Assembly: GCA_964019425.1 (NCBI GenBank) | Contig: OZ025781.1 | Coordinates: 1,302,001 to 1,366,000 of the forward strand | DNA from: Flectonema sp. DT1601 | Lineage: Eukaryota | Direction: 5' to 3' | DNA: 64,000 nucleotides | Shown: one piece after another, positions 1 to 64,000 of the stretch | Position numbering within the stretch: position 1 is the first letter of the stretch | How the letters are laid out: the number at the start of each line of letters is the position of its first letter | Translations under genes and position numbers: made by a program | Notes under the pieces: model-generated | The model's database searches: none | Seen by the model: the letters and a program-made list of their open reading frames with translations, nothing else | What the model was told of the DNA's origin: nothing

Positions 1-70
1 TAGCAGAAACACTTAGCAGCTTTTAAGGAGCTGAAAAGCAAAAAAAAAAATCTAAGTGAGAAACACTTAG
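1..70 (-). repeat. Family A fragment, inverted
   Basis: Matches 9689-9757 (TAGCAGAAACACTTAGCAGCTTTTAAGG...). Confidence 0.8.
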
Positions 71-371
71 ATTTTTGTGAATGCACCAGAATCGCCAGAC
101 AGTGCTCATATGTTCTGTTCCAGACGAGGAACCTCCCCACGTGGCATTCAAGACCTCTAATGCGCAGCATTAAAGAAGAACCTGCCACTGCAAGTTTTAT
201 AAAAGATGGTAAAGAAATCTTCCCTGTAGAAGAAGTCAAAATCCACAAAGTAACAAAACTGAAAACGATCGAAAAGCTCACCATTGAAAGATCGTGGCTT
301 GAGAAATGTTTTATCTGGCAAACTTGTTACGCATCGGCTCTTTCTATTCTACTTATTGCCAATTATGCCAA

Positions 372-1773
372 CTGGTAAATTCAACTCAGTCCTTGTCAGT
401 TTTGGCATCAAACCTGTAATGGTTTAATCATTACAGGTTATTTACTGAAATATTTGTTCTAAAAGTTGCTAAGTATTTCTCACTTAGAAATTTTTTATTT
501 TTTTATTTTCAGCTTAATTAGCTACAAATTGTTTCTACTAAGTGTTTCTCACTTAGATTTTTTTTTTGCTTTTCAGCTCCTTAAAAGCTGCTAAGTGTTT
601 CTGCTAAGTGTTTCTCACTTAGAATTTTATTGTTATGTTCGTTTTCTATCCCCTCTTCTATCCCTTTTGTTCAAAAAAAGCGATGAGAAATTTCTCTCAT
701 TCATGCTAAGATGCACTCTGAACTTTGATTTTTTGATCTGAGTGTGAGGGAATGACCTGTTAGTGCATTGGACATAAGCTGTACAGCAGTTTAGATGTCT
801 TAGGTGTTAATAGGGGGTTCCTCTTAGCATTTTCCTTTGTTCCCACCTTATGATTTTCTTGAAGAAAAAAAATAGAAGTCATAATGGTGCTTCCCTCTGG
901 AAGGGTTGTAAGCCATGGTGTCCAACTAAATTAAAGGACAAGTCTGGGATAATCCCTGCCAGAGGGGCGAGTATTCTACCATGGTTGAAATACTCTGGCA
1001 ACTGATCTTCAATTTTATGTTGTTTGTTAGCTGCTGGTGTAATTTAATCATGTGTTGATACTTGCATTTATTTATTTGTTATCTTTTACTACAATAACTC
1101 TTGCCTATATCTTTTCTTTTTATTCTCTATCTGTTCTGGTCTGTTACTTCATTTGTCTTGTTTAACTTCAGTTATATGCATTTTACTTTTTATTGTTTCC
1201 CATCTACTTTTTATTTTCTGTTAGTTCTGGTCAGAAACTCCTGGGCAGCAAGAAGGAAAGCAGTTTAGTACTTCTGGGTGTTTGGCATCACCCCCCATAG
1301 TGAGCAAGTACAACAGGTAGCATTGGTAGTCTGTTGATCCTGAGTGATCCCAGCTACAGTTTTGTTTTTCTTTCTTTTTTTTAGAAGAAGATCAGGACAT
1401 CCAAGCACTGCTGGATAGTTGCTGAATGCAGGGCCTGCCTGTGGCATTATAATAACAGGCTAAGTCATTTGTAGTTCATAGTTTACCTTTGATTTTATAA
1501 CTTCACACAGGGTACTATGAACGATGAGAGATCCAGTGGGATCACTCAGGGTCTAGTAGAGACCACCAATGTTGTGCGTTGATAGGCAAGGTGACCAACC
1601 TTGACATTCTTTCTTTTCTCTCCTGTTGTGACAAACACAAAATACACACACAGCTTACAGTGTGTTCTTTGTGTATGTTTTCTTCAGGTGTGAGTAGTTT
1701 TTTTGTTCTTGCTCTTCAGGGAGGGCCTTAGCCAAAAGCTAACAGTCCAAATCTCACCTGGTAAATTCAACTC
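372..1773 (+). mobile_element. Family A non-coding element, one full ~1.39 kb unit preceded by 16 bp of the previous unit's tail
   Basis: Begins and ends with CTGGTAAATTCAACTC; near-identical to segments at 8401-10512 (inverted), 21497-22214, 28796-29589 and 31167-31517; 3' hairpin at 1723-1748. Confidence 0.85.
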
Positions 1774-1800
1774 GGGTCTTCCTCCCCGGCCCCTTCTGTT

Positions 1801-3249
1801 TTGTTAGATGAGGATGAGCTCACTGGACTCTCCTTGTCATTCTCTTCTATTTCTTCCATCTCTTTCCAGACTCCCCCACCTGAACTCACGTCAACGGGAT
1901 CGCAAACACTCCCTACTGATTTTGCTATGGTGTTAAGATGTCAATCTGACATTGGTTCTCAAACCCCCTTGTACAAAGAAAAAAAAGGAAGATTAAGGCT
2001 GAAACTTTCCTTGAAATGCCAGATTTTAGAAAACGAATTAGAACAAATGAAAGAACGAATTTTTTATGTTCTATTTTTATTTTACTTTAATGCGATGTCA
2101 GCCTCCCTCGAGAAAGACAAGCAGTTACTAAACGGATTACCTGTTGAGATCAAAGCTACCAACCAGGATCCATCCTCACTTCCTCCTGCGCCCCCTGTTT
2201 TAATTATTGAAAAAGATAGAAAAGAATATGAACTTCTGGAAGGAGTAATTCAACGGTTAACAGTAGAACGCGATGAATCGAAGACTTCTCTTTCCGCACT
2301 AGTTCGTCAATATGACTTAGTGGAAGATTACAGGAAACGTGAGCTCGCAAATCTGACTCAGAAAGCAGACCTATCGGAAATGGCGCTTTTCAATTACCAT
2401 CAAAGGTTTGTTCTTCTGTCGAACGAATTGGAGACCAAATGTAATGAGGAAAGAGAAAGTAAAATAAGACTTTTCTATACTCAACAGGAGGTCGAGAGTT
2501 TGCGTGCCGCACGTCCCCACATGACCCACTTTAGTCAACAAGTTTCCCCCCGATCCCCTATTTTGTATGAATCTGTTGCTATGATGAAGATAGCAAAGAA
2601 CTACCTCTCGCTCTTTACAACTACGAGTAGTCTTTTTACTCCTCTTATTAAACCCCTTATCCCTACCCTTAATTATATCACCCCTCTTTGTCCTTTAGCC
2701 TCAATTCCTCCGACAATGCCGCAGAGTGAAGCTCTCGACCGCACGCCGACCAAGATTTTACGACAAGAGAGCCACGTTATCTCCGTTAAAGAGAATACAC
2801 CTATTGCGAGACAATGGTCCGAGGGTAGGATTGACTTACTCGAGAACTACTGTCGAGCAGTAGATGACTCTCTCGAAACAAACGAGAAAGCGGCAGAGCT
2901 CTCAGAACAACTTTTGGATGCCCAACTTCGCCTCTCGGAGCTGAATCACCAACGGTGTACAACTCACGCAGAGCAGCTTGAGCAATCCATGATGTTAACG
3001 GGACTGGCGAGCGATTTAAATGCTCAACTCGCCTTGGCACGGTCTCAAATTGCGGCCCTGAAGTTCCAATTAGCTTCATGGGCAGAAGGTTTGAGTCCGC
3101 CAGACACAGAAGAACATGAGGAAATTGAAACTCCGCCGAGAAAGTCTGAGCGTTCAACTCTGAAAAAACGGACCCCTCCATCAAGATATCGTTATAATCG
3201 AAGGAGATGTTCTGCTGATGACGTTCACGGTGACTCCACCCCCTTGTAA
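1801..3249 (+). CDS. Hypothetical coiled-coil protein inside the repeat chain (probable ATG at 2095, ~384 aa)
   Basis: 1.4 kb open frame with E/K/L/Q-rich heptad-like blocks and a basic C-terminus; no family recognised. Confidence 0.5.
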   Translation: MLDEDELTGLSLSFSSISSISFQTPPPELTSTGSQTLPTDFAMVLRCQSDIGSQTPLYKEKKGRLRLKLSLKCQILENELEQMKERIFYVLFLFYFNAMSASLEKDKQLLNGLPVEIKATNQDPSSLPPAPPVLIIEKDRKEYELLEGVIQRLTVERDESKTSLSALVRQYDLVEDYRKRELANLTQKADLSEMALFNYHQRFVLLSNELETKCNEERESKIRLFYTQQEVESLRAARPHMTHFSQQVSPRSPILYESVAMMKIAKNYLSLFTTTSSLFTPLIKPLIPTLNYITPLCPLASIPPTMPQSEALDRTPTKILRQESHVISVKENTPIARQWSEGRIDLLENYCRAVDDSLETNEKAAELSEQLLDAQLRLSELNHQRCTTHAEQLEQSMMLTGLASDLNAQLALARSQIAALKFQLASWAEGLSPPDTEEHEEIETPPRKSERSTLKKRTPPSRYRYNRRRCSADDVHGDSTPL

Positions 3250-3645
3250 TTCTTTTTCCTTACTTTCACATCACTTTGTTTATTTAGTTTATTAGCTTAT
3301 TTATTATTTATTGTTCGTTTTGTTTGTAATATTTTGTCGATATGTTTATGTCCGTCAGATCATAACGTTAATCAGATTAATTGTTAATTGTTAATTGTAA
3401 ATGGTCTAAACCCCAATCCAAGTTCCCAAGGCTTGGCATAGATTTGAGTGACGCCTTACTGGCCTCCTCATCCTCTATGAGTGGTGAGGGGGCCAGCAAT
3501 GGTTTTTTTTTTTTTTTCTCTTATCTCTTTTTTTTCTTTTTCTTTTACTCTAATATGAAATATTTTTGAACAAAATGTGATTATTAATTTAAAAAAAAAA
3601 AAAAAAAAAATAATGTAAATGAATAATAAAAAAAAAAAAAACATG

Positions 3646-3934
3646 CCTTGGGAATACAACCAAAGCCCCAATTAATCGGTCCTTTCTTTTTTCCTTCTTG
3701 TCAAGTGATCGCTCCACTCGTCGATCACCAAAACCGATTGTATTTATATCTGTTCTTTTCTCAACGATCGGCTATACCGATCATTTTTTTTTTAAATAAT
3801 TGTTTTCTTCTTCTCGACGATCAGATCCAATTGATCGACCTTTTTTTTTTTTTTTTTTTTTTTCCTTTATTCTTTCCATCCCTCCCGCTCCCCTTATTTT
3901 AATAAAAACAAGATCAGCTCAGCTTGATCGTTAA

Positions 3935-3966
<32 letters not shown>

Positions 3967-6900
3967 CTGATTGTATTTATATCTGGTTATTTTTTCTCAA
4001 CGATCGGCTATGCCGATCGACCTTTAAAATAATTGTCTTCTTCTTCTCGACGATCAGATCCAATTGATCGACCTTTTCTTTTTTTTTCCTTTATTCCTCC
4101 CATCCCTCCCGCTCCCCTTATTTTAATAAAAACAAGATCAGCTCAGCTTGATCGTTATTTTTTTTTTTTTTTTTTGTTGGTCCTAGTCAAGACCTTAAAC
4201 TGACTAATCGGTCTTAACTTTAACTAAGTGAATGAACCCTTCCCGTTTTCCTCTTCCCTTTATTACTCTCTATCTGGTCTGTTATGTCATAAATCTCATT
4301 TAATTTTATCATTCATTTTAATTTTCACTGTTTCCCATCTACATTTTATTTTCAAATAGTTCCGGTCTGTCTTTAATGTTAAATAAAACTGATCATGTTA
4401 ACTCAATTTTTCTTTTATGTGCAAGAGATACCAACACGCAAGAGATACCAACGCACATACGAGATACCAGCACTTCCGAGATACCGACACACAAGAGATA
4501 CCAAGACACTTAAGATACCAGCAAGGACAATGAGAGGTAGAATGAACTCTCCTCCTTGTGTCCGATCCTGATTATTTTTTGTTGAATTGGTAGTGTTACC
4601 TCAGTTTGCGACTCTCGTATCTGTGTTGTGTTAACTCATGTAAGTGATCTTAACTCCTGTTAAAAAATAAATAAAAAGAATTTAAAATAAAAAAAAAAAA
4701 GAATAAACAATGTTATCATTGTTTTTTGTATCGTTCGACTTTGTCGACTAATTTCTATTTTCAGTTTTTTTCTTTAAAAAATAAATAAAAAGAATTTAAA
4801 ATAAAAAAAAAGAATAAACAATGTTATCATTGTTTTCTTACCGATCGACTATGTCGATTACTTTCTATTTTCCGTCCTGGTCAAGACGCTAAACTGATTG
4901 TTTTTTTTTTTTTCAAAATTAATAAAAAAGAATAAAAAAAAAAAAAAAATAAAAAAAAGAATAAACAATGTTATCATTGTTTTTTTTTTCATCGTTCGAC
5001 TTTGTCGACTAATTTCTATTTTCCGTTTTTTTTTTCTTTAAAAAATAAATAAAAAGAATTTAAAATAAAAAAAAAGAATAAACAATGTTATCATTGTTTT
5101 TTTATCGATCGACTATGTCGATCACTTTCTATTTTCCGTCCTGGTCAAGACGCTAAACTGATTGTTTTTTTTTTTATAAATAAAAAGAAATAAAAAAAAA
5201 AAAAAAAGAATAAACAATGTTATCATTGTTTTTTTATCGTTCGACTTTGTCGACTAATTTCTATTTTCAGTTTTTTTTCTTTAAAAAATAAATAAAAAGA
5301 ATTTAAAATAAAAAAAAAAGAATAAACAATGTTATCATTGTTTTCTTATCGATCGACTATGTCGATTACTTTCTATTTTCCGTCCTGGTCAAGACGCTAA
5401 ACTGATTGTTTTTTTTTCAAAATTAATAAAAAAGAATAAAAAAAAAAAAAAAATAAAAAAAAGAATAAACAATGTTATCATTGTTTTTTTTCATCGTTCG
5501 ACTTTGTCGACTAATTTCTATTTTCCGTTTTTTTTTTCTTTAAAAAATAAATAAAAAGAATTTAAAATAAAAAAAAAGAATAAACAATGTTATCATTGTT
5601 TTTTTATCGATCGACTATGTCGATCACTTTCTATTTTCCGTCCTGGTCAAGACGCTAAACTGATTGTTTTTTTTTTATAAATAAAAAGAAATAAAAAAAA
5701 AAAAAAAAGAATAAACAATGTTATCATTGTTTTTTTATCGTTCGACTTTGTCGACTAATTTCTATTTTCCGTTTTTTTTCCTTTAAAAAATAAATAAAAA
5801 GAATTTAAAAAAAAAAGAATAAACAATGTTATCATTGTTTTTTTTTATCGTTCGACTTTGTCGACTAATTTCTATTTTCCGTCCTGGTCAAGACGCTAAA
5901 CTGATTGTTTTTTTTTTTCAAAATTAATAAAAAAGAATATAAAAAAAAAAAAAATAAAAAAAAGAATAAACAATGTTATCATTGTTTTTCTTTTTATCGG
6001 ACTAATTTCTATTTTCCGTTTCTTTTCTTTAAAAAATAAATAAAAAGAATTTAAAATAAAAAAAAAGAATAAACAATGTTATCATTGTTTTTTTTATCGT
6101 TCGACTTTGTCGACTAATTTCTATTTTCAGTTTTTTTCTTTAAAAAATAAATAAAAAGATTTTAAAATAAAAAAAAAGAATAAACAATGTTATCATTGTT
6201 TTTTTTATCGATCGACTATGTCGATTACTTTCTATTTTCCGTCCTGGTCAAGACGCTAAACTGATTGTTTTTTTTTTTTCAAAATTAATAAAAAAGAATA
6301 TAAAAAAAAAATAAAAAAAGAATAAACAATGTTATCATTGTTTTTTTTATCGTTCGACTTTGTCGACTAATTTCTATTTTCAGTTTTTTTTTCTTTAAAA
6401 AATAAATAAAAAGAATTTAAAATAAAAAAAAAAGAATAAACAATGTTATCATTGTTTTCTTATCGATCGACTATGTCGATTACTTTCTATTTTCCGTCCT
6501 GGTCAAGACGCTAAACTGATTGTTTTTTTTTTCAAATTAATAAAAAAGAATAAAAAAAAAAAATAAAAAAAAAGAATAAACAATGTTATCATTGTTTTTT
6601 TTCATCGTTCGACTTTGTCGACTAATATCTATTTTCCTTTTTTTTTCTTTAAAAAATAAATAAAAAGAATTTAAAATAAAAAAAAAGAATAAACAATGTT
6701 ATCATTGTTTTTTTATCGATCGACTATGTCGATCACTTTCTATTTTCCGTCCTGGTCAAGACGCTAAACTGATTGTTTTTTTTTCAAAATTAATAAAAAA
6801 GAATAAACAATGTTATCATTGTTTTTTTTTTTTATCGTTCGACTTTGTTGACTAATTTCTATTTTCCGTTTTTTTTTCTTTTTAAAAAATAAATAAAAAG

Positions 6901-7817
6901 AATTTAAAAAAAAAAAAAAAAAAGAATAAACAATGTTATCATTGTTTTTTTTTATCGATCGACTATGTCGATTACTTTCTATTTTCCGTCCTGGTCAAAA
7001 CGCTAAACTGATTGTTTTTTTTTTTTTTCAAAATTAATAAAAAAGAATATAAAAAAAATACAAAAAAAAGAATAAACAATGTTATCATTGTTTTTTTTTA
7101 TCGTTCGACTTTGTCGACTAATTTCTATTTTCCGTTTTTTTTCTTTAAAAAATAAATAAAAAGAATTTAAAATAAAAAAAAAGAATAAACAATATTATCA
7201 TTGTTTTCTTATCGATCGACTATGTCGATCGCTTTCTATTTTCCGTCCTGGTCAAGACGCTAAACTGATTGTTTTTTTTTTCAAAATTAATTAAAAAAAA
7301 TATAAAAAAAATAAAAAAAAAGAATAAACAATGTTATCATTGTTTTTTTACCGTTCGACTTTGTCGACTAATTTCTATTTTCCGTTTTTTTTTTTTTTTT
7401 TTTTTTCTTTAAAAAATAAATAAAAAGAATTTAAAAAAAAAAAAAAAGATTAAACAATGTTATCATTGTTTTTTTATCGATCGACTATGTCGATTACTTT
7501 CTATTTTCCGTCCTGGTCAAGACGCTAAACTGATTGTTTTTTTTTTTCAAAATTAATAAAAAAGAATATAAAAAAAAACAAAAAAAAAAAGAATAAACAA
7601 TGTTATCATTGTTTTTTTTTATCGTTCGACTTTGTCGACTAATTTTTATTTTCCGTTTTTTTCTTTAAAAAATAAATAATAAGAATTTAAAAAAAAAAAA
7701 AAAAGAATAAACAATGTTATCATTGTTTTTTTATCGATCGACTATGTCGATCACTTTCTATTTTCCGTCCTGGTCAAGACGCTAAACTGATTGTTTTTTC
7801 TTTAAAATAATTAAAAG

Positions 7818-7863
<46 letters not shown>

Positions 7864-8400
7864 AATGTTATCATTGTTTTTTTTTCTATCGATCGACTAT
7901 GTCGATTAATTTCTATTTTCCGTCCCGATCGAGACGCTAAACTGATTGTTTCCTTTTTTTTAAATAATAAAAAAAAAAAAAAAAAAGAGCATCTCCCTGC
8001 TATCCTCATATCCCCACAATAATATTATACCTTTTCATTTTCTCTTTCCTTTTCTGGTCTTTTTTTTTTTTTTTCTTCTTTTTTTTCCTTTTTCATACAA
8101 CGTTTTTTATTTATATTTTATTTTTTTTTTTTATTTTTTTCATGTTTGATTATTTCCTCTTCATATTTTTTTTTTTTTTTTTCGTTTCTTTCTTTTTTTT
8201 TTTTTTTTTTCTCTGCCTCTCTCTTAATTCTGTTCGTTTCTTTGAAACGAAAATTCATTTGAATATTATTCCTTGGTCAGCAACAGTCATTGTCGCCCTC
8301 TGGGCCTGTTAAAAAAAAAAAAAATAAAAAGAAAGTTTACATCGGGAATAGGGCAGGAGCCAAAAGCTCCCAGTCCGTTACTTCCCACTCTATCGAATTC
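3646..8400 (+). mobile_element. Family B non-coding element: unique 5' part, central satellite, 3' tail with CAAAA hairpin
   Basis: Colinear with 10511-14925; 5' part recurs at 35229-35575; 3' tail recurs ending at 14925, 19476 and ~28796. Confidence 0.8.
4661..7985 (+). repeat. B satellite array (alternating ~95 and ~125 bp monomers)
   Basis: Tandem AATAAACAATGTTATCATTGTTT / TCGACT(A/T)TGTCGA / CGTCCTGGTCAAGACG blocks separated by A and T runs. Confidence 0.95.
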
Positions 8401-10512
8401 GTAGAAACAATTTGTAGCTAATTAAGCTGAAAATAAAAAAATAAAAAATTTCTAAGTGAGAAATACTTAGCAACTTTTAGAACAAATATTTCAGTAAATA
8501 ACCTGTAATGATTAAACCATTACAAGTTTGATGCCAAAACTGACAAAGACTGAGTTGAATTTCCAGGTGAGATTTGGACTGTTAGCTTTTGGCTAAGGCC
8601 CTCCCTGAAGAGCAAGAACAAAAAAACTACTCACACCTGAAGAAAACATACACAAAGAACACACTGTAAGCTGTGCGTGTATTTTGTGTTTGTCACAACA
8701 GGAGAGAAAAGAAAGAATGTCAAGGTTGATCACCTTGCCTATCAACGCACAACATTGGTGGTCTCTACTAGACCCTGAGTGATCCCACTGGATCTCTCAT
8801 CGTTCATAGTACCCTGTGTGAAGTTATAAAATCAAAGGTAAACTATGAACTACAAATGACTTAGCCTGTTATTATAATGCCACAGGCAGGCCCTGCATTC
8901 AGCAACTATCCAGCAGTGCTTGGATGTCCTGATCTTCTTCTAAAAAAAAGAAAGAAAAACAAAACTGTAGCTGGGATCACTCAGGATCAACAGACTACCA
9001 ATGCTACCTGTTGTACTTGCTCACTATGGGGGGTGATGCCAAACACCCAGAAGTACTAAACTGCTTTCCTTCTTGCTGCCCAGGAGTTTCTGACCAGAAC
9101 TAATAGAAAATAAAAAGTAGATGGGAAACAATAAAAAGTAAAATGGATATAACTGAAGTTAAACAAGACAAATGAAGTAACAGACCAGAACAGAAAGAGG
9201 ATTGTAATAGAAGATTACAAATAAAAAAATGCAAGTATCAACACATAATCAAGATACACCAGCAGCTAACAAACAACATAAAATTGAAGATCAGTTGCCA
9301 GAGTATTTCAACCATGGTAGAATACTCGCCCCTCTGGCAGGGATTATCCCAGACTTGTCCTTTAATCTAGTTGGACACCATGGCTTACAACCCTTCCAGA
9401 GGGAAGCACCATTATGACTTCTATTTTTTTTCTTCAAGAAAATCATAAGGTGGGAACAAAGAAAAATGCTAAGAGGAACCCCCTATTAACACCTAAGACA
9501 TCTAAACTGCAGCCCAGCCTATGCCCAATGCACTAACAGGTCATTCCCTCACACTCAGATCAAAAAATCAAAGTTCAGAGTGCATCTTAGCGTGAATGAG
9601 AGAATTTCCTCCCGCTTATTTTGAACAAAAGGGATAGGAGAAGGGATAGAAAACGAACATAAAAATAAAATTCTAAGTGAGAAACACTTAGCAGAAACAC
9701 TTAGCAGCTTTTAAGGAGCTGAAGAGCAAAAAAAAAAATCTAAGTGAGAAACACTTAGTAGAAACAATTTGTAGCTAATTAAGCTGAAAATAAAAAAATA
9801 AAAAATTTCTAAGTGAGAAATACTTAGCAACTTTTAGAACAAATATTTCAGTAAATAACCTGTAATGATTAAACCATTACAAGTTTGATGCCAAAACTGA
9901 CAAAGACTGAGTTGAATTTCCAGGTGAGATTTGGACTGTTAGCTTTTGGCTAAGGCCCTCCCTGAAGAGCAAGAACAAAAAAACTACTCACACCTGAAGA
10001 AAACATACACAAAGAACACACTGTAAGCTGTGCGTGTATTTTGTGTTTGTCACAACAGGAGAGAAAAGAAAGAATGTCAAGGTTGATCACCTTGCCTATC
10101 AACGCACAACATTGGTGGTCTCTACTAGACCCTGAGTGATCCCACTGGATCTCTCATCGTTCATAGTACCCTGTGTGAAGTTATAAAATCAAAGGTAAAC
10201 TATGAACTACAAATGACTTAGCCTGTTATTATAATGCCACAGGCAGGCCCTGCATTCAGCAACTATCCAGCAGTGCTTGGATGTCCTGATCTTCTTCTAA
10301 AAAAAAGAAAGAAAAACAAAACTGTAGCTGGGATCACTCAGGATCAACAGACTACCAATGCTACCTGTTGTACTTGCTCACTATGGGGGGTGATGCCAAA
10401 CACCCAGAAGTACTAAACTGCTTTCCTTCTTGCTGCCCAGGAGTTTCTGACCAGAACTAATAGAAAATAAAAAGTAGATGGGAAACAATAAAAAGTAAAA
10501 TGGATATAACTG
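8401..10512 (-). mobile_element. Family A, inverted head-to-tail ~1.55-mer (period 1357 bp)
   Basis: Identical ORF calls at 8877 and 10234 are 1357 bp apart; reverse complement of 372-1773. Confidence 0.9.
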
Positions 10513-24620: not shown

Positions 24621-25432
24621 CAGTTGCAAATTTGTTTTTTCAGGTTGGACTTTGTACGGAACAGGCGGGCTTTTATTAGGGGCTCCCCCCTTGGGGGGGG
24701 TTGGGGGGGGGGGGGGGCTTGCGTCCCGCCAAGAATTTGGCGGACGCAAGCCACCCTTGCACTCTTCCCAGCTTGGTAGGCTAAAAAACAAAAAACCCGC
24801 CGCAAGCCAAATTTTTGGGTCAAGTTCGAGTCCTGGTGGACAACTTTTTTTTGTAGGGAGTTGGCGATTTCGCAAACTATTTTTGTTGAATTAGAGGTTT
24901 TCCCTTGTTTTTTTTATCGATCGACTATGTCGATTACTTTCTATTTTCCGTCCTGGTCAGGACGCTAAACTGATTGTTTTTTCTTTAAAAATAAATAAAA
25001 AGAATAAAAAAAAAAAAAAAAGGAATAAACAATGTTATCATTGTTTTTTTTTTATCGATCGACTATGTCGATTACTTACTATTTTCCGTCCTGGTCAAGA
25101 CGCTAAACTGATTGTTTTTTCTTTAAAACAATTAAAAAGGTTTAAAAAAAAAAAAAAAAAAAAAAATGAATAAACAATGTTATCATTGTTTTTTTTTCTA
25201 TCGATCAACTATGTCGATTAATTTCTATTTTCCGTCCTGATCGAGACGCTAAACTGATTGTTTCCTTTTTTTAAATAATAAATAAGAAAAAAAAAAAAAA
25301 AAAAAAAGAGCATCTCCCTGCTATCCCTCATATCCCCACAATAATATTATACCTTTTCATTTTCTCTTTCCTTTTCTGGTCTTTTTTTTTTCTTTTTTTT
25401 CCTTTTTCATACAACGTTTTTTATTTATATAT

Positions 25433-27092
25433 TAGTCATTCCAAAAATAACCGGCCGCGAAAACCAGTTTTGCTTCGAGCAGCCATTGGTCAAAAATGCA
25501 TCCATTTTCGAGATTTTTTACGAGGTGGAAAGGTTCGGCCCCAATCTCTGATTTTACGCGGTGGGATTATTTTTTTTTCACTTTTTTTACTGACCGTTAG
25601 AACCCGACAGGTGCGTTATGGGTACTAAGAGAATGTCACTGTCGGCATGGAAAAGTTAATCCTGTTGCTGCATTTAATTTTTTTCTGGAAAAAAAAGGGA
25701 AATGCATCAGAGATTGGCATTTTTTCTCATAACTACACTTATTATTCCCTTAAGCACCAGCTTAAACTTCTCTCAATGAAGTGTCACACGTGCCACGAGA
25801 TGCCAGCTGAGTGCTCCTCAGACAACTACAACTGCACCTCGCACACTAACGCGAAAAGACGGAATCCGAAGTTCAACAAGCTTCTTGAGCCACTTCGCGG
25901 TAGTCTTGAAATCCCGGCGTATGCTCCTCTGCGCTCAATCTGCAACGCTTGCTACCAGCGAGCAAAAAGGCTGACTAGTGATCCGCATTACGCATCCGTC
26001 AGTATCCCTGCAGAGCCGATCAATCCGGAACCGCTCTCAGATATTTTTGAACGCGTGAAAGAATCAGTTCCTGCTGTCCGTTCTCAGTTTTTGAGACTCT
26101 GTCTCACGCTAGGCTACACTGATAGCCAGATTAATGCCCATGTCAGGGATTCTTCAATGCGTAAGCAGCTACAGAGGCTGGAACAGCACGATCCCTCCCA
26201 ATCAGTAAAGCAGCGCAGCCAAGACAGAGATATCTGGAACTTCTGGATTTCCAATGCACGCCCTGAGTCAAACCGCGTGGTCCTCAGCAAAGACTACATA
26301 ACCGGCGAGACAAGTAAAGAAACAGTCCTCTATGTAAGAGAACCATACCTTGCCTTGTGGAGTGCCTTCTGCAGAACTCACACAGCTATCTCATATCCTC
26401 AGTTTTGTGACAAAAGGCCTGCTCATGTCAAATCTTGTCCGAATAACCCTCGATGCCGTTGCAGGTGGCACATGCAAATTGCACTTATCCTTCCTGCTTA
26501 TATAAGACTTGTGGGCCTGAGAAGATTTCAGCTAACCCGCTTGAGTGACCACCTACCACTCATACTATGTCGAGACCCGTCTTACAACTGCTTCTTTGGC
26601 CACTGAATCTAGTTCTAGTTCCAGTTTCAGATCGCTGCGTTCAACTAGTTCTATTATCGGTTCATTGCCGGTAGGAAAACGAAGAAAGCCAGCAGTAAAA
26701 GTTGCCAAAAGAGCTAAGCCTAATCAAAAATAAAAATAAGCTAAGTGTAGTGTAAGATGTACAAGGTACTGTTTTGCTTCGAGCAGCCTTTGTAACTGTT
26801 TCAGAGTAAAACATCCGACCAGGTACGGCCGGATATAGAACCATATACCGATCTTTCATTTTAGCACCCGGGGCAGCCGATTAGACATCAACAGTTCCAT
26901 TATTCAAAATTTTCACCACACAAAAATGTCACAATTTTTTTGAATTTTAGCTGCATTTTTTTGAATCGCAGCGGGAATGAAATCAGCGGTGCAAAAGCGA
27001 TTAAAATGGGTATTCGGTTTTAAGTTTTACTCCCTATTTTCACCTATGAAATACTGGAACCCTAAAATGGACGGTTATTTTTGGAATGACTA
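25433..27092 (+). mobile_element. TIR DNA transposon (21 bp TIR TAGTCATTCCAAAAATAACCG) with truncated transposase
   Basis: Perfect TIRs and ATAT flanks; terminal AGTCATTCC shared with the 18414 MITE. Confidence 0.85.
25776..26606 (+). pseudogene. N-terminal part of a probable Sola-type transposase; catalytic domain apparently deleted
   Basis: ISYPQFCDKRPAHV...CRCRWH...LC...C resembles the F..xRP..V / CxCxxH region I recall upstream of the DDD core in Sola2-like transposases; lies between TIRs. Confidence 0.5.
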
Positions 27093-27100
27093 ATATATAT

Positions 27101-28511
27101 GAGGACGTGCCAAAAGTAGGGCCTATTTTGTACCACGGGTAACTGCTGGCCTCTAAATCTTGGTCTGAGCACTTTTTTGGCCCACTCTGTATATTAGAAA
27201 ACTCAATTCCGGGTCTGGGATACAACTTTACTTGTCACCAGTTCAAAAATTCTGCAATTTTTAGGGGAAATTGACTGTATTACACTGTAAGATGCTTGTG
27301 CACAGTTGAGACCAATTTGTAAGGTAGTAGTAGGAGAGTGTCACTCGCTTGAATCACAGCTTCACAAATAACAATGACAATTAAGGATACTCTAGAACGA
27401 GAGCCACTGTGACGGGCATTTCGGCAGCATATCAAATGTCATCCAGACCTCATCGAGAGTGGGCACCGGTGCGTACCCTCACCGAGGTGGCAGGCGTACT
27501 CCGAACGCTCAGCGACACAACACTTGTATTCCTCTTCTTTGAAGAGCAAGAAGTGAGTGTGCAGAACCTCCGCATCCCAGCCGTAACCAGCATCCCCACC
27601 TACCGAAAGGATACTTCAGGTCAGATATATATCACAGCTTTCTCTGACGAAAACCCGCAATTTGCACTTGACGGAGGTAAGGCTACTTTGCTACTGAACC
27701 ACAAGCCCAAAATATCAGATAAGCTTCCCCTTACTAGAGCTGAGAAGAGCACTATTGGATCTACACCCCTTGACACAACCGCGGACAACAACAAGTTTGC
27801 AGAGATAGAGCACAGTCAGCATATCGATTCCCTGAAGAATAAACGAGCAAGAAAAGAAGCCTTTTTTGAAAGGTTAGACAGGGAGCACACCATCCAACAA
27901 CGAGCCTGCAAACGGAAAAGTGCCCCCGCCGAGAAGCCTGTTAGAAAGAAGCGCCAATGCAGCCAGTGCAGCTCTCTTACTCATGATCTCCGAAATTGTC
28001 CAGACCGTCGTTCTGAACCCGAAAGCTCTGATTCAAGTAGCAGTGTAACCCCTTAAAAAACATAAGTGTGTACAACATTATTAGTAAGTTAGTGTAGGTG
28101 CAGAATGCACACGAATGATCAATATCAGTCCATCAGTCCTCTTAGCTTCGCTGCTTGTGCCAAAACTTACGTATTAATTTTGTCATGCAGTTTCTAAATT
28201 CATCGGATGGGGATGAGTCTGCTTGCCCAGGATATGGAGTTCGACAGCCACGGAGAACAATGCATCTAATTACAGAGGTCTGATATGTGAAGTAAACCTG
28301 CCCCCTGTGTGTGTACTGCATAACACAGTAATACAGTCAATTTCCCCTAAAAATTGCAGAATTTTTGAACTGGTGACAAGTAAAGTTGTATCCCAGACCC
28401 GGAATTGAGTTTTCTAATATACAGAGTGGGCCAAAAAAGTGCTCAGACCAAGATTTAGAGGCCGGCAGTTACCCGTGGTACAAAATGGTACCCTACTTTT
28501 GGCATCCTCTC
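27101..28511 (+). mobile_element. TIR DNA transposon with GAG...CTC termini and ~190 bp TIRs
   Basis: 27101-~27290 mirrors ~28325-28511; TIR related to the 16623 element (GAGGAC.TG.CAAAAGT; TCAATTCCGGGT.TGGGAT); (AT)n flanks. Confidence 0.9.
27409..28056 (+). CDS. Transposon-borne ORF with basic NLS-like patch and C-terminal CCHC zinc knuckle
   Basis: RKKRQCSQCSSLTHDLRNCP fits C-x2-C-x4-H-x4-C; start codon uncertain. Confidence 0.5.
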   Translation: MTGISAAYQMSSRPHREWAPVRTLTEVAGVLRTLSDTTLVFLFFEEQEVSVQNLRIPAVTSIPTYRKDTSGQIYITAFSDENPQFALDGGKATLLLNHKPKISDKLPLTRAEKSTIGSTPLDTTADNNKFAEIEHSQHIDSLKNKRARKEAFFERLDREHTIQQRACKRKSAPAEKPVRKKRQCSQCSSLTHDLRNCPDRRSEPESSDSSSSVTP

Positions 28512-28573
28512 ATATATATATATTTTTTTTTTTTTTTTCATGTTTGATTATTTCCTCTTCATTTTTTTTTTTC

Positions 28574-28605
<32 letters not shown>

Positions 28606-28795
28606 CTCTGCCTCTCTCTTAATTCTGTTCGTTTCTTTGAAACGAAAATTCATTTGAATATTATTCCTTGGTCAGCAACCATCATTGTCGCCCTTTGGGC
28701 CTGTTAAAAAAAAATAAAAATAAAAAGAAAGTTTACATCGGGAATAGGGCAGGAGCCAAAAGCTCCCAGTCCGTTACTTCCCACTTTATCGAAAT

Positions 28796-30532
28796 CCATG
28801 GTTGAAATACTCTGGCAACTGATCTTCAATTTTATGTTGTTTGTTAGCTGCTGGTGTATCTTGATCATGTGTTGATACTTGCATTTTTTTATTTGTAATC
28901 TTCTATTACAATCACTCTTGCCTATATCTTTTCTTTTTATTCTCTTTCTGTTCTGGTCTGTTACTTCATTTGTCTTGTTTAACTTCAGTTATATCCATTT
29001 TACTTTTTATTGTTTCCCATCTACTTTTTATTTTCTATTAGTTCTGGTCAGAAACTCCTGGGCAGCAAGAAGGAAAGCAGTTTAGTACTTCTGGGTGTTT
29101 GGCATCACCCCCCATAGTGAGCAAGTACAACAGGTAGCATTGGTAGTCTGTTGATCCTGAGTGATCCCAGCTACAGTTTTGTTTTTCTTTCTTTTTTTTA
29201 GAAGAAGATCAGGACATCCTAGCACTGCTGGATAGTTGCTGAATGCAGGGCCTGCCTGTGGCATTATAATAACAGGCTAAGTCATTTGTAGTTCATAGTT
29301 TACCTTTGATTTTATAACTTCACACAGGGTACTATGAACGATGAGAGATCCAGTGGGATCACTCAGGGTCTAGTAGAGACCACCAATGTTGTGTGTTGAT
29401 AGGCAAGGTGACCAACCTTGACATTCTTTCTTTTCTCTCCTGTTGTGACAAACACAAAATACACACACAGCTTACAGTGTGTTCTTTGTGTATGTTTTCT
29501 TCAGGTGTGAGTAGTTTTTTTGTTCTTGCTCTTCAGGGAGGGCCTTAGCCAAAAGCTAACAGTCCAAATCTCACCTGGTAACTTAACTCGACCCTGAGTG
29601 ATCCCACTGGATCTCTCATCGTTCATAGTACCTATGTGAAGTTATAAAATCTAAGGTAAACTATGAACTACAAATGACTTAGCCTGTTATTATAATGCCA
29701 CAGGCAGGCCCTGCATTCAGCAACTATCCAGCAGTGCTTGGATGTCCTGATCTTCTTCTAAAAAAAAGAAAGAAAAACAAAACTGTAGCTGGGATCACTC
29801 AGGATCAACAGACTACCAATGCTACCTGTTGTACTTGCTCACTATGGGGGGTGATGCCAAACACCCAGAAGTACTAAACTGCTTTCCTTCTTGCTGCCCA
29901 GGAGTTTCTGACCAGAACTAATAGAAAATAAAAAGTAGATGGGAAACAATAAAAAGTAAAATGGATATAACTGAAGTTAAACAAGACAAATGAAGTAACA
30001 GACCAGAACAGAAAGAGAATTGTAATAGAAGATTACAAATAAAAAAATGCAAGTATCAACACATGATCAAGATACACCAGCAGCTAACAAACAACATAAA
30101 ATTGAAGATCAGTTGCCAGAGTATTTCAACCATGGTAGAATACTCGCCCCTCTGGCAGGGATTATCCCAGACTTGTCCTTTAATTTAGTTGGACACCATG
30201 GCTTACAACCCTTCCAGAGGGAAGCACCATTATGACCTCTATTTTTTTTCTTCAAGAAAATCATAAGGTGGGAACAAAGAAAAATGCTAAGAGGAACCCC
30301 TTATTAACACCTAAGACATCTAAACTGCAGCCCAGCTTATGCCCAATGCACTAACAGGTCATTCCCTCACACTCAGATCAAAAAATCAAAGTTCAGAGTG
30401 CATCTTAGCGTGAATGAGAGAATTTCCTCCCGCTTTTTTTGAACAAAAGGGATAGGAGAAGGGATAGAAAACGAACATAACAATAAGATTCTAAGTGAGA
30501 AACACTTAGCAGAAACACTTAGCAGCTTTTAA
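28796..30532. mobile_element. Family A sense copy (28796-29589) followed by an antisense copy (29590-30532)
   Basis: Mirror-image 60 aa ORF calls at 29082-29264 (-) and 29695-29877 (+). Confidence 0.85.
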
Positions 30533-31078
30533 TAATAAGAATTTAAAAAAAAAAAAAAAGAATAAACAATGTTATCATTGTTTTTTTATCGATCGACTAT
30601 GTCGATCGCTTTCTATTTTCCGTCCTGGTCAAGACGCTAAACTGATTGTTTTTTCTTTAAAATAATAAAAAGGATTAAAAAAAAGGAAAAAAAAAAAAAA
30701 AAAAGAATAAACAATTGTATCATTGTTTTTTTATCGATCGACTATGTCGATTACTTTCTATTTTCCGTCCTGGTCAAGACGCTAAACTGATTGTTTTTTT
30801 TTTCAAAATTAATAAATAAGAATATAAAAAAAAAACAAAAAAAAAAAGAATAAACAATGTTATCATTGTTTTTTTTTATCGTTCGACTTTGTCGACTAAT
30901 TTTTATTTTCCGTTTTTTTTTTCTTTAAAAAATAAATAATAAGAATTTAAAAAAAAAAAAAAAGAATAAACAATGTTATCATTGTTTTTTTATCGATCGA
31001 CTATGTCGATCGCTTTCTATTTTCCGTCCTGGTCAAGACGCTAAACTGATTGTTTTTTCTTTAAAATAATAAAAAGGA

Positions 31079-31110
<32 letters not shown>

Positions 31111-31166
31111 TAAACAATGTTATCATTGTTTTTTTATCGATCGACTATGTCGATCACTTTCTATTT
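30533..31166 (+). repeat. B satellite
   Basis: Tandem monomers. Confidence 0.9.
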
Positions 31167-31517
31167 CTGAATGCAGGGCCTGCCTGTGGCATTATAATAA
31201 CAGGCTAAGTCATTTTTAGTTCATAGTTTACCTTTGATTTTATAACTTCACACAGGGTACTATGAACGATGAGAGATCCAGTGGGATCACTCAGGGTCTA
31301 GTAGAGACCACCAATGTTGTGCGTTGATAGGCAAGGTGACCAACCTTGACATTCTTTCTTTTCTCTCCTGTTGTGACAAACACAAAATACACACACAGCT
31401 TACAGTGTGTTCTTTGTGTATGTTTTCTTCAGGTGTGAGTAGTTTTTTTGTTCTTGCTCTTCAGGGAGGGCCTTAGCCAAAAGCTAACAGTCCAAATCTC
31501 ACCTGGTAAACTCAACT
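31167..31517 (+). mobile_element. Family A 3' fragment
   Basis: Ends CTGGTAAACTCAACT. Confidence 0.8.
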
Positions 31518-34295
31518 ATTTTTTAAAGAAAAAAAAAACGGAAAATAAAAATTAGTCGACAAAGTCGAACGATAAAAAAAAACAATGATAACATTGTTTA
31601 TTCTTTTTTTTTTGTTTTTTTTTTATATTCTTATTTATTAATTTTGAAAAAAAAAACAATCAGTTTAGCGTCTTGACCAGGACGGAAAATAGAAAGTAAT
31701 CGACATAGTTGATCGATAAAAAAACAATGATAACATTGTTTATTCTTTTTTTTTTAAATTCTTTTTATTTATTTTTTAAAGAAAAAAAAACGGAAAATAG
31801 AAATTAGTCGACAAAGTCGAACGATAAAAAAACAATGATAACATTGTTTATTCTTTTTTTTTTTATTTTTTTTATATTTTTTTTTAATTAATTTTGAAAA
31901 AAAAAAACAATCAGTTTAGCGTCTTGACCAGGACGGAAAATAGAAAGTGATCGACATAGTCGATCGATAAGAAAACAATGATAACATTGTTTATTCTTTT
32001 TTTTTTTCATTTTAAATTCTTTTTATTAATTTTTAAAGAAAAAAAACGGAAAATAGAAATTAGTCGACAAAGTCGAACGAGAAAAAAAAACAATGATAAC
32101 ATTGTTTATTCTTTTTTTTGTATTTTTTTTATATTCTTTTCTATTAATTTTGAAAAAAAAAACAATCAGTTTTGCGTCTTGACCAGGACGGAAAATAGAA
32201 AGTGATCGACATAGTCGATCGATAAAAAAAACAATGATAATATTGTTTATTCTTTTTTTTTTTTTTTTTTTTTAAATTCTTTTTATTTATTTTTTAAAGA
32301 AAAAAATGGAAAATAGAAAATAGTCAACAAAGTCGAACGATAAAAAAAAACAATGATAACATTGTTTATTCTATTTTTTTATTTTTTTTTTTTTTTCTAT
32401 TCTTTTTTATTAATTTTGAAGAAAAAAAAAACAATCAGTTTAGCGTCTTGACCAGGACGGAAAATAGAAAGTAATCGACATAGTCGATCGATAAAAAAAA
32501 AAAAACAATGATAACATTGTTTATTCTTTTTTATTTTTTTTAAATTCTTTTTATTTATTTTTTAAAAAGAAAAACGGAAAGTAGAAATTAGTCAACAAAG
32601 TCGAACGATAAAAAAAAAACAATGATAACATTGTTTATTCTTTTTTTTTTATTTTTTTTATATTCTTTTTTATTAATTTTTAAAAAAAAAACAATCAGTG
32701 TAGCGTCTTGACCAGGACGGAAAATAGAAAGTGATCGACATAGTCGATCGATAAAAAAACAATGATAACATTGTTTATTCTTTTTTTTTTTTTTTTAAAT
32801 TCTTATTATTTATTTTTTAAAGAAAAAAAAACGGAAAATAAAAATTAGTCGACAAAGTCGAACGATAAAAAAAAACAATGATAACATTGTTTATTCTTTT
32901 TTTTTTTATTTTAAATTCTTTTTATTAATTTTTAAAGAAAAAAAACGGAAAATAGAAATTAGTCGACAAAGTCGAACGATAAAAAAAAACAATGATTACA
33001 TTGTTTATTCTTTTTTTTGTATTTTTTTTATATTCTTTTTTATTAATTTTGAAAAAAAAAACAATCAGTTTAGCGTCTTGACCAGGACGGAAAATAGAAA
33101 GTGATCGACATAGTCGATCGATAAAAAAAAAAACAATGATAATATTGTTTATTCTTTTTTTTTTTTATTTTAAATTCTTTTTTATTAATCGACATAGTCG
33201 ATCGATAAAAAAAAACAATGATAACATTGTTTATTCCTTTTTTTTTTTTTTATATTCTTTTTCATTAATTTTGAAAAAAAAAACAAGACGGTAAATAGAA
33301 AGTAATCGACATAGTCGATCGATAAAAAAACAATGATAACATTGTTTATTCTTTTTTTTTTTTTTTTAAATTCTTATTATTTATTTTTTAAAGAAAAAAA
33401 AACGGAAAATAAAAATTAGTCGACAAAGTCGAACGATAAAAAAAAACAATGATAACATTGTTTATTCTTTTTTTTTTTATTTTAAATTCTTTTTATTAAT
33501 TTTTAAAGAAAAAAAACGGAAAATAGAAATTAGTCGACAAAGTCGAACGATAAAAAAAAACAATGATTACATTGTTTATTCTTTTTTTTGTATTTTTTTT
33601 ATATTCTTTTTTATTAATTTTGAAAAAAAAAACAATCAGTTTAGCGTCTTGACCAGGACGGAAAATAGAAAGTGATCGACATAGTCGATCGATAAAAAAA
33701 AAAACAATGATAATATTGTTTATTCTTTTTTTTTTTTTTTTTTTTTAAATTCTTTTTATTTATTTTTTAAAGAAAAAAATGGAAAATAGAAAATAGTCAA
33801 CAAAGTCGAACGATAAAAAAAAACAATGATAACATTGTTTATTCTATTTTTTTATTTTTTTTTTTTTTTCTATTCTTTTTTATTAATTTTGAAGAAAAAA
33901 AAAACAATCAGTTTAGCGTCTTGACCAGGACGGAAAATAGAAAGTAATCGACATAGTCGATCGATAAAAAAAACAATGATAACATTGTTTATTCTTTTTT
34001 TTTTTTTTTATTTTTTTTTTCTATTCTTTTTTATTAATTTTGAAGAAAAAAAAAACAATCAGTTTAGCGTCTTGACCAGGACGGAAAATAGAAAGTGATC
34101 GACATAGTCGATCGATAAAAAAAAACAATGATAACATTGTTTATTCTTTTTTATTTTTTTAAAATTTTTTTTATTTATTTTTTAAAAAGAAAAAAAAACG
34201 GAAAATAGAAATTAGTCAACAAAGTCGAACGATAAAAAAACAATGATAACATTGTTTATTCTTTTTTTTTTTTTTTTATTTCTTTTTATTTATTA
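31518..34295 (-). repeat. B satellite, inverted array
   Basis: Reverse-complement monomers throughout. Confidence 0.95.
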
Positions 34296-35228
34296 AAAGG
34301 GCGAACAGAAACCTTCAAACTAAACGATGGCATCTAAAGGTTTTCGACTACTTGCTGAAAGTTGCTATCCGGGAAGAATGTACGAAGGGGAAGACCCCTG
34401 CACTCACAACAACATCAAAATTGAAGAGGCGCAAGGAGTCATAAGAACTGAGCTTATTTTTGTCTTTGGTGGTGTTTTCATTTGTTCTGTTCACCCTTTA
34501 GGTGGTGAATGTGTGTGTATTTTTAACGGGCAGGCAATGGCGGTTCACTTTGTCACATCACCTTTCCGAGCCCCCCTACCCCTTTTCCCCGTTAGCTCTT
34601 TTTTCAAAAAAAGTCAAAAAACCGGGTTTTACCCCCGTCCGTAATGGGTTAACTAAAAAATTATCATCAGCTTGGAACCCAATGATTACACTCACTTGTT
34701 TCTACCCCAATGAATTACCTCTCATTGTCTCTCAAGCAATATCAATATGGGTTGTCAGGCTGTCTCCTGGCAGAGATGGGAGGAGTAATGGAAAGACACC
34801 ACAGCACAGAACAGTGTGAACGAGAATGAGCCCCCTCAGTGATTAAACCCACCGCACACGCGATGCGCCGGTCCAAAGTCCGGAACCTCACCACAAGCGA
34901 TGATCAAGAAGGGTGATGGGTCACTGGGCACAAGCGATGCCCATTTAGTTGTCAAAGTGACATGTATGGCAAACTGAACAGGTTTGACATCGCACAGCAC
35001 ACCAGCACCAACGGTACCATCTGGATATCACTCACTTTTTTCACTAGAATTCACACATTTTCACACATTTTCACAGGATTTCACACATTTTCACACATTT
35101 TCACAGGATTTCACTACCAGAAAGCAGCAAAAAATTAAGTGAAAAATCGTGAAAAATCGTGAAAAATCGTGAATTTTCGTGTAGCAAAGTGAAAAATCGT
35201 GAACACCTCCACCCTGCCGATCGCCTCA

Positions 35229-35575
35229 CTTGAGAATACAACCAAAGCCCCAACTAATCGGTCCTTTCTTTTTCCTTCTTGTTAATTGATCGCTCCACTC
35301 GTCGATCACCAAAACCGATTGTATTTATATCTGTTTTATAAACGATCGGCTATGTCGATCGACCTTTAAAATAATTGTTTTCTTTTTCTCGACGATCAGA
35401 TCCAATTGATCGACCTTTTCTTTTTTTTTCTTTATTCCTCCCATCCCTCCCGCTCCCCTATTTTTAATAAAAGCGTGATCAGCTCAGCTTGATCGTTAAT
35501 TTTTTTTTTTTTATTTATTGCTGGTCCTAGTCAAGACCTTAAACTGACTAATCGGTCTTAAATTAACTAAGTATT
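35229..35575 (+). repeat. Diverged 5' part of family B
   Basis: Matches 3647-3750 and ~4000-4229. Confidence 0.75.
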
Positions 35576-36045
35576 AACTTAGTTTAGCAGAAATGCAAAA
35601 TTTTCACTTAGCAAAAATTTTTTTTTTCAGACTGATATATCAGCTCCGGTGGTGTAAGGGTTAAAAAAAAAAAAAAAAAAAGAATAAACAATGTTATCAT
35701 TGTTTTTTTTATCGATCGACTACTGTAAAGGGAAATATTCTCGCGGATTTGGAGATTTTTTTTCAAACTCGCGGGTTTTTCCCCACAAGAATATTTCCCT
35801 ACCACAGAGGATTTTTGCGAAAGCCAGCCGTTGATCAAAAATCTTGGAAATCTTTGAGCTTCCCTCGAGTGTCAGGTAGAACAAAGCACTATTGCACTTC
35901 GAAGCCGGATGAAATGAAGGAATATGAATGATGCCTTGTTGTTTAAAGGGAAGTGCTTACTCCGCAACCCACTATTTTTTTCTCTTCCAGCCGAACAACA
36001 TGTCAAACGATGAATTGAGAGGCGTCCTCGTCAGCAATCACCCTG

Positions 36046-36290
36046 TTGTCGGAGAATGTCTGGGAGGTGCGTAGGACCCGATCGAGCGTAGTGCGATTGC
36101 AGGAGGGGCTTGTCGTTCGTGAGTGCCCTCAGTATCGAAGATTCAATCTTCCATGCACTCATGCTATCAAGGTGCTGATACATCAGGGGCACAATATACT
36201 AACACATTCCACTGCCTTGCCATCCTTTGCCATGATGGATAACTTTCGAATTCCAATTTTACTCAGCTACCGTGTTCCACAATTCACCAT
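36046..36290 (+). pseudogene. SWIM zinc-finger fragment of a MULE-type transposase
   Basis: ECPQYRRFNLPCTHAIKV resembles the SWIM CxC...LPCxH motif, with the first Cys lost. Confidence 0.55.
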
Positions 36291-36748
36291 CAGATGTATG
36301 ATGCACGCGGGGGAGGGAATGTCTGTGGTGTTACATTTTTTATGGATGAAAGTGATCACAACACAAGAGAACAAACTACCTTACACGTTTTGTATGCCAA
36401 TGCCAATGCAGCGGGTTACTCAGGAAGCCTTCGCAATGCAACTTTCAAGAGCACCAATCACTATACTGTTCAAATCCAGCACCCTGAACCTCAAGAACTC
36501 CACAAGTACTTGAATCCACGGCACAACAGGAATATTCGTGAGAACGAAAACTTCAATAGCTACCTTCCTAATTAGTAGATTAAAAACCTAAACAGCAAAG
36601 CTTACCATCGAAGATATTGTATGGTAAAGGTATTCTTTAAGTCTTGTACATGCTAAAAAAGTACCTTCACCCGGAGTCGAACCTAGGCATAAATGTCCTG
36701 CGAATGTCTCGTGAATTTTATTTTCGTGTAAAGTCCCTGTTGTTGGGT

Positions 36749-37480
36749 TTACTTTACTATCCTTTCTAATAACATCCTAGTTCCAAATACAGGTAAGGAT
36801 AAGACATGTTGGAGCCTGTCGAGTGGGTTTAGGTTGGTCGGATCGAGTGCGTTCTTTATATTACCTTTCATAAGTTTAATATCAGCGGCGTGCTTCTTCT
36901 TCTTGACACAATTGGGATCATCATCGCAGTCCCTCTCAGCAGCGGAATATGCAAGATCGTGATGCATCGCTAACTTATTGAATCGACTCTTGGGTTTAGT
37001 TATAATATCTGAGTCCGGATGTCTTCGTTGTTTACTTCCCTAGTAATGTTGTCATCCAAATTCTTGATCCTATCCTCCAACTTAGTACCAGGACCTGCAA
37101 ACGAAGCCTTCTCGATTCCTTTCTTAGTCAGAACTGGTAGATGTAATTCTGTGTTGGGGAAAACCCGTGTCAACCACTCATGGATACCACCACCCTTGAT
37201 TATTCTGTCATTGTCGTCAACATCACCGTGATACTTTTTATATAAGAAATCGTGGTAGGAATTTTCATCATGTACATTCTTCACAAAGTCGATGACGAAG
37301 TACCCACACATTATGCTCTTCAAGTCCTGCAGCTGGGTCGTGGAATAGATGAGGGGTCGAACCCTTACTTCTTCGGGTGGAGGCATGCCAAATCGCGGGT
37401 CCAGAGGGAGCTATGAATAGACACGTCCAGTGGGTTCCAACAGAATCGGAGTGATCCAAGTTTATAAGATAGTAACCAGG
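36749..37480 (-). pseudogene. Polinton/adintovirus-like cysteine protease plus parvovirus-type phospholipase A2 domain, frameshifted
   Basis: INLDHSDSVGTHW and QLQDLKSIMCGYF (adenain-type H/Q/C motifs); FAGPGT and KLAMHHDLAY (viral PLA2 motifs); split over three ORFs by two frameshifts. Confidence 0.75.
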
Positions 37481-38976
37481 GTCGAGATCGTCATCACTGG
37501 CGCTCCATGCATGTTGCAATGTGGCAACAGCCCTCCGTCCCTCATCTGCACTATGTTTGTGAGCGCAGAGCAGCCTCTTCTCTTCCCTGCAAGCACACTT
37601 GGTCATGAGGTGGATGGCATGTGAAGTTGGAGAAATCTGCCTCCTCATGACCCAAGTGACTCACGCTGCTGTCAACTAAACTTCTGTGTTGCGTGCCGAC
37701 GGAGCGGCGATACCAAACAACATCTCAGGGTGGCCATGCTGGCAGCACCGGGTGGCCTGCAGACCTTTTTTCTGTCCGAACTCAGCAAAGAATTCGCTTC
37801 CAAGTGTATTCTTCACTTGTCCCAGCATTCTGCCCTCGTTCCTGACAATACTAAATGTAATGGTTCCTTGATTGACTTCTGTCGGGTATTCACACCACGA
37901 TTAGAAGAACAGTTGTTAAAAAAGCCTTAATTTGGAGTGGGTCAGCGCTAAGTATAACCCTGTGGATGTACCGTCCAGGGAACCCATTTTTTCCTCTACC
38001 AGATCCAAGGTGGAACAGGCGGGGGCATTCTTCAAGTTGCATCACGGTGTTGGTGTCCCGTCAGGACCTGGCACTACTCCAGCGCGGTGAACCTATCTAA
38101 GATTAGGATAGGGTCACATGAATGTCCTTAGTATCTGTTCTGCCAGTTGTGCGTATTACTTTATATTCTTTTTCAGGTGCTGTCCAGACATGGAAAGTAA
38201 ATTACTAAATGTAATGGTTCCTTGATTGACTTCTGTCAGGAATTCACACCACGATTAGAAGAACAGTTGTTAAAAAACCTTTTTATTATGGATGAGTTGC
38301 AGCAAGTATGGCTTCTGTTGGACAGCAAGAAAAAAAATATTGGACCCCTGAATAGCAAAATTCTCCTATTTTTTCCCCCTTCACTTCTCCTCCCAAAAAC
38401 CAAGAAAGAAAATCAAGAACACATCTTAAAAAAAGGGTAGACAAAGCTATTTAGCTTTGCCCAATCGATCAGGTTAGGTTTATTCAAAACAAGGGTTGAT
38501 ATAACCTTACCGTCCGACTGCTTTCCGTGAGTTTTATGTGATTGTAGATGTGGTTGTCGCAGCTATTTTTTTACTGACACATGCTCCTCGAGGAAGGTAC
38601 TCAATGAAGAAAACGTCATCTTCACTCTGATGCGACAGAGAAAAAGCAAAAAAAAAAAAATATATGTGCGTGTTTGTAAAGGGGTTCTGATTTCCGACTA
38701 AGCCCTATGCAAGTGATTTTTTAACTCCATTGTACTTCACCCTCACAGGACAATTGCAGAACAAGATTAATGGCTCAGTTATATTTTTTCTATCCTTATT
38801 GTTTCTTAGAATTCTCAAATGTTTATTGTTGTTCAGACTTTCTGCTCCACAGCTGTTGTGAAGTGGAATGTATTATGAACAATTTGATCTGGTCTTGAGA
38901 ATGAGTAACAAGAAATGTATTAAAAAAAAAAATCCCCTTAAACAGGAAACTAATTATTTCCCGAGTTCAAACAACT

Positions 38977-40287
38977 ATGAAAACTGCATTCTTATTTTGG
39001 GCTTTAAGCACCTTAGTTACTACCGGGGTATGCCAAATGACATCGGGGGCCGCAGTTATGGCTGATCAATTTACGTCAGACTTTCGCAGGGTGCAGTTAC
39101 AGCCAAAGGCCAGATATTCATTTCAACATGGATGGGGAGCTGTATATACGAGAGTTCGCGAAGGGCTTCTTATTGTATGGCAATCATCAACTCCGAACAT
39201 TCGTGGGAGGTATGAAATTTACGCACGTGCCTACAGCCCTTACAACTGGCCTATTGGTGATGCTGTTGTCATTTGTGAGTTAAATTATCTCAGAATCCCT
39301 CCGAAAGTATCTGGATCCTTTGACACCAGTCTAATCAACATCGTTTACCAAATGGGGAGAGGGATCTCTAACACTTGGATCAGCCTTAACAAAGAGGAAG
39401 GAATAACTTCAATAACGCCCAGTGTTTGCACTTCTGATGACGATTTTCTTGACGTCTCGTACTTCTATCAATTTGCTACCGCAGGTTCGCCAGATGGAAA
39501 CTTATTTGTAACCGCGATGACTAATATCTTTTCTTCGTATTTAACAACGGGTATTGATATCGAGATTTACAAGAACGGTGTCACTACAACCCTCCGAAGA
39601 GTAGTTCCGGAACATTTTGAGTTGCAAACCCAACCTGAAGTTGCGGTACTAAAAAATGGAAACTTCGTAATTGCTTGGCAACACTCCAGGTCTCTGACTA
39701 TCTCTGGTCAGGTCTTCAATAGCGACGGCGTACCTGTCGGGTACACTTTTCAAGTTGACGCTGGAAACGAAATGGGCGGTGTCTGGTTTCCTCACATCGT
39801 TGTGAAGCATTTGACCTCAGGATTCTTTATCTTGTGGAAGGAAGACTCCGAGAGGGCCAACGCTAACAAGGATCCGACGCCAGGTATTTGGCTTCGTGAG
39901 TTTACAGCAGACGGAGTTTTCGACTCACGTAACCCTCTTCCTATTAGAATTATTAAAGCTAGGGCACCAGTAGGAGATGGTTTTGTTCCTTCGGCAGTTA
40001 TTAGACAAGATGACTCTGGCATGGCAGTTGCATACGTAGAGGGATCGACAATGTACGTGGATGAGTACAGCACTCGTCATGATGCTAGCTTCGGAAAGTT
40101 TGTCTTCGGACACCAGACTGAGATAACTTGGGAGTATGGTTTCACTAATTTTACAAGAATAGGTTTAGCTCCCCTTGGTAATACAAATTTTGGTTTTGCT
40201 CTCTGTGTTTCGTTTATTCCAAATGGGTACGTTGAGGTTTACAACGTTTATGAAATAGGAACTAACCAGCCCGTGGCATTCCAGTAA
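38977..40287 (+). CDS. Secreted protein with beta-propeller-like repeats
   Basis: 436 aa intronless ORF with a hydrophobic N-terminus; repeat QPEVAVLKNGNFVIAWQ...GQVFNSDGVPVGYTFQV. Confidence 0.8.
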   Translation: MKTAFLFWALSTLVTTGVCQMTSGAAVMADQFTSDFRRVQLQPKARYSFQHGWGAVYTRVREGLLIVWQSSTPNIRGRYEIYARAYSPYNWPIGDAVVICELNYLRIPPKVSGSFDTSLINIVYQMGRGISNTWISLNKEEGITSITPSVCTSDDDFLDVSYFYQFATAGSPDGNLFVTAMTNIFSSYLTTGIDIEIYKNGVTTTLRRVVPEHFELQTQPEVAVLKNGNFVIAWQHSRSLTISGQVFNSDGVPVGYTFQVDAGNEMGGVWFPHIVVKHLTSGFFILWKEDSERANANKDPTPGIWLREFTADGVFDSRNPLPIRIIKARAPVGDGFVPSAVIRQDDSGMAVAYVEGSTMYVDEYSTRHDASFGKFVFGHQTEITWEYGFTNFTRIGLAPLGNTNFGFALCVSFIPNGYVEVYNVYEIGTNQPVAFQ

Positions 40288-41072
40288 GCGCACGACAATA
40301 AATGCATAGCACGTTCCTCAAAAAAAACAAAAACCGCGTTGGGTCGACGCATTTTGTGCGGAGATGCAGAAATTATCTTTTTTTCTTTTATACAAAGCTG
40401 CCATCTTTGCTATGCTTTTTTAAGCTGACTTTCGCTGTGCGTGTGTCACTAACGAATGGTCGTCACAACACTTAGTGTGGTTGTTGTTTAGATGTAAATC
40501 TGTTATTCGTTTAAGCACTGGTTGGGTTTCTGCTTTTGTATTTTCTGGTGTACTTTGTTTGCATCATATTATTATTTTCTATTTACGACCGTTTCTATTT
40601 TCAGTTTAGCATTTAATAGAATATGCTAGACAGAAGTTTTTACCTATTTTATGTGTCTTTTCATTTATCTTGTGTGTGATAAATCAATAGGCATTCCCCT
40701 TTTTTCCATTTTCCCCTTTCCTCTCGTTAAGCATGTTCCCCTTACTCTATCTGATGCTGCTTCTGACTGGTTTCTTTTAGTCTACTTCGAAAGCAATAGA
40801 GGCTAGTAATGACTTCCTGTAGTAAATCTTTTTGCGAATGCATTATGTAAAATCGGAATCATATATTAGTTGAGGTTTTGTGTGAAAACTTCGAAGCAAC
40901 ATTTTGTAGAGAGAGGGGTTGCTGCAGTAACAATCATCTAGTTACTCTTTTCCCCTTTATTTATTTGAATTGAGTACGTACGGTAGTCGAATTCTTTAGC
41001 AGTTTTGAGCTGTGAGCTGTCGTATTAATTATTCTTTCTCAGTGTTCTCCACAAACTTTCAGAAATCTCAAG

Positions 41073-42627
41073 ATGTCTGCAACTGACGGAAAGGACCATT
41101 TGTCCATCGTGATCTGCGGTCACGTTGACAGTGGAAAGTCGACCACCACTGGACGTCTTCTCTTCGAGTTGGGTGGAATCCCAGAGCGTGAGATGGAGAA
41201 GTTGAAGGCCGAGGCTGAGCGTCTTGGAAAGCAGTCGTTCGCCTTCGCGTTCTACATGGACCGTCAGAAGGAGGAGCGTGAGAGAGGTGTGACCATCGCC
41301 TGTACCACCAAGGAGTTCTTCACAGACAAGTGGCACTACACCGTCATCGACGCCCCGGGACACAGAGATTTCATCAAGAACATGATCACTGGAGCCTCCC
41401 AGGCCGATGTTGCTCTTCTGATGGTTCCAGCTGACGGTAACTTCGTCAGTGCCATCGCCCGTGGAAACCACAAGGCCGGAGAGATCCAGGGACAGACCCG
41501 TCAGCACGCTCGTCTTATTAACTTGTTGGGAGTAAAGCAGTTGATCGTCGGAATCAACAAGATGGACTGTGATGTCGCCAAGTACAAGGAGGAGAGATTC
41601 ACTGAGATCAAGGAAGAGATGAAGAGTATGCTTATCAAGACTGGATGGAAGAAGGATTTCGTTGAGAAGTCTGTTCCAGTCATCCCAATCTCAGGATGGA
41701 TCGGAGACAACTTGTTGAAGAAGTCTGAGAAGATGGACTGGTGGAAGGGACAGGAAGTCCTCATCGGAGCTGATGAGAAGCTTCACATTAACACCCTCAG
41801 AGATGCCTTGAACGACATGGTTCGTATGCCTGAGCGTAAGAACGACGCCCCAATGAGAATGCCTGTCTCAGGAGTCTACAAGGTATGGTAATCTTTTGAA
41901 TTGTTTAACAGGGGTTAGCTGTCCCCTTTTACACCGTGGGAACCTTTTCTTTGGTTATCTTTGCGTCACATTTTCTGTGAGCTCTGCTGCTGCTCATTCA
42001 AACAAACACCAAAAACAGATTAAGGGAGTTGGTGATGTCATCACTGGACGTGTTGAGCAGGGAATTGTCAAGCCTGGTGAGGAAGTTCTCTTCCTTCCAA
42101 CCCACACTGCCGCCAACGCGTGCACTGGAAAGGTTTTCACTTGTGAAATGCACCACAAGCGAACTGACGAGGCCAAGGCCGGAGACAACGTTGGTCTTAA
42201 CGTCAAGGGACTTAACAAGGACAACATGCCTCGTACCGGAGACGTGATGGTGTACAAGAAGGACGGATCCTTGAAGGAGGCCGGAACCTTCACTGCCCAG
42301 GTTCAGATCCTTGACCACCCTGGTGAGTTGAAGGTTGGATACACTCCAGTATGCTTCGTGCGTACCGGAAGATCCGCCGTAAGAATGACTCAGTTGGTAT
42401 GGAAGATGGGTAAAGAGACCGGAGGAAAGAAGGCTGAGGAACCCCACTGTCTGAAGGCTAACGAGATGGCTGAGGTCGTCTTCACCCCACAACAGCCACT
42501 TGTTGTGGACTCCTTCAAGAACTGCGAGGGTCTTTCCCGTGTCGCTATCATGGAAGGTAACGGTGTTGTCATGCTTGGAAAGGTTACCAAGACCACTGAG
42601 AAGGTTGCCGCCACCAAGAAGAAGTAA
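41073..42627 (+). CDS. EFL: Elongation factor-like GTPase (exons 41073-41882, 42019-42627)
   Basis: GHVDSGKST, DAPGH and NKMD motifs; EFL-type GNHKAGEIQGQ and WKMGKETGGKK segments; in-frame GT-AG intron; strong codon bias. Confidence 0.95.
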
Positions 42628-43164
42628 GATTACTACTACTACTACCGAAAATCAGTGTTTTCCTTCTTTAGCTTTTTCAAAGGCAGTTAAAGATCTAGCG
42701 GACTTTTGACTGATCAATAACTCACCTTTATTTATTTTCTTTTCTTCCTTGCCGTTCACTATTTCTTTTTTTCTGTTTCGAATTTCCACTGATTTTATTT
42801 TATTTTCTTCCACAATTTCAGCCTTTTTTCTTCACAAAAGTAGTGATAAAAAAAAGAAAAAAAAAGTTTCGCACTCTGTGGTATATTTGTCTTTTGCTTC
42901 CAGCGTTCATCATCAACGAAGAAAAAAAAAAAAAAAAAAAGGGGGGGGGTGGAGAAAAATAACAATACGAGAATCCACGTTTCTTTTATTTTTGTTTGAA
43001 GTCATCCTTGTGGAGCTCTATCATGAAATATTTTCTTCTTTCTCAGGTGCACAATGTTGCTGCTGTGAAAAAAAAAAAAAAAAAAAAAAACAAACAACAA
43101 CGCAATCATTTTTTCATTATATATTACCCATTTCATTTATAGAATCCATTCATGGCTGTACGGC

Positions 43165-45281
43165 ATGTATAAACTTACATGTAGGGAAACTTCCACCGTT
43201 CCAGATGCAACTTCTGCTGATGGAGCAAAGACACTCCGTGACTTAGTTAACAAGCATATGTGTAGATTAAGGGTAGTCGACTCTGTAGGGGGAACTGAAA
43301 CAATCAAAAACCATAAAAATACCAAAGAAGAGAGACATTGCAAAGCAATTCATCTGATGAAAATTGCGTATCACATCGGGTTAATGTGTACTATGTTTAT
43401 AATAGTTGATGCTTTTGTGATTGTGTACAGACTGACTTATGGTAATCCATTCTCTGACACTCTAACAGTAGTCATGGATGTTGTATTCGATTGCATCTAC
43501 ATACTTAGAGTAGTTATTAATTGTAGTACTCCCTACCTAGAGCACGGATTGTTAGTTAATAAGCGAGAACACATAATCCGAAGATACACCAATTCAAATA
43601 TATTTATTTTCGATGCCCTAGTTGGTCTCCCAACAAGTAGTATTGCTTGGTTATTCTTAGGTGGGTCTCGTTTTCATACCATGTGTCGAATTAATAAATT
43701 AGTAGCAGCACCAATTTACTGGTCTAGGTTGTGTAGCAGTCATGGTGTTGGTGGGTTTAGAAAAATGACTATTCCAACTTTATTAATACTGCATACTTTC
43801 ACATGTATGTGGGAAGTTCTTACGGTAGAGTCTAGCACAGGGACACCTTCTTTAACCTTAACACACGAGTCACACGGGATAGCCCACAGATATATACGTG
43901 GTATGGAATGGAGTATAAAACACATGTCTGGTTACGGTAGCACTGGACATTTTCCTGAAACCGACGCTCTAACAATGTTTATGTTAGCTACAGCAGCAGT
44001 TGGAGCTTTGCTGTATGCAACTTTTTTAGCTTTGTTTACCGCAACTATTATTGATAATGCTCGGAGGGATCCAAAGTCAAGACTCATTAAGAAACTTGAT
44101 GAGGTTGCTGATGCTCTTCTGCAGGCTCAAGTTCCAAAATATTTTAGAGATGAAGTTCGTCAGTATTATGTTTATATGTATAAGATGGCAGGAACTGTTG
44201 GAATGAGTGATATTCTCGATGACTTACCTGATTCCTTACTACGGAGAGTACATCAAGAGATTGGTAAGGCTACTCTCGCAAGGCTTCCAATGTTTACAGA
44301 TGTACACCAACCAGGTCTAATTGAGAGACTTTCTGATACTCTAGTTCCACGTGTTCTTCTTCCGAATCTTACTCTCATCCAAGAAGGTGATCCTGGAGAA
44401 GAATGTATTTTTATAGTATCCGGCTACATCAGAGAGACTAGAAATTCAAATAAATTGCGTTTACTCGGTCCAGGTGACCGTTACGGAGATAAAGCCCTCC
44501 TCATGCCGGGCTTAGTGACTGAAAGCTCACTAACTTGTACTACTCTTTGTACTGTTTTTGTGCTTCACTCAAATGATTTTAAGGAGTGTCTGTATGTTTT
44601 TATTTTTAGAAAATGAGTGAAAGCTCTAATTCAAACATAAACAACACAACCAGTACACACTATCCTGAACTATTGCAAACAATAACATCTCGGAGGAAGA
44701 GTGCTGCGTGGATGTTGTACCACTATCAGACTCCAGTTTCTAGAAAAAAGGAAAGCTTGTGTGTCAGCGTGTCGAGTAGTAGTCCGAAATCATCGCGTCA
44801 AAAATCACCAATCAGATTGGGACCGAGGTCTCCAGTAAAAATAATAAAATCTCGGATAGTACGAGAAGATGTTAATGAAATGAATAACAGTAGTTGTGGA
44901 TCATCATACGCTACTAGGAGAACAAGTCTGTTGTCAATATCCACTTCATCAAGTGACGATAGTGAAATAAAAAGGAGAAACTCCGCAGTAGTATCAGCCT
45001 TAAATGATTCAGGTAACTCGTCTATGGGATCGTTTTTATTTCAACAGGGGGAGTTTACGACTTCAGAAAGAAAAACTTCTCCCAGATTACGACACAGTTC
45101 TATCAAAAGACCCGGCAGTCCTTCACATCGAAGATCTAAATCGTGTAACGAACGACCAAACACAGATATGATCGACAATGGGACAGGTTACGATTCGACT
45201 TCTACGGAAAGTGAAGCATTTCCTTCTGAAGTATTATTACCGGGAATCATACGAGTTGATAGTGGTGATGGTATTACATAG
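43165..45281 (+). CDS. Cyclic nucleotide-binding-domain cation channel, KCNH/CNG-like (intron 44592-44653)
   Basis: TM segments, GYG pore, C-linker (VRQYYVY...LPDSL) and CNB domain (QEGDPGEE...GDRYGD); splicing gives ...KECLTHYPELL. Confidence 0.85.
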
Positions 45282-45666
45282 AACCCTCTGTTGAGATAAT
45301 ATATCTCAGAAACTATACTTTTGTAGGTCTTGTTCTTTATCAGCGACCTGTCGTATTGTCTTGTTTGAAATTCTTCAAATAATAATTAACTTTTCTTCTC
45401 CCTGACTAATGATACTCTCTGTATGGTACTTCTGTGCTGTGTGGAAGGATGTCGTTGATACTTCTTATGCGGTTTTCGTTTAAAACATTTATCATTTTTT
45501 TTCCCTTTTCCTATTCTTATTTTAAGTTTGATTTCTTAACCAAACTTTAGATCTTCGCAACGAAACACCAAAACTTCTGTTGTTCTCTCTCTGTGTTGTT
45601 TGTTATTAAGTTAGAGTCCTCTGCTGTACTTTCTGAGATGCCCTTTTGACTCTCACGGCACTTACT

Positions 45667-45740
45667 GGGTTCAGGGGGAGTACATTCGCAAGGCTGAACC
45701 TTAAAGGATTTGACGGAATGACACCACCAGGCGTGGAGTA
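45667..45740 (+). pseudogene. SSU (18S) rRNA fragment
   Basis: GGGGGAGTACATTCGCAAGGCTGAACCTTAAAGGATTTGACGGAA resembles the universal GAAACTTAAAGGAATTGACGG region. Confidence 0.8.
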
Positions 45741-46243
45741 TTCGATCGGGTTCAGGGCTACGTTGTTTTTATAACAAATTCTCATATTCGAACACGTTAC
45801 TTGTTACGTATCGGTTTGTTGTGATGTTTTCCTTTTTTTTTCTCTCTCTTCCTTTTTGAAACTTTTACACAAACCGTATTAAGAATTTTAGCGAATCAAT
45901 CAGATTGCCCTTCGTGCTGTTATTTCGCGATTCCTTCTCGTTCTTTTGCTTTCTTATTTTATTTATTTATTTTTTCCTCTGTTATCCTTTTTGTTTTGTT
46001 CTGATATTGTTATCAAGATTCCTGAATGGTTATACTACCGTGTGCCTTTGGAACATACAACCGCTCAATACTAATACTTAGTACCTGTTAGTTTCTTTCT
46101 GATTAGTTTAATTTATTTTTTTCATCCCTCATGTGTTAGCGATCTAATACAGTTGGTGTTTGTATTTTATAAATTTCAAACGTTTGATTCCCCCCCTTAT
46201 TATTTTTTTCCAGAGTTTTTGCAAAAAAAAAAAAAAAAAAAAA

Positions 46244-46807
46244 ATGTCCAACCCAGAACTTAAAAACATTTTCGAGTCATTCTGCGCTTTTGGAGCAGGC
46301 AACAATGTGTGTATTTTCTGTTGTGTTTTTTTTCCAGGAGGATTTCTCGCATACTAATTATAATTAATAAAAACAAAAAACAAAAAAACAAAAATAAAAA
46401 AAAAACAGGCCAAGCCGGAGATGGACAATGCGAAATTTAATAAATTTTGTAAAGACACCAAAGTAATTGATCGTAAGTTTACCTCAACAGACGCTGACTT
46501 AATATTCTCATCAACAAAGGGTAAAGGAGAGCGTAAGATTAGCTACAGTGTCTTTGCTGGTGCAGCTTTAGATGCCGTGGCCAAGAGAAAGGGAGTTTCA
46601 AAGGATACACTTCTTAGTCAGATCGTTTCAACCAGAGGGCCAACGAGCAGTGGTACCCACGCAGAGAATGTTGCTCTTCACGATGATAAGTCTGCTTACA
46701 CTGGTGTGTACAGCAAGGGAGGACCAACAAACACTGATTTAGGAACTTCCGACCTCAGTAATATTACTAACCGAGCCCCAGCTGACGTCCGTGGTGTTCA
46801 GAGGTAA
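46244..46807 (+). CDS. p25-alpha/TPPP family microtubule-binding protein (intron 46307-46408)
   Basis: F..FC.FG, MD...F.KFCKD, DLIF and LHDDKSAYTGVY motifs; in-frame GT-AG intron. Confidence 0.85.
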
Positions 46808-47420
46808 GTTCATTTACGTTGTACCTGTTTTATTTTAAAAAAAAATTTTTATATAGAAGTGAATCTCTCATTTTTTTTTTTTTTTTTTTTTTTTTTCTTC
46901 CCCGAATTTCATTGTGCGGAATGAAGGCTCTAACTAAACACGAAAAAGTTTGGTAAAAAGAGGGTCCAGGCTGCATATAATCCTTTTTTTTGCATACTTT
47001 TAGTTTTATTTTCTTCTTGTTTATTTGTTGTATAATTATCACAGTGTCTGATCCTAACGACAGTACTGGTGAAAATGAAATATTCTTGAAAAAAAAAATA
47101 AAAATAAAAAGTGTCGTGAATTCTGAAATTTTCGATGTAATGAGTTGTAAGAATATATATTTTTTAATAAATAGTTTGGAAACATGCGGTGACATAAAGT
47201 AGTTGTTTAGCTGAGTCTCAAGCTTCCATTTCATGAATTATTGTGTCATGATATCTTATAATGGATTTTCTCAAAGGTTTGAATGAAAGTTAACGCCTTT
47301 TGTCATTGTGATAACAATTTGAAAAAAAAAAAAAAAAATAATAATAACCCATTCCACACCCTTTCTTTAGAAAATTACCGTAAACTTTCTTTTACTTTCC
47401 CACACGACGCTTTGATGCGG

Positions 47421-47456
<36 letters not shown>

Positions 47457-47899
47457 AACAATATACTAGTAACGGAGTAACACAAGTTCTTATTTGAGCG
47501 TGTTCTTACTGAATACACGATTTCCTAGCCAAAAGGTTATTTCTTTTTTTTTTTTAAGTTCTCTCTTGTTTTTTTTTCTTCCCTGAAGAAGTGACACAGG
47601 CTATAATGTCCAAATTATTTTTTTTTATTTTATTTTTTTTTTAGTATTACAGTTCTAGTGGAACGGAAAGGAAAAAAAAAAAAAAAAAAAAAAAAAGGAA
47701 AAAGAAAAAAATTGTGAAAAAAAAGAAAAGTGCAAAATATAACAACAGAAGCGTAGAGTTTACTGTGCCTTCTTCCCCTTAAAAGAATTTATAAGTTACT
47801 TAGCATCGAATATGTTTTTTTCTTTCTTTCAGGTGTGAGAAAGCAAAAAAAGAGTAATGGCTGTATTTTAGTACATCACACAACCAGTGAGGGATTATT

Positions 47900-50425
47900 A
47901 TGGTCAAGAATTATCAGATAGTTGTCGTTCTCCCTTCTGAGCGAGAGAAGAAATGTTCAAAAACGAATGATAATAATAAACCACATCAGGGATATGTCGT
48001 AAGTCATTCTAGTGTTAGTCAACAAGAGGAAGATAATTTAGTAAATGAATATTTACGTAAACACAAGGTAAATCCACAACCGATTCTCCCTTGGGACTGT
48101 CATTCTGCGACACCAGGAGGTAGTATAATTCTAACAAAAGAAAAAAAAGTGAAGAAAAAAATTCAAAAAACTACCCGACCAGCTGACATACCCTTCAGAG
48201 TTCAAGGCGGTGGTTGCAGCGTCTCCGTATCTCCGTTTTTTCCGACTTTTAATGAACGAAAAGCATTCGAGCAATGTCAACAAGACAAAAACTCACTCAG
48301 AGTACCAAAAGCACCACCTCTGATCAACGGTGCTGCTTTGGTACGACTTTGGAGAGAACAGAAGGATTCTCAAATACGAAATAAAATCGTATCAGAGATG
48401 AAGAGGAGAGGGGACAAGAAAGAAATTATGATGAAAGCATCAATGAAGGAACAATGGGAGAAGATGCTACTGCGTAAAGCCAGAGCTTCAGTAGTTCAAG
48501 AAAAGAGACAAAAGGCGAGAGAGAAACACAAAGAACTAACTAAAGAACATATGATTAGATTGAAGACTCTTCATCTTGCATTTGAGGATAAGCATTCTGC
48601 TGCTGGTCTCCTTCGGGAGGATCGCCCAAGGGCTGAGGTACGCAAACGTGTTGCTCAGTGGCTTTCACTTATCCCGGTTTTGTTATTTCTTAGAAAACTT
48701 CTCGACGCCAAGTCAGAAATGAAAGCAACTCGAGTGATGTTGAAGTTGTTAGTTCCGCTTATTTACCGAAACCGAGCTCGCCGTAGTATGAATAAAAAGA
48801 AAGAAATGTTACTCAAACTTCACAAGAGTACCGTCAGTCCTCTAACTCCACTCGATTTCAAAAGGAATGCGATCTTCAGATTATGGCCAGATAATCTTCT
48901 TGAAGAATTACTTCAAAAAGTAACCCTCAGAGCCTATCTATGTAATGAACATGTTACTTTTGAGGGAGATCCGATACCTTGGGCTGGTGTTGTTGCATCA
49001 GGTAAGCTATCATTATCAATTATGTTACCTCCTTCAGGGTACAACACTCACAGTGCTAAGAGTAGGAAAGTCGACCACGGATATATATTCTCACATCGTG
49101 AGGAAGCTGACTGGCTCGGTTGGACTGCTCTCTGCTGTCCAGGAGTTACTTGGGAATTCTCAGCTCAGTGCAAAACTGATTCTCTTCTTTGGATAATTCT
49201 GAAGAAGGATTTTGATGCTCTGATTCCAAGACTACCGAAGGCAGCACAAGAAGGTTACTTTTCATTAGTTACAAGTAGTGCTCTTAGTACTACTGTTGTG
49301 CCTCTGACTGCATCAGACTTACAAAATAGCGCTCCCATGTTCAGGGACGTATCTGCTTGGACAGAACAAGACCTTCAGGAAGTAGTTTCTCATATGAAGC
49401 CGAGCGTACTATTTGATTGTGACGTTGATGGTCTTGTTAGAGAAGGTGACTTTGGACAAGACTTTCACTTCATAAGTCAAGGAGCAGTCCTGATTCACAG
49501 AGCAAAGTATAAACATTCCTTTATGTACCCAACTCAACAGTCAGGTGCTTCAACTCCTTTGAGAAGGAAGTCAAGAGCTGCGTCAATCGCAACAATTAAA
49601 TTATCACCCGAAATGTTTGGATTGGATACTTCTCAAGTGTGTGTGGATGTGTTACAACCAGGTGCTTCTTTTGGTGAATATTCATTTCTGTGGCCCGAAC
49701 CACGAATGGCTACCTGCATTCCAATTGGAGTTGTGAAGGTTTGGGTACTCACTAGGAGTGATTTCCAAGAACTTTTATTAAAATTTCCCGACAGATCTGC
49801 TCCTATGAGAGAAGCCACTTCTATTCATCGACAACATAGACTTCTATCTTTAACAAAAAAAGGTTTTGGAATATCTCATCCTTGGCTTAGCTGTCTAAGC
49901 GACAGAGACTGCTCATCGTTACTTCGAATAGCAGAACCCGTTACACTCTGCCCGGGAGAGGAAGTAGTGCTGAAGTCGAGTCATGTTGATTATGTGTTTT
50001 TAATCCTCTCGGGTTCTGTAGAGGATGAGTCAGCTCACCATTCCTATAAAATAGATTCTGATAAGGTTTACTTTGGTCTTAATGAAGCTCTTGTTGATGG
50101 ATATCGTTGGCCTCGTACTCTCCGTTCTCTTGGTCGGACTGAACTGTGGGCATTCCCTGCACAGATCCTTTGTAATCTTTTATGGTCTCGTCTGTCTGAT
50201 GAATCCTTTGAAGAAATTCGGAGAGAATCGTATCTTGAAATTGGACAACCTTTTGCTCCACTTCATCCAGGTTCTAGAATTCACAAGGCTGACATGCCAC
50301 CACCTCTTCCTGTTAGACAGCTACTCTCTCACCTCAAGACTAATCAATCAAAAGCTCTTTTCTCGACGATACATAAATCCGGCAGAGCTCGGAGATCGAT
50401 ACTTGCATTTACCTTGGAAGAGTAA
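47900..50425 (+). CDS. Protein with about three cyclic nucleotide-binding domains
   Basis: VREGDFGQDFHFISQG...PGASFGE...PRMAT and two more degenerate CNB repeats; N-terminus uncertain. Confidence 0.75.
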   Translation: MVKNYQIVVVLPSEREKKCSKTNDNNKPHQGYVVSHSSVSQQEEDNLVNEYLRKHKVNPQPILPWDCHSATPGGSIILTKEKKVKKKIQKTTRPADIPFRVQGGGCSVSVSPFFPTFNERKAFEQCQQDKNSLRVPKAPPLINGAALVRLWREQKDSQIRNKIVSEMKRRGDKKEIMMKASMKEQWEKMLLRKARASVVQEKRQKAREKHKELTKEHMIRLKTLHLAFEDKHSAAGLLREDRPRAEVRKRVAQWLSLIPVLLFLRKLLDAKSEMKATRVMLKLLVPLIYRNRARRSMNKKKEMLLKLHKSTVSPLTPLDFKRNAIFRLWPDNLLEELLQKVTLRAYLCNEHVTFEGDPIPWAGVVASGKLSLSIMLPPSGYNTHSAKSRKVDHGYIFSHREEADWLGWTALCCPGVTWEFSAQCKTDSLLWIILKKDFDALIPRLPKAAQEGYFSLVTSSALSTTVVPLTASDLQNSAPMFRDVSAWTEQDLQEVVSHMKPSVLFDCDVDGLVREGDFGQDFHFISQGAVLIHRAKYKHSFMYPTQQSGASTPLRRKSRAASIATIKLSPEMFGLDTSQVCVDVLQPGASFGEYSFLWPEPRMATCIPIGVVKVWVLTRSDFQELLLKFPDRSAPMREATSIHRQHRLLSLTKKGFGISHPWLSCLSDRDCSSLLRIAEPVTLCPGEEVVLKSSHVDYVFLILSGSVEDESAHHSYKIDSDKVYFGLNEALVDGYRWPRTLRSLGRTELWAFPAQILCNLLWSRLSDESFEEIRRESYLEIGQPFAPLHPGSRIHKADMPPPLPVRQLLSHLKTNQSKALFSTIHKSGRARRSILAFTLEE

Positions 50426-50837
50426 TAAGTCTTTTCATTTAATAGAAGTTAGCGATTCGTGTGCGGTGACTTCTTTCCAGGAGTCTCATTCCCACAGAGT
50501 TACACCAGTAAGGAAGCCTTTGGATGTTTATTTTAGTTACTGTTGTGTTGGTATGTCGATGTGGTGTTTGTTTTTTATCGCATTCTTCCCCCCCCCATAT
50601 GATCATATGATGGTGTGGATGAAAATGAACTACTCACTCTTTGTAAGAATCGTATTATTAGATTGTTGTTGTAGTGGTTATTTTAATTAATTACCCCCCT
50701 TCAGATTATCTACCTGAGACCTTCCCCCTTTTCGTATTTTTACACGCGTCTCTTGTGTACCAAGCAACTCTTCTCTCTTTACACCTCGACACCACCTCAT
50801 CTCTTAATTAAAAACAACTAAACTTATAAATATAATA

Positions 50838-51485
50838 ATGTCATCTACTGCGACTTCTTCCATGACTCTTCAGGTTCCTATGCCGGAGTTGGTTCCTTAC
50901 TCAGCTACACCATCGCCAATGAGAGTGTCGAGTCAAACACCTCCACCAGCGCTGCTCTCACCATCTCCATCTCCGAAGTGCGATGTATGTTGAAATTTTT
51001 GTTGTTTTTTTTTCTTAAAAAAAAATAAAAAAAATAAAAAAAAACAGTTTCGCCGAACCCCTGGAAAGTCGATGCAGGGAGTTGAAGAAGATCTCACGGG
51101 TATTGTCTCAATCGCACTTTCTGTATTAAATTCCATAGCTCAGGGTAGCCCTGATGTGAATAAGAAAACACTTCCACTTCCACCACTTCTCAGCCCTGAA
51201 CAAGAACAGGGAGAACGACTTCAATTGCTTTCAAGTGTTATAAAGGCGTCAATGGATTTACCAGAATTGATTGCTGCAGTTGATGATGATGTGTCAGCTT
51301 CTGAGATTGATTTTGATGCGGATTTGCTTGCGCTTCCTGATCTTCTATCTCTCTCTCCGCAACCGATTCCAACGCCAGAATTAATTCCTCTTACTCCAGA
51401 AGATCGGGCGAGTAGACGTTCCTACTACAACAACTCACCGTGGACAGCGAAGACCCTAGCCAACGTGTTTAATATGCTTGGATAG
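50838..51485 (+). CDS. Hypothetical Pro/Ser-rich protein (intron 50985-51047)
   Basis: ATG at 50838; a GTATGT...AAACAG intron joins in frame to the 51072 ORF. Confidence 0.65.
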
Positions 51486-54417
51486 TTTGTTGGTCTGATC
51501 CTGCTACCATGAATAAACAAAAAAAAAAAAAGGCTGCTTGTTAATTCTGTTTTGTTAATACCGCCCCCGTTCATATAGTTACGTCGAAATAAAAACATCC
51601 ATCCCATATTCGAGTAAAAAAGAGATTGTCCGAGAGGTTCAGTCAAATCTGTTGTTTGTTTTCTTTTTTTTAATTTTTTTTTTTCCCTTACCCCGCTCAT
51701 TTATCTTATTGTCAATCTTTTTTTTTCGTTATGTTATGTGGTACCATATTATGAAATTTTTTTACATTTGAAAAAAATAAAAATAAAAAAAAAAATAAAA
51801 TGAATAAATATCCCGCCTTCCTCTTCCCTTTGGCTCTCCTCGATTCTTCCGAGCGAGAAAAAAAAAAAAAATGTTAGAAACCACAAAATTGCTTATTTAA
51901 TTACATAGCGAGCATGTAAATTTTCATCAAAGTGAGTTTTATGGCCGCGTTGGACGTGACTAGGAACTCTTATAATGAATTTAAGAATAATAAAAAAAAA
52001 AAAACAACGAAAAAATTAAAATAAAAATACAAAGTAATCAGACGACTGTAGCAACGTCAACAAAGGGAAGACGTGAAAGCCTCACTCAAATCTCTTCCAG
52101 TCGACTTCTTTAACAATTATTTTTATCAACCAACTGTTGAAACTCTGAGCCCTACATTGCCTACAGGATTACTGTAAGCTCAGTTTCGTGTCGTCAGTCA
52201 AATACGTTGATTTTTTTAAAAAAAAAAAAGTAAAACGAGCAATGGAAAGAAGTTACTGAACTCGATTATTTAAAAAAAAAAAAAAAAATTTACTTTATTT
52301 TTCCGTCAAGCTTAATTATTTCTTTCATTCGTCAGTGATTATTCGCCGATTCTCTACCCGCATCCAAAATACTACATTCGCTGTTCCGAAGGCTTACTCT
52401 TGTGCCTTTCAGAATCTTGTGGGGGTAAAGAACTTTAAAAAAAAAAAAAAAAAGACGGGAAAAAATGTATTTATTGCGAAATCACTGTTTTCTCTCTTCC
52501 CTGTCCCCCCTTCCTCCACGTGTCAAGAAAGCTTCTGTTTTGGTATTCTTAGCTGTCGTTGTTATTGTGAAAGGAGATTACGATTTGAGTATCTGTGTTT
52601 TGTGTACAACTTGTACTTCGAGAAGAGAGTTACTCACGTTGTAGAATCGTGCTTTGCAGTAGGCTAGAGCAAGTAAAAATAATCAACAGAGCGTTCTTTT
52701 ATTTTCTCACAATCCAAAAAAAAAAAAAAAAACAAATTCCCCCTTGTATCGTAGTTCCCCTGACTAGAATTTTAAAAAAATCCGAGAAAGTCGTCGTCCC
52801 TCTCGTTGGGGGGGATGTTGACGGCAATTATTATTTTTTTCCACTTTTCATTTGATATTGTGAATGATAGCAAAAAAAAAAAAAAAAAAAAAAAAAAACT
52901 GCATATTTTCTGTTATTTTCCTTTTTACCGGTACGCAGCCTGCTTGTGCTACTTTGTTTGGTTTTATTTCTTAGTGTACAGACACCACTCGTTGTGTATT
53001 TAGGAGAGGAAGTGAAACATCCGACGGGCAGCACGAGAGGATCTACAAACCGCTTACATGATATTATTTATTATTATTTTTTAATGCATTGAAAAAAAAA
53101 AGAAAAAAGAAAGAAAAGAAACCAAAACAACAACTCTTGTAACAACCATTCTCCCTTAATTAGATGTTTTTTTATTTACTTTCTTTTTTCGATGCTATAT
53201 CTCACTCGTCTTGCTTTGAATAGTTACGTGTCTAGCAGGTCTATTAAATCAACTAGAAAACAGCGATGAGACGTACCGAGACGATTCCTCCACAGAATGA
53301 TTTTTTTTTATCTTTTTTTTTTTTTTTTTTTATGTACTGCAGAATGAGAATTATATTATTGATTTCTCAATCTTTATTTTAAAAAAAAAAAAAATAAAAA
53401 AAAAATCCCCCGATCCCTTTTCATTTTTTTTTTTCTCTATCATTCGCTCCTCTTCATCTTTCTCTTTCTTTTTGATATTATTTTACTATCCCCACTTTAG
53501 ATGTTTTTTGTTTTTTGTTTAAAAAAAAAACCCAAAAAAAATCACTCGTTTCCAGTGAAGGGGAGTGTGTGTCGTGGATTACTAAGTCTGAATTATACTG
53601 ATACTGTCACCCGCCTTACTTTTATGTGATAACCATTTGAAACAAAAAAAAAGAAGAAAGTCCTTGAAAAATAGTACGTACAAGTCATCCCTGTATCACA
53701 TGAATGTGGTTGGAGGGATGACTGATGAGCATCTGAAGTAGATAAATCGGATGAGGGTTACCAGTAGTATGTTATTACTTTCTGTTGTTCTGTATTTTTC
53801 TGTTGGTAAACACCAATCGTTCACGGCAGAATTCTCGTATAATTTTTTTTTTTTTTTTTTTTGGATTTCCTCCTTTTAGCTTAAATAACGCCCTTGTATA
53901 ATATTAAGGGTGCGGATGTATTTTTTTATTTTTTGTGATATTGTGCTAAAAAAAAAAAAAGAAAATAAATTTGTTGTTTTGAAGGTTCTGTTTCGTTTCG
54001 AGGAGCAGAAAACAGAAAAAACAAAATAATCAAATTGTTGTTATTTAATTTTTATTTTATTTTATATTTTTTTTGACATTATAGCATCCACTTTTTTTTC
54101 TTTTTTTTGTTATTTATTATCGCTTGTTAGAATTTCTCCTCTTCCCCTCCCCTACTCCCCTACCAAGAAAAAAAAAAAAAAAAAAACAACAACAAATTCT
54201 CTTCCCGTTGATTCCCACTATTGTCAAAGTCCGCACAGCCGGTAACCCGTATCGTATTTTTCCTTCACTTTGTAATTAGTAGTAATTTCTTTTTTTTTTT
54301 AAATTATTCACCTCAGGGATTTAAACAACAAAAAATGATGTACTCCAAATCACATTGTTACGTACAACTAATTCACACTAATTCTTAATATTCAGAACTA
54401 TCCCTTAACACATAAAG

Positions 54418-55119
54418 ATGAATAATGTAAAAGCTATTCAAGACATGAATGAAAAGGAACTATCGATGGGAATTGATGGTCGTTCTCGAAACAGTTGGCA
54501 CAGTCAACACAGCGACAGCGCATGTGTATTTGTCGGAGGATTAGAGTTTAATATGTCAGAAGGAGATTTGTTGGTAGTCATGTCGCAATTTGGAGAAATT
54601 GTTGATGTCAGACTCGTTCGAGACAGAGAAACTGGGAAAAGTAAAGGATTCGCATACGTAACATACGAGGATCAGAGATCAACCATCCTGGCAGTTGATA
54701 ACATGAATGGAGTTAAACTACTCGGAAGGATACTTAGAGTTGACCATGCGGAGTATAAACCGATTCTTAAAAATTCTGATAGCGAATCCAGTGATGAAGA
54801 TTTCACTTCATTTAAAAAACGAGAACAACGAGAACGAAGAGACAGGCTCCTCCTCGCAGAAAAAGAATATCGCAAAGACAAACGAACAGAGAAGAAACAT
54901 AAAAAAGAACTTCTCTACGAAGCGAGGAAAGCCAGACTAACAACACTGACGGACAAGAAATCAATAAAAGATGAAACCAGCAGCATTAAGACCGAGGGTG
55001 ACATTAAACATGAACTTTTAGAAGTAAAAACAGAACCAGGTCTTGACAGAGATCGCAGACACCAAACCAGACGAGACAGACCTCGAGAAGGCAGGTCTCG
55101 AAGAAGAGATTCTTCCTAA
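54418..55119 (+). CDS. RBMX2: RES-complex RRM protein RBMX2/Snu17/Ist3
   Basis: SWH...SACVFVGGL...EGD...RDRETGKSKGFAY..YEDQRSTILAVDNMNG..LLGRILRVDH. Confidence 0.9.
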   Translation: MNNVKAIQDMNEKELSMGIDGRSRNSWHSQHSDSACVFVGGLEFNMSEGDLLVVMSQFGEIVDVRLVRDRETGKSKGFAYVTYEDQRSTILAVDNMNGVKLLGRILRVDHAEYKPILKNSDSESSDEDFTSFKKREQRERRDRLLLAEKEYRKDKRTEKKHKKELLYEARKARLTTLTDKKSIKDETSSIKTEGDIKHELLEVKTEPGLDRDRRHQTRRDRPREGRSRRRDSS

Positions 55120-55311
55120 TTATCACAGATAGCTGTTTGTGGTTCTTCAATGCACATGTTGCCAATTCTGAACATTTAAACTTGTTCTCCTTATTTAAGA
55201 TGATTATTTTTTTTCTAAGAAAAAATAATAAACGACTACCCCCCCCTTCAATATTTTCTAGTATTTCACACCTCCACTACCACTAACAGCATTCATCACA
55301 ACATATTTAAA

Positions 55312-55651
55312 ATGGGAAAAGAATTCACCGCCGCCGAAGTAGCTAAGCACAAGTCTGTTAAGGACTGTTGGGTTATAATTAATGGGCTTGTATTGGATCT
55401 TACTGAGTTCATTCAGGAACATCCTGGTGGTAAAGAAGCCATTATGATCTTTGCTGGAACTGATGCTTCTGAAGACTTCAATCTTATGCACAGCAACGAC
55501 TACATCGAAAAGGTATTGATTTTATTTTTTATTTTTTATAACTCTTTTTCTCAGTTTTAATAAAACTATTTAAATAACGACAACAACACACATCCAACAG
55601 TACGTAAAGGATTCGATCAAGGGAACACTTAAGGGTGCCTCAAAGTTGTAA
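55312..55651 (+). CDS. Soluble cytochrome b5-domain protein ending in SKL (intron 55513-55600)
   Basis: HPGG heme motif and second His in FNLMH; exon 2 reads YVKDSIKGTLKGASKL*. Confidence 0.85.
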
Positions 55652-56454
55652 GTCGTCATTGGAATATTGTTAGAAATGAGGGTCTCAACTGCTCAGGCCG
55701 ACCATTTGTTTTCTCTGCCATTGCTCGCAGGTTTTTCCGTATTGCAGCTCCTGCGGACCTGTAGAGCAGTAAAAAAAAAACACAACAATTTCTTGTTCTG
55801 CTCCCTCTCTGGCTGAATGTGTCCTCTGTCTATAGTGTTCTTGTTTGTTGGAACACTAAGGCAAGGTACTCTGGGTCATCCATCTGCTCTAGAGATGGGC
55901 TGGTGGAGTACTTTACAACCTAGTTAGTGCAATCGTGAAATAGCCATCGTTTAGCTTTTTTTAATTTTCCCCTGTTCCTTTTTTTTTCTTTCTCTGTTGT
56001 TTATTTTTATTTTTTCCTGTTCCCTATTTTCAAATCCCTCTTTCTGTAGTTTTTTTTTTTTTTTTTTTTTGAGAAATGAAGAGAGCAAAAAAAAAAAAAA
56101 AGAAAAACTGTAAAGAGCGTTTTGAGAGGGGAAGAGGGGAAAAAAAATAAAATAAAAGGAGATGAGACGGTGGGGTGAAAGGATTCATTTTGCGCTCACC
56201 TGCACAAAATGCAATTTATTTTCCCCCCTCGAAAATTCATTTGTTCTACTGTTCAGTAATATTCCACACCTGAGGAGTGTTACAGTTTCTTTGAGGAAGA
56301 GTCAACAATATAATATCACACTAATAATCCGCATCAATTACCTTCAGAAAACATCAATGCATTCGATTTGATTAAATGAGAAGAGTAGTTTTAGTTCAGT
56401 AAATCGAAGGATGTTAATTCGTTCTTTTTTTACAGTTTTTCGAAAATCATCAAA

Positions 56455-58288
56455 ATGTACAACTCAGGATTAGCATTTTTATTAGTATGCACACTTACGG
56501 TGTCTGCATTGGAGTCAGCTACTTGTGGTAATAGTTGTGTAGTTAACACTGACTGTGGGTCATCAGTCTCTGATGTATGTGGCTCATGTATGAACAGAGT
56601 TTGTGGTTCTGGATGTGGATTCTCATGCGCCAATGATGACTCATGTAGAGATGTTAACTGTCCATCATGCAATCCTACTACTAAAAAGTGTGGACCTTCC
56701 CCAACACCAACACCATCTCCATCAGTTCAGTGTGGAGGTTCTTGTGAAGTAGACTCTCACTGTAGTGGTGAATGTACTCTTTGTTTTAAATTTAATAACT
56801 CAACTGTTGGTACTTGTGGTCAGGGCTGCAAAGCTCACTGCACACTTGACTCTCACTGTTTGGACTCAAACTGTAATTCCTGCAACACGACTACTAAAAC
56901 CTGCGCTCAGAAATTCCCTCCAACTTCTAAATGTGGAGCTACTTGTGAAGTAAACTCTCAGTGTGGAGGAGATTGTAAGATTTGCTTTAAATCTTCAAAC
57001 ACTAGTTCAGGTATTTGTGGTGAGGGTTGTGGAGCTACTTGTGCTGCTGACTCTGAATGTGTTGACCCAAACTGCGGTGTTTGCAACAAAACATCCAACA
57101 GATGTGGACCAAAACCACCAACTCCACCAACCCCACCTGGCGGATGTTCCGCCACCTGCACTACTGATTCCGGCTGTTCCGGAGAATGTAATCTTTGCTT
57201 TAAGAAAATTGGAAGCACCTCTGGTTTGTAATTTGTGTATTTTATTTTATATAATTTAGTATTCTATCAAATCTATTAATATCAAACCAGGATCATGTGG
57301 TGTTGGCTGTAATGGTAACTGTACTGTAGACGCCCACTGTGCTGATTCTAACTGCCCATCGTGTAACGCTACGACTCGTAAATGTGGCGCAAAGCCGAAG
57401 GGATTTGAAGCCGCTGCTAAGTGTGCTAACAATTGTGTTGTTGATACTGACTGTCAGATCTCAGGAGTAAAGCTTTGTGGATTATGTATGCAGAGAAAGT
57501 GTGCCTCTGGTTGTGGTATGTCCTGTGATGTGAGCAGTCACTGTGGTGATACCAACTGTCCATTCTGTGACCAAACTACTAAATTATGTGGACCTCCTCC
57601 TGCTCCAACACCTGTCCCAACTCACACTGGAGGATGTGGAGCGCAGTGTGTTGTAGACACTCAATGTGTTGGTGAATGTGATTTGTGTTTCAAGACCGCT
57701 AACCAAACAACTGGAAAGTGTGGAGTTGGATGTAACACAAAGTGTACTACTGACGCTCACTGTGCTGACGACAACTGTCCAGTCTGCGACATGGAAACGA
57801 AGAGATGCAGCAGGAATCCAGCTCCAACACCTACCCCTACTCACACTGGAGGATGTGGAGCGCAGTGTGTTGTCGACACTCAATGTGTTGGTGAATGTGA
57901 TTTGTGTTTCAAGACCGCTAACCAAACAACTGGAAAGTGTGGAGTTGGATGTAACGCAAAGTGCACTACTAACGCTCACTGTGCTGATAGCAACTGTCCA
58001 ATCTGTAACGTGACTTCAAGAACTTGTGGTAGAAACCCTCCACACATTCCAACACCAGCGCCTAGCCATATTGGAGGATGTGGATCGACGTGTGTTGTTG
58101 ACACCAACTGTGGTGGTGAATGTGATTTGTGTTTCAAGTCAGTTAATCAAACCAACGGAAAGTGTGGTGTTGGTTGCAACTCTCCATGCACTTCAGACAT
58201 CCATTGTGCGGACACAAACTGTCCTGTCTGCGATCAGACGAAGAAGACCTGCACCAGAAAACCAATTACACCTACTCCGTCACAGTAA
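56455..58288 (+). CDS. Secreted cysteine-rich repeat protein with PT linkers (intron 57224-57290)
   Basis: Signal peptide; repeated CGxxCxVDxxCxGxCxxC modules; the intron restores ...STSGSCGVGC. Confidence 0.85.
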
Positions 58289-58970
58289 ACGGAAATTAAA
58301 TAAATTACTTCTTATTGTCATCAGTTCTTCTGATCGAATGGAATCGCTCGTGTTGTTTTGAAATGGCAAGCAACGTTTTATTTTTTATTTGTTTAACCCC
58401 CCCTTCGATGTGACATTCCCTCCCTTTATCTGTTGTTGTAATGCCATTACCAGGCATCCGACAGTTATGTGACTTGTTTTTCTCATTGAGGTGGCCGAGA
58501 ATGCCGTTTTGCAGCGACTGTCGGTGTTTTCCCATCTCTTCTCGTGTATGTGTCCAACGAACCGATTGTAGTTCTTCTTTTTGTTGTTCTTTATTTCCGA
58601 AGTCGATGAAGATGCTTCTGCGAAAAGGAAAAACAGGAAAAAAAAAAAAAAAAAAACATCATTTCTGTTCTCGTTTTTTTGTGTGTTTTTTTTTTTTTTT
58701 TTTTCCCTTCTCTTTTTCATTCCCTTTTTCACACTTCCCCAGATTATTCTTGTAGTCTCCGTTACTTATAGTTGCGAGGCGCAGCGTTCACTTAGTTCCA
58801 CAACTCAGGTCTTGGGGCATTCCCATTTGTTTTTTATTTTATTTTTACTATTTTCTCTACTCATCAGGTAACAAATGATAATTACCATAAATCTGTTTCA
58901 GTTTACTTATTTATATTTGTTTACTTTAGGTACTTTTTAAAGAACTAAAAAAAAAAAAAAAAAAAAAAAA

Positions 58971-61900
58971 ATGGCTTTGCAATCTCTCTCAAGGAACAAG
59001 TTCCTTATAATGGGAATAGTTGGACTTTTAATAATTTTATTATCAAGAAGGGGAAAAGGTGGTAAGAAATCAATTAAAAAAGGAGATTCACAACAGAGAA
59101 AAAGATCATCTGGAGACAAAGGAGCAGTCAGCGCCATTTGGAAGATGCTGTGTCCAAAACTAACTAGTTTTGAGATGGAAGGGGGAGGTTGGCAGTTATT
59201 TGGTATCCTCATTCTCTCTCTCTTACGAATTGGTATTATGAACAAGACCAGTAGGATAGTACAAGCCTTAGATAAGAATGCTATGACTAGAAACCAAACG
59301 GAGTTCTGGCACTTTTGGAAACAACAATTGTACATGGGAATAGTAGCCTGCCTTCACAGACAGACTTACAAATATGTTGAAAACAGCTTGGCAGTTGCTT
59401 GGAGAGAAAAAATAACACACAAAATTCATAGGAGCTATTTCCGTAACAAGAACTACTACACTCTAGCTCAGAAGGGTGCTCATGGAGGAAGTGGTGTTGG
59501 TGCTATTGCTGACCCTGATGAGAGAATTTGTGAAGATGCGAAGGATGTCGCAACCCAGCTAGCTCACGTCTTCTGTGAAGGTATCTACGCATCGACTGCC
59601 GGAACTTTTTTTGCCTTTAAACTAGGACAGTTCTACGGAATGCAATATGCCCTAGCTCCTTACATCTACTTATGGACTATGGTTGTTGTTACGAAAACTG
59701 TTGCTCCTATGCGTGTTGGAAAGTGGATATCAGAGACCAAGGGACTCTTCGCTTCATACACACAAGCACACACAGCATTAACAACTAATCAAGAAGCAAT
59801 CGCTGCACTTGGAGGGGCTGAGTTCGAAGAACAAACACTACTCACAAGGTTTAAAGCAGCTATTAGAAAAGCAAAACAATTTCACAAGGCTGTTGTGTGG
59901 CCAACTTTCACTGAACAGTTGGCATTTTCCTGGTTATTGAGATCTTTCATGGCCTCGTTTATTATCGCTCCTCACGTATTGTTACAAAAGAACAAACTTG
60001 ATTTGACAAACCTGAAAGCCATCGCAAAGCTGAAAGGTGACATCGGCTATCAATTCGTTCTATTTGTACAGTCGATGATTGCTGCTGGAACAACAGCAAA
60101 GATTCTAAAACAATTAGATAGAATTTCAGGTTCTGCGATTCGCGTTAAACAGCTGGTGTCTTTCATCGATGCGACACCTTCTGAAGAACAGCATGACGAC
60201 GTTCTTCACGGAGATCGAATTGAGTTTTCAAATGTTGATATCTATACACCGTCACCAACAGATGATGAAGGAACTCTTCTTGTCAAGGATTTGTCTTTCA
60301 CTTTGAAAAAGGGATCGTCTTTGTTATTAACTGGACACAATGGAGCTGGAAAGTCTTCGATTTTTAGATGTCTTGGTGGACTTTGGAAATCAAAATCCGG
60401 ATCAATTATGAAGCCAGGAAGTGGTGATGGTCTTCATGAACGAGGTGGAGTATATTACCTTCCTCAGAAACCTTATAATGTTAATGGGACATTGATTGAA
60501 CAATTGTGTTATCCTGAAGAGGTTGAAATTATATCATCAGAAAGAGAGGAAATGTTCACAAGAATCCTCCGTGAAGTTGACCTCGAATATTTAATTAACC
60601 GATTTGGTACTAACAATGTAGTGAACTGGGATACAGTTCTCTCATTAGGAGAGATGCAGAGATTAGCAATAGCCAGATTGCTTTATCACGAACCGGCATT
60701 CGCTATTTTAGATGAATGCACATCTGCTGTCAGCGGTGAAATGGAAAGAAGACTTTACGAGAAGGTATTGAGAGATTCAAAAACAGCTTACATCACGATA
60801 AGTCACAGACCAGCACTTAAAGCTTATCATAATCAAATGCTTACTATCGGTCTTGGAGAGGGGAAGTACCTCCTTCAGAATATCTCAAAATCTGATCACA
60901 AGAATGAGGTTTCAAGAACTCATGTCACCCACAAACCAGATTCTAATAAAAAAGATGCGGTTGCTATTTCTACACCAAAAGTGAAGAAGGTTCCATCCAA
61001 CCAAACAAACAGTGTAGTTCAGAATGAAAGTAAAAACAGAGCTTCCTTCACTGCTTTCGTCAAACTGATCTGCACCGGCATCCCAAATGGAAAGAAGGGA
61101 CGACTGCTAGCCATATCCTTAGCTGTCATGGCTCAGATTGGATGTAAAGTTCAAAGTACTAAACTAATGAGTGACATGATGTCTTCAGTATTTAAACAAG
61201 ACAAAGAGTCACTTATAAAACTAATTGCTCAATCGGTCGCGATGTCCTTCGCTGGAGGAATGGCGGAACAAGTTGTAGCTTACCTTCAACATGACACTGC
61301 GGAGACTATGATTGAAGGACTGACGAAGAATTACCTTCACAGGTATCTCAGAAATAATAATTTTTATAAACTCGTTCAGTTGGATGGTTCCATCGCTGAT
61401 CCTCAACAGAGACTCACTACTGACATGAGAGAATTCACAAATGCTACAGCTGCAATGATTCCAAACGTAGTGACACCTCTATTAGAAATATCCTGGTACG
61501 GTTATCTCATTGCCAACATGATTGACGCTCGTTCAGTAGGAAAGGTAGGACTCTATATGTTATTCGCAACAGCTGCAATCAGAGGAAGTATGCCAGCTTT
61601 TAGGAGTATCATCGCGAGAGAGTCAGAACTTGAAAGTTTACTCAAAGCATCTCACTCCAGAGTCAAACACCACAGTGAGAGTATAGCATTTTACGGTGGT
61701 GGATCCAGAGAGGAAGCTTTAGTTAATAAGAAGTTTAAAACTCTAATGGTTCATTCTCAGAAGAGATTAAATCAAAGTTGGAAATTTGACATCGTTAACG
61801 GAGCGGTAATCAGAGAAGCACCGTTCTGTGTTCAATGGTTACTTCGTAATGAATACAGCAGACGAGTATCTGATGACGCTGTGGTCAGTGATGGTGGTGT

Positions 61901-62835
61901 TGATCTTGGTCGTGCTCAGGCTTTTATATTCGACTCAACGGAAAAGATCTTTTCAAGTATGGGAGAGCTTTTAAAGTTTGCAGAAAATCTCGAATGTATC
62001 TACGGACTTGTTCATCGTCTCACTGAGTTCGATGAAGCACTCAAACAGGTAGAACTGACTTACGGAAGTACTGATGAAATGAAAGCAATTAGTTCAACTG
62101 GAAATATTTCATTAAAGAATATCGACGTTGTGACTCCAACAGGAGCTAACTTAGTCAAGTCGCTTAGTATTGATATTGTTAAGAACTGTTCTTTAATGGT
62201 AACGGGTCGTAATGCTATCGGTAAGACATCATTCTTTAGAGTTCTCAGTGGACTGTGGCCTTGTTCTGTTGGGACTGTGTCTCTTCCAGAGAAGAAGAGA
62301 GATGTGTTTCTTGTTCCACAGCAGGTTTTTATGGTTCTGGGATCCTTGGCAGATCAGATCACATACCCAGACAAGCTACCAACACCACTATCTGAAGAAA
62401 ATAAAACACACTTGTTGTCTCTCTTGACTCTGGTTGGTGTTCCATATCTGATAGACCGTCATTCTTGGGAAGATGCAACCAAACAATGGGTCTACATATT
62501 ATCTCTTGGAGAGCAGCAACGTATAGGAATGGCTAGATTATTCTATCACAAGGTGTGTTGTTATTTTAATTATTACATCTTTTAACCGACTTATCCAGGT
62601 CTAAACTAATAAAAAAAAAAACAAACAGCCAAAATTTGGAATCCTAGATGAATGTACCAGCGCTGTCAGTATTGATGTAGAAAATAAATTATACTCTGAG
62701 GCGAAGAGGTGTGGGATAACAACTGTAACGATCAGTCAGAGATTAGCTTTAACTCAATATCATGATCAGGAGTTAAATTTAAGTGAGGATCATGAAAACG
62801 GATGGCAGGTAACTGATCTACCATCTAGTCAATAA
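58971..62835 (+). CDS. Full-size (TMD-NBD)2 ABCD-family peroxisomal transporter (intron 62553-62628)
   Basis: Two Walker A motifs (GHNGAGKS, GRNAIGKT), two LSLGE signatures, two ILDECTSAVS motifs, EAA-like motifs. Confidence 0.9.
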
Positions 62836-63290
62836 GATTGGCTGTTGTACAGTTATTGATAGCGTCCTGCAGTTTTCATTTTTCAAAAAAAACAAAAAAC
62901 AAAAAACAACGGAATCCACTAAGGGTGCTGCAAAAAAAAAAAAAAAAAAAAACCGACTTCTTTCCTTTCATGACTTTACTACACTTGTAGGTCTTTTTTT
63001 TTTTTTTTTTACTCTTTTTTCTTTTTGACGAAGGACGTTCAGTCCATCATCATCATCTCTTTTTATCGCTTCGATAAGACTGACTCGTATACGTGGCGGT
63101 GACCTCAGACTACACCCTCGTAGGTCATCAGCAAAGCAACGTTGAGTTGAGTTCCCTTTTTTAATATATTTTCAATAAGATATTTACGTCTATCACAGGA
63201 ACCATAACAAAAGTCATTCTTAAAATCTAAAGAAACAGCTGAGTAGATGATCATCAAAAAGTAAAATATTTCAATCCAACAGGTACTTCA

Positions 63291-64000
63291 ATGGAATTAC
63301 TAGGGTTGGTCCTATCCCCTGCTATCAACACCGCAAGGAGGCATATCCGATCTCTCGCTAATATAGAGTCGCCTGGGTCATCTGATGGTTTTCGTGTGGC
63401 AATGCAGTTTGTGGCTTTAAAATGTCTTTGTCAAAACGATCACATCCAAGACGCTGTTGAGAAAATACAACAAAAAGAATTCCTGGCATCGAAAAGTTGG
63501 ATCGAACAAGCGATAACGGCCCTCGGACAAAACAATCACGAAAGAGTAAAACTCTGTATGCAACGGGCAGAGGAAGAAGCTCAAAAGGCTAAACACGCTT
63601 TGAACTGTAAAACAACAGAACAATGCCGCCAGCTACTCGACTGCTATTCAATAATAATGACTGCTGGCTACTATGTCGCAAGCAATGGAGGACTTGACAC
63701 CCAATCTGGTATTGCTTGTATCGATGCTTACTACACAGAACTTAAAAGTGATCTTCGAGTAAAAAGAATTCTTTCTAAAGTAGCAAAGTCAGGAGTCTAC
63801 CTAAGTGGTGAAGAAGAACGATTGCTGATGGCGGCGGCGAGATTTGATTGGGAAATAAATTCTAAACCGGCACTGAAATGGGTCACTGAAACAGCCAAAG
63901 ACGGTTGGAAGGCGGGTCTGATACCTGCAGCTTCAACACTTCTTGGGTGTACTGAAATAAGTGGACCATCAAGGCATATTTTGAGAAGATCAGTTCTGCA
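63291..64000 (+). CDS. Hypothetical protein, runs off the window end
   Basis: Frame open from ATG at 63291 (MELLGLVLSPAIN...) to 64000. Confidence 0.65.
   Translation, partial: MELLGLVLSPAINTARRHIRSLANIESPGSSDGFRVAMQFVALKCLCQNDHIQDAVEKIQQKEFLASKSWIEQAITALGQNNHERVKLCMQRAEEEAQKAKHALNCKTTEQCRQLLDCYSIIMTAGYYVASNGGLDTQSGIACIDAYYTELKSDLRVKRILSKVAKSGVYLSGEEERLLMAAARFDWEINSKPALKWVTETAKDGWKAGLIPAASTLLGCTEISGPSRHILRRSVL

Follow-up and report, generated by a model that had tools for sequence, protein, structure and literature searches.

Organization of the locus

The window analysed here, 64,000 nt of contig OZ025781.1 of Flectonema sp. DT1601 (positions 1,302,001 to 1,366,000, forward strand), contains a 36-kb gene-free cluster, within which the build-up of about 29 kb could be accounted for by multicopy families nested in one another, with 3′ ends that are fixed and 5′ truncation of varying extent (Table 1). 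Near its left end lies the terminal part of a retrotransposon ORF, split by the non-coding element A and followed by a long 3′ untranslated region (element B); a third family, A′, is represented further downstream.

Table 1. Features mapped in the window (A coordinates given as A1-1386 are those of the A unit)
Feature	Position	Strand	Remarks
Autonomous ORF piece, 5′-truncated	72-363	+	last helix of the endonuclease and start of the C-terminal extension
5′ junction of the A insertion	364-387	+	8 additional nucleotides similar to the neighbouring target, followed by 16 nt from a second A 3′ end
Element A, full non-coding unit of 1,386 bp	388-1773	+	inserted in the ORF; no target duplication or loss
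Hairpin of A	1723-1748	+	25 nt from element end
Remainder of the ORF	1774-3249	+	C-terminal extension assigned to no known family; coiled-coil in part, as judged by eye
Element B, 3′ UTR of about 5.15 kb of the autonomous element	3250-8400	+	satellite inside, about 4661-7984
Block homologous to A723-845 (window 1110-1232)	4252-4367	+	75% over 125 nt
Hairpin of B	8351-8376	+	24 nt from element end; also in further B copies, at 14876, 19426, 28747
Head-to-tail A chain (A780-1386, A1-1386, A1-151)	8401-10514	-	hairpins 9933-9958, 8576-8601
B, second copy (3′ UTR including the satellite)	10513-14925	+	3′ end intact
5′-truncated A (A1168-1386)	15776-15993	+	after inverted A piece 15629-15776; hairpin 15944
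5′-truncated B	15994-19476	+	broken by two inverted-repeat elements; hairpin 19426
Element A′, 766 nt of its 3′ part	19497-20262	+	third multicopy family
Hairpin of A′	20211-20236	+	26 nt from element end
Inverted A (1166 to 519), forward A (1168-1386), head-to-tail A1-133	20263-21237		hairpin 21053
5′-truncated A (639-1386)	21497-22214	+	within B satellite; hairpin 22165
B, 3′ part	24905-28796	+	broken by two inverted-repeat elements; hairpin 28747
5′-truncated A (about 592-1386)	28797-29589	+	hairpin 29540
5′-truncated A (1032-1385)	31164-31517	+	hairpin 31468

The minus-strand chain of A units resumes at window 1-70, and the flanks of the segment 71-8400 rejoin within A, 1 nt being duplicated. 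Target duplication at the two sites with rejoining flanks amounted to zero or one base. The mapped ends recur in database ORFs: all six chimeric ORFs carrying the hairpin region of A or B (45 screened) break at the mapped end, as does the ORF P0087. A further element, Z, shows a repeated precise end without the hairpin. In a piece of rDNA at 24563-24665, the 28S target site of R2 is unoccupied. Telomeric repeat arrays were not found, so a telomere role is unsupported. No reads on the stretch came from the RNA runs X19 and X20, a result taken as no measure of expression.

The autonomous element and its 3′ untranslated region

Positions 72-363 and 1774-3249 form the end of one ORF, which database proteins of 97-100% identity carry through a reverse transcriptase (RT), a CCHC knuckle and a restriction-like endonuclease (RLE); the RT domain lies outside the window and the link is made via these proteins, which probably derive from the same assembly. 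The product of 72-363 is 100% identical to residues 600-696 of the RT-CCHC-RLE protein P0049, and that of 1774-3246 shows 96.7-99.6% identity to the C-termini of P0042, P0046, P0049 and P0050, all of which run in frame across window 73-363 (100%) and 1774-3246. A continuous ORF free of A was found in two of four runs (contigs of X2 and X3) and in P0001/P0049. P0049 and P0004 share 99.7% identity over 612 aa, and in P0004 RVT_1 (E 2e-26) and zf-RVT were detected above cut-off. The CCHC zinc knuckle (C401, C404, H413, C418) is placed between RT and endonuclease, and its residues and the PD..E..K residues of the endonuclease are invariant in the eight aligned rows. The closest solved structures are R2 proteins (E 4e-32), with L1 ORF2p at E 6e-20. 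After the endonuclease, the ORF continues for about 560 further residues, in which no Pfam family was found above cut-off.

In a tree of 51 rows (FastTree, midpoint root), made up of unnamed relatives and containing no named Hero sequences, the ORF stands on a long branch near L016-L019, and no clade could be named. An Atlas search with P0004 returned generic RT clusters only, and searches of viral and metagenome contigs revealed nothing closely related to the ORF.

The original prediction described three different non-coding elements that share a cis recognition signal for a trans-acting enzyme, probably a reverse transcriptase. The enzyme part is supported by the linked RT-RLE ORF, the likely source of the enzyme, but B turned out to be the 3′ UTR of this coding element and not a separate element, and A and B have a 125-nt block in common. 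Because B is the element's own 3′ UTR, the hairpin would act in cis for B. The ORF is connected to B by one X2 contig that crosses 2773-3497, with 3498-3650 skipped as repeat in the bridging and the UTR portion 3498-3618 known from the window alone. Beyond this point, 20 of the 23 database ORFs read from the start of B have the junction at 3619-3650 in common; their first residues are the peptide encoded at 3619, and no other such site is present in the window. An own 5′ end for B near 3645 was considered and was rejected on the basis of the junction common to these database ORFs and of the rejoining flanks of 71-8400.

Elements A and A′

The longest Met-ORF of A encodes 60 aa, and the element must therefore be mobilised in trans. 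Its units are arranged head-to-tail at four sites in the window and in all four runs, with an identical unit junction. Inverted A pieces are common in the window, and the un-inverted form of the arrangement at 20263-21237 is present in runs X1 and X4. No ribozyme was found in A, including the tandem junction (Rfam, E up to 10), nor any hammerhead core with a valid stem II. ARAGORN detected no tRNA genes, and no Rfam match of tRNA, 5S or 7SL type was obtained in 1-39000 (the 5′ part of A′ lies outside the window); A and A′ thus show no pol III head derived from tRNA, 5S or 7SL RNA, by which SINEs are recognised. A would be a non-coding passenger of head-to-tail organisation that lacks a pol III head and any ribozyme detected by these searches.

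A′ has nothing in common with A or B outside the hairpin. It is present in five database ORFs from other loci, four of which break at or within one codon of 20262; the fifth A′ chimera, P0107, halts about 12 nt short of it. Runs X1 and X4 gave no real coverage of A′ and B3. A′ may represent another passenger, or else the 3′ part of an autonomous sister family.

The CAAAA hairpin

When re-read in the window, the hairpin sequences of A, B and A′ proved exact at the coordinates first given. In total, 13 copies are present in the window (eight in A, four in B and one in A′; 11 on the plus and two on the minus strand), and all have five of five pairs in the inner stem. By chance the pattern is expected at a mean of 0.01 (100 shuffles), while a control based on geometry only gave a mean of 0.075 with a maximum of 1 (200 block shuffles). 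A covariance model recovered the same 13 copies and no other window match above 11.5 bits.

The expectation that the elements end 24-26 nt past the stem, mostly in TC and with no poly(A), also held: the spacing was found in 13 of 13 copies, TC in 12, and a poly(A) of their own in none. Three of the eight A “ends” continue into a further A unit, which leaves ten free ends, and these sit in unrelated targets. Initiation errors were considered as the source of the variation in the last 12 nt, but a variant with an additional T is present at 387 and again at 1773, the two ends of a single insertion, and the variation is therefore at least partly inherited.

The compensatory changes proposed for the inner stem could be followed in part. 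All nine pairs are kept in the three families, with three pairs changed on both sides and two on one side among A, B and A′, but a count of three doubly changed pairs was matched by 60 of 500 shuffles, and the covariation is suggestive but thin because only three independent sequences stand behind the 13 copies. As for an RNA fold of the plus strand, one common fold was obtained for all three families (ensemble share 0.79-0.92), while the minus strand gave three different folds; the energies of both strands are similar, and the stability of the ends of about 100 nt of A, B and A′ is not unusual (z -0.7, -1.0 and +0.2, respectively). A further outer pairing is possible in each of them, but since its register differs, covariation of an outer stem is not established.

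Occurrence of the hairpin outside the window

Rfam returned no family for the hairpin, which had not been recognised as a named motif at the outset; the best match over the B end, NPPA-AS1_3, reached 21.6 bits, below its gathering score of 55. Neither this motif nor the tandem passenger had a match in Rfam or in the literature searched. In viral contigs the motif was matched 14 times, never with the full inner stem and three times with four of five pairs; the match inspected, L013, lies within apparently coding sequence. Downstream of 79 distant relatives, taken from the best 80 of 384 confirmed ones and 26-40% identical, no strict CAAAA hairpin was found in 67,130 nt (median 498 nt, half under 500 nt). 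With any loop allowed, the geometry was matched 18 times in these 79 relatives against a shuffle mean of 12.7, and the best match of the model had E 1.4. Three families of distant relatives also terminate in TC without poly(A).

Comparison with known systems

The R2 group (CRE, NeSL, R2, Hero, R4) is described as having a single ORF with RT, CCHC and a C-terminal PD-(D/E)XK endonuclease (PMC3636483). The element described here has the same single-ORF plan, with RT-endonuclease, CCHC knuckle, fixed 3′ ends and 5′-truncated copies, and adds about 560 residues, a 5-kb satellite-bearing 3′ UTR, dense nesting and ends without poly(A). Insertion at the 28S rDNA site, which marks the R2 clade proper, was not found. 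HEROFr, HEROTn and HERODr have no fixed target (PMC3636483), and RLE elements without a specific target site are regarded as a Hero feature (PMC3636483, PMC9004415). Hero is thus nearest in behaviour to the present element, which likewise lacks a fixed target.

In R2Bm, a 3′ stem-loop with a single-stranded tail positions target-primed reverse transcription, and compensatory stem changes are tolerated (PMC11194090); PMC11194090 and PMC12503042 describe a 3′ UTR in which, as proposed here, a stem-loop with tail positions the RT and the stem can be replaced by compensatory pairs. R2Bm differs in sequence and geometry, requires two stem-loops and a hinge, inserts in 28S rDNA only and ends in A residues. 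The R2 SIDEs of Drosophila are, like A, non-autonomous RLE passengers without pol III head whose 3′ fold is kept by compensatory changes; they retain an HDV-like ribozyme at the 5′ end and 3′ identity of about 81%, and they use the rDNA site (PMC3414825). A has a 3′ fold like that of its presumed parent, but what it retains is limited to the 26-nt hairpin and a single block of 125 nt; no self-cleaving ribozyme was detected at its 5′ end, and its units are arranged head-to-tail.

The ZfL2 pairs consist of APE-endonuclease LINEs and tRNA-headed SINEs, and A differs from the SINE partners by the absence of a tRNA head. The L2 LINE/SINE pairs ZfL2-1 and ZfL2-2 resemble the present system in a stem near the 3′ end with a specific loop, and L2 proteins have been proposed to recognise the stem in a general and the loop in a specific way (PMC4176376). 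A stringent 3′ stem-loop common to an element and its passengers is an established principle (R2Bm, L2, SIDEs), which limits the surprise of the present case. In the literature searched, RNA recognition by RLE retrotransposons has been mapped mainly for the rDNA-specific R2 clade. For a non-site-specific member, natural variation here outlines a candidate signal of 26 nt plus spacer, with an invariant loop and a stem that covaries freely among three sequences, and this signal is directly testable in vitro.

Proposed mechanism and alternative explanations

We consider it likely that the hairpin is a stringent stem-loop for 3′ recognition, which belongs to a Hero-like retrotransposon of the R2 group without site specificity and is used also by passengers; binding by the element protein is predicted. 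The protein would bind the hairpin RNA and thereby position the start of target-primed reverse transcription, nicking DNA with little sequence preference. It would read the fixed CAAAA loop and the bulges, the inner stem needing only to be paired, and cDNA synthesis would start about 24-26 nt downstream of the hairpin. A would be a non-coding passenger that arose from a related 3′ UTR and is copied in trans from head-to-tail transcripts, although another RT elsewhere in the genome could be the mover of A or A′. The early halt of the chimera P0107, the lack of the motif downstream of the 79 distant relatives and the hairpin-free precise end of element Z weigh against the proposed mechanism.

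More tentatively, the R2-group RT may take the hairpin as a ruler and start inside a longer RNA, A being a ribozyme-free circular or multimeric passenger that is copied past a full turn. The insertion at 364-1773, in which one full A unit is accompanied by 16 nt from the end of the next, fits such a start, as do the identical junctions at four sites and in four runs; a tandem DNA master or end-to-end template jumps fit the A junctions too.

It is improbable that the likeness of the hairpins reflects descent only, with A and A′ served by sister RT-RLE elements that are each strict for their own stem variant. At least two ORF subfamilies with diverged C-terminal extensions exist (P0049 type and P0003 type), A′ is unlike A or B beyond the hairpin, and zebrafish L2 proteins strictly require their cognate tails (PMC4176376), all of which agree with this explanation. 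However, the subfamilies share about 99% identity over the RT thumb and RLE and are hardly different enzymes, and the invariant loop and bulges suit one reader. Among the sequences covered here, no second RT family came to light.

Still less probable is that A, and perhaps A′, are passengers of Penelope-like elements, similar to tandem non-LTR retrozymes, and that the likeness to the B end is inherited and unused. Penelope-like elements are tandem and their reverse transcription begins inside the RNA (PMC11167929), and animal retrozymes have been proposed to be their passengers (10.64898/2026.07.22.740005); the tandem units and possible inside-RNA start of A and its frequent inverted pieces would be in agreement with this. 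A nevertheless lacks the hammerhead or any other detected ribozyme, the domain scan of the window ORFs revealed no GIY-YIG RT, and the partner is an RT-RLE element whose 3′ UTR hairpin and spacing A retains.

A mobilising element encoding an HUH protein, also suggested at the outset, is unsupported, and the idea that the hairpin acts as single-stranded DNA in stopping a Helitron/HUH rolling-circle transposase can practically be dismissed: a subterminal hairpin and the lack of target duplication are Helitron traits too, but Helitrons have a 3′ CTRR end close behind the hairpin and a RepHel protein, whereas Rep and helicase are absent among the 16 ORFs scanned, the ends here are TC at a distance of 24-26 nt with freely varying 5′ ends, and the linked ORF encodes an RT-RLE.

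The 3′ hairpin and its occurrence

The CAAAA hairpin is a real and mostly explained feature. We read it as probably a new form of stringent 3′ stem-loop, carried by a non-site-specific R2-group element (RT-RLE non-LTR retrotransposon) with at least one unusual passenger. In the families A, B and A′ it lies at exactly the coordinates originally given. Thirteen occurrences were found in the window (eight in A, four in B, one in A′) against a chance expectation of 0.01, all left of 31.5 kb and with the inner stem completely paired; a model made from the hairpins returned the identical 13 and no others when the window was scanned. The fixed distance first noted also held: the element ends 24-26 nt past the stem in all 13, with TC as the last letters in 12 and, as had been stated, no poly(A). 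Since three A ends are followed directly by the beginning of a further A unit, ten ends are free, and within the window their target sequences have nothing in common.

The proposed compensatory stem changes stood in part: 9 of 9 pairs are kept in the three families, three with both partners changed and two with a single partner changed, but the covariation evidence is thin, because there are just three independent sequences and 60 of 500 shuffles (of a five-row alignment, two rows of which repeat a hairpin) reached three doubly changed pairs. Likewise, the plus strand gives an identical RNA fold in A, B and A′ and the minus strand does not, although the energies of the two strands are close. 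The register of the further outer stem is not constant among the families.

Features located in the window
Feature	Position	Strand	Remarks
A, repeat unit	388-1773		hairpin 1723-1748 (+)
B	3250-8400		hairpin 8351-8376 (+)
A′	19497-20262		hairpin 20211-20236 (+)
Long-terminal-inverted-repeat element	23702-24905		inserted in B satellite; contains large-subunit rRNA pieces
Inverted-repeat elements (four)	16621-18411, 18412-19190, 25435-27093, 27094-28516
Element Z	34295-35224
Twister-like motif in Z	34840-34923	+	Twister-P1 match
Weak SWIM-finger ORF	within 36019-37660		E 0.04

The RT-RLE reading frame and its 3′ UTR

B had been taken for a separate non-coding element; rejoining flanks and links to the reading frame identify it instead as the 3′ UTR of an ORF encoding a reverse transcriptase and a restriction-like endonuclease (RT-RLE). 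The flanks of 71-8400 rejoin exactly at position 151 of a minus-strand A, with one base duplicated, so ORF and B were inserted as a single piece. One contig of sequencing run X2 spans 2773-3497, and the peptide start predicted at 3619 was borne out in 20 of 23 short ORFs read from the B start in many contigs (of the others, one has a near-variant start and two are fused to different repeats); the window is the sole source for the 120 nt at 3498-3618.

The window holds the end of the ORF, the RT part lying outside, and no Pfam family was found for 1765-3249. In the database protein P0002 the endonuclease continues in frame into 73-363 and then into 1774, and four longer proteins are 100% identical over 73-363 and 96.7-99.6% over 1774-3246. 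P0049, which starts within the RT, matches P0004 at 99.7% identity over 612 aa, and P0004 carries RVT_1 (E 2e-26) and zf-RVT domains. The CCHC and PD..E..K residues are invariant in eight relatives, the closest relatives among solved structures are R2 proteins, and overlaps indicate a length of roughly 1,700 aa. Because the assembly behind these proteins is probably that of the window, the support they give is genome-wide rather than cross-species. The A insert splitting the ORF is made up of 8 additional letters, a 16-nt piece of an A end and a complete unit, and lacks a target duplication. Runs X2 and X3 carry the ORF without this insert. The extension of about 560 aa after the endonuclease (about 160-363 and 1774-3249) gave no family match and occurs in two subfamilies, of P0049 and P0003 type; the relatives P0005 and P0006 have ubiquitin-hydrolase and DarT-like domains at the corresponding position.

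Fixed ends and the organization of A

In a screen of 45 proteins, six chimeras take in the hairpin region of A or B, and every one of them has its breakpoint at the mapped end (P0001, P0033; P0017, P0022, P0043, P0048), as has P0087; in P0019 and P0039 the agreement is limited to three residues and the stop. A′ is multicopy in database proteins and, at a breakpoint resolution of about one codon, its chimeras break at 20262 (P0103, P0104, P0106), one codon earlier (P0105) or about 12 nt earlier (P0107).

A nested mosaic of these families makes up about 28.7 kb of 1-35,750, with no copy to the right in the window; ordinary genes start near 38.9 kb. The A unit measures 1,386 bp, contains no Met-ORF longer than 60 aa and shares with B a block of 125 nt (75% identity). 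Its copies have many start points (1, about 592, 639, 780, 1032, 1168) and a single end point. Contigs wrapping from end to start were found in all four runs (run type unrecorded), head-to-tail or circular A thus being the usual form. A short, perfectly paired hairpin occurs several times in the 5′ part of A (469-625), and the 8.3-kb insertion lies at the base of one of these. Another small hairpin, at 1550-1564 (A positions 1163-1177), is a recurrent breakpoint, with junctions at 15776, 20263, 20885 and 29590 and in the database ORFs P0002 and P0102; some of these may trace back to a single event, and either twin priming or preferential nicking may be the cause.

Proposed mechanism and comparison with known systems

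The hairpin had been proposed as a cis signal for an RT. The RT-RLE ORF, its link to the UTR, the fixed ends, 5′ truncation and nesting are all observed, while the hairpin's own role is inferred: the RT-RLE protein would probably bind it, nick DNA with little preference and start cDNA 24-26 nt downstream, copying every hairpin-bearing RNA, which would account for A. The start may lie at a free 3′ end or within multimeric or circular RNA, and A′ may be a passenger or the tail of a sister element.

PMC3636483 and PMC9004415 define the R2 group by a single ORF in which an RT precedes a PD-(D/E)XK endonuclease, an arrangement the present element shares, and describe Hero elements as lacking a fixed target. 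"Hero-like" denotes here a resemblance in behaviour and a candidate placement. Other reports describe a 3′ stem-loop and single-stranded tail that position target-primed reverse transcription in R2Bm, with compensatory stems tolerated (PMC11194090); an R2 3′ fold preserved through compensatory changes in Drosophila SIDEs, and template-jumping by R2 in vivo (PMC3414825); a proposed general reading of the stem and specific reading of the loop by L2 proteins (PMC4176376); and internal initiation in a Penelope-like element, said there to be unseen in other retrotransposons (PMC11167929). Full-text searches by topic gave no account of the motif, nor of Hero-type elements with passengers; the motif may be curated in Repbase or Dfam.

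Distant relatives

No CAAAA hairpin was found downstream of 79 distant RT-RLE relatives, most of whose contigs end soon past the ORF. Within seven groups of near-identical relatives the sequences diverge at some point: at the end of the ORF in three, after CTG in one and, as noticed post hoc, after TC without poly(A) in three (L029/L082, L052/L054, L056/L058/L059; sites L029:4714, L052:3846, L056:4395 and partner loci), with differing stem-loops upstream. The final six letters of one TC-ending relative are those of A. These TC ends without CAAAA suggest that the TC end is more widespread in the clade and the hairpin lineage-specific.

Other elements and genes

The right end of element Z, which lacks the CAAAA hairpin, recurs at the same point at another locus, in P0002, and Z is possibly another retroposon family; its twister match scores 32.2 bits (E 0.003; gathering score 67). 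The rRNA pieces in the long-terminal-inverted-repeat element include an unoccupied R2-type target site. The four inverted-repeat elements form two stacked pairs, one in each of two B copies and both at an identical TA-rich site, and the ORFs in two of them gave no Pfam match. Fragments in 36019-37660, also without Pfam match, resemble Polinton-type protease and phospholipase-like motifs. Between 38905 and 62585 long genes lie exclusively on the plus strand, including a one-intron gene at 41016-42627 (Pfam GTP_EFTU) which we take to be an EFL-type elongation factor; together these point to a possible euglenozoan-like host with polycistronic transcription.

Follow-up and report, generated by a model that had tools for sequence, protein, structure and literature searches.

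The window, the whole stretch of DNA analysed here, comprises 64,000 nucleotides of the genome of Flectonema sp. DT1601. The host is a diplonemid. A 34-kb region of the window is composed of pieces of three families, A, B and D, that end in a common stem-loop, together with part of an open reading frame, C (Table 1). Between positions 70 and 34294 there are eleven junctions other than 3′ ends, and five insertions with terminal inverted repeats, 6.9 kb in total, interrupt two B copies; both groups of features were overlooked in the original prediction. These DNA-transposon insertions number two and three in the outer B copies and are absent from the inner ones, and the outermost B relic is the most diverged.

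Table 1 Features of the polarised region and its right-hand border, in window coordinates; numbers following A are positions in the A unit.
Positions	Strand	Feature	Support
1–70	−	Inverted A (unit 221–154); the A multimer of which it is the left half resumes at 8402	Dropping 71–8401 gives 50/50 match to intact A
71–363	+	5′-truncated C: end of endonuclease domain and start of C-terminal extension (P0052 residues 409–505)	97/97 residues identical
364–1773	+	Blunt insertion in C ORF: full A unit (386–1773), headed by 16 nt from the end of a preceding unit and 8 additional nt
1456–1537	+	Structured module, same stems in A and D from different letters	9 matches, 0 in 100 shuffles
1722–1748	+	Terminal stem-loop common to A, B and D (copy in A)	Pattern and covariance
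1774–3249	+	Rest of C ORF: coiled-coil extension (P0052 residues 506–996)	489/491 identical
3250–8400	+	3′ UTR of C (B): unique sequence, satellite of about 110/145 bp (4660–7986), unique 3′ sequence, stem-loop end	Contig of run X1
8402–10513	−	Inverted head-to-tail A multimer (782–1388, 1–1388, 1–153)	Overlapping units identical across 598 and 147 nt
10514–14925	+	B copy, 5′-truncated, ending in the stem-loop; no left flank located in window
14926–15628	−	Inverted satellite piece of B
15629–15993	+	Composite: inverted A 668–521, then A 1170–1388 with end; inversion joint as at 20885
15994–19475	+	B copy with two inverted-repeat elements (16621–18405, 18412–19190) inserted at a single TA run
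19476–20262	+	5′-truncated D with A's stem-loop end
20263–20885	−	Inverted A 1168–521
20886–29589	+	A block from 1170 to stem-loop, holding B copy 21229–28796 (flanks A135 and A594)
21495–22214	+	5′-truncated A (641–1388) in register within B satellite, 1 nt lost
23701–24904		Inverted-repeat element, 9-bp target duplication, carries LSU rRNA fragments
25431–28519		Two inverted-repeat elements (25431–27093, 27094–28519), same B TA run as in 15994–19475
29590–30531	−	Inverted A 1168–173, starting where left-hand block starts (1170)
30532–31517	+	Satellite piece and A 1034–1387 with end
31518–34294	−	Inverted satellite	Continuous with start of 30530–31517 if block flipped: 49/50 match
34295–35228	+	Element E, without the common stem-loop; twister-like motif 34840–34923
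35229–35572	+	Diverged B relic, outermost layer	86–90% identical

The ten free 3′ ends (1773, 8400, 14925, 15993, 19475, 20262, 22214, 28796, 29589 and 31517) are all on the forward strand. Each is located 39–41 nt past one covarying stem-loop, and, measured from it, all ten breakpoints are no more than 2 nt away from a single position. A degenerate pattern of the stem-loop has 13 matches in the window and none in 100 shuffled sequences, and a covariance model recovers the same 13 stem-loops with nothing else above E 0.79; the three additional matches are internal head-to-tail joints of A, at 8552 and 9909 on the reverse strand and at 21102 on the forward strand. All 72 cells of the stem alignment are paired, and three of the nine base pairs change on both sides, a covariation that has three families only behind it. 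The original prediction of right-facing ends is thus confirmed, with the correction that the end at 20262 belongs to the third family, D, and not to A or B. It was also right that an inverted piece follows five of the ends (8400, 14925, 20262, 29589 and 31517) and that the window contains no telomeric repeat, searched for as (TTAGGG)2 with at most one mismatch. A parallel piece comes after the other five ends. None of the ten ends has an A tail, a hammerhead or a reverse-complement telomere repeat, and Rfam scans gave no hammerhead. The right flanks of the ends display no shared consensus by eye, and two of them are identical. On other contigs, stem-loop ends adjoin C at eight different places, five antiparallel and three parallel. 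The inspected flanks and the eight sites in C argue against a sequence-specific target such as those of CRE, R2, R4 and NeSL. The stem-loop pattern has no loci in metagenome and viral contigs.

Three of the ten 3′ ends close ordinary insertions, two are inversion points, one has a 458-bp gap in its flank, and four are unpaired here, with no matching left flank for 14925, 15993, 19475 and 20262 in the window. The closed insertions end at 1773, 8400 and 22214, where the target resumes beyond the insert and the flanks rejoin without duplication. All three are blunt and lie in DNA of the family itself, two in parallel and one in antiparallel orientation. The predicted lack of target-site duplications therefore holds at the ends with a findable left flank, whereas the proposed chain, in which every 3′ end is joined to a truncated 5′ end, is contradicted by these insertions. 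Nesting is exact for the two innermost pairs: A 364–1773 lies within C–B 71–8401, which lies within inverted A. The empty site of the A insertion, with 363 joined to 1777, is present in contigs of four of four runs, and 25 of 25 stored proteins read across it. Register matches in the satellite are weak when taken alone, because one of the 110 pairings examined fitted as well although it is not nested (31165 with 15994). Joint 15776 is a duplicate of joint 20885; therefore, part of the structure arose as a block copy. An origin of 29590–30531 by fold-back copying from its neighbouring arm was rejected, since this segment lacks a 28-bp segment of 28797–29589 and has six site differences. Classical twin priming fits 20263–21102 only.

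B, with its satellite, constitutes the 3′ UTR of a non-LTR retrotransposon and is no non-autonomous RNA, contrary to what had been supposed for all the families. The single ORF of the element encodes a reverse transcriptase (RT), a zinc knuckle, a restriction-like endonuclease and a coiled-coil tail of about 590 residues. It was correctly predicted that no RT domain lies in the window; however, segments 71–363 and 1774–3246, likewise overlooked, correspond to residues 409–996 of this RT–endonuclease ORF, the last 588 codons of which are present and split by the A insertion. One contig of run X1 spans 2079–3497 and 3651–3829. The family protein P0049 contains the Pfam domains RVT_1 and zf-RVT, and the best PDB matches of its RT are R2 proteins (E = 6.6e-33 versus 3.8e-20 for LINE-1). 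The motif RPD..ELT..K is kept in 14 of 14 aligned proteins. Judged from the sequence, the element belongs to the R2 group: its RT is closest to R2, and a CCHC knuckle and the motif of a putative PD-(D/E)xK-type endonuclease follow the RT in one ORF. The fixed 3′ end, variable 5′ truncation and blunt insertion are also those of the R2 group, in which the element may resemble the HERO clade. The C-terminal extension is predicted to form long helices, at low confidence (pLDDT 42, in a model of a sister subfamily). It has no Pfam family, its look-alikes are generic coiled coils, and as a query it matched its own family only; in distant relatives, the best-aligned stretches mostly end near residue 900 of P0049. 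The ORF is abundant, with family protein clusters of 14, 47 and 235 members, and C proteins are encoded on contigs of at least 47 distinct lengths among the 56 listed, 40 of them of 150 kb or more. An RT query gave no confirmed loci in metagenomes.

A and D are non-coding, strongly structured head-to-tail units of 1.3–1.4 kb, with z of −10.0 and −3.8 for A and −3.0 for D. D is a diverged relative of A and forms a cyclic 1280-nt contig in run X3. A is cyclic in three of four runs and D in one of four, in libraries of unrecorded type, and a cycle fits a tandem array equally well; three internal A joints in the window show that multimers are head-to-tail. The structured module common to A and D is located 16 nt upstream of the breakpoint hot spot A 1168/1170. 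The module has no Rfam match and no loci in viral contigs, and by-eye fits to hammerhead or twister cores failed. Even when E of up to 5 is allowed, Rfam has no ribozyme, hammerhead included, that matches either of them.

The 34-kb region is probably a self-nested pile of one R2-group retrotransposon, composed of ORF C and its 3′ UTR B, and of the non-coding partners A and D, which have the same terminal stem-loop. One enzyme, the RT of the retrotransposon, likely copied all three families. The C protein would bind the stem-loop, nick DNA of its own family and reverse-transcribe the RNA at the nick. On reaching the RNA's 5′ end, the RT may jump to another template. Such jumps would result in the identical head-to-tail A units, the joints of ends to truncated pieces, and the inverted pieces that start at the other half of a broken RNA (A 1168/1170). 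The R2 RT reportedly jumps from one RNA or DNA template to the next, over 10 or more of them and only from the template 5′ end (10.1101/2021.04.30.442027), and R2 joints are reported to be blunt for the most part, with short deletions or additional bases (PMC2718515). If new copies landed mostly in the newest copy, near the left edge of the window, one-way polarity would follow. The window would then represent the right half of an onion, in which forward layers expose 3′ ends and reverse layers only truncated 5′ sides; the left half, which was not seen, is predicted to lie beyond the left edge of the window.

The polarity of the region was compared with crude simulations that use the authors' own length lists and do not include pure end extension. 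Uniform nesting produced the pattern in 2 of 7817 runs, which shows that the polarity is non-random, whereas nesting always into the newest copy did so in 1594 of 1933 runs and in 1927 of 1934. With strand bias as the sole factor (2 and 6 of 1000 simulations), or with copying of read-through RNA (0–12 of 1000), the pattern was not recovered. The polarity fits repeated insertion into the newest copy combined with template jumps. It exceeds what chance nesting gives. The original prediction is supported in part: it was right on this point, and on retro-copied RNAs with defined 3′ ends and duplication-free joints. Insertion focused within 300 bp gave the pattern in 250 of 1000 simulations, within 1 kb in 19 of 1000, and within 3 kb in none of 1000; by these figures, a focus of insertions would have to be tight. 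Candidates for it are a chromosome end, a centromere or homology between RNA and DNA. All four insertions, clean (three) or gapped (one), lie on the forward strand, as do ten of ten long ORFs to the right of 38 kb, and therefore an absolute strand bias may contribute.

Growth of a chromosome end would yield the polarity by construction. The same RT would lengthen a left end that is broken or lacks a cap, copying the RNAs of A, B and D from the stem-loop of each and jumping between them; distal DNA would be lost, and the ordinary insertions would be a later minority. The four unpaired ends, two more without a distal target, and an age gradient running toward the genes agree with this explanation, as does the orientation of MoTeR and FoTeR, which is reported to be uniform relative to the chromosome end. 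The contigs encoding C proteins are as many as expected for one cluster per end; however, they fit centromeres or dispersed clusters equally. End growth is nevertheless unlikely, because the telomere repeat is absent from the window and from all ends and is not translated in the 69 stored proteins screened, three ends are true insertions, and eleven junctions are not 3′ ends. Near-end insertion with distal loss, the form of end growth that was simulated, gave the pattern in 0–4 of 1000 runs in six settings.

The self-nesting reading can be extended to a bolder one, which is unlikely: A and D would be self-processing, probably circular RNAs of 1.3–1.4 kb that parasitise the R2-type retrotransposon. 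An undescribed ribozyme (module 1456–1537) would cut A at 1168/1169, the stem-loop would recruit the RT, and the coiled-coil tail would steer all insertions to one chromosomal structure, an end or a centromere, resulting in polarised, satellite-laden arrays on diplonemid chromosomes.

Mobilisation of A and D, with C–B as cargo, by a Penelope-like RT from another locus is very unlikely, since the stem-loop is the 3′ end of unit 71–8401, which carries the R2-type ORF and moved as one piece, the C ORF is abundant, no hammerhead was found, and the inverted pieces come after a 3′ end without 3′ ends of their own; the endonuclease-less Penelope-like system originally envisaged is likewise at odds with the RT and restriction-like endonuclease motif of B's element. 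Misassembly or DNA-level rearrangement of a repeat array is hardly credible: none of four runs, none of them from this individual, bridges the window junctions, their contigs containing intact family members only, and one joint is duplicated, but the breakpoints keep their position relative to the stem-loop, private variants distinguish the copies, joints of the same kinds recur often at other positions on other contigs, and flanks rejoin exactly.

In behaviour, the nearest known systems are Cnl1 and MoTeR1/2. Cnl1 of Cryptococcus, a CRE-related non-LTR element, is reported to insert into its own copies and to form nested arrays of mostly 5′-truncated copies (PMC9942834). The region described here is similar in its self-nesting and truncation. 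By contrast, Cnl1 as described there is tandem, near telomere repeats and 3.4 kb long, whereas here five of ten ends face inverted family DNA, and the partners A and D and a 3.3-kb satellite in the 3′ UTR are present. FoTeR of Fusarium has an RT, a restriction-like endonuclease and uniform polarity (PMC12857005). For Magnaporthe, MoTeR2 is described as having 3′ sequence in common with MoTeR1, with arrays of truncated copies and proposed transposition of composite cassettes (10.1101/845669). These features, including a shorter partner with a common 3′ end, are shared with the present element; however, MoTeR and FoTeR, as far as these sources describe them, target telomere repeats and leave repeats at joints, of which there are none here, and an in-frame coiled-coil extension does not appear in these descriptions. 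The element resembles R2, HERO and NeSL in domain order, blunt joints and, probably, template jumping, but about 590 residues continue in frame past its endonuclease. Many HERO elements are reported to be non-specific (PMC4640811). Athena/Terminon and HeT-A/TART, as described (PMC6431247), are similar in their one-way 3′ ends, truncated 5′ sides, 3′-terminal RNA fold and coiled-coil coding capacity. They differ from the present element, which has an endonuclease motif, an R2-like RT and true internal insertions, and no hammerhead, reverse-complement telomere repeat or poly(A) at its ends. Since hammerhead and telomere repeat are lacking, the region is not Athena/Terminon; nor is it a HeT-A/TART array, poly(A)-ended and built by end addition only. 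The C protein family is not a Penelope-type RT without endonuclease. Non-LTR retrozymes are non-coding, strongly structured head-to-tail units like A and D, which differ in their size, the lack of a hammerhead match and an end in common with an R2-type element. Animal retrozymes are reported to be tied to Penelope elements (10.64898/2026.07.22.740005).

This is a compact natural system, in which three RNAs with nothing but a 27-nt hairpin in common appear to be served by a single R2-type enzyme. For a class of enzymes now employed in gene insertion, the hairpin would be a minimal template signal that can be tested, and the region displays self-targeting without a target sequence. The 3′ UTR of a retrotransposon carries a satellite and spreads it, and the strong polarity requires tightly focused nesting or a chromosome end. 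No description of diplonemid chromosome ends or centromeres was found in the literature searched; the C family occurs on dozens of large contigs, and therefore its mapping could mark these structures. Family proteins from other loci, 53 in number, have 38 terminal tails, of which 17 translate A, B, satellite or E and 21 have no match in the window. The right boundary of element E recurs beside C in protein P0002.

Positions 1–34294 consist of 7.7 kb of the non-coding family A, 16.7 kb of the satellite-bearing piece B, 2.2 kb of C, an element with a reverse transcriptase (RT)-endonuclease open reading frame (ORF), and 0.8 kb of the non-coding family D, with a further 6.9 kb belonging to inverted-repeat elements. 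Host genes follow from near 38.9 kb, where all ten ORFs of at least 230 codons are on the + strand. The pattern of a terminal stem-loop has 13 matches in the window and none in 100 shuffles, and a covariance model recovers the identical 13 sites, which are ten free 3′ ends on the + strand and three internal head-to-tail joints of A. The distance from the start of the loop to the free end is 39–41 nt at all ten ends. The 9-pair hairpin folds alike in A, B, and D; in its alignment of eight rows, which represent three families, 72 of 72 paired cells are retained and three of nine pairs have changes on both sides. The ten right-facing 3′ ends of the original prediction are exact. Five of them lead into inverted family DNA, the other five being followed by parallel family DNA, and the observation as a whole is confirmed.

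B is the 3′ UTR of the autonomous element C, because a single contig from sequencing run X1 connects the C ORF with the start of B, and in two window copies B continues by way of a 110/145-bp satellite as far as the stem-loop end. Two proteins matched the ORF at 1765–3249, and both join the peptide of 71–363 directly to that at 1774. These window peptides correspond to residues 409–505 (97/97 identical) and 506–996 (489/491) of P0052, a C-family protein from another locus, and all 25 stored proteins covering the A insertion site read across it. RVT_1 and zf-RVT are found in longer C-family members, the best PDB matches of the RT are R2 proteins, and a zinc knuckle and the RPD..ELT..K endonuclease motif are kept in 14 of 14 aligned proteins. 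C belongs to the R2 group, an assignment at group level, above the clades HERO, NeSL, and CRE. The approximately 590 residues after the endonuclease matched no Pfam family and are predicted, with low confidence, to form long helices. The RT and endonuclease are nearly identical between subfamilies P0030/P0036 and P0046/P0052, whereas the coiled-coil extension is only ~58% identical, which suggests that this tail may be swapped or fast-evolving.

Terminons have an RT unit without endonuclease, and their ends are reported to carry a hammerhead and telomere-complementary repeats (PMC6431247, 10.1101/2021.04.23.441226); unlike these, none of the ten window ends has either feature. The system is placed in the R2 group rather than with Penelope-like elements or HeT-A.

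The A unit measures 1388 nt, and its head-to-tail joints are exact. Contigs close into a cycle for A in three of four runs and for D in one of four, a result compatible with tandem arrays as well as circles. Both fold far better than shuffled sequences, A with z −10.0 (20 shuffles) and −3.8 (100 shuffles), D with z −3.0. The two have a common module, in which the same stems are built from different letters and for which an Rfam search gave no match. Three A breakpoints lie at 1168–1170, 16 nt downstream of this module; the chance of three of 14 breakpoints falling within 3 nt is 0.004 if they are independent, but the two A pieces starting at 1168 carry a common private variant and may be of a single source. 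An RNA cut at A 1168–1170 would explain the + pieces from 1170 and the inverted pieces from 1168. A 120-bp stretch common to A (window positions 1110–1232) and the 5′ unique part of B (window positions 4252–4367), with 75% identity, suggests that A may derive in part from the UTR of the autonomous element.

At each free end, the sequences on the two sides of the piece were compared to see if the left flank resumes after the 3′ end. Blunt insertion accounts for the pieces ending at 1773, 8400, and 22214, of which two are parallel and one is antiparallel; the 1773 and 8400 pieces are nested one in the other at the left edge of the window.

Features of the window and results at the ten free 3′ ends
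Position	Strand	Feature	Observation
1773	+	Free 3′ end	Empty site (363 to 1777, 3–6 letters between) in contigs of 4/4 runs, from other family copies, not this locus
8400	+	Free 3′ end	Removal of 71–8401 restores A (50/50 letters)
8402–10513		A multimer	Units identical
14925, 15993, 19475, 20262	+	Free 3′ ends	No partner flank within the window
16621–19190, 25431–28519		Four different inverted-repeat elements	Paired, in each of two B copies, at one and the same TA run in the 3′ part of B; related ~190-bp repeats in two elements, short related repeats in the other two; presumably Sola-like and Tc1-like
22214	+	Free 3′ end	Removal of A piece restores satellite, 1 nt lost
23701–24904		Inverted-repeat element	9-bp target duplication; presumably Pack-MULE-like
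24255–24461, 24563–24665		LSU rRNA fragments in this element	The second presumably includes the R2 target site region
28796	+	Free 3′ end	+ strand A on either flank, 458 nt apart
29589	+	Free 3′ end	Inverted piece begins at A 1168, left + block at A 1170
31517	+	Free 3′ end	Inverted satellite begins where left + block begins; 49/50 match after flipping
34295–35228		E	Lacks the shared stem-loop
34840–34923	+	Twister-P1-like motif in E	Full-length; 32.2 bits, E 1.1e-4 (local search), under gathering score 67.2
36019–36513	+	Weak SWIM zinc-finger match	E 0.038, under cut-off; perhaps the relic of a Mutator element at the cluster edge
36752–37660	−	Short broken ORFs	No Pfam match, no credible PDB match; motifs suggestive of a Polinton-type cysteine protease and a phospholipase-like domain
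41016–42627	+	EFL-type elongation factor gene	Best named match of exon Diplonema papillatum, 89%, which marks the host as a diplonemid; proteins identical over first exon on at least 3 other large contigs
56395–58288	+	Cysteine-rich repeat protein	Proline/threonine linkers

The observed layout agrees with the right half of a nest, where + layers present 3′ ends and − layers present truncated 5′ sides. In crude nesting simulations that used lengths from the window, a pattern lacking any left-facing end but having at least four inverted elements arose in 1594/1933 and 1927/1934 runs when insertion was always into the newest copy, and in 2 of 7817 qualifying runs of uniform random nesting. The focus of insertion must be tight, because the yield fell from 250 to 19, 0, and 0 of 1000 as the focus widened from 0.3 to 1, 3, and 10 kb. 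Pure extension of a chromosome end by RNA copying would give the polarity by construction. DNA-transposon insertions number two and three in the outer B copies and are absent from the inner ones, and the B relic lying outermost has 86–90% identity; this gradient agrees with nesting and end growth alike. Eleven junctions are not 3′ ends, a feature that a pure end-joined chain would lack. Strand bias, copying of read-through RNA, and insertion near an end combined with loss seldom reproduce the polarity (0–12 of 1000). The reading as an end-addition chain of non-autonomous RNAs is partly supported: the gradient and the one-way ends fit it, whereas the three blunt insertions, the eleven junctions, and the attribution of B to autonomous C do not.

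Since A and D share the 3′ end by which the C–B unit moves, we infer that they are probably served by the enzyme of C. The most likely mechanism is that the C protein would bind the stem-loop, nick family DNA without strict sequence, and prime reverse transcription from the nick; at the RNA's 5′ end, its RT would jump to another template. For the R2 RT, consecutive copying of at least 10 distinct templates, RNA or DNA, is reported, with jumps only from the 5′ end (10.1101/2021.04.30.442027), and R2 joints are described as usually blunt, with minor deletions or additional bases (PMC2718515). In behaviour, the cluster is closest to Cnl1, described as inserting tandemly into its own copies close to telomere repeats (PMC9942834), or to MoTeR1/2, in which MoTeR2 has a 3′ sequence common with MoTeR1 (10.1101/845669). 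At telomeres, MoTeR and FoTeR have a uniform polarity (10.1101/845669, PMC12857005), and FoTeR combines an RT with an endonuclease and bears telomere motifs at its joints (PMC12857005). In the D. papillatum genome paper, SLACS, R2-like, and TATE ORFs are reported, their rigorous analysis being left for later (PMC10161547); such clusters were described nowhere in the diplonemid literature searched, largely papers outside subscription.

C gene models on other contigs often extend into adjoining DNA. The analysis covered 53 family proteins with 38 terminal tails. A, B, satellite, or E is translated in 17 of these tails; the remaining 21 have no match in the window, and some are frameshifts or a diverged subfamily. 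There are eight different places in C that stem-loop ends adjoin, in five cases antiparallel and in three parallel, a count biased by gene calling. The 56 listed C-family proteins, drawn from clusters of 14, 47, and 235 members, are on contigs of at least 47 distinct lengths, 40 of these being at least 150 kb. No telomere-repeat translation was found in 69 proteins. The helices and both pseudoknots of the twister-like motif in E are pairable by eye, and Schistosoma non-LTR elements are reported to contain twister variants (PMC8501958).
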